A DNA stretch of 49,540 nt, taken from assembly GCA_013166835.1 (NCBI GenBank), contig JABLTI010000010.1, positions 1 to 49,540 of the forward strand. Reading direction: 5' to 3'. The notes under the pieces were generated by a model that was not told the origin of the DNA, searched no databases, and saw only the letters and a program-made list of their open reading frames with translations. Within the stretch, counting starts at the first letter, position 1. Each line of letters starts with the position of its first letter. The stretch is from Promethearchaeati archaeon. GTDB lineage: Archaea > Asgardarchaeota > Heimdallarchaeia > JABLTI01. This document shows, in pieces, positions 1 through 49,540 of this stretch. Both the position numbers and the translations under genes were made by a program.

Positions 1-47
1 AGTATTGATTTAAATACTCGGTCGTTTCATCTGTATGTAGTAAACTA

Positions 48-70
48 CTATAATATAGTATATTACTATA
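48..70. promoter_or_regulatory. Overlapping AT-rich inverted repeats upstream of the AbrB-like gene; possible operator
   Basis: TACTAT-AAT-ATAGTA overlapping TATAGTA-TAT-TACTATA; low complexity, so could be chance. Confidence 0.3.
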
Positions 71-116
71 TTTCCATCTTATTGGGTGATTAGTGGTTTT
101 TTTAGGGTGCCGGTAG

Positions 117-482
117 ATGAATAAAGAACAGATTATACGTTCGACTATCAACTTACTCATTACTGAGAATCACAACCTTCTTTACTTCAACATTCCTAAA
201 GAAATTGTTCAAAAATTAGCCTTAACTGAAAACGATCTCTTGGAGTACGATGTTCGCGAGAACCAATTTTTCTTCCGAAAAAAGGGTTCACAATATTTAC
301 CTAAAGAAAATCAACTTAAAATTTTCTCAGGATTGCTGGTTGAACGTAATATTACACGAAATAATACGGTCCTTAGAACAAACTTACCCAAAGAAGTTGC
401 CCAACCTTTGGCTATCCAAAAGGGTGACAATGTTTTGATAACTTCTGATGGGAAAGTAATTGTTGGTCATAAAAAAACTTGA
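117..482 (+). CDS. Tandem AbrB/MazE/SpoVT-like (swapped-hairpin) DNA-binding protein
   Basis: Two internal copies of an AbrB-like pattern: 'FNIPKEIVQKLALTENDLLEY' and 'TNLPKEVAQPLAIQKGDNVLI'. Confidence 0.65.
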   Translation: MNKEQIIRSTINLLITENHNLLYFNIPKEIVQKLALTENDLLEYDVRENQFFFRKKGSQYLPKENQLKIFSGLLVERNITRNNTVLRTNLPKEVAQPLAIQKGDNVLITSDGKVIVGHKKT

Positions 483-506
483 ATGAAAAATACAGGAGAA
501 TGAAGA

Positions 507-3218
507 TTGCGTATAAGAGAAAGAATAATGGTGACTTTTATCGTTTTACTTATTGTCCCCCCCGTAGTAATGATCACTGTTTCAAGTGTTCGTATTAGCA
601 GGGTTTCACGGGATAATACAAACGATTCTTCTGATGCATTACTTACTGAAGAAAAAGAACATCTTTTAAGATTGTCTTCAGATGAGTCACAAAAAATCAA
701 TGAGCTGTTCGATCAAATCGTTGCAGAAGTCACGATGTTGGACAGTTATGCAGAGGATTTGTTCAATAACAAGATTCCGATAACTCCTTACCAATCATAT
801 TGGTGGGATAATGAATCCGAGTTTCTTGAAACAGGAAGAGTAATTCCTGGCCTTCACTACGAACCAGATTATGATTCTTTTATTTCATATGATAACAGCT
901 GTTATTATTTACCTCGAACTTATATTACCAATAATTTAAGTGGAGACCCATTTAACTGGGATACAGACTTACAGTATCTTCTTGACACATCCTCAAACTT
1001 AGACATTGCATTCAAAAACATGCATGAAGCAAATCCAAATTACGTTTGGATTTATATGGCTTTCACACATCCCTCTTATTCATTGTTCAGGAACTATCCA
1101 TTTGATAGTATGGCCTGGACACAGGATTTAGATGAAGATGATATAATAAATCCCCCAGAAGAGGATTGGGATCCCCGTGGTGAAGATTTCTATACAATTC
1201 CCGCGGCAATTAGTAATACTAGTTCAACTACAGCATTTATTGCTCCATATTTTGATCCAGTTGGGTTACTCATATCCGCCGGGAGACCAGTATATTTTGA
1301 CAATGGTACACTCATAGGAATTGTTAGTGTTGATATAACAGTAGCGACAATGCAAGAAAGCATTTTGAATTTAGACGTAAGCGAAAATGGATATGCTTTC
1401 TTAATTGACAGCGAAGGTTCATCGATAACTCATCCTGGATTAGTGGATGATTTCGTTCCTATTTTGGATTTAGAAATGGCTGATTCAACAGCTAGCGAAC
1501 AAGCTGCTTTTCAATTAATTATTAATGATATGAAGAGTGGTGGAAGCGGTCAAGAAGAGTTTACAAAGGACGAAGGAGACACATGGTATATTTCTTATGA
1601 TTCAATTGACGCTGCTGGTTATTCTCTAGCACTTGTTGTTCCTGAAGATGATATCCTTGCTCCAGTAATTCAATTACGTGAAGATATCATGGGCAGAAGT
1701 ACAAACAACATACTCATTTCAGTTGCTTTGCTAGTACTCGCTTTAGTACTCATTATATTTGTTTCAGTAAGCGTCTCAAGAGCAACAGTTGAACCAATTC
1801 AAGATTTCATAAACTTCTCAAAAAGAGTAGGGTCAGGAGATCTTTCGAGGGATCTAGATGAAGATGTTGCTATACCGAGAGAAATCATGGGACTGCATGA
1901 AGCGCTGGATGGATTACTGACGGCTTTACGGTTTGGGAATACGGATTACTATGAGGGAAATCTGGATTTGGCGTTCAATAACTACTTGAAAGCTCTGAAA
2001 CTGTTTGAGACAACCCAAGACCAAATGGGTATGGGCGTTTGCTTAAATAACATAGGCAATGTCTACAGGGAATGGGGCGATCTTGTCCAAGCAAGAGATT
2101 TCTATGCAAAAGCAATAGCTGTTGCTGAAAATCTTGATGACAAAGTAGGAAAGGCTTCTAGGTACAATAATTATGGACTTGTTCTTCTTGATAGTGGAGA
2201 ACTAGACGAAGCTCAGAAGTACATTGAACGAGCTCTCAAACTCAATGAGGAAATAAACAATACTCGAGGTCGAGTGTTATGTTTGAATAACCTTGGTTTA
2301 ATTCACTTTAAACTCGGGTCTGTTAAACTAGCCTTTGGTTATTATCAAGATGCAATGAAGCTTGCAAAATCAGAGGATTTTGTGAGAGGAGTTGCTCATA
2401 GTTTGCTTAACTTGGCTATGTTTTATCTTGAACAATTCGATGTTCATAGTGCGAAAACACACATGAATCAAGCTTTGGAAAGCGCCAGAACTGTGAATGA
2501 TGTTCTTCTTGAAGAAGAAATCCTTGAACGACTTAAACTTGTTGAGCGTGATCTTGGAGATGATGCCAGTCAAGCTGAAATCAAACAAGCTTTAGAAGTT
2601 ATTCGAGGAACAGCCACCCCACAAAAGAGCGTATTATACGTTTTAGATTACAGTGGTTCAATGAGTGGTTCCCGAAATAGAGCTTCAGTTCGTGGTTCGA
2701 TTGATTTGTTTAAGACTGCAATTAAGGATAAAGACACTGTAGGGATCATTACTTTCCATACAACTAGTCGTATGATTCTTCAACCTATTCCAGTAAGAAA
2801 TAATCGAACTAAAATTCAAGAAACCATTAAACGATTGACAAGACCAAATGGCAATACTGCCTTATGGGATGCCGTTGCAGATGCTATCGATTCTCTCGAA
2901 AACATTGGTGGCACTCAAAGATGGTTAGTTCTACTTACTGATGGTGAAGACAATTCTAGTCGACGAACAGCTAATGAGATTAATAAGAAGATTAGCAAAT
3001 TAAAATCCGCTTTGAATCTAGTCGTCATAAGTGTTGGTGATATCGGAACAGATGAGGCAATCCTCATGGAGCTATGTGATAGAACAAATGGAACCTTCAT
3101 AAAAATCACAGATTCTCGAAGTGTTCATAAAGAAATCGAAAAGGCCTTCAAAACTGTTGGTCAATTGATGAGTCAGGCTCAAGTCTCTGTAGAGGGGCTG
3201 GTCTTGGATGATATGTGA
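507..3218 (+). CDS. Membrane receptor: TM - extracellular dCache_1 - TM - HAMP - TPR repeats - vWA (MIDAS)
   Basis: TTG start after AGGAG. N-terminal TM; Cache motifs 'WIYMAF..FRNYP', 'WDPRGEDFY', 'APYFDPVG', 'GIVSVDI', 'GYAFLIDSEG..ITHP'; second TM; HAMP 'EPIQDF..VGSGDLS..EIMGL'; TPRs 'CLNNIGNVY', 'YNNYGLVL', 'LNNLGLIH'; vWA 'VLDYSGSMS..GNTALWD..LLTDGED'. Confidence 0.85.
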   Translation: MRIRERIMVTFIVLLIVPPVVMITVSSVRISRVSRDNTNDSSDALLTEEKEHLLRLSSDESQKINELFDQIVAEVTMLDSYAEDLFNNKIPITPYQSYWWDNESEFLETGRVIPGLHYEPDYDSFISYDNSCYYLPRTYITNNLSGDPFNWDTDLQYLLDTSSNLDIAFKNMHEANPNYVWIYMAFTHPSYSLFRNYPFDSMAWTQDLDEDDIINPPEEDWDPRGEDFYTIPAAISNTSSTTAFIAPYFDPVGLLISAGRPVYFDNGTLIGIVSVDITVATMQESILNLDVSENGYAFLIDSEGSSITHPGLVDDFVPILDLEMADSTASEQAAFQLIINDMKSGGSGQEEFTKDEGDTWYISYDSIDAAGYSLALVVPEDDILAPVIQLREDIMGRSTNNILISVALLVLALVLIIFVSVSVSRATVEPIQDFINFSKRVGSGDLSRDLDEDVAIPREIMGLHEALDGLLTALRFGNTDYYEGNLDLAFNNYLKALKLFETTQDQMGMGVCLNNIGNVYREWGDLVQARDFYAKAIAVAENLDDKVGKASRYNNYGLVLLDSGELDEAQKYIERALKLNEEINNTRGRVLCLNNLGLIHFKLGSVKLAFGYYQDAMKLAKSEDFVRGVAHSLLNLAMFYLEQFDVHSAKTHMNQALESARTVNDVLLEEEILERLKLVERDLGDDASQAEIKQALEVIRGTATPQKSVLYVLDYSGSMSGSRNRASVRGSIDLFKTAIKDKDTVGIITFHTTSRMILQPIPVRNNRTKIQETIKRLTRPNGNTALWDAVADAIDSLENIGGTQRWLVLLTDGEDNSSRRTANEINKKISKLKSALNLVVISVGDIGTDEAILMELCDRTNGTFIKITDSRSVHKEIEKAFKTVGQLMSQAQVSVEGLVLDDM

Positions 3219-3230
3219 GGTGATTACAAA

Positions 3231-4718
3231 ATGGCACTACGCGATTTTATTAGAAAAAGAAGTATCCGATTCAACATTATGGTTAGTTTTGTACTTCTCT
3301 CTTTAATCTTCATAGGTGGAATTGGTGGACTTTCATATCTACTCTTCCAAAGAGCAGGAGAGCAAACAATAGTGGACAGTCGAAATGCTCTTGTTGATCA
3401 AATCAAAGAAAATATTGACATCACTGCTGACAAGAACTCACAAATCATAAATGAAAAGCTCTCAAGTGCAGAAGCTATGGTTCAATATCAAGCATCTGAA
3501 TTAGAATATCTCTTCTCCGGGAATAACCGATACGGTGACCGGGATGTTTACTATGATTATGTCTTCGAATATAATCAATCATATGCGCCTACAGATTTGT
3601 ATAACGACATACCTTACGGTGTGAACCTTAGCTGGGATTACTCGAGTTATTACTTAGAAGGATCAAATTCAACACACTATCAACCAAAAGCAGGAATACA
3701 AAATATTACTCTCGAAACAGTAGCATCTATGGATTATGTCTTCCAATATATCCATGACAATGCTCCGGAATTCAGATGGCTGTATATAGCATTTGAATTG
3801 AAAGATGTTGATAATACAGACTTGTTCATCAATTATCCAGGAAGCATACTAATGGAAGATGACATCTTACGAAACAATCAGTCTGAATGGTATGAAGCTC
3901 ATACTGAAGATTGGTACATGGATGTTTATGATGGAAACGGCTCTATAGTCTTTACAGAACCCTATACAGACGAATTTGATGGTGTACCACTTATCACAAT
4001 TGGACGATTAGCTAAATTCGACAATGGAACTGATCTAGCTGTTATTTGTGGTGATATTTCCATCGATGACATGGTTGACAAAATCATCAATGTGCAAGTC
4101 TTAGATACAGGATATGCATCTTTAATCACATCTAGTGGATTGGTTGTTGCACATCCAGATCCATTATCTATACCCGATTTAGCAAATCCTGATTTCAAAC
4201 ATATCTCAGAGATTGAAAAGAACCTTGATAGTTCCTCTGCATTAAGCCTTGCTGATATAGACGAAATAACCTCTGGAGATTCTGGTATTCTTGAGTATAC
4301 TCGAGATGGCCAAGAACGATACTTAGCTTATCAACCAGTGGGCAAAGGTGATTACATTAGTATAATCATTGTTCCGGTTGAAGAAGCTCTAGAGGGTATT
4401 GAACCTGTAGAAGCTCGAATGAACGAGGCAATCAGAACTAACTTGAACACTATCTGGATAATTGTTGGTGCAAGTTTTGCAATTGGTATTACTGTAGGAT
4501 TAATCCTTACAGCATACATAACAAGACCTTTCACACATCTCATCAAAGTAGCTCAATCATTATCTACAAGACGTGCGCGGAAAGACATCATGGAAGGAAT
4601 CATGTTAAACATAGATCCAGAATTACTGCAAAGCGAAGACGAACTCGGTGAGCTGACGCGAGCTTTCAAAGGAATGATAGATTCCGTTCAACAAGCAGAG
4701 CGGGAGAAAGATGATTAA
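3231..4718 (+). CDS. Membrane receptor: TM - dCache_1 - TM - HAMP, no cytoplasmic output domain
   Basis: GGTGA RBS. Paralogous Cache motifs 'WLYIAF..FINYPG', 'AHTEDWY', 'TEPYTD', 'CGDI', 'GYASLITSSGLVVAHP'; HAMP 'ITRPFTHL..DELGELTRAFKGM' followed by a stop. Confidence 0.85.
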   Translation: MALRDFIRKRSIRFNIMVSFVLLSLIFIGGIGGLSYLLFQRAGEQTIVDSRNALVDQIKENIDITADKNSQIINEKLSSAEAMVQYQASELEYLFSGNNRYGDRDVYYDYVFEYNQSYAPTDLYNDIPYGVNLSWDYSSYYLEGSNSTHYQPKAGIQNITLETVASMDYVFQYIHDNAPEFRWLYIAFELKDVDNTDLFINYPGSILMEDDILRNNQSEWYEAHTEDWYMDVYDGNGSIVFTEPYTDEFDGVPLITIGRLAKFDNGTDLAVICGDISIDDMVDKIINVQVLDTGYASLITSSGLVVAHPDPLSIPDLANPDFKHISEIEKNLDSSSALSLADIDEITSGDSGILEYTRDGQERYLAYQPVGKGDYISIIIVPVEEALEGIEPVEARMNEAIRTNLNTIWIIVGASFAIGITVGLILTAYITRPFTHLIKVAQSLSTRRARKDIMEGIMLNIDPELLQSEDELGELTRAFKGMIDSVQQAEREKDD

Positions 4719-4743
4719 TCTTCTCCCATTTTTTATCTTTTTT
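4702..4743 (+). terminator. Hairpin plus T-tract after the second Cache gene
   Basis: GGGAGAAAGAT-GATTA-ATCTTCTCCC followed by ATTTTTTATCTTTTTT. Confidence 0.55.
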
Positions 4744-4756
4744 AGGAGAAAGTCAA

Positions 4757-6553
4757 ATGAAATGGAAACTAGATGATAGTAAACTAGTATATGGCGTAGG
4801 TAGTAAAGATCTATACTATCTTGATATAAACAAAGAAGGAAAACTTGAACTTGTATTAGAAGGTCAAAGAATCAGTTTTGAGAAAATTATTGACACGTTT
4901 AAAGAAAAAACGAAATATGATGAAGCTTCCTTCGCAATTAGAATCCCCCAATTGATTTCATGTCAGATTAAGAAACTGATTTTAGCATTTGCTGAAGCTA
5001 GAGAGAAGTATAATTATCAAAGTAAATATTATCCAATTTACCCGATTAAAGTTAATCATTCTAAATTTATTATTGATACAGTTATCAAAACTCATCCTAC
5101 TTATGGATTTGAATCAGGAACGAAATCTGAATTCATACTTTTACTTCAAGCATTGAAAGATGAGAAGCATCGTTTGATTATGTGTAACGGTGCCAAGGAT
5201 CGAGAGTATTTGCAATCAATAAAAGAAGCAATTACTGATGGTTTTAAAGTTTGTATTTCGATTGAATCAGAACAAGAAATGCTAGATACTCTTGATGTTT
5301 TACCTCAAGAGAATTATCGGCTTGCTCTTAGAATAAAACCTTATGTGACTTTACATGGTCATTGGGGAGCTTCTAGTGGGAGGAATTCCAAATTTGGTTT
5401 AGCAATTGGTGAATTACATGATGTTATTGATGTTTTGAAGGAGAAGAAAGCAACTCATTTGCTAACTATGTTACATTCACATCCTGGTTCTCAAATTACA
5501 GATTTGGCAGGATTTGAAAGATTCGCTACTTTTGTTGCTCAATTTTACAAACTCCTCCATGAACGTGGATTCACAAATTTGAAGACAATCAATTTTGGCG
5601 GGGGTTTACCTATTGATTATGATAATCGCCTTGATGAAGATTTTATGCAAAAATATGCTGAAATTTTTGTCAAAGTGCTTTCAAAGAAATTACCTAAATT
5701 ACAGCCTACTATAATGACTGAATCTGGAAGAGCAATCACAGCTTTATCCACAATTATTATAGTAAAAACCATAGATAAATATTCAGCGTATCCCAAGACG
5801 TATTGGAATAAAACATTTCTTTCTCACTTTTACAAAGAAATAGAAGAATACCAAGATGTTAAATCAGCAAATGATGCTCTCAAGAAATGGACCTCTTGGG
5901 AAAAAAGGAAACCTCCACTGCTTTTTCTTGAAGAACTAAATGATTATGAGTTCGTTGCTCTTGAATTAAAGAGATTACTCCGTAAAAAATATTTTAGTTT
6001 TGATGATTTTGAAAAACATTTAGAGAAATCAGCAGCAAAAGCATTGTTGAAACCGGAATACTCTGTTCAAGGCAATTTTTCAGTTTTCAATTCTATAGGA
6101 GATCTTGTATTAGTCAAACAGTATTTTCCAGTTATTCCAATTAGTAGTCTACATGTGCAACCAGAAACAATTGTACGTTTATTTGATATTACATGTGATT
6201 CCGATGGAGAAGTAGCAATTTATCATCCACCAATTAGTGAGAAGAAACTAGCTACTGAGGATGATTATCAACTTACTTTTACAGAACCATTTGAACTTGG
6301 AGGATTTCCTGTTGGAGATTTAAAAGAACTAAAAGATAGTTATCTTATCATCCCTCTTGCTGGGGCTTACCAAGATATTGTTGAGTTTGATCACAACCTA
6401 CTTGGAGATCTACCAGATGTTTTAGTTGCTTTAGATGGAGCATGGTTAATTGAACTACTTAATGGAGCACAATCAATCAGTAGCATTCTAGCTGATGTTG
6501 GTTTTGATTGTGATGTTGATGATGATCCCTATTATGATAATGGTTCGAAGTGA
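4757..6553 (+). CDS. speA: Biosynthetic (bacterial-type, fold III PLP) arginine decarboxylase
   Basis: SpeA motifs in order: YPIKVN (PLP Lys), ESGTKSE, CNGAKD, SKFGL, HSHPGSQI, GGGLPIDYD, ESGRAITA, NFSVF, DITCDSDG, GAYQD. Confidence 0.85.
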   Translation: MKWKLDDSKLVYGVGSKDLYYLDINKEGKLELVLEGQRISFEKIIDTFKEKTKYDEASFAIRIPQLISCQIKKLILAFAEAREKYNYQSKYYPIYPIKVNHSKFIIDTVIKTHPTYGFESGTKSEFILLLQALKDEKHRLIMCNGAKDREYLQSIKEAITDGFKVCISIESEQEMLDTLDVLPQENYRLALRIKPYVTLHGHWGASSGRNSKFGLAIGELHDVIDVLKEKKATHLLTMLHSHPGSQITDLAGFERFATFVAQFYKLLHERGFTNLKTINFGGGLPIDYDNRLDEDFMQKYAEIFVKVLSKKLPKLQPTIMTESGRAITALSTIIIVKTIDKYSAYPKTYWNKTFLSHFYKEIEEYQDVKSANDALKKWTSWEKRKPPLLFLEELNDYEFVALELKRLLRKKYFSFDDFEKHLEKSAAKALLKPEYSVQGNFSVFNSIGDLVLVKQYFPVIPISSLHVQPETIVRLFDITCDSDGEVAIYHPPISEKKLATEDDYQLTFTEPFELGGFPVGDLKELKDSYLIIPLAGAYQDIVEFDHNLLGDLPDVLVALDGAWLIELLNGAQSISSILADVGFDCDVDDDPYYDNGSK

Positions 6554-6571
6554 AAAATAACTAGTATTTTC

Positions 6572-7057
6572 TCACTTCTTCTCTTTTATTTTTTCATAAA
6601 GACCAATAAGCTCAGTTTCCTCAATTATGTGGTCTTCCATTAATTTGATAACTTTCTTCTTTCCACTTTTCCTATCTAGTGGGAGTTTCTCATCTAAAGC
6701 GTATAATTTGAAAATGTATCTATGCTTTCCCCAAGGGGGGCAAGGACCCATATACTTGTTTTGGAATGCTCCGTTTCTCCCAACAACAGCCTTTTCTAAT
6801 TTACTTCCTTCAGCTATAGTTTTGGTGTCGGGATCCAAATGACAAATGACCCAATGAGTAAAGATCATTTTTGGGATTGGGACATCCGGATCAGTCATAA
6901 TAAGCACAAGACTTACTGCATTATTCGGAACACCTGAGATTTTAAGAGGAGGAGAAATATTTTCACCTTGGCAAGTATTTTTTTTCGGCATATCACCATT
7001 ATGTTTGAATGCAGGACTTGTTAATTTTAGTTTTCCCAGCTTTATCACCAAACACAT
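6572..7057 (-). CDS. YbhB/YbcL (PEBP/Raf kinase inhibitor-like) family protein
   Basis: 'LTSPAF', 'GENISPPL', 'DPDVP..FTHWV', 'YMGPCPPWGKHRYIFKLYALD'. The true start may be a few codons downstream. Confidence 0.9.
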   Translation of the reverse strand: MCLVIKLGKLKLTSPAFKHNGDMPKKNTCQGENISPPLKISGVPNNAVSLVLIMTDPDVPIPKMIFTHWVICHLDPDTKTIAEGSKLEKAVVGRNGAFQNKYMGPCPPWGKHRYIFKLYALDEKLPLDRKSGKKKVIKLMEDHIIEETELIGLYEKIKEKK

Positions 7058-7160
7058 TTTTTGTTTTCTTATTGATTAATTCTTTGGAAAATCCTAAAAA
7101 CAGTTAATGAGCAGTTGTTAAATCATAATAGCATATATAATTACAAAAAAAAACAAACTG

Positions 7161-8606
7161 GTGTTTGAGGAAATGAATCACAATAATATTTTGTTTAGAA
7201 GAGATAGAGATACTATTCTATTTGATGATGTAAACCTAAGAAACATTGAAACCAAATTTGGTACTCCAACTTATCTATTTAGTGCTGATCAAATTCGAAG
7301 AAATATCAAATTTCTTAGGGAAAAAATGCTAGAATATAATCCTCAAACCTCAATTGCATATTCAATGAAGAACAATATCATACCAGAAATCTGCACTATA
7401 ATTGCTGATGAAGTAGATTATTTTGAAACAACATCTATGCTCGAACAGAAGATTGTAGAAAAAATTATTCTTGAGAAGAAAAAAAATATTCATATTGTTT
7501 CTACTAATATTTACAAACCAGATGGATTAATAAAAGAGGTAATAGAGTATCCAAATATTTCTTCATCAGAAATTAATTCAGCGAAATGTCACAGTTTTCT
7601 TGCAATTGATTCATATCACGATCTTAAAAACATAGTAAAAGCTGCCCAAAGGCTAGGAGTAAAACCTAAAGTTTTGATAAGAGTTAATCCAGGTATTAAG
7701 ATGGACATTGAGGAAACTATCTTTGCTTCTGCTAATATTTCAGCAAAATGTGCAGTAGTGATATCAAACATAAAACCTATAATAAAGGCAAGTAATGATC
7801 CAACAATCAAGATTTGGTTACCAGAAAGGCAATTTAAACCTGAATTTGATACAGCAGAACGTTTAGTAAAGGAAGCCAATGAAAGCGAACATTTGGATCT
7901 GGTTGGTTTACATTGTCATCTTGGCAGTCAAATTACTAATATAGAATATTTTGATCGATTTTTTGAGGTAGTCACACGATTCTTCAAAATAATGAATGAA
8001 GAAATCAATGATAAAATGAAAATCCTTGATTTAGGAGGAGGATATCCTGTAGATTATGCTCATTGTGAGTGTGTTCCTACTATTGAGGATATTTCTAAGA
8101 GTTTATCCAAAAATATCAAAAATTCTGGTATAAATCCTGAGATTATTATTGAGAGTGGTCGTTTTATTACAGCAAATTCTGGTCTCTTATTATCGAAAAT
8201 TACCATTACAAAAGAAAATTCTGATGGTCATAAAATTGCGGTTCTTGACTTATCGACTTATAGTGATTTGCTAGATGTTTTAACAGCACAATGGAGTTAC
8301 AATTATTCGTTAATTAATGAACTACCAGATTCTGATCAAAAAGCCACTTGGAGATTAGTTGGAGGTACTAATGATACATTAGACCAATTGACTCCAAGGA
8401 TAGTCAAATGTAGTAATTGCAAAGAACAGATAATAGAAAAGAAAGAAATAACTTTTCCACGAGAGTTAGTAATTGGGGATATAATTGCAGTAAAATCAGT
8501 CGGAGCATATACAACATGTTTCAATTCTAATTATTGTGGAAGATCAAAACCACTAATTGTTTTAAAGGATTCAACGAGTAAACAACAAATACTAAGGATT
8601 AGATAG
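7161..8606 (+). CDS. Diaminopimelate/ornithine decarboxylase family (LysA-like) protein, divergent
   Basis: 'FGTPTY', YSMKNN (PLP Lys), 'LIRVNP', HCHLGSQI, DLGGG, ESGRFI, 'GAYT..FNSNY'. Confidence 0.8.
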   Translation: MFEEMNHNNILFRRDRDTILFDDVNLRNIETKFGTPTYLFSADQIRRNIKFLREKMLEYNPQTSIAYSMKNNIIPEICTIIADEVDYFETTSMLEQKIVEKIILEKKKNIHIVSTNIYKPDGLIKEVIEYPNISSSEINSAKCHSFLAIDSYHDLKNIVKAAQRLGVKPKVLIRVNPGIKMDIEETIFASANISAKCAVVISNIKPIIKASNDPTIKIWLPERQFKPEFDTAERLVKEANESEHLDLVGLHCHLGSQITNIEYFDRFFEVVTRFFKIMNEEINDKMKILDLGGGYPVDYAHCECVPTIEDISKSLSKNIKNSGINPEIIIESGRFITANSGLLLSKITITKENSDGHKIAVLDLSTYSDLLDVLTAQWSYNYSLINELPDSDQKATWRLVGGTNDTLDQLTPRIVKCSNCKEQIIEKKEITFPRELVIGDIIAVKSVGAYTTCFNSNYCGRSKPLIVLKDSTSKQQILRIR

Positions 8607-8683
8607 AAAATCAGATTTCTTGATATTTTTATATAGACAATTATTCTCTTTTACTACAAGAATAACTCAAGGGTGCACTTACT

Positions 8684-9040
8684 ATGTATAGAGACAGAAG
8701 AACTCTGAACTTAACAATTCTAATAATTGCTGTTGTTATTGTAACTGTAATTGCTATATCAATCATCTCAGTGAACGCAGTTACTGGTAGTTGGGGGATA
8801 TTTGAGATATTGGCAGCAATAGGTGGAGCATTACTTATTATTGGTGGAATTGGAGTTTATACGAGTTATGCAGGTGGTTTTACAGTCTCAAGTATTAGAT
8901 TGCATGCTCAAGCTCCTGAGGTTGCGAGAGCTGAAATGGATTATGCTAGAAAGAGAAGAAAAAATATTCCATGGATCAGTTTAATAATAGTACTTGTTGG
9001 GGTAATCCTTCTAACTATAGGACTTTCAAGAATTTGGTGA
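8684..9040 (+). CDS. Small 3-TM membrane protein, function unknown
   Basis: Three hydrophobic segments with a basic loop 'RKRRK'. Confidence 0.7.
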   Translation: MYRDRRTLNLTILIIAVVIVTVIAISIISVNAVTGSWGIFEILAAIGGALLIIGGIGVYTSYAGGFTVSSIRLHAQAPEVARAEMDYARKRRKNIPWISLIIVLVGVILLTIGLSRIW

Positions 9041-9105
9041 TTTTCTTTTTGGAAACAAACTTTTTATGTTTAACATTTTGAAACAAGAATGGATTGTGAG
9101 AGTAC

Positions 9106-9924
9106 ATGAATAAGAAATATTTCGATGCAAACAAAGAACTCTGGGATGAGTATTCAAAGCTACATTACGGAACAGAATCAGATGGATATAATGTAGAAGC
9201 ATTCGTGAAAGGAAAAACAACACTAAAACCATATGAATTAGAAGAAATGGGTGATGTGAAAGGAAAAACTTTGTTACATTTACAATGCCATTTTGGACTT
9301 GACACACTTTCATGGGCTAGAGAGGGAGCTATTGTAACTGGGATTGATTTCTCAAGTGAAGGAATAAAACTAGCAAAATTGCTTGCTAAAAGGGCTAATC
9401 TAAAAGGCGACTTCATTGAAACAAATCTCTATGATTTACCAAAAGTTCTCTCAAAGAAATTTGATATTGTTTATACTTCAATTGGAGTGCTTTGGTGGTT
9501 AAATGATTTAAAAGAATGGGGAAAAATCATAGCTAATTTTCTAAAACCAGGAGGGATCTTTTATATTGCTGAGATTCATCCATTCTCATCTGTTTTTGAT
9601 GATGAAACAAAAGATATCAAAGACCTACAAGTCTACTATAATTATTTTCATGACCCAAAGCCTTTGGAATTTACTGTTGATGGTTCTTATGCTTCGGGAG
9701 AAGAGAAGATGGAACCTAAGAAAGAGTATGGGTGGAATCACAGCATGTCGGAAATTATTAATTCCTTGATTGAAGCTGGTCTGACTATAGAATTTCTGAA
9801 TGAATATCCTTTCACAGTTTGGAAGCAATTACCATTTATGGAATGTGGCTCTGATGGTTATTATCGTTTAAAAGATCAAAAAGCGGAGATCCCTCTTCTG
9901 TTTACTTTGAAAGCTACAAAATAA
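9106..9924 (+). CDS. Class I SAM-dependent methyltransferase
   Basis: 'LLHLQCHFGLDTLSWAREGAIVTGIDFS', 'FDIVYTS', 'LKPGG'. Confidence 0.9.
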   Translation: MNKKYFDANKELWDEYSKLHYGTESDGYNVEAFVKGKTTLKPYELEEMGDVKGKTLLHLQCHFGLDTLSWAREGAIVTGIDFSSEGIKLAKLLAKRANLKGDFIETNLYDLPKVLSKKFDIVYTSIGVLWWLNDLKEWGKIIANFLKPGGIFYIAEIHPFSSVFDDETKDIKDLQVYYNYFHDPKPLEFTVDGSYASGEEKMEPKKEYGWNHSMSEIINSLIEAGLTIEFLNEYPFTVWKQLPFMECGSDGYYRLKDQKAEIPLLFTLKATK

Positions 9925-9930
9925 TTTATC

Positions 9931-9962
9931 TGGGGTTAATTTCATCCCCAAAAACTTTTTAT
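9931..9962 (+). terminator. Hairpin after the methyltransferase gene
   Basis: TGGGG..CCCCA stem, then an A-run and a T-run. Confidence 0.4.
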
Positions 9963-10109
9963 TTAGCTAGATTATTTTCTAAAGTTTGTAGCAAAGTACT
10001 GATAGATTAAACTCCTAGCTAATAATATGTGGATATTACAATCGTATCTATATACGAAATGCATATTGTTACTGGGTTAAATATCGATTAAGTTATAGGA
10101 GCGCGCATA

Positions 10110-10313
10110 TTGTCGAGTAGGAAAAATAGAGATGAGTTCAATAAAGAGATAGTTGATACACTGCAGAAAATAGTTCATCCAAAGCGATTAAATAGAATTT
10201 ACGATCGAGTTATTAATTTTCAAAAATCTCAGCAACACCTTGAACATCAGAAGTACGTTTTAGGAGTAATTCAAGAATATATTAAGGAAATTGATGGTTT
10301 TCTGCAAGAATAG
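10110..10313 (+). CDS. Small hypothetical helical protein
   Basis: TTG start with AGGAG upstream; 67 aa, amphipathic, occupies an otherwise empty gap. Confidence 0.55.
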   Translation: MSSRKNRDEFNKEIVDTLQKIVHPKRLNRIYDRVINFQKSQQHLEHQKYVLGVIQEYIKEIDGFLQE

Positions 10314-10328
10314 ATTCTGTGAGGACAT

Positions 10329-10751
10329 TTATTTCCATTCGAATCTATACCGTTTTCTATTGCTTAAAACACGCACTTCAGTGATTTCTAGTTTTATTAA
10401 ACCGAAATTTGGATCTGCTGGTTCTGTAAAGTAATCCTTAAAGAAAGATATTGCTTTTGAGAGTTTTTCTTTGGTTTTCAAGTCCTCAATAACATATGCT
10501 TTTCCTGTTGCTCTTATCATTCCTTTCAGTTTTTCTCGATCATTGAATGAAAATTCAAAGTTTGCATTTTCTTTTACTTGATCCATTTTTTCTTCATAAG
10601 ATCTACTTGTTAACCAGAATTCGTTATCACAATAAATAAGAGCCATTGGTCGAACTCTTGGTTGATTTTTTTCCACAGTAGAAAAGAAAACTAACGGCTT
10701 TTGTAAAAGGTGCTTTCTCACATCTTCAAATGTAAATTCTTGTTCAGTCAT
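10329..10751 (-). CDS. Pyridoxamine 5'-phosphate oxidase-like (FMN split-barrel) protein
   Basis: 'FSTVEKNQPRVRPM', 'KMDQVKENANFE', 'IRATGKA'. Start placed at ATG 10751 (MTEQEF) rather than 10811. Confidence 0.8.
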   Translation of the reverse strand: MTEQEFTFEDVRKHLLQKPLVFFSTVEKNQPRVRPMALIYCDNEFWLTSRSYEEKMDQVKENANFEFSFNDREKLKGMIRATGKAYVIEDLKTKEKLSKAISFFKDYFTEPADPNFGLIKLEITEVRVLSNRKRYRFEWK

Positions 10752-11060
10752 TTCTATCCCACAAACATTTGCTAAGTGTGTGATATAATTAAAATTAATA
10801 AGAATATACAAAAATCTAGATTAAATGTTTGATTCAGGGCAATTGATTTATTTCCTAAAGTAATTAATTCACTTTTTCTAAGTTTTTAATTAAGAATTTC
10901 TTTAAGTCATTTTAACCTTAGAGTACTTGTTGTTCACTTTCAACAATATAAGAACACTAGAAAATCCTTCATAAAATTAGTAGAATAGAATCATATCGAA
11001 CATACACTCCAGACTTCGTAAAAAATCTATAAAATGAGATTTATCTGGTGGATGGGAATG

Positions 11061-11084
11061 GAGAAGGACCCCCTCGTCCTTCTC
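11061..11084 (-). terminator. Perfect 9-bp hairpin immediately after the epimerase stop
   Basis: GAGAAGGAC-CCCCTC-GTCCTTCTC on the + strand; no immediate U-tract, so it may be a 3' stability element. Confidence 0.5.
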
Positions 11085-12158
11085 TTATTTGCCTGTTTTG
11101 CTTGGAATTGTATCGATTGGTTTAGTTTGGACACTTTTTGCTTTTGCCTTTTTGGTTTGTTTTGTGGTTTTCATATACTGTTTAACAGTTTTCAAATAAG
11201 CTCTATAATGAGGAGATAATCTGAGTAATTGATATCGTATTGCTGGTCTGAATATTCTTATGAAGATTTTTGCAAACGAATACCTTTTCTTTGTTTCTAG
11301 TACGTAATCAACATAGGAGTATCTTTGATATTTCAGAATTCTTTGGCTTTCGATTGTGTCCATATATCCACAGTGAAACGGTTCTTCACTGAATGCTTCT
11401 TCTGGTAAACTACCTATGCCCATTGCTTCTAACAAACGACCAACATATTCTGAATATGGAAGACGACAGCTTTCTCCTCCAGCAATATGCAAGATTTTAC
11501 CCCAAACTTCGGTGCTCTCTGAAGCATTTGCCATAGCTAAACCAGTGTCTTTTGTATGACACATTTCAATAGGGGTATCCAAAGGGACCTCATACATAAG
11601 TGGATCAATGCCTTGATCCATTGGTGGAATTGCTGCAAACCTAAAAATAGTCCAATTTAATCCCGATTCTCTTATCATTTTCTCACATCTAACCTTCATC
11701 CTTGCATATTCATCATGAGGACTAGGATTGAATTCGTCAGTGACTTTTATGACATAGTCACAGCCTTTATGTCTCACATCACCATATGTTGCGACAGAAG
11801 AACTAAAAATCAGTTTTGCTTTTCTTGGCATTTTCTTTATTGCATTAATGATGTTTCTTGTTCCACCAACATTTACGGGTTCAGCTAATTCGGGTCTTTC
11901 ATTAGCTAATGGGGGAATTATTGCTGCTAAATGAATTACAACATCAATTCCTTCTATAGCATCTACAACTTGTAAAGGATTTCTCAAATCTCCCCAAACA
12001 ATTTCTAACTTGTTACTAAACTTCTTGAACTTTCTTGCAGTGCGTTTATTCCTTCTTGTTGGAACATCAAAACATCTTACAATATGATCTCTTTTAACTA
12101 ATTCAGATAATGTACTTGAACCAACATTACCAAACGCGCCTGTGAGTAGTATTTTCAC
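11085..12158 (-). CDS. NAD-dependent epimerase/dehydratase (extended SDR, 3-beta-HSD-like)
   Basis: TGAFGNVG Rossmann motif, 'VIHLAA', 'NVGGT', 'SSSVATYG', YARMK (YxxxK); Lys-rich C-terminal tail. Confidence 0.9.
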   Translation of the reverse strand: MKILLTGAFGNVGSSTLSELVKRDHIVRCFDVPTRRNKRTARKFKKFSNKLEIVWGDLRNPLQVVDAIEGIDVVIHLAAIIPPLANERPELAEPVNVGGTRNIINAIKKMPRKAKLIFSSSVATYGDVRHKGCDYVIKVTDEFNPSPHDEYARMKVRCEKMIRESGLNWTIFRFAAIPPMDQGIDPLMYEVPLDTPIEMCHTKDTGLAMANASESTEVWGKILHIAGGESCRLPYSEYVGRLLEAMGIGSLPEEAFSEEPFHCGYMDTIESQRILKYQRYSYVDYVLETKKRYSFAKIFIRIFRPAIRYQLLRLSPHYRAYLKTVKQYMKTTKQTKKAKAKSVQTKPIDTIPSKTGK

Positions 12159-12159
12159 T

Positions 12160-12428
12160 TTTCATTTTTCTCCAATGCTTTTTTGATTCATTTTGAATCT
12201 CAGCACTATCTCACGTTTGTTCCTGTTTCTTCCGCAATGATCGGCGCTTGCAAACCAGATCAGGTCATTTCTGACAGTTGTTTTACGCTACCAGTATTGC
12301 TTGCCATTATAGAAAGAATCGGTACTTTATCCGATGTTATTATTTTTTAGCGGAATTCGATCGTTGGTAATGAGTAATTTGTAGAGGTTACTCGCAGAGG
12401 GTAAGTCCTGTCAAGTAAGACCTCTAAC
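12160..12428 (-). ncRNA. Candidate structured 5' leader / cis-regulatory RNA
   Basis: TTTAAATA TATA-like box near 12446-12453 on the minus strand, then several stems (see findings). Confidence 0.4.
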
Positions 12429-12559
12429 TATTTATTCTCTTGATGATATTTAAAGCTTTACAAACATGTAATAATTCTGTTGACAACGATTAGAAGGTTA
12501 ATTTCTTATCGAAAGAACATATTTATTGCTAAGAATACTGCAGTTAACTGGGTATTGTT

Positions 12560-13456
12560 ATGAAAATTACTGAAGTAGGCAAAAGAGGTATTGTTTTTAC
12601 ATTTGATGACCTCACGACAGAAGAGATGGAAGCACCAACAAATGTCTTTGTGATTATTGGTGAAAAGTATGTTTTCATCTGTGATACTTTTCTTGGACCA
12701 GGATCAATGGTAGGGGTCAAGGAGTATCTAAAGAAATATTCTGATAAAACTATCATTATTTTTAACTCCCACTACGATTGGGATCATCATTGGGGCAACT
12801 GTGCTTTTCCGGATGTAAGAATTTACTCTCATCATTTGACTCGAGATAAGATACTAGAGGAAGGAGAAAAGGGCCTTGAGACTTACAAGAAGTTTCAAAG
12901 AGGAGTGATTACAATTACTCCACCAAATACAGTATTCTATAATGCAATGTCTTTCATTGATGAAAAAGTGGACATTTTTCATTCTCCAGGACATACCGAG
13001 GATTCTAGTTCTTGCTTCGATTTAGAAAGCAATGTTTTGTTCGTAGGAGATAATGTTGAAGACCCTATTCCATACATTCGCTCAGATCTTGACGGTGTTG
13101 CTGAATATGTTGAAACGTTGGAATTATATTACATGCTTGAATTTGATAAACTCATACCAGGTCATGGTCCAATAGCAGATAAGAAGCTGTTAAAACAAAA
13201 TCTAGATTATCTCAAGCATTTTCCAGAGTTAGAGAAACCAATTGATGTGAAGAAATTAGGCAAACCATACTATCACATTCATTTGCATAATTTATCGACT
13301 TTAGCAGAAGAATTGAGTAAGAAAGAACAATATGAAGATGCTATAAAGTATTATCAACAAGTTGTCGAACATGGCAAGAAGTTTGAATTAATAAAGGCCG
13401 ATAGCATTAAAAGAGTCAAAGGAAAAATTGAAGAAATAAAGAAGGCAATGTCTTAG
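12560..13456 (+). CDS. Metallo-beta-lactamase fold hydrolase with C-terminal TPR-like helices
   Basis: 'SHYDWDHHWGN', 'SPGHT', 'FVGD', 'IPGHG'; tail 'LSTLAEELSKKEQYEDAIKYYQQVVE'. Confidence 0.85.
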   Translation: MKITEVGKRGIVFTFDDLTTEEMEAPTNVFVIIGEKYVFICDTFLGPGSMVGVKEYLKKYSDKTIIIFNSHYDWDHHWGNCAFPDVRIYSHHLTRDKILEEGEKGLETYKKFQRGVITITPPNTVFYNAMSFIDEKVDIFHSPGHTEDSSSCFDLESNVLFVGDNVEDPIPYIRSDLDGVAEYVETLELYYMLEFDKLIPGHGPIADKKLLKQNLDYLKHFPELEKPIDVKKLGKPYYHIHLHNLSTLAEELSKKEQYEDAIKYYQQVVEHGKKFELIKADSIKRVKGKIEEIKKAMS

Positions 13457-13947
13457 TCTTCTTTAGTAAATCTGCTATCGGATTTGGTTTTTTCATATTC
13501 TCGTTTTTCATACCAACCACTTTTGGCATTTCGAAAACAATCGAATTCCTGGAAATACGGTTTTACATCGAGTAAGGGAGTTTCATCAAGCATATCAACT
13601 CCTTTCACTTCTAATTTTACTTCATTCTTAAATGAAACAATATCTATTAATTCTACAACTGATATACCAATAGGATTCGGTCTATTTGGTGCGCGAACAG
13701 CGAATAAACCCATTATCTCTTCGCTTAGAAATGGTTTTACGAGTAATTCGAAATCTTTGCTTTTGTGGAAATGATAAATTAGAATTATATGAGAGAAATC
13801 CACAATTCCTTTGAGACCATTCATATATTTAAGCGGTAATACTACGGATCCTTCAGCTTCAGAGAATTTAGATTGAATAGGCATTCCTTCAACCGTCTTG
13901 AAAGGTGTCCTAATAACGCCAATTGGTTTGTAAACAATATCTTTCAT
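13453..13947 (-). CDS. tsaA: tRNA m6t6A37 methyltransferase TrmO/TsaA family
   Basis: 'KPIGVIRTPF', 'FSHIILIYHFH', 'GLFAVRAPNRPNPIGIS', 'GVDMLDETPLLDVKPY'. Confidence 0.92.
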   Translation of the reverse strand: MKDIVYKPIGVIRTPFKTVEGMPIQSKFSEAEGSVVLPLKYMNGLKGIVDFSHIILIYHFHKSKDFELLVKPFLSEEIMGLFAVRAPNRPNPIGISVVELIDIVSFKNEVKLEVKGVDMLDETPLLDVKPYFQEFDCFRNAKSGWYEKREYEKTKSDSRFTKED

Positions 13948-14056
13948 TTTTATCCCTACAAATTCTACTATTACTACATAGAATACCCAGTATTTGGATA
14001 TTTTTAATATTCATGTATGAAATATATAATAATTATCAAGAATAACTTATCGGGGA

Positions 14057-14662
14057 ATGCAATTGAAGAGAGAAATGCTAGTAATTTCGTTGACAAGCAT
14101 CTTAATTTTATCTTTGACAATAACTCTTCAAAGCCTTGTTATTTTTGAGCTTGGTAAAAAAAGTGGATTAGTGTTTGCTGATGAAGATGTTATCATAACA
14201 GTAAATGAAACCATTGCGAGTTTTTATGCAAGATATGCTGTAAAGAATTATGATGAAGTAACCAACTATTGGATTGCTTTACCTTTTGCATTAAAACCTT
14301 GGGATGTAAATTTAACAATTAATAATATCCCTTCTGATTTTTACTGGACGGTTTCTTATGTGGATTCTGAACCTTTACCTTTCGAAGCTATTAGATTTAA
14401 AGTACAAATTGAGAAAAACCAGAAATTGGATATAGAAGTTAATTATTTCAGGAATTTTGAGATTGTTGAAGAAAATAGTACAGAATATGGCTTGTTCAAG
14501 TATATAGTGGGATCAACAAAGAGTTGGAGTCAACCACTGGATTTTGCTTATTTTGAATTCTGGCAGGTAAAAAACTCAATAGAAACACTACTCGAAACAA
14601 GAGATTATTATAACTGGATGCCAGAAGAAACGTTTCTTTATTTTTACTTTAATATCATTTAA
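14057..14662 (+). CDS. Secreted or membrane-anchored beta-rich hypothetical protein
   Basis: N-terminal hydrophobic segment; 'FKYIVGSTKSWSQPLDFA' resembles DUF4424-like proteins (weak). Confidence 0.6.
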   Translation: MQLKREMLVISLTSILILSLTITLQSLVIFELGKKSGLVFADEDVIITVNETIASFYARYAVKNYDEVTNYWIALPFALKPWDVNLTINNIPSDFYWTVSYVDSEPLPFEAIRFKVQIEKNQKLDIEVNYFRNFEIVEENSTEYGLFKYIVGSTKSWSQPLDFAYFEFWQVKNSIETLLETRDYYNWMPEETFLYFYFNII

Positions 14663-14724
14663 GAGATAATACCTTAATGTAAAAAAAAGGCAATATAAAT
14701 GGGGTTGCTTGGAGATAAAGAATA

Positions 14725-15990
14725 ATGTCCAAGAAGGTTTATTCTGTACTAGTAATTGGAATTATCATTACATCTTTCTTAGTTTTATCAAATGAGAAGA
14801 TTAATTCAAAAGCATTTGTCGATGAAAATAATGAGACAGAAATATCCCCACAAAATATTATGTTTCCCATCTACAGATACTATGATGTAGCAGTTGGAAA
14901 AACATATGGTACAAGTTATACATTTCTTCTACTAATTAGTGGAATTGAGGTTTGGCCCGAAGGAACATTTTATTGTGAAAATACTTACATAGGAAATGAA
15001 ACTTACAATAAATTACTTTTTAATAATTCATTTCTCTATATTCTGACTCTAAGCGGATTTCAAATTCTTAATTTTAGTGATTCATTTCATATGCAATTAC
15101 AATCCGATTATAATGTAAATTCAACTAAAACTGTATTATCTAATAGCTTCTTCTTAAATGGAACTTATCTTTATTTAACATATTTAGAAACTGTTACTAG
15201 GGAATTCTATCTCGAAGTAATTAATGTTGAAAATAAAACAAATCCAATATTAGAAACAAAGTATAAAATAGAGGAAAAAATGGGTGACTTCTATTCAATA
15301 TCAGTACAAAATCAGTATGTATATTTATTATATGAGCATGGACTTTTTTTCTACAATTTTGAGAATTTTTCAAACCCACTTTACATTTCTTATTTTAATA
15401 TGAGTATAAGTGGTATTAGTAATCCTTTCTATTCTATAACATTCAAAGATAATTATACCTTAATTGGTTCACAAAATGGCTTAGTTATTTTAGATTTAAG
15501 CAATATCTCAGATGTTACACTGCATAGACATTTTACAGATGAGAAATTTTATTATATAAATGAAATTTTCTTGGGAGAAGAATATGTCTTTATAACAACA
15601 TCATATGGAAAAAATATAATAGCAATAGATATGGATAATTTTCAAGATTTTGAGATTCTCTCAGTATTTACACCTAAGGTACCATTTGCTAGAAGTGTAT
15701 ATTCATTTTTTAAAATAGTAGAGAGTGATCTCTCTAGCAATATGATTCATGCTATTAGAACTGCAGATTATGCTGAAAGGTGCTATTATGAAATATCATT
15801 TAAAAATCCAAATAAACCAGAACAGTTGTTCCCAGGGGGGTACCTGTTTTTTGATTCTGATATTAATGAATTAATTCTAAAATCCTGTTTGATAACAGGA
15901 TTACCAATTACAGTAGCTTTAATTTTGATAACAGTTTTTATGCGCAGAAAAATCAGGAAGTTAGGAAAACAAATTTCTGAATCAAACTAA
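14725..15990 (+). CDS. Cell-surface LVIVD-repeat (beta-propeller) protein with C-terminal TM anchor
   Basis: Signal peptide; repeats 'LEVINVENKTNP', 'GLVILDLSNISD'; C-terminal TM then RRKIRK. Confidence 0.7.
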   Translation: MSKKVYSVLVIGIIITSFLVLSNEKINSKAFVDENNETEISPQNIMFPIYRYYDVAVGKTYGTSYTFLLLISGIEVWPEGTFYCENTYIGNETYNKLLFNNSFLYILTLSGFQILNFSDSFHMQLQSDYNVNSTKTVLSNSFFLNGTYLYLTYLETVTREFYLEVINVENKTNPILETKYKIEEKMGDFYSISVQNQYVYLLYEHGLFFYNFENFSNPLYISYFNMSISGISNPFYSITFKDNYTLIGSQNGLVILDLSNISDVTLHRHFTDEKFYYINEIFLGEEYVFITTSYGKNIIAIDMDNFQDFEILSVFTPKVPFARSVYSFFKIVESDLSSNMIHAIRTADYAERCYYEISFKNPNKPEQLFPGGYLFFDSDINELILKSCLITGLPITVALILITVFMRRKIRKLGKQISESN

Positions 15991-16077
15991 AAATCCATTA
16001 GAAATCTCAAATTTTCTCTCAACTTTACTGTTCAAAAGGACAAGAATTATTTATAGGGAAAATTACATCATTCTGCT

Positions 16078-17880
16078 ATGAACCAGCAAAGGTTTCCATA
16101 CGGCAAATCTACTTTGATTAGTATTGGCTATATGACAAACAACCTTACATGGTCAGTATATAATGCATTTGTTCCGCTTTTTCTAATCTCCAATTTTTGT
16201 GTTCTCTTAGGAGAAAATGCAAAAGTAATAAACACATTAGTAGGATTAGTAATGATTTTAGATAATATTGCTGCCGTTCTCATTCAACCATATATTGGGG
16301 CTAGATCAGATAGAACATGGGTTAAGAATCTAGGTCGAAGAATGCCATTTGTTATAATTGGAATCCCTTTAGCTGCGTTTTTCTTTGGATTTATTGGTTC
16401 ATTTTGGTCAACACTATGGGTTCTGCTTATAGCAGTTACTGGATTTAACATAAGCATGGCCTTTTACAAATCCCCGGTTATGAGTTTAATGCCAGACACG
16501 CTTCCTCGAGAATATCGTAGTCAAGGTTCGGGTGTTCTTAATGTTGTGGGAAGTATTGGAAGTATATCAGGACTAGTAATTGTTTCAACTCTAATAAAAG
16601 CGGGAAGAACTCCTCTTGCATTTTGGTTATTATCTATTTTAATGATAGTTTGCTTGGCAATTCTTTATTTCAACATCAAAGAGAAAAAAGATGTTGAGAT
16701 TGAGGAACGTGAAGAAAGACTTGGTATTTTTTCATCTTTTAAAACACTATTCAAGGAGAAAAATAAAGTTCTTATTCTTTTGCTTTTTTCAATGTTCTTT
16801 CATACTGCGGGATATAATGTTGTTGAGACGTTTATTTCACCATATATTCAATATGTTCTGAATCCCGATAGCTATTCTGAGGTAGGAAAAGTCTGTGACA
16901 TAGTAGTAGAGGGTGCTACGGGAGGGTATATCCTCGCAGCGTTTGTTGCTTTTTCTGTTCTTATGGCTTTGCCTGCAGGATTAGTTGGTAGAAGAATAGG
17001 AGCTTTAAATGCCTGTTTATTAGGACTTATGGGATTTATTGTTGCAGTCATTCCAATTACCATTATTAGTGTAACAAGTTTAGATGCCTTAAGAGACATT
17101 CTAACTTTTAGTACATCATCAACATCCCAATTTGGACCAGTAACAATAGTTTATATCGGATTAGTTATTTTGCTAGCTTTTAGTTGGTTAACGCTTTCCA
17201 TTAATTCAATTGTTGTTGTTTGGAATTTCGCTCCAAGAAATAAAACCGCAACATATACAAGTTATTACTACGCTTTTCATCATCTGGCTGCAATAGTTAG
17301 TCCATTCCTAGCTGGTGGGATTTTTGATTTATTTCAGTTATATTTTAAAAGAAAAGGATGGAACGTTCCTGGCATTCGAGTACTCTTTATTTACGTCTCT
17401 TTTTGTTTTGTTATAGCATTAATTCTGTTATCAATAGTAAAGGTTCTTCGAACAAAAGAACTACGTGAAATAAAAGACACAGATGAATACGTCTTAAAAA
17501 GATTCGAAGAGAAAGAATATCCATTACTATTCTTACCAATGCTTCTTTTTGGTGTAGGTCTTCGACAAGAAAAGGCTTTGATCGACTTAAGGAAAGAGCA
17601 GAATCGAGAACGTCGAGAACTAAAACGTGAAATAAGAAAGCTAAAGAGATTGCGTAGAAAATTAAAATCAGATGTTATTTTAGGTGATTATCAAGATATA
17701 GATGAGGAACATCGATTAGCTATTATTGAGCATCTAGAATCAGGAAAAGAACTAAGAAGAGAACATCGAGAAAAGAGAAAAGAATTGAGAGATGAAATCA
17801 TTAAAGAGAAAATTAAGAAAAAATTAGAAGAAGAAAGTGATCAATCAGAGTCTAAGAAAACAAAAAAAGATGATAAATAA
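16078..17880 (+). CDS. MFS transporter (GPH/SLC45 maltose-sucrose-like) with long C-terminal charged coiled coil
   Basis: 'QPYIGARSDRT..LGRRMPF', 'LMPD..P..RSQG'; about 12 TMs; K/E/R-rich tail. Confidence 0.88.
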   Translation: MNQQRFPYGKSTLISIGYMTNNLTWSVYNAFVPLFLISNFCVLLGENAKVINTLVGLVMILDNIAAVLIQPYIGARSDRTWVKNLGRRMPFVIIGIPLAAFFFGFIGSFWSTLWVLLIAVTGFNISMAFYKSPVMSLMPDTLPREYRSQGSGVLNVVGSIGSISGLVIVSTLIKAGRTPLAFWLLSILMIVCLAILYFNIKEKKDVEIEEREERLGIFSSFKTLFKEKNKVLILLLFSMFFHTAGYNVVETFISPYIQYVLNPDSYSEVGKVCDIVVEGATGGYILAAFVAFSVLMALPAGLVGRRIGALNACLLGLMGFIVAVIPITIISVTSLDALRDILTFSTSSTSQFGPVTIVYIGLVILLAFSWLTLSINSIVVVWNFAPRNKTATYTSYYYAFHHLAAIVSPFLAGGIFDLFQLYFKRKGWNVPGIRVLFIYVSFCFVIALILLSIVKVLRTKELREIKDTDEYVLKRFEEKEYPLLFLPMLLFGVGLRQEKALIDLRKEQNRERRELKREIRKLKRLRRKLKSDVILGDYQDIDEEHRLAIIEHLESGKELRREHREKRKELRDEIIKEKIKKKLEEESDQSESKKTKKDDK

Positions 17881-17889
17881 GAATTTTAG

Positions 17890-18672
17890 TTATTTACGTC
17901 CTATACAGAATAAAATAGATGCTGGAGCAGATCCATATTTCAGTATATTTTGTTTAATAATTTCTTTTCTTTCCAATATCCTTTCAAACTCAGAAGATTC
18001 TTTTAATTGGACAATATCTTCTTCAATTTCCTTTATTGCAAAATTAATTAAATCTTCATTTAATGGATCTTCACATTGTTGATTATCTGAACAGAAAAAG
18101 CATTTAACATATCGTGATGATTCATATACTTTGAATTCTCGTAAATTTAATTCCTCAATTATTCCCATAATTGTCTTTTTAGTGTAAGTTTTTTGGTGAT
18201 AAATACCCAACACATTATCAATTTCAGCTCCTAAAGTATGTGAGTCAATGTCAGTTTTTTGAGCTTCAGTTTGATCCCCATCACAAAACATTTCTTGAAT
18301 AATGAAGTAGCCACCTGGTTTCAAAACTCGTTTCATTTCAGCTAAAACCTCATTCATGTTTTCTAAATGATGAAGAGAATTTGCTAAACTAACAAAATCG
18401 AATTTATTATCATCAAATTTTAATTTTTCAGCATTCATTAGATGAATCTTGATAGATTTTCCCGCAAGATTTTTCTTTGCTTTTTTTATTTCTTTTTTGT
18501 TTGAATCAATTCCAGTAAAAGACTCATAATCCTTTAATGCATCAATTAACATTGCAATGAAATCACCATCACCAGAAGCTACATCTAAAACATTGCCACC
18601 TGAAATGGTTTTCATTATTTTAGCAATTTCAACTGCTCCAGATTTTAATAGATTTGAAGGAACTACTCCCAT
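17890..18672 (-). CDS. Class I SAM-dependent methyltransferase (UbiE-like)
   Basis: 'VLDVASGDG', 'FDFVS', 'LHHL', 'RVLKPGG'. Confidence 0.88.
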   Translation of the reverse strand: MGVVPSNLLKSGAVEIAKIMKTISGGNVLDVASGDGDFIAMLIDALKDYESFTGIDSNKKEIKKAKKNLAGKSIKIHLMNAEKLKFDDNKFDFVSLANSLHHLENMNEVLAEMKRVLKPGGYFIIQEMFCDGDQTEAQKTDIDSHTLGAEIDNVLGIYHQKTYTKKTIMGIIEELNLREFKVYESSRYVKCFFCSDNQQCEDPLNEDLINFAIKEIEEDIVQLKESSEFERILERKEIIKQNILKYGSAPASILFCIGRK

Positions 18673-18877
18673 CTTGAAACCTCATAGATCATTATCTAGA
18701 TATGAAATAAAAAACTTAATACAAATCTATTAAATTAATTTTGAAATTTAATTATTTTATTAAGCTATTGTCAAGATTTTGATGATGTTACTGAGAGAGA
18801 AAAAAATCAATAAGAATTACTACCTTTAAATAACTAGTTGTAAAAAGTATCATAGATGTTATTTTGATGTTTGAGTA

Positions 18878-19852
18878 TTGTTGGGTGCTGAAACAGAGAT
18901 GTCCGATGTAGAGTTTGCAATTGTTATTGAGAATTTAGTGAAGAAATATGATGACTTGATTGCTGTTAATGATGTTTCTTTTAAAATTAAAATGGGAGAA
19001 ATTTTTGCTTTCTTAGGACCTAATGGTGCGGGGAAAACTACGACTGTAGAAATCCTAGAAGGGATAAGGAAGAAAACAAGTGGGAAAGCATATGTTCTTG
19101 GCAAAGATATTGATAAGCGGAAGGAAATGGATAGTCTTAGAAAAATAATTGGTACACTACCTCAAGAATTTAGCACTCATGATAATCTAACTGTGACAGA
19201 AAATCTGAAATTTTGGAGTCGAATGTATCCAAAAAATTTACCGATTGAACAGCTTATAGCTCTTGTAAAATTAGAAGATAAAGCAAAAACTAGATGTAAA
19301 AATCTCTCCGGGGGATTAAAAAGACGTTTGGGAATAGCAATTTCCTTAGTTAATGATCCTGTTCTGGTCTTTTTAGATGAACCAACCACAGGTCTTGATC
19401 CTCGCGCTAGACGAGAAACCTGGGAAGTTATTGAGGATTTAAAGAAGCAAGGTAAAACAGTCTTTCTTACGACCCATTATATGGAAGAAGCACATGTATT
19501 GGCTGATACTGTAGCAATCATACACAAAGGAAAGATTATGGATATTGGCACTCCAACACAATTAATAGATAGACATGGTGGAGAAAACAAAATTGTTGTT
19601 CGTTGTAATGATCAGGAGACTCGAGACAAAATCCATGATTTATTGTTTACTTATGGTCCATTAGAGAATGAAGATGGAGATATTGTAATTTCTGCTAAAA
19701 AAGGCATCTTATCAAAGGTTGTTGACCTTCTAGATGAAAACAAAGTGAATTATACTGATATAGTTACACAGAGACCAACTTTAGAAGATGTGTTTCTTAG
19801 CCTCACTGGTGAGGTTCTTGTTGTAGACGAAAAAATTAGTGAGAATGCCTAA
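18878..19852 (+). CDS. ABC-2 type exporter ATP-binding subunit
   Basis: Walker A GPNGAGKTT, signature LSGG, Walker B VFLDEPTTGLD, H-loop TTHYMEEA; the likely start is ATG 18899. Confidence 0.95.
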   Translation: MLGAETEMSDVEFAIVIENLVKKYDDLIAVNDVSFKIKMGEIFAFLGPNGAGKTTTVEILEGIRKKTSGKAYVLGKDIDKRKEMDSLRKIIGTLPQEFSTHDNLTVTENLKFWSRMYPKNLPIEQLIALVKLEDKAKTRCKNLSGGLKRRLGIAISLVNDPVLVFLDEPTTGLDPRARRETWEVIEDLKKQGKTVFLTTHYMEEAHVLADTVAIIHKGKIMDIGTPTQLIDRHGGENKIVVRCNDQETRDKIHDLLFTYGPLENEDGDIVISAKKGILSKVVDLLDENKVNYTDIVTQRPTLEDVFLSLTGEVLVVDEKISENA

Positions 19853-19864
19853 GGAGAATAAGAA

Positions 19865-21070
19865 ATGAGTGAAGAAACATTTGGTAAAAGAATTATTCTA
19901 AGCACTCGTCGAATATGGGGTATTCTATCAACTACGGCTATGGATTGGACAAGATCTGGCCCTGCACTCTTTTTCACTTTCATTTATCCGATTGTTATGA
20001 TTCTATTATTTGGATACATCTTCGGTGCTGGAACTGATGATAGTTTGTATGCTTTGAATTATCTAAATGATGATGTCTACCAAATTGGCGATCAAGTTTA
20101 TTCACACAATCCTGCGAGTGTATTACTTGAGAATCTGGGATTAGATAATGAGACGTTAGGCAATGCGCTTAATCTTAGACTGGTAGAAGCTGAGTTTAAC
20201 AGTACAACACTCCCATCAGAGTGGATGAAATCAAATGATATCCCATATTTATTCTTTATACCATCTGGTTGGTCTGCAGCAGTCAACGAATCAAAAATTA
20301 ATGCGACAGCACTTGCAGCTAACATTGAATACTATTATGATCCTTCCCATGTAAGCTCATTTGAAGTGCAAAGCATACTTGGAAATGTTCTTCAAGAAAT
20401 GAATTTGCAAGAATTTGGCATACCAACTATGCTAGGTGTGGAAGTAACAACAACTCCAGAAAGAGAAGGCTTGGATTACATTGATTTTTATGTACCTGGA
20501 ATCATAATGGTTACTATTTCAACCTCAGGAATGATGGGATTAGTAAGCATATCAACTTCTGAAAGGTTATCTGGTTATACGTTTAAGTTGGCAGCTTCCC
20601 CAATTAAAAAATGGGAATGGGCAACAGGTCACTTGTTATGGCAAGCAATAATGGGAATTATTGTAGCTATTCTAACAGTTCTAACAGGTTGGATTGCTTT
20701 TGACTTCAATATGAAAACAATTCATCCTCTGATGATCCCAATATTGATTTTTGGTTCAATGACTTTTGGTGGTATTGCTTTAATTATAGCTCGGTTTGTA
20801 AAACGACCAGAAGCAGCAATGGCAGCCACTATGTCATACGTCTTTCCACAGATGTTTCTTTCAGGAGCAATATTTCCATTAGAATCTTTACCAAAGTATA
20901 TGCAGATAATTGCACAGACATTCCCATTGTATTATATTAGTGAAGCTTTAAGATCAACAATGCTTGAGTCAACCTTCAATAACGTCTGGTTGCCTTTTGG
21001 AATAACAATTGCTATGGGCGTTGTTTTCTTTGTAGTTGGTTCTATCATTACAGTTTGGAGAAAAGATTGA
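19865..21070 (+). CDS. ABC-2 type exporter permease
   Basis: N-terminal TM, large external loop, 'YIDFYVPGII', 'FLSGAIFPLESLP', 'PLYYISEALR'. Confidence 0.92.
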   Translation: MSEETFGKRIILSTRRIWGILSTTAMDWTRSGPALFFTFIYPIVMILLFGYIFGAGTDDSLYALNYLNDDVYQIGDQVYSHNPASVLLENLGLDNETLGNALNLRLVEAEFNSTTLPSEWMKSNDIPYLFFIPSGWSAAVNESKINATALAANIEYYYDPSHVSSFEVQSILGNVLQEMNLQEFGIPTMLGVEVTTTPEREGLDYIDFYVPGIIMVTISTSGMMGLVSISTSERLSGYTFKLAASPIKKWEWATGHLLWQAIMGIIVAILTVLTGWIAFDFNMKTIHPLMIPILIFGSMTFGGIALIIARFVKRPEAAMAATMSYVFPQMFLSGAIFPLESLPKYMQIIAQTFPLYYISEALRSTMLESTFNNVWLPFGITIAMGVVFFVVGSIITVWRKD

Positions 21071-21082
21071 GGAGGAAGACTT

Positions 21083-22327
21083 ATGGAAGAACCAAAGAAA
21101 AAACCACGAAAACAAAATGCTATTGCTCTAGAAATACGCTTATCATTTCGACGAATAGGAGCATATATTTCAGCAGCTTTAAGAGATTTTAGCAGATCAC
21201 CTTTAACAATATTCTTTACAGTTGCTTACCCACTCATTCTAATTTTGTTATTTGGAGCGATTTTTGGTGATGAAGGTGTTGTGGGAGCATCCTACAATCT
21301 TTATCTTCAAAGCGGAACTGATGAGGGATTTCAAATTTCTCCAACTGAACATCTAAATTTTACAGATGATTTCACTAATATTATCCAAGAAATAAAGAGA
21401 AATGACAGTGAGCTTCTCTTTCAAGTTCACAATATTCCACTTAAGGATGAAAATAGCAATACGATTAACGCGGGTCAATATCTTGAAGAAGTTGAAGGAT
21501 ATATTGCGTTAGTTATTCCAAGTAATTTTACTCAAGAATTATTGTTTAATCCTCCTACTAATTTAACAATAATAATTGATGAAAACTCACAACAAGCCGG
21601 CATAGCTTATGAGATTCTTAGTAGTGTTGTCTATCATTTCAATTTAGGAATTGCAGGTTATAATGAAACTAAGATTGGCATGAGTATAACAGATATTTAT
21701 TTGGAAGAACAAATTGAATACTTCGAATTCTTGATACCTGGTGTAATTGGGATAGCTATAATGAATAATGGAATAATGGGTACAATTAATCGTTATTCAT
21801 ATTTTGAACGGAAAGGATTCTTTAGAAAATTATCAACATCACCCATGAAAAAGAGAGATGTTGTTATTGGCGAAGCAAGTTGGATTTTCATTCAAGGATT
21901 AATTTCAATTATAATTATCTTACTTGTCGGTTGGCTTGCTTTCAAAATTGCTGATCGGGATTTCAGGTGGATTATTGATATTCTAGATTGGAAGATACTT
22001 CCAATAACCTTGTCTGCAGTTTTGAATTTTACTGGTTTAGGAATGATTGGAGCCAGACTAACTAAAACTGCTGGTGCAGCATCTGCAGCTGGGAACTTCC
22101 TTTCAATTCCAATGATGTTTCTCAGTGGGGCATTTTTCGAAGTAGCTCATATACCAGTAATTAATGTTATATCCAAAATGCTACCTCTAACCTATATTGT
22201 AGATGCATTACGTGCTTCATTGATTACAAACAATATCAATTTAGCTTGGATTAATATCGGAATTAGCTTTGCATTTGGTATTGTAATCTTCATTATAGGC
22301 ATCTTTGTTACGAAATTAAAAGAATAA
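21083..22327 (+). CDS. ABC-2 type exporter permease (second)
   Basis: 'YFEFLIPGVIG', 'MFLSGAFF', 'LPLTYIVDALR'. Confidence 0.92.
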   Translation: MEEPKKKPRKQNAIALEIRLSFRRIGAYISAALRDFSRSPLTIFFTVAYPLILILLFGAIFGDEGVVGASYNLYLQSGTDEGFQISPTEHLNFTDDFTNIIQEIKRNDSELLFQVHNIPLKDENSNTINAGQYLEEVEGYIALVIPSNFTQELLFNPPTNLTIIIDENSQQAGIAYEILSSVVYHFNLGIAGYNETKIGMSITDIYLEEQIEYFEFLIPGVIGIAIMNNGIMGTINRYSYFERKGFFRKLSTSPMKKRDVVIGEASWIFIQGLISIIIILLVGWLAFKIADRDFRWIIDILDWKILPITLSAVLNFTGLGMIGARLTKTAGAASAAGNFLSIPMMFLSGAFFEVAHIPVINVISKMLPLTYIVDALRASLITNNINLAWINIGISFAFGIVIFIIGIFVTKLKE

Positions 22328-22339
22328 TTAATAATTCAC

Positions 22340-22386
22340 GAATATTAGGTAATTATATTAATTATTTAATATTCATCTAATTTTTT
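22340..22386 (+). terminator. 16-bp AT-rich hairpin after the ABC operon
   Basis: GAATATTAGGTAATTA-TAT-TAATTATTTAATATTC (two G-U pairs), with a T-run shortly after. Confidence 0.5.
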
Positions 22387-22479
22387 AACAATTCATCTAA
22401 TAAGCTGGTAGTTTTCTCTAGATAAAAATCCCTTAGGATTCACGGTTTTTTTCAGCTAAACTTGCCTAAAGAACGCGAC

Positions 22480-22488
22480 TTTTATATT
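22480..22488 (+). promoter_or_regulatory. TATA-like box for the longin-GTPase-7TM cluster
   Basis: TTTTATATT about 55 nt upstream of ATG 22541. Confidence 0.4.
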
Positions 22489-22540
22489 ACGAAAGTAAGA
22501 ACATATTGAAATCGATTTTTATCAATGGTGGTAGGAAAAA

Positions 22541-23035
22541 ATGAAGCCGGTAAGTTTATGCTTAGTTCAAATGGGTGACAAGGGTCTTGAGTTAGTCAAG
22601 GCACATCCCAATGTATTACCAAAACAAGTTCTCAATGAAATCACTTACAAATCGATGCCAATGGGCGCTAAACCAGGCGAGTTCTCTTCTGCAACAGTAG
22701 GCGACCTATATTACTCAAGTTATGTTTTCTCTTTACCAAGAGAAGACTCTCGAGATAATATTGCAGCCATAATTGCAGTTTTTAATAACATGAAATACAA
22801 CATCGAAGGAATTCGCAAAGTATTTTCATTCATCATTAAAGAACTCGACACTAATAAACTCTTGAAAACTGATATTGTTGAAGAAATTATGCCAAACCTG
22901 TACAAAGGATTCGATAGTGGGCATATTAAAATCAAAATCAGTTCAATTGCAACTATAGACATTGACTTTGCAGAAAAAGAAGAACCAGAAGAAAAAGATT
23001 GTACAAATGATCTTGAAGACGATCTTTGGCGATAA
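22541..23035 (+). CDS. uDENN/AVL9-like longin-domain protein (putative small-GTPase regulator)
   Basis: Pattern 'SLCLVQMGDKGLELVKAHP..LNEITYKSMPMGAKPGEF..YYSSYVFSLP..RDNIAAIIAVF' follows the uDENN layout (beta-G-beta-P, helix ending in xxPxG, three strands, helix); recognised by eye. Confidence 0.5.
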   Translation: MKPVSLCLVQMGDKGLELVKAHPNVLPKQVLNEITYKSMPMGAKPGEFSSATVGDLYYSSYVFSLPREDSRDNIAAIIAVFNNMKYNIEGIRKVFSFIIKELDTNKLLKTDIVEEIMPNLYKGFDSGHIKIKISSIATIDIDFAEKEEPEEKDCTNDLEDDLWR

Positions 23036-23053
23036 CACAGGAGAATAATTAAC

Positions 23054-23590
23054 TTGTCATTCCTAAGAAATCTATTTAGACGACGAATGAGAGAAATTGA
23101 CATTACTGTTTGTGGTCTAGCAAATGCAGGTAAAACGACAATTGTAAAGTATTTAGAAACTGGTAGATTCGTAGAGACACAACCAACTATGGGAATCAAT
23201 CGTGGAGAGACGATCCAATTCGAAAAACTTGAAATTAATATCTTTGATTTGGGTGGACAGGAAGATTTTCAGGTTTTATGGCCTGAAGTAAATGAGAAAT
23301 CGGATGGAGTTGTTTTTGTTGTAGATAAAAATGATATTATGAATTTTAACACTGCAAAAGAGACATTTCATAATATTATTGACACTCAAATTAACAAAGA
23401 TGTAGTGGTTCTAATACTATTACATAAATGCGATGTTCTGAACGGAATGGAACGAAATCGCTTCATCAAAGAATTTGGCTTATTAGAATTGCCTTACAAA
23501 TGGGCTTGTTATGAGACATCTGCTAAAACTGGCGAAAATATCTTCGAAAGTTTCAGATGGTTTTTTGAACAATTAAAGGAAGAGGTGTAA
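23054..23590 (+). CDS. Arf-family (Arf/Sar-like) small GTPase
   Basis: TTG start after AGGAG; amphipathic N-helix MSFLRNLFRR; G1 GLANAGKT, G2 PTMG, G3 FDLGGQ, switch-II Trp (LW), G4 HKCD, G5 SAK. Confidence 0.92.
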   Translation: MSFLRNLFRRRMREIDITVCGLANAGKTTIVKYLETGRFVETQPTMGINRGETIQFEKLEINIFDLGGQEDFQVLWPEVNEKSDGVVFVVDKNDIMNFNTAKETFHNIIDTQINKDVVVLILLHKCDVLNGMERNRFIKEFGLLELPYKWACYETSAKTGENIFESFRWFFEQLKEEV

Positions 23591-23594
23591 AAAA

Positions 23595-24437
23595 ATGGTA
23601 GCACTAATACAACCCGGATTAACTTGGACCTATATAGTATTTTCATGGTTAACAACAGGTCTTACTATGGGACTTGTTATAGCATTATTCAATAACTTCT
23701 TACGTAAGAAAACAACTGGAACGCTAATTCTTTTTACAGCGTATTTCATCATAGGTGCAGCTGCAATTTTAGGTGCACTTGTTTATACATTACAAGCAGC
23801 TGATTTAAATGAGATTGTACCAAGATCATTGCAAACTATTACAACCTTAGCACCGCAAATAGGATTAGTTTTGATCTATATTTTTTCATGTAGACATATC
23901 TTAAAAGATAATGAAGTTGTTAAAGCACTAACCATTATGATCGTTTCATTCATCCTAGGCCTTGTTTTCAATATATACCTCTTTGGAATTCTTGAGATTA
24001 CAAGTCCTATAAATTCTGATTTCCTTTGGGCAATCTCAACAAATAATCCAACTGCAGATCTTGAAAACATCTCAGTAAGTATTTTAGCTGTCTTCTTAGT
24101 TGTAATACAAATTTACATAAATGCCCGAATTTTCATTAGAGCCTTTGTTTTATCAAGAAGAACTGACAAAGAAATCCGAAAAAGAGGTTTGCTTTTGATT
24201 GCCTGGGGTCTAGTTATATACTTACTAGGTGGATTAGTTATTTCATTAGAAATTGCTGTTCCTTGGGCGAATGCCGCGATTCCTTTAGTTTTCTGGATGC
24301 TCAGAAAAATAATGTTTCTTACATCATATGTACTCCTTTACCTTGGCTGGATTATGCCTGATTGGTTTAGACGGCGCATACGTGGTAAAACTTGGTTTGA
24401 AATGCGATACAAAGAAATTAGCAGATTTGTACAATAA
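23595..24437 (+). CDS. Seven-transmembrane protein with basic cytoplasmic loops and a helix-8-like tail
   Basis: Seven hydrophobic segments; basic loops RKKT, RHILK, SRRTDKEIRKRG; tail 'MPDWFRRRIRG'. Confidence 0.8.
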   Translation: MVALIQPGLTWTYIVFSWLTTGLTMGLVIALFNNFLRKKTTGTLILFTAYFIIGAAAILGALVYTLQAADLNEIVPRSLQTITTLAPQIGLVLIYIFSCRHILKDNEVVKALTIMIVSFILGLVFNIYLFGILEITSPINSDFLWAISTNNPTADLENISVSILAVFLVVIQIYINARIFIRAFVLSRRTDKEIRKRGLLLIAWGLVIYLLGGLVISLEIAVPWANAAIPLVFWMLRKIMFLTSYVLLYLGWIMPDWFRRRIRGKTWFEMRYKEISRFVQ

Positions 24438-24442
24438 AAAAT

Positions 24443-24497
24443 AGAATTCTCAGTTCTTTTTTAATCTGAGAATCTCTAGAATTTTTTTTTCTTTTCT
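24443..24497 (+). terminator. Hairpin plus T-tract after the 7TM gene
   Basis: ATTCTCAG..CTGAGAAT stem followed by TTTTTTTTTCTTTTCT. Confidence 0.6.
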
Positions 24498-24743
24498 AAT
24501 AATCAAAATTTTTTCTTGTCTTGTACTCTGCATGTAAAAGTAATTAGCTTTTTATATTTTAATTTTCAACTTTGTTACGATGACTTTATATAGGAAATTG
24601 TCTGATACCTTTTCGCTCGGAAATTAACTCTTTTGAGCAGTTTTGAGTGTTGACCTAGAACTCGGTTTTTGAGTTTCAAGTATAAAAAATGAATTTGAAT
24701 TTAAGCAACCAGCAAACGGTTGTGAGATAATATGGTGATTGAA

Positions 24744-24836
24744 GTGAATAAACGAAAAGTCAATCTAAAATTTGAAGTAAAAAAAGTGCTTGAACGACCG
24801 GGAATGGAAATTCCATCAAGAATGAACTTAAAATAA
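24744..24836 (+). CDS. Small basic peptide A, MNKRKVNLKFEVKKVLERPGMEIPSRMNLK (30 aa; alternative ATG at 24732)
   Basis: Translated by hand; GGTGA RBS just before GTG 24744; similar to the next ORF. Confidence 0.5.
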   Translation: MNKRKVNLKFEVKKVLERPGMEIPSRMNLK

Positions 24837-24859
24837 GAAAATAAAACGGAGCTAATAAA

Positions 24860-24964
24860 ATGAATCAAAGAAAAAATTTAGTTAAAAAGAATATTCGCAG
24901 AGAGATTGAGAAAGCGCAAATAGAAGGTGCTCTAATCAATTATAGATTTAACATTAATAGATAA
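24860..24964 (+). CDS. Small basic peptide B, MNQRKNLVKKNIRREIEKAQIEGALINYRFNINR (34 aa)
   Basis: Translated by hand; GGAG RBS about 8 nt before the ATG; similar to peptide A. Confidence 0.55.
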   Translation: MNQRKNLVKKNIRREIEKAQIEGALINYRFNINR

Positions 24965-25153
24965 AACAGCTTTAAACAGCTCAAAACTTTGTTATGATTA
25001 ATGAAAAATTGATCATCAATCACCGCTGTAAATGCTTCGGCTCGAGTAAGAATGCTGATGGCTATTAAGGAATCATCAGAGATCAAGATATGGTGCCTGC
25101 TCTGCAGGTATCAAAACTTGATAATAAAAAAAAAGAGTGTTAATGGTTACCCA

Positions 25154-26452
25154 TTAACGATAAACTTCTACTTCTCTTATTGGAAAGCCTTCAGCTTCTA
25201 ATCTTCCTATTCTAGTCAATTCAGATAGGATACTAATTGCATTTATAGCTACGGTGACATAGATGATTATTTGTAGTACGAGGAATGTTGTATCTTGAGT
25301 CCACCACCACCAATCAACATTGTTGACTAGCCAATTGATTAATTTCAATACTTCTTGATGGAATCCATCGTATTCAAAGATTGTTCGTATTAATGAAAGC
25401 CACAATGGGATGTAGGCTGCTTTTGGAAGAACGCTGAGAAACATTAAACCTTGCTGTAGTCGTAAGAGTCTACCAACTAATGCTTGTAGGAATCTGATTA
25501 TTCCTATTGCTAGTGAGATTCCACCAAGAATTACTAACCAATATCTTAGTGGTGAGGTACCCATGAAATCAAACAATGGTAGGAAAGGTAACACTACAAG
25601 AGCAGTTCCAAAAACCATTCCAGTAATGCCTTCAGACAAGTAATTTCGTCCTAAATCACGTTTGTATTTCACAACTCTTTCAGGTCTTGTTTGTCTTTCT
25701 TCTTTGATTACTCTTGGTTCTTTGATTATGATCGTTTCTTTAACAATCTGTGGTTTTTCAGTTTTTACTACAACCATGGGAGCAGCTATAGGTAATATTG
25801 TTTCAGTTGAAGTTGGTTCTGAGACGGTTTTAACCGCAGCATCTGGTTTTATTTGAGTTGCGTCTATTGTTTCCTTTGGTCTGGTTTCAAAAAACCTTCG
25901 GACTGTTGATGGTAATCTTGATGTAAATCGACTAAAGTCATCTGGGAGATATCCTTCCTTTGACAAGTAAACGAATTGTAAAGTAATGAGAATCAAAGCA
26001 ATTGCAAAACTAACTGCGATTCCTTGAAAGAAGCCACCAAAAACTTCTCGAGCGGTTGTAGCTCCAATAATACTAAATAACATACCTATAAAATTAAAAC
26101 CTACTAATACAGCACCTACAATAATTAGGATCTTAGTATATAATGGGAATAACTCTTCAGTAATGAAGTATTTTGGTTTTCCACGTCGTTTGTATTCACC
26201 TGCAATCTTGCCGGGTGAACCCATTTGTTCTATTACTAATTCTATTTGTTCTTCTGAAGGTTCTCCACCTTCGGCTAGTTCTGTTGCACGGTCCCAAATA
26301 TGAGTCTCTAATTCCTCTAAAATATCAGCAATATTATCTTTTTCATCTTTTAACCAAAACGGTAATTTCCTTTCAACTTCATCAAGAAAAGTCTTAATCA
26401 ATTCTTGGCGTCTATCAGAATCATTATCGTAATTGTTATTTTCGTTACTCAT
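25154..26452 (-). CDS. HAAS-domain membrane protein (PadR-associated)
   Basis: N-terminal 'FLDEVERKLP..DILEELETHIWD..VIEQMGSPGKIAGEY' HAAS pattern; 2 TMs, a P/T/E-rich cytoplasmic linker, then about 4 TMs. Confidence 0.8.
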   Translation of the reverse strand: MSNENNNYDNDSDRRQELIKTFLDEVERKLPFWLKDEKDNIADILEELETHIWDRATELAEGGEPSEEQIELVIEQMGSPGKIAGEYKRRGKPKYFITEELFPLYTKILIIVGAVLVGFNFIGMLFSIIGATTAREVFGGFFQGIAVSFAIALILITLQFVYLSKEGYLPDDFSRFTSRLPSTVRRFFETRPKETIDATQIKPDAAVKTVSEPTSTETILPIAAPMVVVKTEKPQIVKETIIIKEPRVIKEERQTRPERVVKYKRDLGRNYLSEGITGMVFGTALVVLPFLPLFDFMGTSPLRYWLVILGGISLAIGIIRFLQALVGRLLRLQQGLMFLSVLPKAAYIPLWLSLIRTIFEYDGFHQEVLKLINWLVNNVDWWWWTQDTTFLVLQIIIYVTVAINAISILSELTRIGRLEAEGFPIREVEVYR

Positions 26453-26455
26453 TTT

Positions 26456-26986
26456 TTACTCACCTTGTGCTTTTATTTCTTCAATATATAACCCACATAC
26501 TTCACAGAATTTTGCGAAATCATCAAGCTTGATCTTGTTTGCACAATTTGGACAATACATGAACCTATCTTCAGGTAACACGATCTGGTAGTCCATTAAG
26601 GGGGACATCGCTTCTAATAATTTAGCGAAAAAACCAGACATATGATTTAGCAATTTTATTCCTTCCTCTGTGAGAATATAGTATTTTCTTGGGCGACCAC
26701 CGAGCTCCTTTTTATCTGAGGATAGCACTCCATCTTTCTCCATTTTTCTTAATAATGGATACAATGTTCCTTCTTCAATTATCATGACATTTTGTGTTTC
26801 TTCTTCTAGTTCCTTTAAAAGTTGGTATCCGTAGATTCCATCTCTTGGATAACGTTTGATTATTTGTAACACCGCTACTGTTGAAATCCCACGTAGAAGC
26901 TCTGACTCAAAGCTTTCCACATAGGTTCTGAAGTGATCAGTTCCGATGAGTGCTTCCGGATGAAATGTTTTTACTTTTTTTAACAC
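26456..26986 (-). CDS. PadR family transcriptional regulator with C-terminal double zinc ribbon
   Basis: 'YGYQLLKEL', 'EGTLYPLLRKMEKDG', 'RPRKYYILTEEG'; CPNC..CEVCG. Confidence 0.92.
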   Translation of the reverse strand: MLKKVKTFHPEALIGTDHFRTYVESFESELLRGISTVAVLQIIKRYPRDGIYGYQLLKELEEETQNVMIIEEGTLYPLLRKMEKDGVLSSDKKELGGRPRKYYILTEEGIKLLNHMSGFFAKLLEAMSPLMDYQIVLPEDRFMYCPNCANKIKLDDFAKFCEVCGLYIEEIKAQGE

Positions 26987-27015
26987 TCGTTATCACCATT
27001 TTTTGTGTTTTTTTG

Positions 27016-27048
27016 TAGTATTCTCGGAACACTATCCGAGTAATACTA
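27016..27048. promoter_or_regulatory. Inverted repeat in the padR leader; probable operator or leader hairpin
   Basis: TAGTATTCTCGGA-ACACTA-TCCGAGTAATACTA, lying between a minus-strand TTTATATA box (~27070-27077) and the padR start. Confidence 0.6.
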
Positions 27049-27143
27049 TAATACACATAGTATATCTCATATATAAAGCTAGCTTTTAGCACGGAAAAAG
27101 CATACGAGAAAAGTTTTAATGAAAAAACTAAGCAAGAAATAGT

Positions 27144-28157
27144 ATGCGCTTTCTGGCTATTGCGGATACACACCTAGGATACGAGACTGGGAAAACATCA
27201 CAAGCAAGGAAATTCGTATATGAGCGAATGTTTGGGGTGTTTGAAGAGATAGTACAAATAGCAAAAAGAGAGAAGGTTGATTATATTCTACATGGGGGGG
27301 ATATTTTTAATCGAAGCAAACCAAGAAAGAAAGTAGTAGCAAAAGCATATAAAATCATAGAGCAAATACTTGCAGAAGATATTGGTTTTATTATTGCACC
27401 AGGGAATCATGAAAGATCCATTTTACCGGATACACTACTAAGATTTCATCCAAAAAGTCATTTCTTCTCCGACTTTGCAGTGATAGATTTAGGAGACTGT
27501 GCTCTAATTGGTTTTCCTTATTCAAACAACATTTCGAAGTTGATTGATGATAAACTAACTCAAGTTTTAAAAGAATTTGAAGGAAAACCTTGCTTAATCT
27601 TGTGTCACCAATTATTTGATGGGGCAGAATTTGGTCCACATAAATTTAGATTTAATATTAATCATGGAGCAATTGATCCTTTGTTGTTTCCTGAAAGTAT
27701 AAAATTAATCGTTTCCGGTCATATTCATCGAGCTCAATCATTAATGAATGGTTTTGTTGTTTATCCAGGATCAACTGGACGAACTAGTTTTATTGAAATA
27801 ATTGAACCTAAAGGGCATTTACTAATCGACTTAGATGAAAAGCATTTACATGTTGAATTTAAGGAAATAGCATCAATACCAATGAATGTTATCGAGAAGA
27901 ATCTTATGAACGAGGAATTTAATATCAATGACTTAAAAGAGAAAATAGAAAGCGGTATGATTAGAACACTTATACGTTTGACAGGTCGCGCACTAACAAC
28001 TGACGAAGTAGAATCTTTGCATAATATGTTTCCATATAAACAGTATCCATTACTAACGATAAATCCCCGTTTCCCAAATCAAGTGCTAAAACCACTTTAT
28101 GAAGAAAATTTACTGCCATTTAATTCTCCGGAATTCTCAAAGAGCTTTAAGAAATAA
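27144..28157 (+). CDS. Mre11/SbcD-like DNA repair exonuclease (metallophosphoesterase)
   Basis: ADTHLG, GGDIF, GNHE, CHQ and GHIH motifs; 'YPGS..RTSF.E'. Confidence 0.85.
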   Translation: MRFLAIADTHLGYETGKTSQARKFVYERMFGVFEEIVQIAKREKVDYILHGGDIFNRSKPRKKVVAKAYKIIEQILAEDIGFIIAPGNHERSILPDTLLRFHPKSHFFSDFAVIDLGDCALIGFPYSNNISKLIDDKLTQVLKEFEGKPCLILCHQLFDGAEFGPHKFRFNINHGAIDPLLFPESIKLIVSGHIHRAQSLMNGFVVYPGSTGRTSFIEIIEPKGHLLIDLDEKHLHVEFKEIASIPMNVIEKNLMNEEFNINDLKEKIESGMIRTLIRLTGRALTTDEVESLHNMFPYKQYPLLTINPRFPNQVLKPLYEENLLPFNSPEFSKSFKK

Positions 28158-28340
28158 GGTAATTTAATGGTCATTTTTGCCCATTTTTCTTTTAATAAAT
28201 GACCAATCTAAACAGTAATGCAGATTAATCCAGGTTCGACATGATGAGAATATAATTCAAATTTAAATAAGATTAATAAAAACAACCAAACATATTGGTT
28301 AGAATCAGAAAAAAAATTGAAAGATATTGATGTGAAAGGT

Positions 28341-29753
28341 ATGAGTAGTTTTAAGGAAACAATTGAACAACTCGAGCCTGAGAAAATCATTGATAAAGCT
28401 CTTAAACTCGGTGCTTCTTACGTTGATGTTCGTTATCATCTTAATAACAATGAGCAGATACGAGTTGAAAACAAAACTCTCGAAGATTACAAATCACAAA
28501 GCTTTGGTGGTTTGGGTTTACGTGTAGTGCATAATGGGGCAGTTGGTTTTGCTTCAACAAGTGATTTGTCTAAAAATAGTATAGATAAAACTCTTCAAGA
28601 AGTGCTAAAATTAGCTAAATCATTTAAGAGCAATAAAGGTAATTTTGCAGATACAAAAACCGTGAAGCTTGATAAAAAAGTTTCAATGAAAATTGATCCA
28701 ATAGACATCTCTCCTGAGGAGAAAGTCAAATTACTTATTGAAACTAATAAGGCAGCGTTAATTAGTGATGAAATAAAGAATGTTATAACCATAATGGGTT
28801 CATCATTAGATTATAGATACTTCTTGTCATCCCATGGAACACAGACAACTGTTGAAGTGCCTTTAATTGGTATTGTTGAAATTTCTGTTGCAGCATCTAA
28901 TGGTAAAATGGAATCGATGATTCATGGACATGGTGCTTGCAGTGGTTTTGAATTTGCAAAGAAAAGAGACTGGAATGATTTCTCAGTAGATTTATCTGAA
29001 CTAGCTTTGCGTTCTGTGCAAGCAAAAGCTCCTCCTCCAGGAACTTATCCTGTTGTGGTTGATCAAAGACTCGTAGGAATTTTGGTTCATGAAGCTTTTG
29101 GACATGCTGCAGAAGCGGATTTAGTATTTACTGGAACTTCTACTCTTAAGGATCGTTTAGGAGAACAATTAGCAAGTGAACAAGTTACAGTCATCGATGA
29201 AGGAGTAGTTGACGGTGGCTTTTATATGCCTACTGATGACGAAGGTACTCCAAAAGGAAAGACTGTTATTTTAGATAAGGGTGTGCTAAAAGGCTACATG
29301 CATGATAGAAACTCAGCCCATGTATTGTCAGTAACTCCAACTGGCAATTCAAGAGCACAAGATTTTGAAAACCAACCACAAGTTCGTATGACTAATACCT
29401 ACATAGATGATGGAAAATATGAATTCGATGAATTACTCGAAGGAATAAAAGAAGGCATCTATATCAAAAATAAAGGATCAGGTGGAGGTCAAGTCGAAGT
29501 TGGAGCTGGTACATTTACTTTTAACGGAGGAGAAAGCATCATGATACGAAATGGTGAATTAGCAGAACCTGTTAGAGGCGTTGTTATCAGTGGAGCCATT
29601 CTTGATACTTTAAAGACAGTTGATGCCGTTGGTAATGATCTATCAATTTCAACTAGCTTTTTTGGCGGTTGTGGTAAGGGAGGACAAACTGCGAAATGTG
29701 GTTTCGGTGGTCCTCACATCAGAGTACAAAAAATGACAGTTGGAGGAAGATGA
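28341..29753 (+). CDS. tldD: TldD metalloprotease subunit
   Basis: HEAFGHAAEAD, 'DDEGTP', 'TGNSRA', 'RMTNTY', 'GCGKGGQ'; ATG 28341 preferred to TTG 28317. Confidence 0.92.
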   Translation: MSSFKETIEQLEPEKIIDKALKLGASYVDVRYHLNNNEQIRVENKTLEDYKSQSFGGLGLRVVHNGAVGFASTSDLSKNSIDKTLQEVLKLAKSFKSNKGNFADTKTVKLDKKVSMKIDPIDISPEEKVKLLIETNKAALISDEIKNVITIMGSSLDYRYFLSSHGTQTTVEVPLIGIVEISVAASNGKMESMIHGHGACSGFEFAKKRDWNDFSVDLSELALRSVQAKAPPPGTYPVVVDQRLVGILVHEAFGHAAEADLVFTGTSTLKDRLGEQLASEQVTVIDEGVVDGGFYMPTDDEGTPKGKTVILDKGVLKGYMHDRNSAHVLSVTPTGNSRAQDFENQPQVRMTNTYIDDGKYEFDELLEGIKEGIYIKNKGSGGGQVEVGAGTFTFNGGESIMIRNGELAEPVRGVVISGAILDTLKTVDAVGNDLSISTSFFGGCGKGGQTAKCGFGGPHIRVQKMTVGGR

Positions 29754-29756
29754 AAA

Positions 29757-31085
29757 ATGGATTTTGGTGAACTAGCAGTTAAGAAAGCATTAAAAATTGG
29801 TGCTGATGAAGCAGAAGTCTATATTCTTAAAAAGAATATTACAAAAGTCGATTTTTCTTCTGAAATTGAAATGTTCAAGAATACTGATACTCTAGGTATC
29901 GGTGTGAGAGTTGCTGTTGGAAAGAAACTAGGTCTTCATGCAACATCTATTCTTACAGAAGATGAAGTTCTTGGGGCAGTCCAAAAAGCTGTTAATATTG
30001 CAAAAGCTACCCCCGAAGATCCAAATTGGAATGGCTTTAATAAAAAATTTGGAGAAACATCTGTTACAAAGAATTATGATAAAACTCTCGAGAGTTTAGA
30101 ATATGAGGCTATCATAGATAAAATAATTGGTGGCATCAATAGGGCAACTGAAAAAGATAGAAAAGTAAAGGTTACTCGAGGAACTTTGTACTTGAATCGT
30201 GGGGAAATATCAATTACTAATAACTACAATGATTCTCTCACTTACAAAGGAACAGCAATTTCTTCATACATGATGACAAAAGCTATAGAAGGTGGCGAAA
30301 GCACTGGAGCTGAAGGTCAAGATGTACGTTTCTGGAAAGACTTAGATTATAATAAAATCGCAGACTATGCAGCAGAACAAGCTCTAAAACACCTAAAAGC
30401 AAAAACAATTGAAAGTACCAAATTGCCAGTAATTATGAAAAACAAATTCGCTTGTTTCATGTTTGGAATGATGATTGGAAGCAATGTAAATGCCGAGAAC
30501 ATTCAGAAAGGTCGTTCAACCTTTGCTCCGAAATTAAACACACAAATTGCAGATGAAAGAATAACAATAACTGACGACGGAACCATGCCTGGAGGATACA
30601 GAACACGACCATTTGATAGTGAAGGTCATCCTACCCAGAAAACAAGTTTAATTGAGAAAGGAGTTCTCAAGAATTTTCTATTTGATAATTATAGAGCAAT
30701 GAAAGCAGATACAAAATCAACAGGTAATGCTCGTAGAGATTACTTCCAGATCCCCGCTCCTTCTTTGAATAACTTCATAATAAAACCAGGAACAACAAAT
30801 TTAGAAGATATGATTAAAGATACAAAGAAAGGCTTCTTCATTGACAGAACTATTGGCGAATGGCTTTCCAGACCAACAAGTGGTGAAATGAATGCTACTG
30901 TAACACATGGATTTCTAATCGAAAATGGCGAACTTACTCAACCAGTAAACAATGTAATTGTTGCTGGTAACTTCTTCGAAATTCTCAAAGATAAAATTGA
31001 TACTATTGGTAGCGATGTTGCAAACAATGATCACACGTATAGTCCGGCAATAAAAATTTCAGAAATGACTATTGCTGGAAAATAG
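29757..31085 (+). CDS. pmbA: TldE/PmbA subunit
   Basis: 'GADEAEVY', 'PFDSEG', 'STGNA', no HExxH; 3 nt after tldD. Confidence 0.9.
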   Translation: MDFGELAVKKALKIGADEAEVYILKKNITKVDFSSEIEMFKNTDTLGIGVRVAVGKKLGLHATSILTEDEVLGAVQKAVNIAKATPEDPNWNGFNKKFGETSVTKNYDKTLESLEYEAIIDKIIGGINRATEKDRKVKVTRGTLYLNRGEISITNNYNDSLTYKGTAISSYMMTKAIEGGESTGAEGQDVRFWKDLDYNKIADYAAEQALKHLKAKTIESTKLPVIMKNKFACFMFGMMIGSNVNAENIQKGRSTFAPKLNTQIADERITITDDGTMPGGYRTRPFDSEGHPTQKTSLIEKGVLKNFLFDNYRAMKADTKSTGNARRDYFQIPAPSLNNFIIKPGTTNLEDMIKDTKKGFFIDRTIGEWLSRPTSGEMNATVTHGFLIENGELTQPVNNVIVAGNFFEILKDKIDTIGSDVANNDHTYSPAIKISEMTIAGK

Positions 31086-31096
31086 TTAATCATCTT

Positions 31097-31128
31097 AGTC
31101 CCATTTGGGACTTTTTCCTTTATTTTTT
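31097..31128 (+). terminator. Hairpin plus T-tract after tldE
   Basis: AGTCCC-ATTT-GGGACT followed by TTTTCCTTTATTTTTT. Confidence 0.6.
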
Positions 31129-31184
31129 CAATAAATACTAGTCTTACAAAAAAATAAAAACCATGTTGTATTATCTGGTTCTAG

Positions 31185-33353
31185 GTGTATAGAATGTCAA
31201 CAAAACATAAACCATCTACTACTGAACTCATTACATTAGGTTTTACTACTAATGCTAAGATTTCTCCAACCGGTGATAAGGTTGCTTTTATTTCAATGAA
31301 ACCTGATTGGAATAAGAATCAGTATGAAAGATTATGTTTCATTAATGATAAAAATGAGGACAAAACTTACCAATTAACAAGATCTGGTTCTGTAAGTCAA
31401 ATCGAATGGATCAATAATGATTCGATAGCAATTTTAAAGCATGAAGCAAATGAGAAAGAAAGCGGGAATCAAATTTATATTTTTGATAATTTAATTGGCG
31501 AACCATGGAAAGTTACCAATCACAAAAATGGCATAAAAAATTTCAAACTATTCGCTCAAGGATTACTTTACTTAGCAAAAAACCCAGATAAACATGAGAA
31601 AAAAGATCGCAAGAATAAATTCGGATCCTATGTTTATTTTGAACATGAGAAAAGCGCAAGTGCATTGTATTTTGTTGACTTAGAAAAAATGTTTGTATAT
31701 CAGAAGGAAAAGAAAAACAAAACAGAGGATGAAACGAAAGATCTAGTAAAACCAATTATTGAATTAAGCAAATTATTAGAAGAACCACTTTCAATATTGA
31801 ATTACATCCCTTCAAAACAAAATGATGCTATTTTTTTGAATTGTAGACTTCGTGATGATTTGGTCTATATTTCCGAGACAAGTAATTATTGTATAAAGAT
31901 TGATCCAAAAAAAGCAATTGATATATATCTTTCCAAAAAGAAGGAAAAGAAAGACAAGAACAAAAAAGACAAAGAGGAAGATAAGAAAGAAGAGGAAGAT
32001 TTGTCTTATCTTGGTGAGATCCAGAAGTATGCGTTTCCAAAAGAAACATATGTGATAGATAGTTCACCAAAAGGAACTAAATTACTTATTAGTATGAATG
32101 AAAGAGATAATATGTTCTATACCCAAGGAGATTACTGGATTCTTGATTTAGCAAAATGGGAGGATTTAGTAGAATCCGAGGAAATTGCTGATAAATTTGT
32201 AAAAATTACGAGTGAGCTAGATCGCATTCCATTTGGTGGTAAATGGGTGAGTGATGGCATCGTATTTTCTTACGCAGATGGTACAAAATCAAAAATCGCA
32301 AAGACTACAGAGACAGGAAAAATCACTGTATTGGATTTAGAGGGATATATCCACAAAATGTATAGCGGATTCGATATCTCTCAAAGTGGTTATTTGTGTT
32401 TTTTAGGGAACACAGCTAAGAAAATAACTGAATTATTTGTTACAGGAAAATCAATTAAGTCAAGTAATTTAGAGCTCAAGCAAATAACAAATCACAATGA
32501 TGAAGTAAAAACATGGGATTTTGGAACAATAGAGACAATCAGATGGAAAAGCAAAGATGGAACAGAAATTGAGGGTGTTCTTAGAAAACCATCGAATTTT
32601 GACCCTAAAAAGAAATATCCACTTGCTTTTATTATTCATGGAGGACCACAATCATTTGATCCTGAGAGTCTTTTAGAGTATAGTGAAGTTCTTTACTATC
32701 CATCCGTACAATTTGCTAATAAGGGGATTCTTACCCTGAAAGTAAATTATAGGGGTTCAATTGGAAAAGGACAAGCTTTTCTTGAATTGAATAAGGATAA
32801 TCTTGGTGTCGGAGATCTTTGGGATCTTGAAAGCGCTATTGATTATTTAGATAAAAAGGGCATAATTGATACAAGTAAAATTGGATGCATGGGTTGGAGC
32901 CAAGGAGGTTATATCTCAGCCTTTATTGGCCTTCATTCAAAACGTTTTACAGCAGTTTCTGTCGGTGCTGGTATTGCTGATTGGTATACTTATCACATTT
33001 GCAACGACATTCCTCAATTCACTACTCACTATTTGTCTGGTTCTCCTTTCCGTGATAGAGAGCTTTATGAGAAAACAGCACCAATTAGTAAAATCAAAGA
33101 AGCCCAAACACCAATGCTAATTCAACATGGTGAAGTCGATCTTAGGGTTCCTGTTGCTAATGCAAAAGAGCTTTATCGAGGATTAAAGGAAATGAATGTT
33201 CATGTTGAATTATTTATTTATTCTGGAATGGGTCATCCAATAACTAAACCTCGAGAGAATCGAGCCATTGTACATCAGAATTTGAATTGGTTTAGTCACT
33301 ATCTTATAGGTGAAGAGTTAGATTTATTGGATGAGAAAGAAGAAGAAAATTAA
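31185..33353 (+). CDS. S9 family (acylaminoacyl/prolyl oligo-) peptidase
   Basis: Propeller N-terminus; 'IHGGP', 'NYRGS', GWSQGG nucleophile, 'HGEVDLRVP', 'GMGH'. Confidence 0.93.
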   Translation: MYRMSTKHKPSTTELITLGFTTNAKISPTGDKVAFISMKPDWNKNQYERLCFINDKNEDKTYQLTRSGSVSQIEWINNDSIAILKHEANEKESGNQIYIFDNLIGEPWKVTNHKNGIKNFKLFAQGLLYLAKNPDKHEKKDRKNKFGSYVYFEHEKSASALYFVDLEKMFVYQKEKKNKTEDETKDLVKPIIELSKLLEEPLSILNYIPSKQNDAIFLNCRLRDDLVYISETSNYCIKIDPKKAIDIYLSKKKEKKDKNKKDKEEDKKEEEDLSYLGEIQKYAFPKETYVIDSSPKGTKLLISMNERDNMFYTQGDYWILDLAKWEDLVESEEIADKFVKITSELDRIPFGGKWVSDGIVFSYADGTKSKIAKTTETGKITVLDLEGYIHKMYSGFDISQSGYLCFLGNTAKKITELFVTGKSIKSSNLELKQITNHNDEVKTWDFGTIETIRWKSKDGTEIEGVLRKPSNFDPKKKYPLAFIIHGGPQSFDPESLLEYSEVLYYPSVQFANKGILTLKVNYRGSIGKGQAFLELNKDNLGVGDLWDLESAIDYLDKKGIIDTSKIGCMGWSQGGYISAFIGLHSKRFTAVSVGAGIADWYTYHICNDIPQFTTHYLSGSPFRDRELYEKTAPISKIKEAQTPMLIQHGEVDLRVPVANAKELYRGLKEMNVHVELFIYSGMGHPITKPRENRAIVHQNLNWFSHYLIGEELDLLDEKEEEN

Positions 33354-33370
33354 TTTCTTCTTTTCATTTC

Positions 33371-34279
33371 TTAAAAGCTAAATAACCACTTCAGACCATC
33401 ATTAAAACTTGGTTCAACAACACTTCTATGATGTTTGTTTTCATATAATTGAAAATCAAAATGCATGTCGGTATAATTTCTCTCTAATAATCGTGATTTT
33501 AATCGTTCATAACTTTCTACCAAGATAGTTAATTCATCTCCACCAACACTAATTCGTATATTAATTGCCAGGGAACCATTGGTTTTCTCAAAGAGAGCAT
33601 ATTCTTGATTCAAAAGATATTCATTATGGTAAAAGGTTGTGGGACTGACAATTAAGAAATTTTTAAACAATGAGATATTATTTAGTTCAGATTCAAAGAG
33701 TGAGAAAAGTGAGAAATATGATCCATACGAGTGACCAATGATTGTTCGACCATATGTAATATTAGTTTTAAAATCAACAGCTACTTTTGGTATCAATTCA
33801 TCCTTAATGAAAGAATAAAATTTCAATCCTCCTCCTGAATTCATCACAAACCAAGGATCTGCAGGATAAAGATAATCTCTTTCTCGATAATTCTTGGTAG
33901 GATAACCAATCGCAACTAAAATTGCTTCAGGCATATCTCCAGCGTCAGCATATCTAGAAATAATACCTTTTACTCCACCATCACTTATTCTCCAATGTGA
34001 TCCATCAAAATACCAATCTCCATCTAGCAAATAAATAACTGGATATCTTTTCGAGTCGCTCGGATTGTAATTACTTGGTAGTGCGACATAAATTTGGTAG
34101 TTATCATCGACATTATGAGAATAAAACAAACCGGGAATATTTTGTTCTTTGTTTGGATTGCTTCTGAGAACAACTTGCATAAAAGTAAATGAGCTTGTAA
34201 GTATGAAAACAGCGCCAACAAGTACTACAGCTAGTTTCAAACCGTTAATTATTCTGGTTGAACCTTTCATCATTCTCAA
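33371..34279 (-). CDS. Alpha/beta hydrolase, IroE/BesA-like esterase with N-terminal anchor
   Basis: 'YPVIYLLDG', 'RERDY', 'FIKDELIP', GHSYG. Confidence 0.88.
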   Translation of the reverse strand: MRMMKGSTRIINGLKLAVVLVGAVFILTSSFTFMQVVLRSNPNKEQNIPGLFYSHNVDDNYQIYVALPSNYNPSDSKRYPVIYLLDGDWYFDGSHWRISDGGVKGIISRYADAGDMPEAILVAIGYPTKNYRERDYLYPADPWFVMNSGGGLKFYSFIKDELIPKVAVDFKTNITYGRTIIGHSYGSYFSLFSLFESELNNISLFKNFLIVSPTTFYHNEYLLNQEYALFEKTNGSLAINIRISVGGDELTILVESYERLKSRLLERNYTDMHFDFQLYENKHHRSVVEPSFNDGLKWLFSF

Positions 34280-34418
34280 CTATAATTATAACATATGTCT
34301 AGTAAATATGTGTTTATCCCATAATTACAGATTTAATTGAAGATGTGGTTTAATAGTCAAAAAAAATCAGACTAAAACTTTTTGAAGACTATTTCATAAA
34401 TATAGAAGGCGATAGTCA

Positions 34419-35489
34419 ATGGAAATTAAAGTTTCTTTATTACCAGAAGAAAAAAGAGGTTCTGTGCCGGAGGATGAAAGCCAATTAGGTTTTGGTAAGA
34501 TTTTTACAGATCATATGTATACGACTTTCTTTAAGGATGGCAATTGGCGAGAATCTTGTATCGAACCATTTGGACCTTTTGTGTTATCACCAGCAGCACT
34601 TGTGTTGCATTATGGTCAAGAGATTTTTGAAGGCATGAAAGCATTCCGTCAAACAACTAAAAAAGATGTTTCTCTTTTTCGTCCAGAGAAAAATGCTGAA
34701 CGAATGAAAGATTCAGCAAAACGCATCTCTATGGCGCCCTTACCTGAAGATCAATTTCTTGATGCACTTCACAAATTAATAAACATTGAAAGAAAATGGG
34801 TGCCACACAATCCCGGAACTTCATTATACATTAGACCTACTATGATTGCTACTGAATCACTTTTAGGACATCGTAAATCAAATGAATACCTTTTTTATAT
34901 TATTTTAAGTCCAGTAGGACCATATTTCAAAGAAGGATTCAAGCCAATAAAGATCTATGTAGAACCTAAATTTGTTCGAGCAGTAAAGGGAGGTGTAGGT
35001 GAAGCAAAGACAGGAGGAAATTATGCTGCTACTCTTCTTGCTATGGATAAGGCATATGAGGTTGGCTGCAGTCAGGTGATGTGGTTGGATGCCTCAGAAC
35101 ACAAATATATCGAAGAAGTTGGAACAATGAACCAATTTTTTGTTCTTGATGATGTTGTTTATACTGCCCCAATTGCAGGTACAATCCTAAAAGGAGTAAC
35201 ACGAGAGAGTGTTATTACTTTAGCGAAAGATAAGGGATACAAAGTAAAAGAGGAATTCCTCTCAATAGATACTGTGACTGAAGCTATTGATAGCGGGAAT
35301 CTAACTGAAGCTTTTGGAGCTGGTACTGCAGCATCAATTGCACCTGTAGGAGAACTCCATTACAAGGATAAGAAGTATTTAATAAATAACTACGAGGTTG
35401 GACCAGTTTCTAAAGATCTTTATGAAACATTAATAGGCATTCAGTATGGGCGAATTGAAGACCCTTACGGATGGAACGTGGTAATATAA
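34419..35489 (+). CDS. ilvE: Branched-chain amino acid aminotransferase (bacterial-type)
   Basis: 'GFGKIFTDHM', 'LHYGQEIFEGMKA', 'LYIRP', 'AKTGGNYA', 'EEVGTMN', 'ILKGVTR', 'GAGTAA'. Confidence 0.95.
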   Translation: MEIKVSLLPEEKRGSVPEDESQLGFGKIFTDHMYTTFFKDGNWRESCIEPFGPFVLSPAALVLHYGQEIFEGMKAFRQTTKKDVSLFRPEKNAERMKDSAKRISMAPLPEDQFLDALHKLINIERKWVPHNPGTSLYIRPTMIATESLLGHRKSNEYLFYIILSPVGPYFKEGFKPIKIYVEPKFVRAVKGGVGEAKTGGNYAATLLAMDKAYEVGCSQVMWLDASEHKYIEEVGTMNQFFVLDDVVYTAPIAGTILKGVTRESVITLAKDKGYKVKEEFLSIDTVTEAIDSGNLTEAFGAGTAASIAPVGELHYKDKKYLINNYEVGPVSKDLYETLIGIQYGRIEDPYGWNVVI

Positions 35490-35585
35490 TAGGTATAAAT
35501 AATCAGATTACTAAGAAACTAAATAGAATGGGATTTGTTAAATTCTATATTCCTTTTCAGTTTATATGAAAAGGTGGGTAGGAAA

Positions 35586-38333
35586 ATGGAAGTTGGTGCT
35601 TCATTTAATCGAATTCACAAAATAAGAAAACAGAGTATAGTATATCTTATTCTTCTAGTAATAGTAATCCCAGTATTTACTCACAAACAGGAATTTACTA
35701 CAGATTCAATTCCTAATACTAAAGATGAAAGACTTTATGAAACAGCTCAGTCTAGCGTTTTGGCTAATTTTTCAATCATCAACAACGATTTCAATATTTT
35801 TTATAAGGACATAATCATTAAAGACGATTTAGCGATTATTAATAATAAATTCTCAATCATAATCTACAATATTACTAAACCTGAAGAACCAAAAAAATTG
35901 AGTGAATCAATCAAATGTATTAGTGAAATTTTGAAGATGGAAGTTGATGGGGATACTTTATTTATTGGATTTAATTTTGATCTATCTACTAGTTATATGA
36001 CGAAAATACAAGTGTATAATATTTCTGATCCTACTATAATAGAACCAACAGGTTGCTTTCTTTACTATAATTTTCAGGATTTTGTAATAGAAGATGGTTT
36101 TGGTTATATTGCAACAATTAGGAATAGAATGTTAATCATTAATGTTCAAGATCCAACAAATATGCATATTGTTGGGGAACTTGGTGGTTTCTCAAGTATT
36201 TCCTATAATATAGATGTCGAGGGTAATTGTTCAATCCTGTATGCAAATGAATACTTTGATCCGGTTTTGTTCGTCGATGTTTCTGATAAGGAAAATCCTA
36301 TACTTGCTTATATCGGACTAAATTATTATGAAATTGTAGATGCGAAAATCTATGATGATACATTGTTTCTACTGTCATCTAGTAGTTTTATTTCAGTAAA
36401 TATATCAGACATTTATTCACCACAATATTTAGTATCATATAGTATTATGTACACAAGCACATTTTACAATAATGAGGGATACGTTTACATAGAAGATAAT
36501 TTTCGAATTTTAATACTCGACGTACGTGATCCAAGTGACTTTGATTTTATTGCATATTATAATTTTAATGATCTGAATGCACCATATGTGAGCTCTATGG
36601 ATTTTTTTGAAAACTACACACTTTTTACCTGTGGTACTGGAGGAATTTCAGTTTATAATACTACGGGATTCACAAGTTTCTCTAAGATTTATCAATCAGG
36701 TTTAGATGGGGGAAAAGAAATAGAGTATGAAAATGGTCTATGCTACATTCTAGAAAATAATAGACTAGATGTGATTAATGCTAGTAATCTTTCCAATCTT
36801 ACAGTAATTAGTTCTTATGAAGTAGATTATACAACAGATATGCAAATTGATAATAATCGAGCATATATTCTTACAGTTGATCGTATTGAGATTCTTAATA
36901 TTTCTAATCCCATGAATATAACCAAATTAGGAGAAATAAATGTAGATAATCCTATGGCCTTTAGTGTTCACAATGATTTTGTAGCTGTTGTTGGTAATTC
37001 TCTTTATCTTTTTGATGTTACACTCCCTCATGCAGCTTCTTTACTAGATTCAATATTTGTTACCACGGCATATATTAATGCATTAGAAATGACAAATGAA
37101 ACAATAATGATGACAGATTTTGGAGATGTTATAATTCTTTTTGACTATAGTAATCCATTCAACATTCAACTTATAAATACAGTTCATACCTTTAGTTACT
37201 ATAGTATTGAGAGATTCTTCTTATATGAGAATTATTTATTCGGAGTTTCTTCCTACGAAGAAGTGATAGTAGTATTGAATATCACAGATATACCAACAGC
37301 ATCATATTTTCTTATTGAGGATTTCAATTATGATATCAATGATATCTTTGTTGAAAATGATTTGATGTATGTTGCGTCTAGTTTTTCTGCTGCAACGGTT
37401 TACAATATAAGCAATTTACATAATATTGTCCTCTTTAGTGAAATCGATTTGTTATCGCAACCAATCCTAGAAACTGGATATAGATTAGATGTAGAAAACA
37501 ATACAATTTTCCTATTAAACGAAGAAGGAGCTTTACAGATTGTAGGATTGGATTCTGATGATGATTATTTGGCAAATTATCTAGAAGAGAAAACATACTT
37601 TACAACAACGGGTTCACAGGATAGTGACAGTGATTTTATATTTGATGGTTATGAAATCCATCATGGTTTGAATCCACTTAATGCAGGTGATGCCAGTGAA
37701 GATTTCGATAATGATAATTTAACAAATCTCGAAGAATTCCAATATTTCTCTAATCCTAAACTAAGTGACAGCGATTTTGATTGCGTTTTAGATGAAAAAG
37801 AAATCACTATCTACAATACAAACATTACATCTCCTGATACGGATTTTGATTTATTAATTGATGGTTTTGAAATATATGTGTCATTAACAGACCCATTGGG
37901 AAACGATTCGGATGCAGATCTCCTTTTAGATGGAGAAGAAGTGTTAATCTATTCCACTGATCCTCAAAAAAACGATACAGATTCTGATAGTATGGATGAT
38001 TATTTCGAAATTTATTATAGTTTAAATCCACTTGATCCTTCTGATAGATATTTAGATCTTGATATGGATGGTTTGCTTAATTTTGAAGAATATCAATATA
38101 ATACAAGACCTGACTGCGCGGATTCTGATTTTGATTTTTACTCTGATCTTGAGGAAATTGAAAATGGAACAGATCCATTAGATCCTTCTGATTTTCCGGA
38201 TTATCCGAAAATATTTACAACATCATTTGCAGGATATGAAGAATTATCAGTTTTTATTTCAACAATTTTTGTGTTAGGTTTTATTACGATAATTATTCGT
38301 TTAAGAAGAAATAGAGGTGCAAGAATTGATTAA
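35586..38333 (+). CDS. Cell-surface protein: LVIVD repeats, Ca-binding DxDxDx (TSP3-like) repeats, C-terminal TM
   Basis: Repeats such as 'IINVQDP', 'VDVSDKENP', 'ILNISNP'; about eight 'DSDxDxLxDxxE..P' units; TM then RLRRNR. ORF is open from 35535; ATG 35586 chosen. Confidence 0.8.
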   Translation: MEVGASFNRIHKIRKQSIVYLILLVIVIPVFTHKQEFTTDSIPNTKDERLYETAQSSVLANFSIINNDFNIFYKDIIIKDDLAIINNKFSIIIYNITKPEEPKKLSESIKCISEILKMEVDGDTLFIGFNFDLSTSYMTKIQVYNISDPTIIEPTGCFLYYNFQDFVIEDGFGYIATIRNRMLIINVQDPTNMHIVGELGGFSSISYNIDVEGNCSILYANEYFDPVLFVDVSDKENPILAYIGLNYYEIVDAKIYDDTLFLLSSSSFISVNISDIYSPQYLVSYSIMYTSTFYNNEGYVYIEDNFRILILDVRDPSDFDFIAYYNFNDLNAPYVSSMDFFENYTLFTCGTGGISVYNTTGFTSFSKIYQSGLDGGKEIEYENGLCYILENNRLDVINASNLSNLTVISSYEVDYTTDMQIDNNRAYILTVDRIEILNISNPMNITKLGEINVDNPMAFSVHNDFVAVVGNSLYLFDVTLPHAASLLDSIFVTTAYINALEMTNETIMMTDFGDVIILFDYSNPFNIQLINTVHTFSYYSIERFFLYENYLFGVSSYEEVIVVLNITDIPTASYFLIEDFNYDINDIFVENDLMYVASSFSAATVYNISNLHNIVLFSEIDLLSQPILETGYRLDVENNTIFLLNEEGALQIVGLDSDDDYLANYLEEKTYFTTTGSQDSDSDFIFDGYEIHHGLNPLNAGDASEDFDNDNLTNLEEFQYFSNPKLSDSDFDCVLDEKEITIYNTNITSPDTDFDLLIDGFEIYVSLTDPLGNDSDADLLLDGEEVLIYSTDPQKNDTDSDSMDDYFEIYYSLNPLDPSDRYLDLDMDGLLNFEEYQYNTRPDCADSDFDFYSDLEEIENGTDPLDPSDFPDYPKIFTTSFAGYEELSVFISTIFVLGFITIIIRLRRNRGARID

Positions 38334-40488
38334 GAAACAGAGATTTATTATGAATTTAGTGTTCATTATTATTATTTTTATACAATTATTTAGCTTTTCT
38401 AATTCTTCAAGCGGATTACTCATTAGTGAACCAGTTAATGGATTACAAACTAATTCTGTAGATGAATCTCTTATAGAGACTGACATTTGCTCAGAATTAG
38501 CTCAATGGGATAATATCTATGGAGAACCAAATGACATTTTTGTTCAGGAAACTCTCATGAGCAAAATTGCATATATTGCTCTTGGTTACGCAGGATTAGT
38601 AATGTATGACATCTCAAATCCCACAAATCCCAAGTTTTTAGGACAATATGTAGACCAAGAAGGAGATGGAATTGACGAAGTAATTGTCATAGGGAAATTT
38701 GCTTTTGTTGTTGGTGGGGCATATGGTTTAAAAGTCATTGATCTAAGTTCTCCAAAGAATCCTAAATTTATTCTAGATTATTCCGAAGTTGAATATCTTT
38801 CTAACATTGAAGTGCATGGAGACTACATATTTGGAAGCCAATGGTGGGAGTTTCTCCAAGTAATTGATATTAGTAATCCAAAAAATCCTCATCTCGTCAA
38901 TAGTTACACAAAAATTCATGAAAGCGCTATCAGTAAAATTAGAATAAACAATAATTTACTGTATTTAGTTGGTTCTCAAGGTATAGAAATTCTAGATATA
39001 AGTAATCCTCAAAAACCATTATATGAAACATTTTGGGAATTCGATGTTGATGTTTATAGCTTTGATATATATGGATTAACCGCAATTATTTCAGATAATT
39101 CTGATGTATTGTTTTATAACATTGGCAATCCATCGAATATTACTTTGATTACTAGATATAGTGATATCCGTTGTCATTCTAAATGCATACTAGTAGATGA
39201 AAATTATGTTTTCAGTTTTGGCTATCCTGGTTTCATTTGTTTTGATATTGAGAATCCGAATAGCATAGTTAAAGTAAATGAATTCATAAGAGAAGCTGGT
39301 TACGTTTCTTATGGATTAAAACACGATGAATTCATCTATTTGTACGATTTGTATATGGGAATAGAAATTGTTTACATTGGAGACCTTACCATCACCCCTC
39401 TGAGTGCAGGTAAAATTATTACTAATGGGTATACGTTGGATACTATTGTTCAAGGAAATTTGGCATATGTTTCAAATTTTTGGGGTGGTTTAGATATACT
39501 TGATATTGATAATCCTACAAATCCCAAATTGATTTCAAGATATACTGGGAGTTTTAGTTTTTTTTCAAGTATGTATCTTGAAAATTCCAAATTATATCTA
39601 GCAAATTATGCTACAAATACTCTTGAGATTTTAGATGTCTCAGATCCCACAGCTCCGAAACGTATAAGTTCATTCTATAATGTATTGAATATCTTCTGGT
39701 TAGAATCAGAAATGATTGTCAAAGAGGATATTGCTTTTATTTTAATAATTAATGATTTGTATCCAATACTGGATGGAGCTATTCATATTGTTAATTGTAC
39801 AAATCCAGCTAATGTATCTATAATCTATAGTTTAAATAATCATAATGCTACTCTTACCGATTTTTATCTGGTGGAAAATCACCTTTTCTTAGCTACATCC
39901 ACTGGTTTACTTATATATGAAATAAATAACAATTACAGTCTGACATTTATTTCAGAGTACTCAGAGATTTCCTCTTCTATAGCTGGTGTTTTTGTAGAAA
40001 ATAATACTGTCTACTTGGCCGCTAAAGATTATGGTCTTATAATTTTAGATGTAAGTGATATAGAAAATCCAAATTTAATTAGAAGTTATGATACAGATCA
40101 TAATTCTGGTTATGAATTTGGTGGTTACGATGTCTTTGTTGAGAATAATATTATTTATTTAGCGGATTACAGTGATGGTTTACTAGTCTTCGATGGTACA
40201 AATATCCAAAATCCTTTCATAATTGGTAGATATAAACGGTTCGACTACCATCCATTATATGGTTATAATATGCTTCAAACAGTTTTATTCAAAGATGTCT
40301 TTGTAAGTAATTATGTTGTCTATCTTTCCAGCGGTTATTCAGGATTACTTATTGTACATCACGATGATTTACCTACTCATTGGATGAGTACTCAGAATAT
40401 TATTATCATCTCAATTACTACTACTGTTCCATTTCTTTTTGGTGGGTTAATTGCTTTTATAATTTTGCGAATAAGGAAGCGAAGATAA
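38317..40488 (+). CDS. Cell-surface LVIVD-repeat protein with C-terminal TM
   Basis: Many 'GLxxxDISNPxNP' repeats; signal peptide; C-terminal TM then RIRKRR. The start may be ATG 38350. Confidence 0.85.
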   Translation: MQELIKKQRFIMNLVFIIIIFIQLFSFSNSSSGLLISEPVNGLQTNSVDESLIETDICSELAQWDNIYGEPNDIFVQETLMSKIAYIALGYAGLVMYDISNPTNPKFLGQYVDQEGDGIDEVIVIGKFAFVVGGAYGLKVIDLSSPKNPKFILDYSEVEYLSNIEVHGDYIFGSQWWEFLQVIDISNPKNPHLVNSYTKIHESAISKIRINNNLLYLVGSQGIEILDISNPQKPLYETFWEFDVDVYSFDIYGLTAIISDNSDVLFYNIGNPSNITLITRYSDIRCHSKCILVDENYVFSFGYPGFICFDIENPNSIVKVNEFIREAGYVSYGLKHDEFIYLYDLYMGIEIVYIGDLTITPLSAGKIITNGYTLDTIVQGNLAYVSNFWGGLDILDIDNPTNPKLISRYTGSFSFFSSMYLENSKLYLANYATNTLEILDVSDPTAPKRISSFYNVLNIFWLESEMIVKEDIAFILIINDLYPILDGAIHIVNCTNPANVSIIYSLNNHNATLTDFYLVENHLFLATSTGLLIYEINNNYSLTFISEYSEISSSIAGVFVENNTVYLAAKDYGLIILDVSDIENPNLIRSYDTDHNSGYEFGGYDVFVENNIIYLADYSDGLLVFDGTNIQNPFIIGRYKRFDYHPLYGYNMLQTVLFKDVFVSNYVVYLSSGYSGLLIVHHDDLPTHWMSTQNIIIISITTTVPFLFGGLIAFIILRIRKRR

Positions 40489-40571
40489 GAAATTTATTCC
40501 ACCATCTTTTCTCACTTTCTATAGCATTTCAGTTATTAAATCAAGTATTCTGTATAGATATGGTGTAAGGA

Positions 40572-40913
40572 ATGAATGAAAAGAAAACAAGTACAATTGA
40601 TTTTTCTAAAATCTATGATTTGAATAAAATCGTTGATTATCAAGAGGGATCTGTTGTTAGTAGACAATTAATAAAACAAAAAACCGGTAATGTTACACTT
40701 TTTGCCTTCGCAGAAGGTGAGGGATTAAGTGAGCATACAGCTCCATTTGATGCTCTTGTTTACATTATTGATGGAGAAGCTAAAATTACCATCGATAAAG
40801 AGGTCTTTCACTCAAAAGCTGGTGAAGTATTAGTTATGCCTGCTGATATACCTCATGCATTGTATGCAACTAAGCAATTTAAGATGTTGCTTGTCATGAT
40901 TAGGACTATTTGA
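40572..40913 (+). CDS. Cupin domain protein
   Basis: 'VTLFAFAEGEGLSEHTAPFDA', 'MPADIPHAL'. Confidence 0.9.
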   Translation: MNEKKTSTIDFSKIYDLNKIVDYQEGSVVSRQLIKQKTGNVTLFAFAEGEGLSEHTAPFDALVYIIDGEAKITIDKEVFHSKAGEVLVMPADIPHALYATKQFKMLLVMIRTI

Positions 40914-40930
40914 GTAAAGGTGATATAAAA

Positions 40931-41734
40931 ATGACAAAACTTAAGCTCCCTAAAATTGGTTTAGGAACAATGCTTGGGAACTCGAAAAAATCAAAAGAAG
41001 GTTTTATCAAAGGTTTTGAAATTGGTTTCCGATTACTTGATACTGCTCAAATGTACTTAAATGAGAGAGTCGTTGGTGAGGCAATCAAAGAATCCGGAAT
41101 TCCACGAGATGAATTCATAGTCGCAACTAAATTATTCATTAATAATCTTAGACCTAGAAAAGTTTTCAAAAGTACTGAAAGAAGTCTGAAACGACTTGGT
41201 CTTGATACAATTGATATGTTGTATATTCATTGGCCCTTTAGATTTCATAAAATAGGTGGTGATACACTAAAGGCAATGAGTAAACTTGTAGATCAAGGAA
41301 AAATACGTTCTATAGCTGTTTCTAATTTTACTTCTCAACATGTGGATGAGGCAATTTCTATTTGTGAAAAACCGATTATTGCTAATCAAGTCGAAATGCA
41401 TCCTTGGTTACAACAAAAGGAATTAGTTGCTCATCACAAAAAGAAAGGTGTGTATGTTGTCCCATATTTTCCACTTATGCATGGAAGATTCTGTGATGTT
41501 CCTGAACTTATGGAATTAGGAAAGAAACATGATGTAAGTGCTGCTCAAATCTCACTTGCTTGGTTAATTAAGAAAGGAACTGTACCAATACCAAAAAGCA
41601 TTAATCCAGTTCATTTAAAGGCAAATTGGGAATCACAAAACATTAAGCTTAGCTCAGAAGATATCAAATTAATAGATTCAATTGAGAAAGAAAAACGATT
41701 TCTTAGTCCACCATTAATTGCACCGAAATGGTAG
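40931..41734 (+). CDS. Aldo/keto reductase
   Basis: 'IGLGT', DTAQMY, 'VATK', 'YIHWP', 'VSNF', 'NQVEMHP', 'IPKS'; ATG 40931 preferred. Confidence 0.93.
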   Translation: MTKLKLPKIGLGTMLGNSKKSKEGFIKGFEIGFRLLDTAQMYLNERVVGEAIKESGIPRDEFIVATKLFINNLRPRKVFKSTERSLKRLGLDTIDMLYIHWPFRFHKIGGDTLKAMSKLVDQGKIRSIAVSNFTSQHVDEAISICEKPIIANQVEMHPWLQQKELVAHHKKKGVYVVPYFPLMHGRFCDVPELMELGKKHDVSAAQISLAWLIKKGTVPIPKSINPVHLKANWESQNIKLSSEDIKLIDSIEKEKRFLSPPLIAPKW

Positions 41735-41744
41735 ATAAATTTGG

Positions 41745-41765
41745 AAATGTGATTAAATCACATTT
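41745..41765. terminator. Inverted repeat between convergent genes
   Basis: AAATGTGAT-TAA-ATCACATTT, followed by T-rich sequence. Confidence 0.55.
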
Positions 41766-41773
41766 TCTCTTTC

Positions 41774-42391
41774 TTATCCTGCAACAATTTGTTTTCTGTT
41801 TGCTTTTTCAATTGCTTCTAAAGCTTCTATTGCTCGTAGTTTTAACCGATCATCTTTAGATTCTTTGAGTATTTTTTGTATGTCCTTTGTAGCTTTTTTA
41901 TCTCCAATACGTCCTAATGATGTAACTGCGTGATATCTTATGAATCGGTCTTCGTCTTTTCGTAACATGGTCAACAGTATTTTCAAAGAACTTGGATCGC
42001 CTATTATTCCCAATGCTTTCGCAGCTTCAGAACGAACTAGGGGATCATCCTTCTTCTTTAAAACCTCCAAAAGAGGTGGTACTGCATTAGTATCACCAAT
42101 TTGACCTAGGGCGATTGTTGCTTGGTAACGAACACTTTCATGTTCATTATCGAGTGATTCCACAAGTACGTCTATTGCTTTCTTGCTACCGATTTTTCCG
42201 AGGGTCTTACAAACTCCTTCTTTGACTAATCTGTGAGAATTCTTCCTCAGAAGCGATATAAGAAAATTAATGATGTCTGCTTCTCCTGCAGTTGATAAAG
42301 CATTAATAGCTCTACTTCTTGTTTCGAGATTACTACTTTCAAGTTCATTTACTAGTAATTCGGCATCTTGTAAACTCGGCACTATATCCAC
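41774..42391 (-). CDS. HEAT-repeat (PBS lyase-like) protein
   Basis: About six 'VRxxAxxALGxIGD' repeats. Confidence 0.9.
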   Translation of the reverse strand: MDIVPSLQDAELLVNELESSNLETRSRAINALSTAGEADIINFLISLLRKNSHRLVKEGVCKTLGKIGSKKAIDVLVESLDNEHESVRYQATIALGQIGDTNAVPPLLEVLKKKDDPLVRSEAAKALGIIGDPSSLKILLTMLRKDEDRFIRYHAVTSLGRIGDKKATKDIQKILKESKDDRLKLRAIEALEAIEKANRKQIVAG

Positions 42392-42574
42392 AACTCAGAG
42401 ACCTTTTTCGGCGTTCAGAAGGAACACCATTCACCATTCTTATTTTCGCAACTAATCATTTATTATTGTTTCGCCGGGAAAATTCGGAAGCTATATATTC
42501 GAAAACTCAGTTATGAATACGTAGACTAGTAATTATGATGGAATTAATCGTAAAAGTTAATTGGTTGGATAAGA

Positions 42575-44302
42575 ATGAAGATGGATTTTGCAGATTTTCT
42601 TAATAATCTCAAGAAAACCAAGACTACTAGAGAAGCTAATTCCCTCATCAAATCAGTATCCCAAATTGACAATCTCTTGACTTCTTTGAAAGATAAAACA
42701 GAATTCATCAACTACCTTGTAAAAACAGAGACAATAACAGAGTTGGAATTGAAATCTAAAACGAAGGAATGGGGAGATATACAAACTCCAAATAGATTAG
42801 TTGAAAAAGTGTATCAAATTTTAGTGGATGCAAATATTGACCCAGATATTATTATAGAACCAACTTCTGGTACGGGTAGTTTTATTCTAAATGCTCCAAG
42901 ATTCTTCAGGAATCTAAAACTAATTTATGGAGTTGAGATCCAAAAGCAGCATATCTGGTGCTCTGCATTCAAGATTATTAGAAAAATGTTAGATCAAAAA
43001 AAACATAGTTATACAATTCGATTAATTCATGATGACATTTTCAAACATGAATTCGATCAGGATATTTTGAATTCAAATCAGTCAACAATTCTAATTGTAG
43101 GGAATCCACCCTGGATTACTATTTCAGAATTATCATCATTGAATTCTAACAATTTACCTTTGAAATCTAACATAAAGGGATTCAAAGGATTTGATGCACT
43201 TACAGGAAAAAGTAATTTTGATATTACTGAAACAATAATTATCAAATTGATTAAGCTTTTTTCTAATAGCAAAGGAAAAATTGCATTCTTGTGTAAGAAT
43301 ACAGTGGTTAGAAATATCCTCAAAGAGACAAATAATTCAAATCTAAAGATCTCAAATATTCGAGCTCTTAATTTCAGAGCCAAAGAGTACTTTGGGAAAA
43401 TATGTAATGCTTCATTATTTGTTGCAGATTTTACACAAAACAAAAACGATACTTTTTGCTCGATAGCTGATCTTGAAGAACCAGATAAAATCATTAGAAA
43501 ATTTGGTTGGTTCAAAGATCATTTTGTCTCAGATATTGAGAAATACAAGTTGTACTCTCAATTTGAGGGACAATTTCCTTTTAACTGGCGTCAAGGCATA
43601 AAACATGATTGTGCTTCTATCTTGGAATTACAGTTAGCAAGTGATGGAAAACTCATCAACAAAAGTAATGAAGTTGTGGATGTAGAAGATGAATTAGTAT
43701 ATCCCTTATTAAAAGGGTCATCACTACGGAAGCTTTATGCTCGAGATATCTCTAGAAGATTAATCCTGACACAAACGAAATTATCAGAGGATACCAACAA
43801 AATCAAAGAGATGTATCCTAAAACATGGCAATATCTAATGAAAAATAAAAAAGCATTTTCTAAAAGGAAATCCAGAGTATTTCAAGGAAAACCAGCTTTT
43901 TCTATTTTTGGAGTTGGAGATTACGTCTTCTCACCATACAAAGTTGCTTTAGCTGGTTTCTATAAAAAACCCATATTCACATTCGTTGCACCTAAAAATG
44001 GAAAACCTGTTTTATTCGATGATACTTGTTATTATTTGAGTTTCCAAAATTATTCTGAAGCATTATTCACTTGTACTGTACTAAATACTAATACAATCAT
44101 TGATTTTCTTAAGTCAATTGTTTTCATTGATTCAAAAAGACCTTTCACAAAAGAAGTTCTAATGAGGATTAACTTTGCCCATTTAGTTAAGAAAACCACT
44201 TTTACATTAATCGAAGAAATATGGAATTTAAACAACTTCACTCCAGACAATAAAATAACAGAAAATGATTATAAGAAATTCCAAATGACTTTCCAAAAAT
44301 AA
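42575..44302 (+). CDS. Amino (N6-adenine) DNA methyltransferase, gamma class (TaqI/NspV-like), orphan
   Basis: 'WGDIQTP', motif I 'IIEPTSGTGSF', motif IV GNPPW, C-terminal TRD-like region 'WRQGIKHD..YPLLKGS..FSPYKV..FDDTCY'. Confidence 0.85.
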   Translation: MKMDFADFLNNLKKTKTTREANSLIKSVSQIDNLLTSLKDKTEFINYLVKTETITELELKSKTKEWGDIQTPNRLVEKVYQILVDANIDPDIIIEPTSGTGSFILNAPRFFRNLKLIYGVEIQKQHIWCSAFKIIRKMLDQKKHSYTIRLIHDDIFKHEFDQDILNSNQSTILIVGNPPWITISELSSLNSNNLPLKSNIKGFKGFDALTGKSNFDITETIIIKLIKLFSNSKGKIAFLCKNTVVRNILKETNNSNLKISNIRALNFRAKEYFGKICNASLFVADFTQNKNDTFCSIADLEEPDKIIRKFGWFKDHFVSDIEKYKLYSQFEGQFPFNWRQGIKHDCASILELQLASDGKLINKSNEVVDVEDELVYPLLKGSSLRKLYARDISRRLILTQTKLSEDTNKIKEMYPKTWQYLMKNKKAFSKRKSRVFQGKPAFSIFGVGDYVFSPYKVALAGFYKKPIFTFVAPKNGKPVLFDDTCYYLSFQNYSEALFTCTVLNTNTIIDFLKSIVFIDSKRPFTKEVLMRINFAHLVKKTTFTLIEEIWNLNNFTPDNKITENDYKKFQMTFQK

Positions 44303-44312
44303 TGTGAGAAAA

Positions 44313-45575
44313 CTAAGTTGTTTGTTTTCTTGTAAAAAATCCCTTAATTTTCGCCCATAAGGATTTCTTAATATCTTTCTCTTTTAATTCCAGCTGCTCT
44401 TCTTCATTGTTGTTTAAACCTGCTCGAAGATTCGGTTTATAGATGCGTCCTTTCCATGTTGTGGTTTTTCTAAAAACTAGTTCAATAGCAGAAGAGAGCA
44501 AGGTAATGAGAAACATCAGCATCATAATGGGAAAGAACACATAGATAATCCAATGGTGTCTACCTTTGTTTCGCAAATAAATAGCAAACAAAACTAAGAG
44601 TAAAAGATGAGAAATTATTGTCAAGATTAATGGTAGATAACCTGTCCAATAAACTGCAGACAAAGTTATTGCAACTGGTGTCAAAAGTCCCCAGAAGATG
44701 AATGTTAATGAGGCAATCATTCTTCGTGGAGGTGTAAGTTTTACACCCGCATAAAGACACTTTTTAAATCCAGTCCAACAATGTCGTATAGATTCTGGAT
44801 ACATTGAAGCATAAACTAGTCTATTTCCTTCCATATAGTATAAAGCTTGTAAGTCCTTTTTGACTAAACGTGCGAAAGCATAATCCTCGATTATTGAATT
44901 TTTCAGTCGTTCATGACCACCAATTTTTTCATATGCATCCCTTGTCCACATCATGTATATTCCTACAGCAACGAAGGAATATCTCTTCTTTGGATTATTT
45001 ACCCTACCAATACCACCTGACACGAGTCGAGAAATAAAGAAATTAATTGGAACAATGCTTTCCCACCACTTTACCACATTGTGATAGGGATTAAGACTTA
45101 GCAAGCCTGCTTTTTTCTCTAGTAACATACTTACAGTTATTCTTAGTGAATCAGGTTTGTGCTCTGTATCTGCATCTGTGAATAGAAGAATCTCACCATT
45201 TGCTTTTTTATATCCAAGATGACAACCCCTGTTTTTCCCAATCCATCCCTCAGGAACTTTGTTCTCAATTACGATTTGATCAGCAAAAGGCTTGGCTAAT
45301 TCGACAGTGCGATCTTGAGAACCACCATCTGATAGGATAATCTCGAAATTCGAATAGTTTTGAGCTCGAAGCGATTTTAAGCATTTAACTATATTATTCT
45401 CTTCATTAAAAGTTGGAACAATAATACTTACAAAAGGTTCTTTTGGAAGAGATTTCAGAAAAGAGTCACTGATAATATCTTTCTTTTGTATACTGGCTGA
45501 TATGTAATACAATAGTGCGATTATAACTAAAGCTAGGTAAATCATGCCTAATATGAACAGCCATAGATTCTGCAA
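44313..45575 (-). CDS. Family 2 glycosyltransferase, membrane-bound (CrtQ/HpnB-like)
   Basis: 'VSIIVPTFNEE', 'SDGGSQD', 'PEGWIGK', FTDAD, 'IEDYAFA'; C-terminal TMs and 'WKGRIY'. Confidence 0.88.
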   Translation of the reverse strand: MQNLWLFILGMIYLALVIIALLYYISASIQKKDIISDSFLKSLPKEPFVSIIVPTFNEENNIVKCLKSLRAQNYSNFEIILSDGGSQDRTVELAKPFADQIVIENKVPEGWIGKNRGCHLGYKKANGEILLFTDADTEHKPDSLRITVSMLLEKKAGLLSLNPYHNVVKWWESIVPINFFISRLVSGGIGRVNNPKKRYSFVAVGIYMMWTRDAYEKIGGHERLKNSIIEDYAFARLVKKDLQALYYMEGNRLVYASMYPESIRHCWTGFKKCLYAGVKLTPPRRMIASLTFIFWGLLTPVAITLSAVYWTGYLPLILTIISHLLLLVLFAIYLRNKGRHHWIIYVFFPIMMLMFLITLLSSAIELVFRKTTTWKGRIYKPNLRAGLNNNEEEQLELKEKDIKKSLWAKIKGFFTRKQTT

Positions 45576-45696
45576 TTTATCTATCTCCTATCGACAGAAT
45601 AGTTAGCAACATATTCTCTCTAATGAAATGGTTCCTTATATAATTTCTCGAACACCTTAAGAACTGAGTAAGAAAAAGGAAAAAATAGAATGAACA

Positions 45697-47103
45697 CTAA
45701 GGTTCATTCTTTAATGGATGTCGAGTTGGTGTCTCAAAAAGATAGTCAAGATCAGGTCGATTCTCAATTGCTTTCCTAATTGCCATAACTGTTGCTTTTC
45801 GATTGTTTACAAAGACTCTGTTCCTAGAAACAGCTGTTGGGTGGACAAAAACAGAGGCAATAATAACCAAATCATTGACATACTTCTCAGGAATGAATCC
45901 ATCTTGCACACACGTTGTCACAGCTTTCGCTACACCAGCTTGTACTGGACCAAAAACCATAGATGCTTGTCTCAAGTTTCTAATGAAAACTTTGGGAACA
46001 AGTAGAGTATCTGGTTTCACTGCTTCGTTTGTTTCATGTAATGCTAAAAGCGGTTCATGCCCCTCTATTGTTGAGGGATCATCTTTTACAAGTGCAAGAG
46101 CTCTAGCAAATGCTGCACCAACTGGACCATCTTTTGGACCGATTAAAAGATCAACATGAGCCATTTCTGGCCGATCGCCACCAAAGAATCCTTCACCAAC
46201 AAGTAGTTTCTTTTGCAGAATAGTTTCAGCTGTGACATCAATTTGTCCGAATCTTTCCTCGATTTTCTTTGGATCTTCTGGTAAAGCAATAATTGGTTTT
46301 ACTTCGATCTTTCCTAATCTTTCTAGTTCAAGTCTTAATTCAGATCGTAACTCATGACTAATGCTTCCACCAATTTCAAGAGGTAATCGTGGTTTCCGAA
46401 CCTTTACTCCCATCATATTGAGTGCTTCTTTAGTTCCTGCTCCACCAGTTTTCACAATAATTCGAGTTATTTTGTGGATTTCCATCTCTGCCTTTCGTGC
46501 TTCATCTAGTTTTCCAGCTTCAACTAATTTCTTGATCTTCACCCAATAATCTCCAATGAAATTAGCAGATGCTAAGATACAACCATCAACACCAGCAGCA
46601 AGCGCTGGAAAAACAATTTCATCCCAGCCACAAAGAATCTTGAATTCAGGAGCTACAGGTTTTACTCTCTCGAGTATTTCCATTAAATAAGCCATATTTC
46701 CCCAAGAACATTTCATTCCGACGATATTCTCATGTTCTACTGCCAAGTCTTCTACTACCATTCTTGGGAGGACAACATCTGTGAGTGCAGGTAATTGATA
46801 TAAAAGAATTGGAAAATCAACTTTATCTGCGATTTCTGAATAATGTTTGAATAACCCTCGTTGTGTTGGTTTCATATAGTATGGAGTTACAATAAGTCCT
46901 GCATCAGCACCAACATCCATCGCATGTTTAGTCATTGCTATCGTTCGTTTTGTACCACTTGTTCCAGTTCCTGCCATAACATCTACTTTTCCATTAGCTT
47001 CTTCAACTGCGATTTCAATAATTTTCTTTTGTTCATCCCAGAATAATGATGAAAATTCACCAGTGGATCCAGCTGGAACTATTCCTCTAAATTTTTTTGC
47101 CAT
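45697..47103 (-). CDS. Fusion of DapA/NAL-family class I aldolase (N-term) and formaldehyde-activating enzyme Fae (C-term)
   Basis: GSTGE, 'VTPYY', 'LLYQLP', GMKCS Schiff-base Lys; Fae motifs 'VGEG..AHVDLLIGPKDGPVG.AF', 'GHEPLLA', 'KPDTLLVPKV', 'FGPVQAGVAKAV', 'VFVHP'. Confidence 0.88.
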   Translation of the reverse strand: MAKKFRGIVPAGSTGEFSSLFWDEQKKIIEIAVEEANGKVDVMAGTGTSGTKRTIAMTKHAMDVGADAGLIVTPYYMKPTQRGLFKHYSEIADKVDFPILLYQLPALTDVVLPRMVVEDLAVEHENIVGMKCSWGNMAYLMEILERVKPVAPEFKILCGWDEIVFPALAAGVDGCILASANFIGDYWVKIKKLVEAGKLDEARKAEMEIHKITRIIVKTGGAGTKEALNMMGVKVRKPRLPLEIGGSISHELRSELRLELERLGKIEVKPIIALPEDPKKIEERFGQIDVTAETILQKKLLVGEGFFGGDRPEMAHVDLLIGPKDGPVGAAFARALALVKDDPSTIEGHEPLLALHETNEAVKPDTLLVPKVFIRNLRQASMVFGPVQAGVAKAVTTCVQDGFIPEKYVNDLVIIASVFVHPTAVSRNRVFVNNRKATVMAIRKAIENRPDLDYLFETPTRHPLKNEP

Positions 47104-47117
47104 AGAAATTTCAACTC

Positions 47118-48398
47118 TTATTTGTGTAATTTCCTTGCTGGAATAACTGATAATCCATTCTTTGTCAAGGCATCAGCTGTAAAGTTTACAGCATCATGTT
47201 TGTCCAAAAAGTTAAGTGTCATACCATCCCAGTCGCCAGAGTCAATCACTTCTTGCTTATCTCGGAAGTAATCCAAAATATCTGATTGATGCTCTCGAGT
47301 TTCTTCGACAGCTTGTTTTCCACCCTCATGCTTAGCGCTAACGTTTTTCACTGTTTTAGCTAATTCAATTAGCTCATCAGTACGATCATATGGTTGTCTT
47401 ACAATACTCTTCCATGTTTCTGTGATATGATGTTCAAATCGAATAATGTCTTCAAAACCCCAATCTTTTCTGAACTCAGCTGCAAGTTCCATAGTTTCAT
47501 TGTTCACTGAATTCGAAAGATTAAAGCCAATTAATGGTGTGCTTCCGTCTTCTCGACTAAGGAGTTTAGCGGTCATTATGGTCCATAAACAAGCATATGG
47601 ATTATCATTCCCCATAAAAACAGAGATTTTGAATTCCATATCTACACCTAGTTTATGAAGCATATATCCAAGAATTACTGTTCCCGGATTGATATTGAGA
47701 ACTTGTTTTACACCATATTTTGTATAATAGTAAAGGAATTCATCAATCCATTTGAGAGCAAAATCATTTGGTTGTCCAACTCCACCAAAATAACCTGTTA
47801 TTGTTGCTGGTCCGCCAAGATGAACATTGGCTGGGGCACCATCTGCTCCAGGGGAAGTTCCTTTAGTGTCAAGAGTTTCAACGTAAGAAGCACCAATTAA
47901 CTGCATAGCAGCAGCTATTCCGAGTATATCGCCATCTTCTTCTTGTTCTTTCATTTTCCTAACTCTAATGTATCTTCCTGGCATCAAATCTTGTTTTTCA
48001 ATTGCTCGTTTCGCTTCCGCGATAAAGAATGGGAAATACTGACAAGCACTAATTTCAAGTGTTACAGCTAATGATTCATCGAATTTTACCTTATCAGCAT
48101 CTGCTCCAAGGATTTTCTTTCGATAATCAGCAATGCTAATGAAAGCGTCATTATCTCGCTGTTCAACTAACCAATTAAGATCCTTAACGTATTCAGGTTT
48201 CTTCTTTTCCAATCTAGCTAGAAGATTGTCTATTTTTCCAGCTTCAATTGCTTTCTTGTTTATTTCATCCACTCCGCCGTATTTTTCCACGATGGCAAGC
48301 AGATTATCTATCACAGGATTATTTTCTTTCACGAAAAAATCATTGATAGCTTTGAGCTTATCCTCTGATATTAGTAATTTCTTCTTAATATCGGTCAA
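47118..48398 (-). CDS. Hypothetical protein (alpha/beta, probably an enzyme), co-transcribed with dapA-fae
   Basis: 426-aa ORF with enzyme-like Gly-rich segments 'LEISACQYFP', 'ETLDTKG', 'NVHLGGPATITGYFGGVGQP', 'SAKHEGG'; 14 nt upstream of dapA-fae. Confidence 0.75.
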   Translation of the reverse strand: MTDIKKKLLISEDKLKAINDFFVKENNPVIDNLLAIVEKYGGVDEINKKAIEAGKIDNLLARLEKKKPEYVKDLNWLVEQRDNDAFISIADYRKKILGADADKVKFDESLAVTLEISACQYFPFFIAEAKRAIEKQDLMPGRYIRVRKMKEQEEDGDILGIAAAMQLIGASYVETLDTKGTSPGADGAPANVHLGGPATITGYFGGVGQPNDFALKWIDEFLYYYTKYGVKQVLNINPGTVILGYMLHKLGVDMEFKISVFMGNDNPYACLWTIMTAKLLSREDGSTPLIGFNLSNSVNNETMELAAEFRKDWGFEDIIRFEHHITETWKSIVRQPYDRTDELIELAKTVKNVSAKHEGGKQAVEETREHQSDILDYFRDKQEVIDSGDWDGMTLNFLDKHDAVNFTADALTKNGLSVIPARKLHK

Positions 48399-48507
48399 TA
48401 TTTACACCCTAAAAATTCTGATTGTTTGCAAAGATAGTTCTTTTTACTTCCTTTAAATTTTCCTCTAAAAAAGAGAATTAAGAAATCAAGGAAGTTATGA
48501 ATAATAG

Positions 48508-49539
48508 TTATTCTACAACTTTTTCCGGGCAAACAATCTCATACTTGTCCTCAGAAAATTCTCCGGGTATTTTTGCTTTGATGAATGCCATATCAAAAAT
48601 TTCTTGGAAATCAATACTATAGTCTTCTTCTACTGCATATGATCTTAACCAAACATGGTCATCTAATTTTGGCATTACAATCTTATCTATGAGTTCTTCT
48701 TTGCGTGATTTATTTTTGTCAAATAATTCTCCAATTTTCTGATTAATTCTTCTGTATCCAAAGAAGAAGTTGCTTGCTAATGGTTGAGTCATTAATTCGC
48801 TTTTAATCTTCATTTTGAATTCTTTAAACTCATCTTCCTCAACAGGGTTAATTTGTTGTTGATTTGGAGGAACATACACAGTTGTATAAATTCTTGTGTT
48901 CCAATCCTCACTTATCCTTTCAAGGTCATAGACAATTTTTCTCTTTTTCCAGAAAAAGTATGGTCTTGTAGTCCCTCCATAGCGCCCATTCTCCAAATAA
49001 CTAGTTCCCATCCAATTTGATCTCTGATAGATATGATCGTGTCCACAGAAAACCATATCGACGCCATATTTTCTGAAAAGTGGGGTCAAAAAAGATTGTA
49101 CTTTCTCATCATTACCCCAATTAAATCCTCTACCCCAGAAACCCAGACTCATAATTGCTGAATGCAAGAATACAAAACAGAATTGCGGAACCTTCTCACC
49201 ATTATTCACGCTTTCGCGCCATTGTCTAAGATCATTTAGTAACCAATGCCATTGCTCTGAATTACATACTAGTTCATATTTTCCCCAACCTAAACCATTG
49301 CTATCTAGAAAAATCGCATGAACATTCCCTTGATCTATTGAGTACCAGTGTCCGGGTAGACAGCCATTTTTTGATACGGGATTTGTAATATATTTATGCC
49401 AATATCGGCAATCTTCTTCTAACCCACCTATCATGTTTCCTTTTCTCTTTCCTCCACAATAATAATCATGATTACCTATACTTGTAAGTAGAGGTACATG
49501 ATTCCATAAAACAGAACATCTTTTGAATAAATCTGCCCA
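48508..49539 (-). CDS. Metallophosphoesterase (purple acid phosphatase-like), 5' end outside the window
   Basis: The frame stays open to the window edge and contains 'TSIGNHDY' upstream of the listed ATG; also 'FLDSN', 'FLH', 'FCGHDHIYQRS'. Confidence 0.85.
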   Translation of the reverse strand, partial: WADLFKRCSVLWNHVPLLTSIGNHDYYCGGKRKGNMIGGLEEDCRYWHKYITNPVSKNGCLPGHWYSIDQGNVHAIFLDSNGLGWGKYELVCNSEQWHWLLNDLRQWRESVNNGEKVPQFCFVFLHSAIMSLGFWGRGFNWGNDEKVQSFLTPLFRKYGVDMVFCGHDHIYQRSNWMGTSYLENGRYGGTTRPYFFWKKRKIVYDLERISEDWNTRIYTTVYVPPNQQQINPVEEDEFKEFKMKIKSELMTQPLASNFFFGYRRINQKIGELFDKNKSRKEELIDKIVMPKLDDHVWLRSYAVEEDYSIDFQEIFDMAFIKAKIPGEFSEDKYEIVCPEKVVE

Positions 49540-49540
49540 G

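Follow-up and report, generated by a model that had tools for sequence, protein, structure and literature searches.

Two adjacent double-Cache-HAMP proteins of Asgard archaea, one with TPR and vWA domains and one without an output domain, encoded beside an arginine decarboxylase

Bacterial and archaeal dCache_1-HAMP receptors, among them PctA, Mlp24/Mlp37, TlpQ, McpU, the Methanosarcina mazei histidine-kinase sensor (3LIB/3LI8) and SpoIIE-type phosphatase receptors, share one layout, in which a double Cache module lies between two transmembrane helices and is followed by a HAMP domain. An enzymatic domain is not indispensable for signalling, as chemoreceptors also lack one and act as scaffolds. 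Membrane-anchored vWA and TPR domains without an enzyme are found in the Bat proteins (BatA, BatB, BatC), for which we know of no Cache or HAMP domain, and TPR domains of the LGN/Pins and Hop types bind extended or C-terminal acidic peptides. In eukaryotes, alpha2delta and CACHD1 combine two dCache_1 modules and one MIDAS-bearing vWA domain, and antizyme is a polyamine-responsive binding protein that controls ornithine decarboxylase.

We analysed a stretch of 49,540 nucleotides from a Promethearchaeati archaeon (contig JABLTI010000010.1), here called the window, in which two neighbouring genes, A and B, encode proteins with the same succession of transmembrane helix, double Cache, transmembrane helix and HAMP (Table 1). 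Unlike the receptors named above, these proteins have no kinase, MCP, cyclase or phosphatase domain; A continues into TPR and vWA domains and B into nothing, and the two form a fixed paralogue pair with ectodomains of about 370 aa in which the carboxylate-binding Arg is replaced. A preliminary description had already recognised them as adjacent paralogues, and this was borne out: they are separated by 12 nt (3219..3230) and align over about 500 residues with 27% identity (BLASTP, E 5e-32). Shine-Dalgarno-like GGAG or GGTG motifs precede A, B and the following speA gene. The absence of classical output partners, also stated there, was likewise confirmed, as none of HisKA, HATPase_c, MCPsignal, cyclase, PP2C and Response_reg was found by Pfam in 40 window ORFs (6 plus 34, the 34 all of at least 100 aa; beyond position 9000 the scan covered ORFs from 100 aa upwards). 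The genes on either side of the pair, for an AbrB-type protein and a SpeA-type arginine decarboxylase, had been overlooked, as had the Asgard origin of the DNA.

Table 1 Coordinates of the receptor locus in the window
Feature	Position	Strand	Basis
AbrB/MazE-type (SpoVT-AbrB) small protein, 121 aa, 24 nt upstream of A	117..482	+	Pfam, NCBIfam
Gene A: dCache_1, transmembrane helices, HAMP, five TPRs, vWA; 903 aa, TTG start	507..3218	+	ORF, Pfam, alignment
A transmembrane helix 1, residues 7-25	525..581	+	Kyte-Doolittle window score 2.78; basic N-terminus MRIRER
A extracellular double-Cache module (predicted), about residues 30-398	594..1700	+	Pfam dCache_1, MCP-like_PDC_1; PDB 3lib, 3li8
A transmembrane helix 2, residues 402-420	1710..1766	+	Kyte-Doolittle 3.28
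A HAMP, about residues 425-476	1779..1934	+	Family-level Pfam, alignment
A TPR region, five repeats and capping helix	1935..2606	+	Pfam TPR_12, TPR_1; PDB matches
A vWA, about residues 705-890	2619..3176	+	Pfam VWA_2, VWA_3 (residues 709-863)
A MIDAS: DYSGS; Thr784; Asp812	2646..2660; 2856..2858; 2940..2942	+	Alignment
Gene B: dCache_1, transmembrane helices, HAMP, short acidic tail, no output domain; 495 aa, ATG start	3231..4718	+	ORF, Pfam
B transmembrane helix 1, residues 16-34	3276..3332	+	Hydrophobicity
B extracellular double-Cache module (predicted)	3348..4430	+	Pfam, PDB match, pocket columns
B transmembrane helix 2, residues 408-426	4452..4508	+	Hydrophobicity
B HAMP, residues 426-488, long connector joining its two helices	4506..4694	+	Pfam, 23.9 bits
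B C-terminal acidic tail, last 10 residues	4686..4715	+	Family comparison
SpeA-type PLP-dependent arginine decarboxylase, 598 aa, 38 nt past B	4757..6553	+	NCBIfam, PDB
Decarboxylase acidic-aromatic C-terminal tail (D-P-Y motif), conserved	6512..6550	+	Neighbour comparison

Both proteins contain two hydrophobic segments and have a basic N-terminus, so that the Cache modules are predicted to face the outside and HAMP, TPR and vWA the cytoplasm. The ectodomains are unusually long and matched by Pfam in their second half only (dCache_1 in A, residues 220-375, 44.7 bits, slightly below the 45-bit cut-off; in B, 65.4 bits). The family of A comprises 58 relatives found, 54 of which measure 815-963 aa. 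The architecture dCache-HAMP-TPR-vWA with an intact MIDAS, as proposed for A in the preliminary description, stood for the dCache, TPR, vWA and MIDAS parts, while HAMP holds only at the level of the family: Pfam makes no HAMP call for the window's own copy, but 29 of 38 aligned juxtamembrane segments match the HAMP model at E<=1 (best 1.1e-5), three divergent relatives exceed its cut-off (33.9 to 49.9 bits), and Pro430 in AS1 and Glu459 in AS2 are invariant in 75 sequences. The HAMP domain of B also scores slightly below its cut-off of 25 bits.

Many TPR models match residues 471-690 of A (TPR_12, 89.9 bits), and five repeats plus a capping helix can be read from the alignment. The second HAMP helix continues straight into the first repeat, and R475, G477 and N478 at the junction do not vary in 75 sequences, which is what a relay of helix motion would lead one to expect. 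Equally invariant in this set are Asn492, Asn515, Asn518 and Asn555 in the TPR groove. The best PDB matches of the region are designed TPRs and, as natural proteins, LGN/GPSM2 and Pins (E about 4e-17); the conserved asparagine ladder, together with acidic tails on B and on the decarboxylase, recalls LGN/Pins- and Hop-type domains and would suit a putative peptide-binding role. In the vWA domain, the MIDAS residues D714-x-S716-x-S718, T784 and D812 are retained in 63/63 complete A proteins (62 loci and the window). One protein (P0258) places HAMP-TPR-vWA behind a different, polytopic membrane N-terminus, and by this comparison the unit behaves as an output cassette.

Enzyme-free combinations of vWA and TPR are typical of scaffolds, and A indeed gives weak NCBIfam matches to BatA (vWA, 25.6 bits) and BatC (TPR, 20.5 bits), both far under the cut-offs. 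The pair might accordingly be read as a membrane-anchored structural or assembly complex resembling the Bat type, with Cache serving for surface binding and the link to the decarboxylase reflecting co-expression only. We consider this improbable: no MoxR ATPase, DUF58 or other Bat partner was found by Pfam in the same 40 ORFs of the window, the pocket residues are conserved in both A and B, the HAMP-TPR junction is invariant, and in every case studied, according to PMC8915833, the combination of dCache_1, transmembrane helix and HAMP takes in a signal and relays it.

The locus shares its parts list with alpha2delta/CACHD1, and the archaea that carry it are the closest to eukaryotes. PDB searches with the whole protein returned alpha2delta-1 (E 8.7e-8) and CACHD1 (1.8e-6), a search with the B profile gave 1.8e-7 and 8.2e-7, respectively, and PMC8915833 assigns the insertion of vWA to about the time of the last eukaryotic common ancestor. 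Kinship with these proteins, or descent of the latter from such a pair, is nevertheless very improbable. The whole-protein matches add up weak similarities in Cache and vWA, and none of their stretches is significant. The vWA domain searched alone retrieved no alpha2delta chain at E 0.01, its best match being the vWA of CLCA1 (E 9.5e-7), and the Atlas groups it with small bacterial vWA proteins. The Cache modules match prokaryotic sensors far better (1e-16 to 1e-12), and their pocket does not have the amino-acid motif retained in alpha2delta; the eukaryotic Cache domain is itself derived from bacteria in the account of PMC8915833. The arrangement differs as well. In alpha2delta/CACHD1 a single chain carries an extracellular vWA inserted in the Cache module, whereas here two chains are present and the vWA is C-terminal and cytoplasmic, past the second transmembrane helix, HAMP and TPR.

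B ends about 10 residues after HAMP, in line with the preliminary description, and this gave the first impression of a receptor that has lost its output. Among 26 aligned relatives, dCache_1 is present in all and HAMP in 23, and none has an enzymatic domain. The same holds for the 120 homologues listed with precomputed domains (283-670 aa). Output of any kind is lacking in 24 of the 26, which end 8-12 residues past HAMP; the other two extend into a zinc ribbon and HEAT repeats. A search among longer proteins yielded no fused form of B; of the four matches, three were paralogues from the A family and the fourth was a hybrid kinase, matched weakly (E 9.4e-4). In 63 of the 64 proteins, among 68 complete B, in which the end-of-HAMP motif was located, the tail past HAMP has at most 25 aa. 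These 63 tails have a median length of 7 aa and a median net charge of -2, and half of their residues are acidic. A homologue of B has as its structural neighbours dCache-HAMP receptors whose outputs are GAF, SpoIIE, cyclase or kinase domains (TM 0.62-0.72). Judged by these comparisons, B is not a truncated gene but represents a large, full-length, deeply diverged family without output. The idea that B is left over from a normal receptor by truncation, or that it adjoins A by chance, has nothing beyond the first impression in its favour and retains practically no probability; it is refuted by the size, completeness and divergence of the family, its conserved end and its pairing with A.

This pairing, which the preliminary description had proposed to check by neighbourhood analysis, holds at almost all loci compared. 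Among 71 testable loci from Asgard-labelled genomes of the Heimdall, Hod, Hermod and Thor types, 70 have the two genes as immediate neighbours on one strand with A first, mostly with gaps of 2-16 nt, and the identity of B to the window copy ranges from 35% to 98%. The exception (L052) retains B and the decarboxylase and has an unrelated divergent gene in place of A. In a quick tree of 30 loci, the sensor modules of A and B are split by one branch (SH-aLRT 100) and three subgroups recur on both sides; the duplication, as dated by this tree, predates the Heimdall-, Hod-, Hermod- and Thor-type lineages. Our searches found the receptor system almost only in Asgard-labelled genomes. As a lead only, the ESM Atlas contains bacterial clusters of output-less dCache-HAMP proteins (360-510 aa, some labelled fragments), and nothing there pointed to an A-type partner.

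HAMP receptors are normally homodimers, and two separate homodimeric receptors are possible, if clearly less probable in our judgement than a shared complex. In such an arrangement A would signal alone via TPR-vWA and B would be an accessory that modulates A in trans and forms no A:B heterodimer, either through contact of its acidic tail with the TPR groove or MIDAS of A, to name one way, or as a ligand sink. This would agree with the conserved acidic tail of B, with the locus holding B but no adjacent A, with the bacterial output-less clusters and with distant A-like proteins that have the canonical amino-acid motif (P0046, P0051-P0057). It would also agree with the lineage whose B has its own HEAT module, a variant which shows that B is able to hold a binding module and may therefore signal by itself. 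On the other hand, B has no output in the great majority of its aligned members and adjoins A at virtually every locus. Both the missing output and the pairing fit one joint complex no worse than two receptors, and they leave the stoichiometries undistinguished.

The third gene, downstream of B, matches the NCBIfam model for biosynthetic arginine decarboxylase with 321.7 bits (under the cut-off of 369) and 3nzp in the PDB (E 2.9e-53). Its PLP lysine Lys98 and Cys480-Asp481 of the CDSD motif are invariant in 26 sequences, and the enzyme looks active. Among 79 loci, 67 have a SpeA-like gene next to the pair. In 63 of these it follows B immediately, and in the remaining 4 it sits upstream of A in divergent orientation; these two gene orders imply that the adjacency survived at least one rearrangement. 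Note that 11 of the other 12 loci lack flanking sequence on at least one side, and that the twelfth (L013) has a SpeA-like gene two genes away. Counting the window, 63 complete neighbours of SpeA size were compared, and 58 of them have the motif [DE]PY within their last 20 residues; the D-P-Y tail is absent from the decarboxylase of Hod-type loci. No clear burst of TPR or vWA changes accompanies this absence in the Hod-type A proteins, in which 2 of 29 conserved TPR columns, 9 of 48 vWA columns and 6 of 60 ectodomain columns are changed, mostly conservatively. Taken by itself, the neighbourhood fits regulation of the decarboxylase and plain co-expression alike.

The protein encoded upstream of A matches Pfam MazE_antitoxin (37.8 bits, two stretches) and an NCBIfam AbrB-family domain (28.3 bits). 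Its cluster comprises seven loci, and in the Heimdall-type loci L002, L003, L006, L007 and L017 it immediately precedes A. The protein is a lineage-restricted part of the gene row and may bind DNA; given its short distance to A, the operon holds a DNA-binding candidate.

For the nature of the signal, the binding pockets were compared with the amino-acid sensor motif as defined in PMC8915833. In the window, the equivalent of PctA R126 is Glu226 in A and also in B, and those of Y144 and D173 are Tyr248 and Asp276 in A and Tyr245 and Asp275 in B. Of 63 A proteins, 49 have E and 9 have Q at the R126 position; of 68 B proteins, 41 have E, 20 D and 6 Q. The equivalents of W128, Y129, Y144 and D173 are retained in both families. 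As the residues for the amino group are kept and Glu, Asp or Gln stands in for the carboxylate-binding Arg, the signal is probably an amine or polyamine-type molecule and not an amino acid. The closest solved relative in PDB searches is 3LIB (E 2.9e-16 with the B profile; others are 3C8C and 5AVE), which is treated as an amine sensor in PMC10589655. Likeness to dCache_1AM (PMC10589655) and to TlpQ/McpU (PMC6234866) lies in the retained Asp and Tyr for the amino group and in the mostly acidic residue at the Arg position. PMC6234866 describes tight binding of agmatine and putrescine by Cache sensors with very acidic pockets, and agmatine, the product of the neighbouring gene, is bound by McpU and TlpQ. 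PMC10589655 reports dCache_1AM from a single archaeal phylum, Halobacteriota, and the comparison made here covers a few pocket positions. The polyamine sensors TlpQ and McpU were absent from the PDB sequence matches. An amine or polyamine-type molecule is thus the likely ligand predicted from a few pocket positions and the gene context.

On balance, we lean towards A and B being subunits of one Asgard membrane receptor system that is co-transcribed with the arginine decarboxylase and whose TPR-vWA cassette binds a partner. Both subunits would display their large double-Cache module outside the cell and sense an amine or polyamine-type signal, which the two HAMP domains would relay, in the simplest case through a four-helix bundle that A and B form as a heterodimer. 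The sole output would be the cytoplasmic cassette of A, with HAMP fused helix-to-helix to five TPRs and then a vWA domain whose metal site looks functional, and this cassette would bind a partner protein rather than catalyse a reaction. The best candidates for docking would be the short conserved acidic tails at the ends of the decarboxylase and of B, and an external ligand might change docking and thereby the activity or location of the decarboxylase. Such control would resemble antizyme in function only, in that a decarboxylase of the polyamine pathway is governed by a binding protein; there is no homology, the enzyme is a SpeA-type arginine decarboxylase and the proposed regulator is a membrane receptor. 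Counting against the favoured reading are L052, the HEAT-bearing B variants, the bacterial output-less clusters, the missing decarboxylase tail in the Hod type and the lack of a TlpQ or McpU match.

The preliminary description had suggested an obligate heterodimeric receptor and perhaps an undescribed type of signalling by protein contacts. The heterodimer, obligate or not, stands here as a proposal beside that of interacting homodimers. Contact signalling in itself is not new, but we found no published description of such a paired sensor. The receptor is probably tied to polyamine metabolism and perhaps acts on polyamine synthesis. The conservation of the pair together with the decarboxylase points to a hitherto undescribed sensor of Asgard archaea that probably acts via protein contacts.

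Genes A and B, the dCache-HAMP pair at the start of the window, are two open reading frames on one strand with a 12-nt spacer between them, A beginning with a TTG codon, exactly as the preliminary description had placed them. Their proposed paralogy was borne out by 27% identity across the first ~500 residues (E 5e-32). In B, the Pfam model dCache_1 (PF02743) scored 65.4 bits (cut-off 45), while residues 220-375 of A reached 44.7 bits, 0.3 below that cut-off. Every one of the 26 aligned B proteins matched the domain, and each of the 54 A-family relatives of at least 815 aa has it as a precomputed annotation. HAMP (PF00672) was matched at residues 426-488 of the window's B with 23.9 bits (cut-off 25), and the window's own A received no Pfam HAMP call. 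At family level, 23 of 26 B members matched at E<=0.01 and 29 of 38 aligned A segments at E<=1, the divergent A relatives P0258, P0316 and P0286 exceeded the cut-off, and the signature Pro and Glu residues do not vary in the A family; the HAMP domain of A is clear at family level and probable in the window copy. In the alignment, HAMP helix 2 of A is continuous with the first TPR via an invariant R-x-G-N junction and leads into five TPRs plus a capping helix, where about five had been described (Pfam TPR matches over residues 471-690). The vWA domain follows at residues 709-863, where the Pfam cut-off of 27 is exceeded by VWA_2 (42.7 bits) and VWA_3 (44.1 bits). Its MIDAS, described as intact, is present as D714, S716, S718, T784 and D812, and none of these residues varies among the 63 complete A proteins. 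Each protein has a basic N-terminus and two strongly hydrophobic segments whose helices flank dCache_1, which puts the Cache modules on the exterior face and all parts beyond the second helix in the cytoplasm. Ahead of the Pfam-recognised part, both ectodomains contain a conserved aromatic-rich stretch of ~70-80 residues. It brings them to ~370 aa, larger than usual double-Cache modules.

Features discussed in the text and their positions in the window
Feature	Position	Strand	Length	Remarks
A	507..3218	+	903 aa	dCache_1-TM-HAMP-5 TPR-vWA
Aromatic-rich stretch of A	~775..1015			residues 90-170
B	3231..4718	+	495 aa	dCache_1-TM-HAMP
Aromatic-rich stretch of B	~3515..3740			residues 95-170
SpeA-type PLP arginine decarboxylase	4757..6553	+	598 aa	downstream of B
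PEBP/Raf-kinase-inhibitor-like gene	6572..7057	-		between the two decarboxylase genes
LysA/ODC-like decarboxylase	7161..8606	+	481 aa	Pfam match to second half of barrel only
ORF	22541..23035			no family match
Arf-family small GTPase	23054..23590	+		Pfam Arf, E 8.8e-37
ORF	23595..24437			no family match
932-aa ORF and 723-aa LVIVD-repeat beta-propeller protein	35535..40488	+		overlap of 17 nt
Stand-alone HEAT protein	41774..42391	-		33% identical to HEAT end of B variants
DHDPS-family and formaldehyde-activating enzyme (Fae) fusion	45697..47103	-	468 aa

Known outputs for such receptors were sought and not found. No kinase, MCP, cyclase, phosphatase or response regulator occurs among the 40 window ORFs scanned against Pfam, in agreement with the preliminary description. 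A histidine kinase is rejected, with no HisKA or HATPase_c Pfam match in A or B; NCBIfam kinase models produced sub-threshold matches only, over the TM-HAMP or TPR parts. A methyl-accepting chemotaxis protein is equally rejected, since MCPsignal is absent from A, B and all 26 B-family members. Assignment to a Bat-type system fails on score (BatA 25.6 bits, cut-off 380; BatC 20.5 bits, cut-off 175), and the Bat neighbours MoxR and DUF58 were not encountered among the 40 ORFs. A known anti-phage defence system was rejected as well: PADLOC returned only generic TPR models for A, and B, the decarboxylase and the AbrB-like protein had no match. A specific kinship with alpha2delta/CACHD1 was also dismissed: whole-protein matches came without any significant single stretch and were gone at E<=0.01 when the vWA domain was used alone. 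In addition, the vWA domain of alpha2delta/CACHD1 is inserted in the distal module of the extracellular dCache_1, whereas that of A is C-terminal, past TM2, HAMP and TPR, and thus on the opposite side of the membrane.

The possibility that B is a truncated copy of homologs that carry an output domain did not hold up, as none of the 26 aligned members and none of the 120 listed relatives has an enzymatic domain. A word-indexed search found 153 B relatives; the 120 listed ones measure 283-670 aa and comprise Cache and HAMP domains only, save eight with added HEAT repeats. The 26 aligned proteins are diverse, with identity to the window copy as low as 38%, and terminate 8-12 residues past the second HAMP helix, except for two that run into a zinc ribbon and HEAT repeats. 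A search of longer proteins (868-2475 aa) with B, weak evidence by the tool's own warning, gave four matches, i.e., three A-family paralogues and one weak hybrid-kinase match. The HEAT-bearing subgroup (proteins P0105-P0110, P0114 and P0126; loci L009, L010 and L014) is 640-670 aa long, with a CxxC zinc ribbon ahead of the HEAT part, and is still encoded downstream of a normal A gene. Kinship of the stand-alone HEAT protein of the window with these variants was set aside, as the likeness may be at repeat level only.

When one genome per species was scanned, 106 stretches encoding B relatives were obtained, the best 80 of which were kept as 79 loci, all from archaeal metagenome-assembled genomes. 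Going by the record labels, which define the taxonomic range stated here, they include Heimdall-, Hod-, Hermod-, Thor- or Promethearchaeota, one Bathyarchaeia and unnamed archaea. Note that the loci were retrieved through B and that A genes without B fall outside the set. At least 300 nt upstream of B were available in 71 loci, which were evaluated by our own ORF calling and phmmer; the other eight have B at a contig edge. An A-type gene resides directly upstream of B on the same strand in 70 of these 71 loci, contradicting the idea that the two genes are not conserved as a pair. These upstream genes all match Cache, TPR and vWA, encode 899-985 aa if complete and are usually separated from B by 2-16 nt. 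The exception is locus L052 (CP070658.1, 5082..9425), where B and speA are intact and a divergent 931-aa TrmB-HTH coiled-coil gene takes the place of A. When the sensor modules of 30 loci were placed in a quick maximum-likelihood tree, a single branch (SH-aLRT 100) split all A from all B proteins, and the same three subgroups recurred on both sides, indicating that the duplication is older than these lineages and that the genes have stayed side by side from then on. The two paralogous Cache-HAMP membrane proteins are an ancient pair inherited jointly. Records labelled Heimdallarchaeota supplied the proteins most similar to A and B (96-98% identity), and the window is assigned to an Asgard archaeon of the Heimdall group. 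A and B could in principle be separate homodimers that interact in trans. This is the main rival to a joint receptor, and we regard it as rather unlikely. Close relatives, 63-72% identical to A and B (P0016/P0094 and locus L003), were encountered in records labelled Zixibacteria and Bathyarchaeia, which are probably mis-binned or mislabelled Asgard contigs.

Clustering of all neighbouring ORFs revealed that a SpeA-type PLP decarboxylase of ~600-614 aa adjoins the pair. In 63 of the 79 loci its gene follows B immediately in the same orientation, with a median gap of 28 nt (38 nt in the window), and in four Hod-type loci it stands divergently upstream of A. Among the other 12 loci, 11 have a flank shorter than 600 nt on one or both sides, and L013 has speA two genes upstream. 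The occurrence of speA in two arrangements around the pair indicates that the linkage survived a rearrangement. The window decarboxylase stays below the cut-offs of PRK05354 (321.7 bits against 369) and TIGR01273 (306 against 624), while a Hod-type copy, with 388.6 bits, lies above the NCBI SpeA cut-off. The enzyme aligns end to end with the arginine decarboxylase of Campylobacter jejuni (E 2.9e-53), and the PLP lysine K98 and the stretch C480-D481-S482-D483 are invariant in 26 of 26 aligned decarboxylases. By these residues, the linked, putative arginine decarboxylase is apparently active. A GGAG- or GGTG-like motif precedes each of A, B and speA. In the lineage to which the window belongs, a gene for an AbrB-type protein lies 24 nt upstream of A.

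Further genes recur in this neighbourhood. The LysA/ODC-like decarboxylase found beyond speA in the window also follows speA in the other Heimdall-type loci and may be part of polyamine metabolism too. The fourth linked gene, absent from the window, encodes a 481-aa beta-propeller in 54 loci in all, for which there were weak Pfam propeller and BBS2_Mid matches only and no NCBIfam match. It is located directly upstream of A in Thor-type loci (L020, L022, L024, L028, L036, L040 and L063) and in convergent orientation downstream of B in Hod-type loci (L015, L016, L019 and L045). In the Thor-type loci a histone-deacetylase-family gene, possibly for an acetylpolyamine deacetylase, sits beside it, both ahead of A.

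The nature of the ligand was approached by reading pocket positions off the B profile aligned to the amino-acid sensors 3C8C and 5AVE. In the dCache_1AA motif (PctA numbering), Y121, R126 and W128 hold the carboxylate of the ligand and Y144 and D173 its amino group (PMC8915833). The equivalent of R126 is E226 in both window proteins. Across 63 A proteins it is E in 49, Q in nine and otherwise another residue, never R; across 68 B proteins only E (41), D (20), Q (6) or N was seen. The amino-group-binding and aromatic positions are kept in A and B. With the carboxylate-binding arginine replaced, an amino-acid sensor of the dCache_1AA type is rejected for both. Among solved structures, 3LIB is the best match to either protein; PMC10589655 treats it as an amine sensor and defines dCache_1AM by the AM_motif plus a small insertion located above the pocket. 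Compared at the Asp and aromatic positions that dCache_1AM shares, and at those positions only, A and B keep them. Acidic Cache pockets of McpU and TlpQ bind agmatine and putrescine with sub-micromolar affinity (PMC6234866). Agmatine is the predicted product of the neighbouring SpeA-type enzyme. We infer from the few pocket positions and the gene context that the ligand of A and B is of the amine type. Distant A-like proteins (P0046 and P0051-P0057), ~32% identical, share the Cache-HAMP-TPR-vWA build, fall on the A side of the tree split and retain Arg in a canonical amino-acid motif. The two kinds of A co-occur in one or more genomes, e.g., CP070760.1, which is also home to locus L016.

The motif at the end of HAMP was located in 64 B proteins, and the tail beyond it measures at most 25 aa in 63 of them, with a median of seven residues, half of them acidic, and a net charge of -2; Hod-type copies have an acidic-aromatic terminal motif. 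One paralogue carries a conserved TPR-vWA cassette, the other a conserved acidic tail only. The decarboxylase has a conserved tail of its own, an acidic-aromatic C-terminal motif with D/E-P-Y in 58 of 63 complete copies; among the remaining five, two have N-P-Y further in and three Hod-type proteins have a different end. Both tails look like candidate docking peptides. The TPR region of A displays four invariant asparagines, and its closest natural solved counterparts are the TPRs of LGN/Pins. TPRs of this type bind extended peptides, and an acidic side chain is the classical occupant of a MIDAS. Changes in TPR or vWA that match the loss of the decarboxylase tail were sought in Hod-type A proteins, with no clear signal.

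A search with TPR-vWA in 1.84 billion representatives gave 133,884 matches at E<=1e-3, dominated by generic TPR proteins; the representatives carry no taxonomy, and these numbers make no statement on spread outside Asgard archaea. From the best 150 matches, 23 were picked in which a single stretch covers nearly the whole query. Most of these have ~860-920 aa and an A-type N-terminus. P0316 and P0286 combine dCache, HAMP, TPR and vWA, while P0258 has HAMP-TPR-vWA behind an unrelated polytopic N-terminus, so that the cassette behaves as an output module serving different inputs. In Atlas comparisons based on language-model features, run on the homologues P0002 and P0081, the vWA domain came out nearest to small bacterial stand-alone vWA proteins.

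The window as a whole has ~33% G+C. Its gene for an Arf-family small GTPase is of the 'eukaryotic signature' kind typical of Asgard archaea, and TrmO and the DHDPS-Fae fusion are encoded as well. The 932-aa ORF that overlaps the gene for the LVIVD-repeat protein has no Pfam match, and its NCBIfam matches, to proteins of cell cohesion and gliding, are weak; the two may be a surface protein pair. Neither a tRNA gene nor an Rfam family at gathering score was detected in positions 1..49540.

We lean, with modest confidence, towards a general model in which A and B make up one receptor system that has a scaffold as its output and is functionally tied to the decarboxylase linked with the pair. In its simplest form the receptor would be a heterodimer joined via TM2 and HAMP. 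It would sense an amine-type ligand, and HAMP motion would alter the cargo of the TPR groove or the MIDAS site, namely the decarboxylase tail and/or the tail of B. Spelled out as a specific, Asgard-wide docking circuit, i.e., a heteromeric amine or polyamine sensor whose HAMP-driven TPR-vWA cassette captures or releases the decarboxylase by its D-P-Y tail, with the B tail as competitor or latch, the proposal is speculative and we consider it unlikely in this detail. If true, an extracellular signal would set polyamine synthesis directly, without phosphorylation, second messengers or transcription. HAMP receptors would then have a third type of output, a switchable scaffold, and control of the antizyme type would have a prokaryotic counterpart. 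Should no more than the pairing hold true, the system would still be a HAMP receptor encoded by a fixed pair of paralogues, for which we know of no described case.

Our literature search, with most subscription journals and supplements outside its coverage, yielded no account of Cache-HAMP-TPR-vWA or of the pair. The same limit applies to the data sets of PMC8915833 and PMC10589655, which list archaeal Cache proteins and may include A and B. Literature on Asgard archaea and arginine decarboxylase, including PMC10407285 in its accessible sections, contained nothing on such regulation. In a 2018 census of archaeal two-component systems, Cache domains were encountered almost only in Methanomicrobia (PMC5847659).

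Environmental sensing in Asgard archaea is little known. Here, a sensor module deeply conserved in Heimdall-, Hod-, Hermod- and Thor-type genomes joins a familiar input to a purely protein-binding output, and the arginine decarboxylase is a concrete candidate target of the cassette of A. If the model holds, the system would be a simple, testable case of receptor-to-enzyme signalling by docking and would open a way into how polyamines are controlled in the prokaryotes most closely related to eukaryotes.

Follow-up and report, generated by a model that had tools for sequence, protein, structure and literature searches.

One of the closest described counterparts of the locus analysed here, which encodes a longin, an Arf-type GTPase, and a seven-helix (7TM) membrane protein, is the C9orf72-SMCR8-WDR41 (CSW) complex. 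Its longin domain acts on an Arf-family GTPase by means of an arginine finger, and the SMCR8 longin is described as a solved ARF1 GAP that uses this residue (PMC8213707). A polytopic membrane protein completes the system: the 7TM transporter PQLC2 recruits CSW in human cells (PMC12290439). Our locus has the same parts list of membrane protein, longin, and Arf. It differs in that CSW is a longin-DENN heterodimer with a WD40 protein, whereas the cassette encodes a single 164-amino-acid longin and no DENN, and in that the cassette 7TM fold matches, albeit weakly, GPCR-type bundles rather than PQ-loop proteins. A second counterpart is GATOR1 (NPRL2-NPRL3-DEPDC5), which acts on RagA and furnishes the best structural neighbors of the cassette longin (TMq up to 0.73). 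Asgard archaea are already reported to have many NPRL2-like longins (Liu et al. preprint). Unlike GATOR1, the cassette has an Arf-type GTPase without a roadblock domain, and the NPRL2 C-terminal domain, NPRL3, and DEPDC5 are absent from it.

Two further comparisons concern receptors. The Arf family is the closest relative of G-alpha, and the cassette resembles a GPCR/G-alpha/RGS system in several respects: the 7TM protein is predicted to be N-out/C-in, its conserved cytoplasmic surface includes the ends of TM3 and TM7 and a short helix thereafter, its best fold matches, although weak, are mostly GPCRs, and a separate GAP-like protein is present. In contrast to that system, no GPCR sequence family is matched, the GTPase lacks a helical domain, and neither a beta nor a gamma subunit is present. 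Prokaryotic receptors of the 7TMR-DISM_7TM and HisKA_7TM types are hinted at by Atlas leads, by sub-threshold profile matches, and by a phage 7TM histidine kinase in BFVD; bacterial 7TM-cyclase proteins have been reported to resemble GPCRs (PMC10760455). In those modules the 7TM region is fused to an output domain, whereas the cassette 7TM protein stands alone (its longest relative has 398 residues) and is linked to a G protein by gene order.

Prokaryotic operons that combine a GTPase with its regulator include MglA-MglB. An Asgard operon of LAMTOR1-like, Rab-like, and DENN genes has been described (Liu et al.), and in the haloarchaeal ArvABC operon the partners of the Arf-like GTPase are DUF2073 and DUF2072 proteins (PMC10927574). 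As in the cassette, a small GTPase gene in these systems adjoins either the gene of its regulator from the roadblock/longin superfamily or genes of partner proteins; unlike the cassette, they have no dedicated 7TM protein, and their GTPases are MglA, Rab-like, and ArvA. SR-beta, a membrane Arf-family GTPase that binds the longin-like SRX domain of SR-alpha, has its own membrane anchor, unlike the cassette GTPase. The SR-beta/SRX chain 1nrj_A is among the fold matches of the cassette longin at an E value of 6.8e-2, far weaker than NPRL2.

Asgard Arf-family GTPases and NPRL2/FLCN-like longins are each known already. According to the sources cited here, Asgard GTPases are mostly not encoded beside regulators (PMC10933270; Liu et al.), and the GTPase partners of GAP-like Asgard longins have been posed as a question (Traffic 2025, PMC12290439). 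Our literature searches, some of them poorly targeted, found no description of a longin-GTPase-7TM triad. The cassette thus described joins one longin class to one Arf-type GTPase class in a concrete arrangement that has been duplicated repeatedly, and it adds a dedicated seven-helix membrane partner. Three questions arise, all directly testable with three small proteins: whether longin GAP activity is older than eukaryotes, by what means an archaeal Arf switch is anchored to the membrane, and whether a receptor-like 7TM protein could cooperate with a G protein when heterotrimeric G proteins did not yet exist. We propose that these three genes form a self-contained cassette, belonging to Asgard archaea of the Heimdallarchaeia type, that encodes a membrane-docked Arf-type GTPase switch with a longin regulator for which a GAP role is more probable than a GEF role. 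To this reading as a whole we assign a probability of about 0.5.

Organization of the locus

Within the window (the whole 49,540-nucleotide stretch of DNA analysed), three ORFs on one strand were read as previously described. They are separated by 18 nucleotides (genes 1 and 2) and 4 nucleotides (genes 2 and 3), confirming the co-oriented three-gene unit of the initial annotation, and no further copy of the cassette was found within the window.

22541-23035, + strand: gene 1, 164-amino-acid stand-alone longin-fold protein, NPRL2-like by fold (AF2 model, Foldseek)
23054-23590, + strand: gene 2, 178-amino-acid Arf-family small GTPase with a TTG start (Pfam Arf)
23595-24437, + strand: gene 3, 280-amino-acid 7TM membrane protein, predicted N-out/C-in (AF2 model, charge bias)

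Gene 2 encodes an Arf-family GTPase by sequence

Gene 2 matched Pfam Arf (PF00025) with an E value of 8.8e-37 and 126.7 bits (cut-off, 22.3) over profile positions 4 to 173 of 174, in line with the initial Arf assignment. The next-best Pfam family was Ras (E value, 3.7e-15); Gtr1_RagA scored 37.7 bits, above its cut-off of 22, and G-alpha reached a sub-threshold 30.9 bits. Among solved relatives, the best 60 of 96 chains with E values of 1e-10 or below were all Arf, Arl, or Arf-family proteins. The best solved relative in phmmer was eukaryotic Arf1 (E value, 3.2e-28), and the archaeal GerdArfR1 (8oun) was found at 5.4e-23. On these sequence grounds, gene 2 is an Arf-family GTPase.

The initial annotation had credited the protein with all five G boxes. 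Four of them are canonical and invariant: G1 (G21-T28), G2 (T45), G3 (D65-Q69), and G5 (S156-K158). The remaining one, G4, is a variant that reads H-K-C-D (residues 124 to 127) instead of N-K-x-D; its first residue is H in the window and in related loci L001 to L005 and N in L006 to L010. The catalytic Gln69 is kept, an intrinsic switch-I arginine is absent, and the 178-residue protein has no Rag-type C-terminal roadblock domain. All 11 aligned GTPases open with M-S-F and share an invariant F8 while their start codons differ (ATG, GTG, or TTG), which supports the TTG start of gene 2.

The same N-terminal stretch contains a putative membrane-binding element:

23057-23086, + strand: N-terminal amphipathic helix of gene 2, residues 2 to 11 (conservation, hydrophobic moment)

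M1, S2, F3, and F8 are invariant, L7 is at least 90% conserved, and the hydrophobic moment of the helix is 0.50, compared with a protein mean of 0.30 (standard deviation, 0.15). The pattern resembles the buried F3/F4/L7/I11 described for HodArfR1. The helix is probably the part of the GTPase that binds membrane.

Gene 1 is predicted to be a longin with GATOR1-like structural neighbors

No Pfam or NCBIfam family was found for gene 1, PADLOC likewise gave nothing usable, and a gene 1 profile searched against PDB sequences returned only chance-level rows (E values of 0.3 or above). The AF2 model (pLDDT 82.2, pTM 0.76) has the topology b-b-a-b-b-b-a-a, in which strands 5-12, 15-22, 48-53, 56-65, and 73-81 form a five-strand sheet accompanied by helices 28-37, 88-104, and 110-126. 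Two C-terminal strands follow, and residues 146 to 164 form a disordered acidic tail ending in an invariant W163. The best Foldseek match was 9o5a_H (E value, 2.3e-6; TMq, 0.73), and all 12 matches at E values of 1e-3 or below were GATOR1/SEAC chains, which we take, from chain length, to be NPRL2/Npr2 and NPRL3. Fold matches as a whole included NPRL2, NPRL3, Lst4, a Lokiarchaeal longin, Ykt6, and AP sigma and mu subunits. Together, the modeled topology and the longin-only top matches indicate that gene 1 has a longin fold, as initially suggested. The Atlas lead was a cluster carrying Pfam NPR2 in 19% of its members (score, 0.89); none of the 41 scanned members of the gene 1 family itself matched that Pfam family.

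The initial annotation had gone further, calling the protein uDENN/longin-like and inferring that it is the exchange factor of the GTPase. In that form the proposal found no support. With 164 residues and a fold that ends at residue 142, the protein has no room for a DENN core, and the central and downstream DENN modules are absent. No Pfam DENN match was obtained in gene 1 or its family members, and the DENN-type fold matches, DENND10 (E value, 3.4e-3) and DENND1A from the DENND1A-Rab35 GEF complex (1.2e-2), trail the GATOR1/SEAC chains. A search of longer proteins with the longin profile, which is weak evidence, found no fused longins.

One residue of the longin is a candidate catalytic arginine:

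22751-22753, + strand: codon of Arg71, in the loop immediately before strand 5

It is invariant in all 41 sequences of the alignment and is present in the 12 locus copies. Considering the GATOR1/SEAC fold matches, the lack of space for a DENN core, and this invariant arginine, we consider the longin no less likely to be a GAP than a GEF. The GAP reading draws in addition on the retained Gln69 of the GTPase and on the precedent of SMCR8 acting on ARF1.

Several observations count against it. GAP-type longins are associated with a GP motif that opens strand 2 or lies in the loop preceding it (PMC12290439). It is not kept in gene 1, where the corresponding position, placed by secondary structure only, reads G15-L16 (G12, G15, and L16 are at least 90% conserved). 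Known longin GAPs are described as acting as longin heterodimers (PMC8213707), which weighs against a GAP here since no second longin gene was found in the cassette or in the 44 flanking ORFs scanned with Pfam, a scan that could miss a longin without a family. Longins are also described as more often being GEF platforms (PMC12290439). The same points favor the view that the longin serves the Arf-type GTPase as an exchange factor or GEF platform and is recruited or gated by the 7TM protein: longin and uDENN domains are typical GEF modules (PMC12290439), and DENND10 and the DENND1A-Rab35 GEF complex are among the fold matches. It does not explain why the 12 best matches are all GATOR1/SEAC chains, well ahead of DENN, why the Atlas lead is NPR2 rather than DENN, or why a loop arginine is invariant in the partner of a GTPase that has the glutamine and lacks an arginine of its own. 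We consider an exchange factor possible, if rather unlikely, and retain the GAP as the preferred regulator.

Gene 3 is predicted to be a seven-helix protein with a conserved cytoplasmic face

The AF2 model of gene 3 (pLDDT 85.6, pTM 0.81) places TM helices at residues 2-38, 41-68, 74-103, 107-132, 162-189, 193-221, and 228-253, with a beta-hairpin in the outer TM4-TM5 loop and short helices (256-263 and 267-278) after TM7. The loops after TM1, TM3, and TM5 and the tail together hold 19 lysines and arginines and the other loops hold none, which argues for an N-out/C-in orientation. The seven TM segments and the topology first proposed from sequence are both upheld by the model and the charge counts.

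Conservation in the 7TM family is concentrated on the predicted cytoplasmic side: 44 of the 47 columns that are at least 90% conserved fall among its 145 residues, and 3 fall among the 135 outer residues (Fisher P = 3e-11). Entropy is 1.99 bits in the outer TM halves and 2.31 bits in the outer loops, compared with 1.41 and 0.87 bits inside, and the outer face is hypervariable between paralogous cassettes. Three conserved cytoplasmic segments stand out in the family alignment:

23889-23915, + strand: cytoplasmic end of TM3, residues 99 to 107 (R100, H101, I102, and D105 invariant)
24147-24191, + strand: basic TM5-TM6 loop, residues 185 to 199 (R197 and G198 invariant; R195, K196, and L199 at least 90% conserved)
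24339-24410, + strand: cytoplasmic end of TM7 and the next helix, residues 249 to 272 (Y249, G251, W252, P255, W257, R263, and W267 invariant)

All 50 PDB fold matches listed for gene 3 were GPCRs, at E values of 4.8e-3 to 3.5e-2 and TMq values of 0.33 to 0.57. Most of the 50 listed from BFVD were viral GPCRs or homologs; several rows were unnamed, and phage membrane proteins, a phage-encoded 7TM histidine kinase, and hemolysin III were also listed. Among the matches listed from either library, none reached an E value of 1e-3, and the resemblance of the modeled fold to GPCR-type bundles is a weak one. Sequence searches gave no family: none of 30 family members matched a Pfam family, no 7tm family appeared at an E value of 1 or below, and NCBIfam and PADLOC yielded nothing usable. 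The NCBIfam "putative transporter" MAB_1171c was matched at an E value of 3.2e-6 and 26.4 bits, below its cut-off of 100. A 7TM profile searched against 1.84 billion representatives of any length returned 103 relatives of 61 to 398 residues. Among the 36 distant relatives scanned, none was fused to a known domain, none matched a GPCR sequence family at an E value of 0.01 or below, and 3 had sub-threshold 7TMR-DISM_7TM matches (best, 24.6 bits; cut-off, 29). One of the closest Atlas clusters bears the automatic name "histidine kinase N-terminal 7TM region," and among clusters with a Pfam family the closest contains HisKA_7TM in 10% of its members (score, 0.88).

The restriction of 7TM conservation to the cytoplasmic face would also be expected if the protein were not a sensor and served as a passive anchor or a regulated target of the GTPase, with local membrane remodeling or vesicle formation as the outcome and an outer face that is simply unconstrained. 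Asgard Arf-family proteins are reported to bind membranes by their N-terminal helix (10.1101/2024.02.28.582541, PMC11914678), and haloarchaeal vesicle formation is reported to be driven by the ArvABC operon (PMC10927574). We judge this explanation unlikely: seven helices in a confident, conserved fold are more than a passive anchor calls for, such an anchor would hardly be expected to survive while the entire unit was duplicated again and again (up to four copies per genome), and the fold weakly resembles receptor-type 7TM bundles.

Two sensor readings appear quite improbable to us. In the first, the substrate state of a nutrient transceptor would control the longin GAP and an Arf/Rag-type GTPase, as in PQLC2 with C9orf72-SMCR8-WDR41 or SLC38A9 with Rag, GATOR1, and FLCN. 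It would accommodate the NPRL2-like fold of the longin, the Gtr1_RagA match of gene 2, the MAB_1171c match of gene 3, and the discussion of PQLC2 as a membrane protein that partners the CSW longin GAP (PMC12290439). The outer TM halves and loops are poorly conserved, however, and 3 conserved columns of 47 on the outer side are not what a conserved substrate path would lead one to expect. Among the 50 matches listed per library, several of them unnamed in BFVD, none bears the name of a PQ-loop, SWEET, or amino-acid transporter, and the roadblock domain of a Rag-type GTPase is missing. In the second, a GPCR-fold 7TM protein would control the nucleotide state of the Arf GTPase and the longin GAP would be its off-switch; eukaryotic GPCR-G-alpha coupling, the lysosomal nutrient sensors built on longin GAPs (GATOR1, FLCN, and CSW), or both would have a common origin with this module. 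The paralogous copies would then form a small receptor repertoire with differing outer faces. Against a receptor role, no sequence-level family backs it, and the GPCR fold matches have E values of 5e-3 or worse.

A proposed model for a membrane-docked Arf-type switch

In the preferred reading, that of a docked GTPase switch with a longin GAP, the 7TM protein lies in the cell membrane with its N terminus outside, as the model and the charge bias show. Its nearly invariant, strongly basic cytoplasmic face, formed by the loops that follow TM1 and TM5 and by the ends of TM3 and TM7, the latter together with the next helix, may be a docking surface for soluble partners, a role suggested by its conservation and, weakly, by three-chain folding. 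From the behavior of its family, the GTP-bound GTPase would bind the membrane through its conserved N-terminal amphipathic helix and meet the 7TM protein there. The NPRL2-like longin would set the nucleotide state, most likely by GTPase activation, in which the longin would contribute its invariant Arg71 and the GTPase, which has no arginine of its own, the catalytic glutamine. The hypervariable outer face would fit receptors with different inputs and fits an absence of constraint equally well. The 7TM protein may also sense a stimulus or couple to the GTPase; the one direct computational hint is a low score in predicted docking.

That score came from an ESMFold2 prediction of all three proteins together, in which the 7TM protein was the partner being scored. 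The value of 0.43 (runs, 0.42, 0.51, and 0.43) is weak support, in a score class that is more often wrong than right unless the pairing is likely beforehand. The runs agreed in at least 75% of contacts, with a partner pLDDT of at least 71. The best of three controls, among them one in which only the GTPase was replaced, scored 0.00, so the 7TM score depended on the GTPase. In the calibration, from which this job differs in its three chains and its own alignments, 58 of 80 solved complexes reached the pass mark, as did 2 of 110 mismatched pairs; among these passes, only 7 of the 80 solved complexes, and both mismatched pairs, scored 0.60 or under.

The cassette recurs in related genomes

A search with the longin profile identified 12 related loci in five MAGs, which carry 4, 3, 2, 2, and 1 copies. 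The order longin-GTPase-7TM on one strand was present in 11 of the 12, at 25 to 76% identity, so the gene order is conserved. Of the refuting outcomes named initially, the two open to computation, absence of a longin fold and an order not kept in relatives, both failed to appear. Gaps range from 13 to 69 nucleotides between the longin and GTPase genes and from -28 to +8 nucleotides between the GTPase and 7TM genes. In L011 the GTPase gene is broken, and in L012 the longin and 7TM genes have no GTPase between them, which shows that the unit can occur without a GTPase gene. Two locus-tag pairs, FK733_12305/12315 and ACFFDW_12500/12510, are each one gene apart. Flanking genes are unrelated between paralogous cassettes; scanning 44 of 65 flanking ORFs revealed no conserved fourth gene, and no G-beta or G-gamma gene was found near the cassette. 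Pairwise distances of the three proteins are strongly correlated across 11 complete triads (Mantel r = 0.948, 0.948, and 0.938, each with P = 1e-4), a correlation that is to be expected from linkage by itself and that does not prove contact. Overall, the longin, the Arf GTPase, the 7TM protein, and their conserved order stand as first described; the labels uDENN and exchange factor found no support in that form.

Four candidate expression signals surround the genes:

22480-22488, + strand: TATA-like TTTTATATT, the word named in the initial annotation and present in the sequence
22502-22514, + strand: AT-rich element, alternative promoter candidate, aligned with a TATTTA-type element of L001 to L003
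22527-22536, + strand: purine-rich, Shine-Dalgarno-like stretch just 5' of the gene 1 start (sequence reading)
24442-24490, + strand: hairpin followed by a T9 run, possible transcript end (folding energy; T9 by sequence reading)

Promoter and terminator scans gave signals at chance level. The TATA-like word lies upstream as claimed, but its count in the window is 5, with 4.33 expected, and a count of 5 was reached in 41 of 100 shuffles. In an alignment with the orthologous loci L001 to L003, the common AT-rich element corresponds to 22502-22514 and not to 22480-22488, making the former a putative promoter. Downstream, the T9 run exists (24482-24490), 3' of the hairpin, but the hairpin itself (24442-24478; -11.2 kcal/mol; z = -1.14) is no better than shuffled sequence, 22 of 200 shuffles folding equally well. 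Because these signals do not rise above chance, it is the short gaps and the conservation of gene order that carry the case for a single transcript, which had been thought probable. That the three genes are mere neighbors with no common function is already disfavored and hardly credible: it would suit the chance-level signals and the report that MK-D1 GTPase genes generally lie outside operons with roadblock/longin genes (Tran et al., PMC10933270), but not the very short gaps, the same order among unrelated flanks, or three proteins that diverge in step.

Two other assignments were rejected. Zero PADLOC matches disposed of a defense system, and the ABC-2 transporter upstream of the cassette, which among the 12 loci recurs in L002 only, was not accepted as a member of the unit. 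An LRR protein is encoded 3' of the cassette in the orthologous pair L004/L005 only, and an additional Ras/Arf-like GTPase is encoded upstream in L006 only.

Gene organization and flanking sequence

The ORF list agrees with the initial annotation in placing three co-oriented genes on one strand, separated by 18 nt (gene 1/gene 2) and 4 nt (gene 2/gene 3). The cassette and its neighbors are as follows:

18878-22327: ABC-2 transporter, upstream neighbor
22541-23035, plus strand: gene 1, longin-fold protein, ORF of 164 aa
23054-23590, plus strand: gene 2, Arf-family GTPase, ORF of 178 aa, TTG start
23595-24437, plus strand: gene 3, seven-transmembrane (7TM) protein, ORF of 280 aa
25154-26986, minus strand: PadR-family regulator and HAAS-domain membrane protein pair, downstream neighbor

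Between the transporter and gene 1 lie 213 nt, and a purine-rich, Shine-Dalgarno-like stretch can be read ahead of each of the three starts. The proposed TATA-like box is a word present at 22480-22488, yet it occurs at chance frequency (5 matches versus 4.33 expected), and an AT-rich element common to the window and three orthologous loci aligns at 22502-22514 instead. As for the proposed hairpin and T-tract, a run of nine T's does follow the hairpin, but the hairpin itself (24442-24478) is no stabler than shuffled sequences (z = -1.14). A scan for sigma-70 promoters and terminators gave background levels. The window has a G+C content of ~33%, and no tRNA genes were found in it. Elsewhere it encodes two adjacent dCache_1 proteins (507-4718), the first of which (903 aa) also has TPR repeats and a VWA domain, and a single 468-aa ORF (45697-47103, minus strand) in which DHDPS-family and formaldehyde-activating enzyme (Fae) domains occur together.

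Conservation of the cassette

Scanning a single genome for each species identified 12 related loci (L001 to L012) in 5 MAGs, with 4, 3, 2, 2, and 1 copies; this number is a minimum, since the scan was built on two peptide patterns that divergent copies may escape. Conservation of gene order had been named beforehand among the tests of the proposed signaling operon, and the order longin, GTPase, 7TM protein on one strand is kept in 11 of the 12 loci, with gaps of 13 to 69 nt and -28 to +8 nt. In one of these, L011, the GTPase gene is broken (5529-6066): the reading frame stops at 73 aa, the glycine of the P-loop is substituted, and the region around the catalytic Gln is disrupted, while the longin and 7TM genes are intact, which could reflect decay or an assembly error. 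At the exception, L012 (4992-6337), the 7TM gene comes 26 nt after the longin gene and no GTPase is encoded in between, suggesting a pair that persists alone or uses a GTPase encoded elsewhere.

Pairwise distances of the three proteins across the 11 complete triads are correlated (r = 0.94 to 0.95, p = 1e-4), showing that each cassette was copied and has diverged as a whole, with no shuffling of its members; such a correlation could arise from linkage alone and is therefore no proof of contact. The flanks of paralogous cassettes are unrelated to one another. The PadR/HAAS pair recurs downstream in L001 and L002 only, and the ABC transporter is common to L002 only. Directly 3' of the cassette and co-oriented with it, the orthologous pair L004 (7003-7605) and L005 (7118-7720) alone encodes a 200-aa leucine-rich-repeat protein, and just upstream of the L006 cassette lies a second, divergently oriented small GTPase gene (4180-4692, minus strand; Pfam Ras E 6.6e-16, Arf 2.8e-15).

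Labeled homologs of genes 1 and 3 carry archaeal organism labels only: 14 of 15 gene 1 matches are Asgard and one is labeled Bathyarchaeia, and all 10 gene 3 matches are Asgard. Hints of synteny come from two gene 1/gene 3 locus-tag pairs with one gene between them (FK733_12305/12315 and ACFFDW_12500/12510) and from 11 same-sized contigs present in both homolog lists. L007 and L012 (DATKZI010000037.1 and DATKZI010000014.1) belong to a MAG labeled Bathyarchaeia, all other carriers being labeled Asgard or Heimdallarchaeota; a passage of Vargova et al. notes taxonomic mislabeling of such records.

The separate parts of the triad are of known kinds. In the full texts searched, no description was found of the linked longin-GTPase-7TM triad (supplementary tables might list it) or, above all, of a 7TM protein dedicated to an archaeal small GTPase and longin.

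Gene 2 encodes an Arf-family GTPase

The Arf-like assignment is borne out by Pfam Arf (E 8.8e-37 across the whole profile), with Ras far behind (3.7e-15); Gtr1_RagA also scores above its cutoff (37.7 bits), and G-alpha falls below (30.9 bits). By sequence, the closest solved relatives are eukaryotic Arf1 (E 3.2e-28), compared with 5.4e-23 for the archaeal GerdArfR1 (8oun; Vargova et al.). M1, S2, F3, F8, the P-loop, T45, D65, G67, G68, Q69, K125, D127, S156, and A157 are invariant in 11 cassette GTPases. Of the five G boxes originally claimed, G4 (23423-23434) is a variant that splits by paralog group, being H-K-x-D in the window and L001 to L005 and the usual N-K-x-D in the more distant paralogs L006 to L010. 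H-K-x-D is also the G4 form of Rag GTPases and would be in keeping with an NPRL2-like partner for gene 2. The N terminus is amphipathic (hydrophobic moment 0.50), resembling the HodArfR1 helix, which is buried in the GDP-bound protein according to Vargova et al.

Gene 1 encodes an NPRL2-like longin

No sequence family was found for gene 1 in Pfam or NCBIfam. Its AF2 model (pLDDT 82.2, pTM 0.76; 41 homologs in the alignment) shows the b-b-a-b-b-b-a-a order of longins, beyond which come two additional strands and an acidic tail that is disordered. Topology and fold matches uphold a longin but not the uDENN identity that accompanied it. All 12 Foldseek matches in the PDB at E ≤ 1e-3 are to GATOR1 or its yeast form SEAC (best E 2.3e-6, TMq 0.73); from chain lengths, we take the matched chains to be NPRL2/Npr2 and NPRL3/Npr3. 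DENN chains rank behind these, the lower matches including FLCN-complex chains, Lst4, a Lokiarchaeal longin, and DENND10, with DENND1A only at 1.2e-2. An Atlas lead (score 0.89) points to a Promethearchaeota cluster with Pfam NPR2 in 19% of its members. That NPRL2-like longins are numerous in Asgard archaea has been reported (Liu et al., preprint).

The protein had been proposed as an exchange factor (GEF). With fold matches favoring GATOR1/SEAC longins, we consider a GTPase-activating (GAP) role through Arg71 the more likely. R71, which lies in the loop leading into strand 5, is among the invariant residues, as is W163 close to the C terminus. Heimdallarchaeial longins are described as having an arginine finger and a GP motif in common with eukaryotic GAP longins, and the same source asks whether their partners are ArfR or Rag GTPases (PMC12290439). 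The SMCR8 longin is described as an Arg-finger GAP for ARF1, acting as a longin pair (PMC8213707), whereas gene 1 is the single longin of its cassette, and a Pfam scan of 44 flanking ORFs found no second one. At the GP position gene 1 retains the glycine, but leucine replaces the proline. For these two reasons we file it as a longin-fold, NPRL2-like protein and withhold the status of proven GAP longin. The acidic tail (22976-23032), with its invariant Trp one residue short of the C terminus, looks like a short docking motif, which may have the 7TM protein's basic face as its partner.

Gene 3 encodes a 7TM protein conserved on its cytoplasmic side

The AF2 model of gene 3 (pLDDT 85.6, pTM 0.81; 30 homologs in the alignment) has the seven long helices expected from the initial annotation, a beta-hairpin between TM4 and TM5, and a pair of short helices at the C-terminal end. 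K+R residues number 19 in the loops after TM1, TM3, and TM5 plus the tail and 0 in the other loops, which upholds the N-out/C-in topology. Among 47 columns conserved at ≥90%, 44 belong to the cytoplasmic loops, to the tail, or to the inner half of a helix, the outer side accounting for the other 3 (Fisher p = 3e-11). They cluster after TM1, at the TM3 end (R100, H101, I102, and D105 invariant), in the basic TM5-TM6 loop, and at the TM7 end and next helix.

All 50 PDB fold matches listed are class A and C GPCRs, but they are weak (best E 4.8e-3, TMq 0.33 to 0.57; none at E ≤ 1e-3). The BFVD matches listed, likewise none at E ≤ 1e-3, are mostly viral GPCRs or homologs, the others being phage membrane proteins, a 7TM histidine kinase, and hemolysin III. 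A GPCR-like fold is already known in prokaryotic 7TM sensor modules (PMC10760455 and PMC13581589). Leads from gene 3 to prokaryotic 7TM receptor modules are subthreshold only. TM5 to TM7 (residues 155-269) give a subthreshold NCBIfam match to MAB_1171c "putative transporter" (E 3.2e-6, 26.4 bits versus a cutoff of 100). A profile search of 1.84 billion representatives returned 103 relatives at E ≤ 1e-3, of which 60 also pass 1e-10 and 36 pass 1e-30. Their lengths run from 61 to 398 aa, and gene 3 therefore belongs to a small family of stand-alone proteins.

A proposed membrane-docked switch

In the best-supported picture, the cassette encodes an Arf-type switch docked at the membrane. The 7TM protein would provide a conserved basic cytoplasmic platform, the GTPase would bind it at the membrane via its own N-terminal helix, and the longin would set the nucleotide state of the GTPase, with GAP chemistry the likelier means. 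The analysis shows the gene structure, the families and folds, the topology, the one-sided conservation, the kept gene order, and the co-divergence; binding, GAP chemistry, sensing, and output are inferred. The hypervariable outer face of the 7TM protein across paralogs fits a set of receptors sensing different inputs; lack of constraint fits it equally well.

One three-chain fold (longin, GTPase, and 7TM protein, the last as the scored partner) gave a score of 0.43 (runs 0.42, 0.51, and 0.43), graded as weak support, with at least 75% contact agreement and a partner pLDDT of at least 71. Calibration on 80 solved complexes and 110 mismatched pairs gave 58 and 2 passes, respectively, for docking; passes at 0.60 or under comprised only 7 of the 80 complexes and both mismatches, and the present job, with three chains and their own alignments, is unlike the calibration set. 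The best of three controls scored 0.00, including one that swapped the GTPase only and kept the 7TM protein and longin, a hint that the predicted docking of the 7TM protein may need the GTPase.

Follow-up and report, generated by a model that had tools for sequence, protein, structure and literature searches.

Two conserved basic microprotein genes, probably a bicistronic unit, between membrane signalling modules of a Heimdall-type Asgard archaeon

A 716-nt spacer (24438-25153) in the genome of a Heimdall-type archaeon probably holds a separate, conserved bicistronic unit that would make two cytosolic, basic and helical microproteins. Because the pair is kept in related Heimdall-group archaea, the two open reading frames (ORFs) are very probably genuine genes, which to judge from their sequences belong to an undescribed family. 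They were analysed within a stretch of 49,540 nucleotides, called here the window, which is AT-rich as a whole (33.4% G+C). Both lie on the + strand. ORF1 can be read in a long form of 34 aa, from ATG 24732 to a TAA (24732-24836), and in a conserved form of 30 aa that starts at the in-frame GTG 24744 (24744-24836). ORF2 runs from ATG to TAA at 24860-24964 and encodes 34 aa. The gap of 23 nt between them contains ORF2's own ribosome-binding site. Each ORF is below about 70 aa and has a start codon and a ribosome-binding site, as translated archaeal small proteins do. The preliminary description of this stretch had pointed out both frames, a GGTGA and a GGAG in front of them and an upstream TTTATATA box, and all of these are present at the positions it gave. 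JGI labels the collection sequences P0061 and P0053 'hypothetical protein', and the ESM Atlas contains ORF2 letter for letter, so at least some pipelines call these ORFs.

The spacer separates a + strand gene group from a convergent gene pair. The group consists of the genes for a 164-aa protein, an Arf-family GTPase and a 7TM protein, the last of which (23595-24437, + strand, 280 aa) abuts the spacer. Neither the 164-aa protein nor the 7TM protein belongs to a Pfam family, and the trio (22541-24437) looks like a membrane-receptor/GTPase module. Homologues of the 7TM protein carry the source labels Heimdallarchaeota or Asgard archaea. On the other side, a convergent HAAS membrane gene on the minus strand (25154-26452; Pfam HAAS, 32.8 bits) is followed by a PadR regulator gene (Pfam PadR, 67.7 bits), and together these form a HAAS/PadR pair at 25154-26986. 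TldD/E homologues are encoded at 28317-31085, i.e. 3.35 kb downstream of the ORF pair and separated from it by three genes in other orientations. Three further intergenic ORFs of 30–37 codons occur in the window, two on the minus strand in the spacer 9925-10328 (starts 10178 and 10064) and one on the + strand in the spacer 12159-12559 (start 12237).

A genome collection scanned with an alignment of 27 7TM sequences yielded 12 loci. This collection is one without the window's own species and without relatives whose 7TM protein is 70–81% identical, and in its closest loci the 7TM protein is 47–51% identical to that of the window. The trio is kept in three of these loci (L001, L002 and L003, at about 4900-6860), with identities across the three of 69–76% for the 164-aa protein, 70–74% for the GTPase and 47–52% for the 7TM protein. 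Only L001 and L002 of the 12 are collinear with the window, in the common order ABC transporter, 164-aa protein, Arf GTPase and 7TM protein, then convergent HAAS, PadR and phosphoesterase. The protein identities to the window are 43% for HAAS, 50% for 7TM, 70% for the GTPase, 73% for PadR and 75% for the 164-aa protein. In both spacers two + strand small ORFs are found at the place equivalent to that in the window, and tblastn of ORF1 against all 12 loci, a search that had been suggested for Asgard genomes, gives matches precisely at that spot (E-values 5e-5 and 0.003). Both ORFs, their start positions, both ribosome-binding sites (that of ORF2 weakened in L002) and the BRE/TATA box are kept in the two loci, and the remaining spacer is mostly scrambled in the three-way DNA alignment. 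The codon that aligns with the window's GTG 24744 is an ATG in L001 and L002, where it opens ORF1 and is preceded by GGTGA at a distance of 5 nt. It is hence the 30-aa product that is conserved, and the GTG start with GGTGA as ribosome-binding site, initially proposed from the window, is matched by the ATG and the spacing in these distant relatives. That the two peptides are real microproteins was also part of the preliminary description; it is well supported, the frames being conserved in relatives. L001 and L002 are 82.5% identical to each other (blastn, 7005 nt) and therefore count as little more than one comparison; the independent DNA comparisons are two, window clade versus L001/L002 clade.

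The other ten loci lack the pair. L003, with a 7TM protein 47% identical and the trio present, has a different downstream gene and no small-ORF pair, which is likewise absent from the nine more distant 7TM loci. Searches with HMMs of both families yielded no extra copies, either elsewhere in the window or among these ten loci, and no analogous small basic ORFs with a Shine-Dalgarno (SD) motif and high charge are located behind those ten 7TM genes. In six of the nine distant loci (L004, L005, L007, L008, L009 and L011), an ORF of 285–301 aa, oriented like the 7TM homologue, overlaps it or begins no more than 12 nt behind it. This partner gene of about 290 aa is a different conserved gene, absent from the window.

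Relatives of both ORFs were also found in protein collections. It should be kept in mind that members from such collections were ascertained as open frames, and relatives with broken frames are invisible there. Among 1.84 billion representatives, the ORF1 profile had four matches at E-values of 0.001 or below, three of them true small relatives sharing the same core: P0053 (34 aa), P0054 (29 aa) and P0055 (51 aa, with an N-terminal extension). The matches in this library have E-values of 1.5e-10 to 6.5e-5. The fourth match, a 142-aa repeat protein, was regarded as false. A word-indexed collection gave four ORF1 relatives among 34 candidates, adding P0066, and nine ORF2 relatives among 15 candidates; the latter are all 34 aa long and come from 28 contigs in total, with the ORF2 sequences of the window and of L002 among them. 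The ORF1 family thus comprises seven sequences (window, P0066, P0053, P0054, P0055, L001 and L002), with K3, K5, E11, K14, L16 and G20 as invariant residues. ORF2 has exactly 34 codons in all ten known sequences, and within the window's clade its residues 9–34 are nearly invariant and residues 2–8 variable. No ORF1 match was present in the ESM Atlas, where the best ORF2 score was 0.79, under the meaningful level, and no usable relatives were obtained. As far as seen, both families are confined to one group of Heimdall-type Asgard archaea.

The pattern of substitutions inside the ORFs is, as read from these alignments, that of coding sequence. Residues that are invariant in the window, L001 and L002 are written with differing codons: Pro as CCG, CCA or CCT, Leu as CTT or CTG, Ile as ATT, ATC or ATA, Lys as AAA or AAG, Ala as GCG or GCA, Glu as GAA or GAG and Asn as AAT or AAC, and the stop as TAA or TAG. 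By BLOSUM score, the annotated frame is the best of six for both ORFs (ORF1, 49/64 versus 34/44 for the next; ORF2, 41/38 versus 25/18), with the codon-matched antisense frame ranking second in similarity, and for ORF2 it is the sole frame open in all three genomes. When the substitutions between the window and L001/L002 were placed at random, the observed protein score was reached in 0.01–0.46% of 20000 trials. The same test between L001 and L002 gave 0.24% for ORF2 and was not significant for ORF1 (P 0.25), where there are 8 differences only; synonymous to non-synonymous codon changes between these two loci are 2:4 in ORF1 and 4:7 in ORF2. Between the clades the DNA of ORF2 is 47% identical, about as much as unrelated AT-rich DNA, yet 34 codons are present in both, and the fixed-register protein similarity has a shuffle P of 0.0003–0.0007.

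The signals around the ORFs would fit a transcription unit made up of a promoter, a leader of about 130 nt, ORF1, the 23-nt gap, ORF2 and a 3' hairpin shared with the convergent gene. An archaeal-type promoter is located at 24578-24593 on the + strand, with a BRE-like CGATGAC followed by the TATA box at 24585-24592, and the block CGATGnCTTTAwATAG is kept in the window, L001 and L002. The TATA box precedes the ORF1 start by 159 nt in the window and by 164 nt in both other loci. From the usual TATA-to-start distance, transcription is predicted to begin at about 24615. The ORF1 SD-like GGTGA (24734-24738, + strand) lies 5 nt before GTG 24744 and is invariant in all three genomes, with the same spacing to the aligned start codon; the ORF2 GGAG (24848-24851, + strand), 8 nt before ATG 24860, is unchanged in L001 and reads GGAA, a weaker form, in L002. 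SD-like motifs are in use in this genome, since such words precede 23 of 40 long ORFs in the window versus 20% of random 20-mers. Fusion of ORF1 and ORF2 by frameshift was considered and rejected, the frame offset being +2 in the window versus +1 in L001.

The most conserved non-coding block of the spacer is found at 24649-24670 on the + strand (GTTGACCT..AACTCGGTTTTT), a short hairpin followed by T5. Apart from 2 nt inserted in the window, its 20–22 nt are identical in the window, L001 and L002; the window has a single copy of AACTCGGTTTTT, and words like GAGTTGACC are not enriched there. The block is positioned in the 5' leader, or else just 5' of a second TATA-like stretch (24681-24690), and it may serve as an operator, a leader RNA element or a pause/termination site. 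Two repeats are located in the same region. A 14-nt direct repeat, AACTTTGTTAYGAT (24568-24581 and 24985-24998), flanks the small-ORF unit just 5' of the TATA box and just 3' of ORF2, and a 13-nt inverted repeat (24631-24643 and 24974-24986) pairs the leader with the region 3' of ORF2; neither is obviously conserved in L001 or L002.

At the other end, between the small-ORF unit and the HAAS gene, a hairpin at 25082-25122, to which no strand is assigned, has the core CCTGC-nnn-GCAGG at 25096-25108. Its consensus fold comprises 11 pairs, with pairing-keeping one-sided changes at four and a both-sided change at one, and T-runs come after it on the + strand in L001 and L002. The three-way DNA alignment also shows conservation of a hairpin, CCTGCnnnGCAGG, close to where the convergent gene ends. 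The 25082-25122 structure is probably a 3'-end or terminator structure shared with the convergent gene. A second hairpin (25139-25158) is terminator-like with a T-run for the minus-strand HAAS gene and overlaps the HAAS stop codon.

In the divergent PadR/phosphoesterase promoter region, nested palindromes are present at 27016-27078 (AGTATT..AATACT; ATACTATA..TATAGTAT, then CATATATAAAG). These palindromes and CATATATAAAG are largely conserved in L001 and L002, and they are probably the PadR operator and TATA box. Nothing that corresponds to the conserved palindrome (27016-27065) is present in front of the small ORFs, the sole common 9-nt word being the TATA box, and an operator common to the PadR and small-ORF promoters was therefore rejected. 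Since the TldD/E link is not conserved either, no neighbour is tied to the pair beyond adjacency in two related genomes.

The strongest rival to a protein-coding unit is a conserved RNA of about 500 nt, non-coding or regulatory, that would extend from the TATA box as far as the 3' hairpin, with the frames as by-products of A-rich sequence, or a dual-function transcript that acts mainly as RNA. We consider this unlikely, but several features speak in its favour. The whole spacer is conserved between L001 and L002 like coding DNA (84% identity versus a locus average of 82.5%), so constraint is not confined to the ORFs, and its most conserved element (24649-24670) is non-coding. None of 100 shuffles folds as well as the putative 526-nt transcript (z −2.76), base changes in the 3' hairpin preserve its pairing, and the leader and 3' tail are long for ORFs so tiny. 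However, the leader alone is not unusually stable versus shuffles (z −0.31), and its consensus fold has five compensatory-change pairs but many broken ones. Nowhere in the window is the gathering score of an Rfam 15 family attained, the best of seven sub-threshold matches in 24400-25200 scoring 19.7 bits versus a gathering score of 50. No tRNA was found with ARAGORN. A C/D-box sRNA in the leader was discarded as a candidate, the Rfam snoRNA matches being sub-threshold (18.8 and 17.5 bits versus 50) and the sequence having no box C. It also speaks against an RNA that the changes within the ORFs follow codon logic, with synonymous variation at invariant residues, the annotated frame scoring best and placement P values of 0.0001–0.005. 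In addition, with so low an identity of ORF2 DNA between clades, not much is left that could be conserved as RNA, and still ORF2 retains its length, start, SD motif, charge and helix seam. An extra RNA-level role, or a dual-function RNA, may exist beside coding.

That the frames are functionless and open by chance in an AT-rich spacer seems very improbable. Judged inside the window alone, their existence is no better than chance: the spacer has two ORFs of at least 28 codons versus a mean of 2.5 in 2000 shuffles, and at least two in 75% of the shuffles. The two peptides also share no BLASTP similarity. Chance does not account for frames, starts and SD motifs conserved where the flanking proteins are only 43–75% identical, for an ORF2 of the same length in every known sequence, or for the matches to ORF1 in the 1.84-billion-protein library. 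It is hardly more credible that the real gene is antisense and encodes a hydrophobic F/L-rich peptide, e.g. a small membrane toxin, to which the + strand would be antisense. Such frames do exist in the window (24868-24701, 55 aa), in L001 (7087-7335) and in L002 (7100-7357), the latter two with 82–85 aa, and in each of the three genomes a minus frame stays open over the ORF1 region, with the second-best score (34/44 versus 49/64). A T-rich antisense of an A-rich coding strand is, however, expected to be open and hydrophobic. The minus ORFs vary in frame, length and start between genomes, the minus frame across ORF2 has two stops in the window, and it is the + strand that the conserved SD motifs, start codons and TATA box serve. 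Toxins had been among the suggested roles, but the + strand peptides themselves are not membrane toxins, such as those like type I toxins, because both are hydrophilic, with a net charge of +5/+6 and no hydrophobic run.

Precursor or ligand peptides were also among the early suggestions. The pair could then encode RiPP- or microcin-like precursors processed by TldD/TldE, or secreted ligands of the 7TM protein, in view of the TldD/E homologues 3.35 kb downstream and of the position of the pair behind the 7TM gene. Both roles are highly improbable: in L001 and L002 no TldD/E homologue was found over 5.5 kb downstream of the pair, in the window three differently oriented genes intervene, the peptides are highly charged helices with no Cys, no Gly/Ser-rich or other precursor-like core and no signal sequence, and the other ten 7TM loci (the orthologue L003 and nine distant homologues) are without such ORFs.

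We thus favour a protein-coding unit, in which the translation products of both ORFs would be cytosolic helical microproteins, free of cysteine and strongly basic (+5/+6). The net charge is +6 for ORF1 as well as ORF2 of the window and +5 or +6 in 16 of 17 family sequences, the exception being the N-terminally extended P0055. Cys is absent from the same number, the two Cys of P0055 being located in its N-terminal extension. AlphaFold2 models ORF1 as a helix at residues 3–16 followed by the conserved P-G turn (pLDDT 70.6) and ORF2 as a single helix at residues 2–33 (pLDDT 83.9). A seam with 3-4 spacing, I12, I16, A19, S/G23, I/F/L26, F/I30 and N33, runs along ORF2 and is kept in 10 of 10 sequences. 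Known families were of no help. Neither ORF matches a Pfam family at E-values up to 0.01 or an NCBIfam family up to 1; PADLOC gave no match and PHROGs one (E-value 0.088), with no curated cut-off reached. A sequence-profile search of the PDB yielded one match for ORF1 (a designed nanoparticle, E-value 0.41) and none for ORF2 up to 10. The only Pfam match up to 10 (13–15 bits) is HBS1_N (PF08938), to which three of four ORF2 sequences tested show a weak match over residues 1–33 (E-values 0.04–0.1, 13.4–14.6 bits). This falls well short of the 26.4-bit gathering score, takes in positions 26–62 of the 78 in the model and is absent for the L002 form, and kinship of ORF2 with HBS1_N was treated as chance.

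From the sequence pattern and the single-chain models, we tentatively suggest that the microproteins might act by helix–helix packing. The ORF2 seam, with its heptad-like spacing and small residues A19 and S23 at the centre, would dock onto ORF1 or onto a helix of some larger partner, and the Lys/Arg-rich N-terminal ends would contact an acidic surface, be it nucleic acid, membrane lipid or protein. Acting in this way, the two would be similar to other small proteins of prokaryotes by which a larger complex is modulated. Nucleic-acid binding, one of the roles initially suggested, may be among their functions. More specific proposals, namely a minimal basic-helix heterodimer that binds the 24649-24670 block of its own promoter or leader or another nucleic acid, or small subunits of the Arf-GTPase/7TM or HAAS/PadR modules, are decidedly speculative and improbable. 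If the heterodimer reading were true, the spacer would encode a self-contained microprotein regulator, of a kind undescribed in archaea, in the lineage closest to eukaryotes.

The two ORFs had further been described as paralogous. The extended families do align over the N-terminal 22 residues, as in the comparison of P0054 with P0060; for the window pair alone, similarity is not significant. The seven identities in an ungapped alignment of 22 residues, on which that claim was built, were reproduced, and this number is reached in the N-terminal register by 0.46% of 5000 shuffles, the register having been picked after the sequences had been seen. The best ungapped local score of the two has a P of 0.022 against composition-kept shuffles, and BLASTP gives no alignment between them up to an E-value of 100. 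With three sequences on each side, hhalign assigned a probability of 6%; with seven and ten sequences it found the N-terminal register with a P of 0.0018 but only 14.7% probability, and cross-HMM matches between the families were not significant. P0054 of the ORF1 family and P0060 of the ORF2 family share 11 of 22 residues in an ungapped alignment (E-value 2e-6), a pair picked by eye among 7 x 10 = 70. In the fixed N-terminal register, 56 of the 70 pairs, which are not independent of each other, have a shuffle P of 0.01 or below, and all 14 pairs above this value involve ORF2 of L001 or L002. A common origin by tandem duplication is plausible from these comparisons, though not proven, and we rate it as somewhat better than even; alternatively, two basic amphipathic helices may have converged.

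No part of archaeal genomes is charted as poorly as their small proteins, and full-text literature searches, judged by titles and abstracts, found no paper on those of Asgard archaea. The pair provides a clean example: genes of about 30 residues, with their own promoter and ribosome-binding sites, kept where ordinary proteins are about 50% identical and flanked on either side by a membrane signalling module of a Heimdall-type archaeon. Genes of fewer than 35 codons can thus be recognised from synteny alone. The biological weight of this pair rests entirely on its function.

Among very small basic proteins, the ribosomal protein eL41 has about 30 residues and is helical and positively charged, with a charge density much higher than that of the microprotein pair. 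Neither ORF matches the ribosomal protein models of Pfam or NCBIfam even at E-values up to 10, and unlike eL41 the pair is confined to one clade and hence not universal. With regard to the immediate convergent neighbour, the dyad of HAAS and a PadR-like wHTH protein has been proposed as an alternative to two-component signalling (PMC11237479). This dyad is kept beside the pair in L001 and L002, and small ORFs are not part of it as described in that proposal. A further likeness is to small proteins of Methanosarcina mazei, an archaeon for which 314 unannotated translated small ORFs were reported (PMC11456600), and in particular to sP26 (23 aa, acting on glutamine synthetase) and MtrR, described as small proteins that modulate a larger enzyme (bioRxiv 10.1101/2020.05.06.080432, PMC13370731). 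Like these as they are described there, the microproteins would be tiny cytosolic proteins with their own small ORFs, missed or barely noticed by annotation, and their proposed action, the binding of a larger partner, would be similar; the likeness is one of description. The host here is an Asgard archaeon and not a methanogen, and the pair is known from sequence, whereas sP26 and MtrR are reported with experimental support. Finally, in contrast to sP26 and MtrR, two probably paralogous ORFs are arranged here in tandem.
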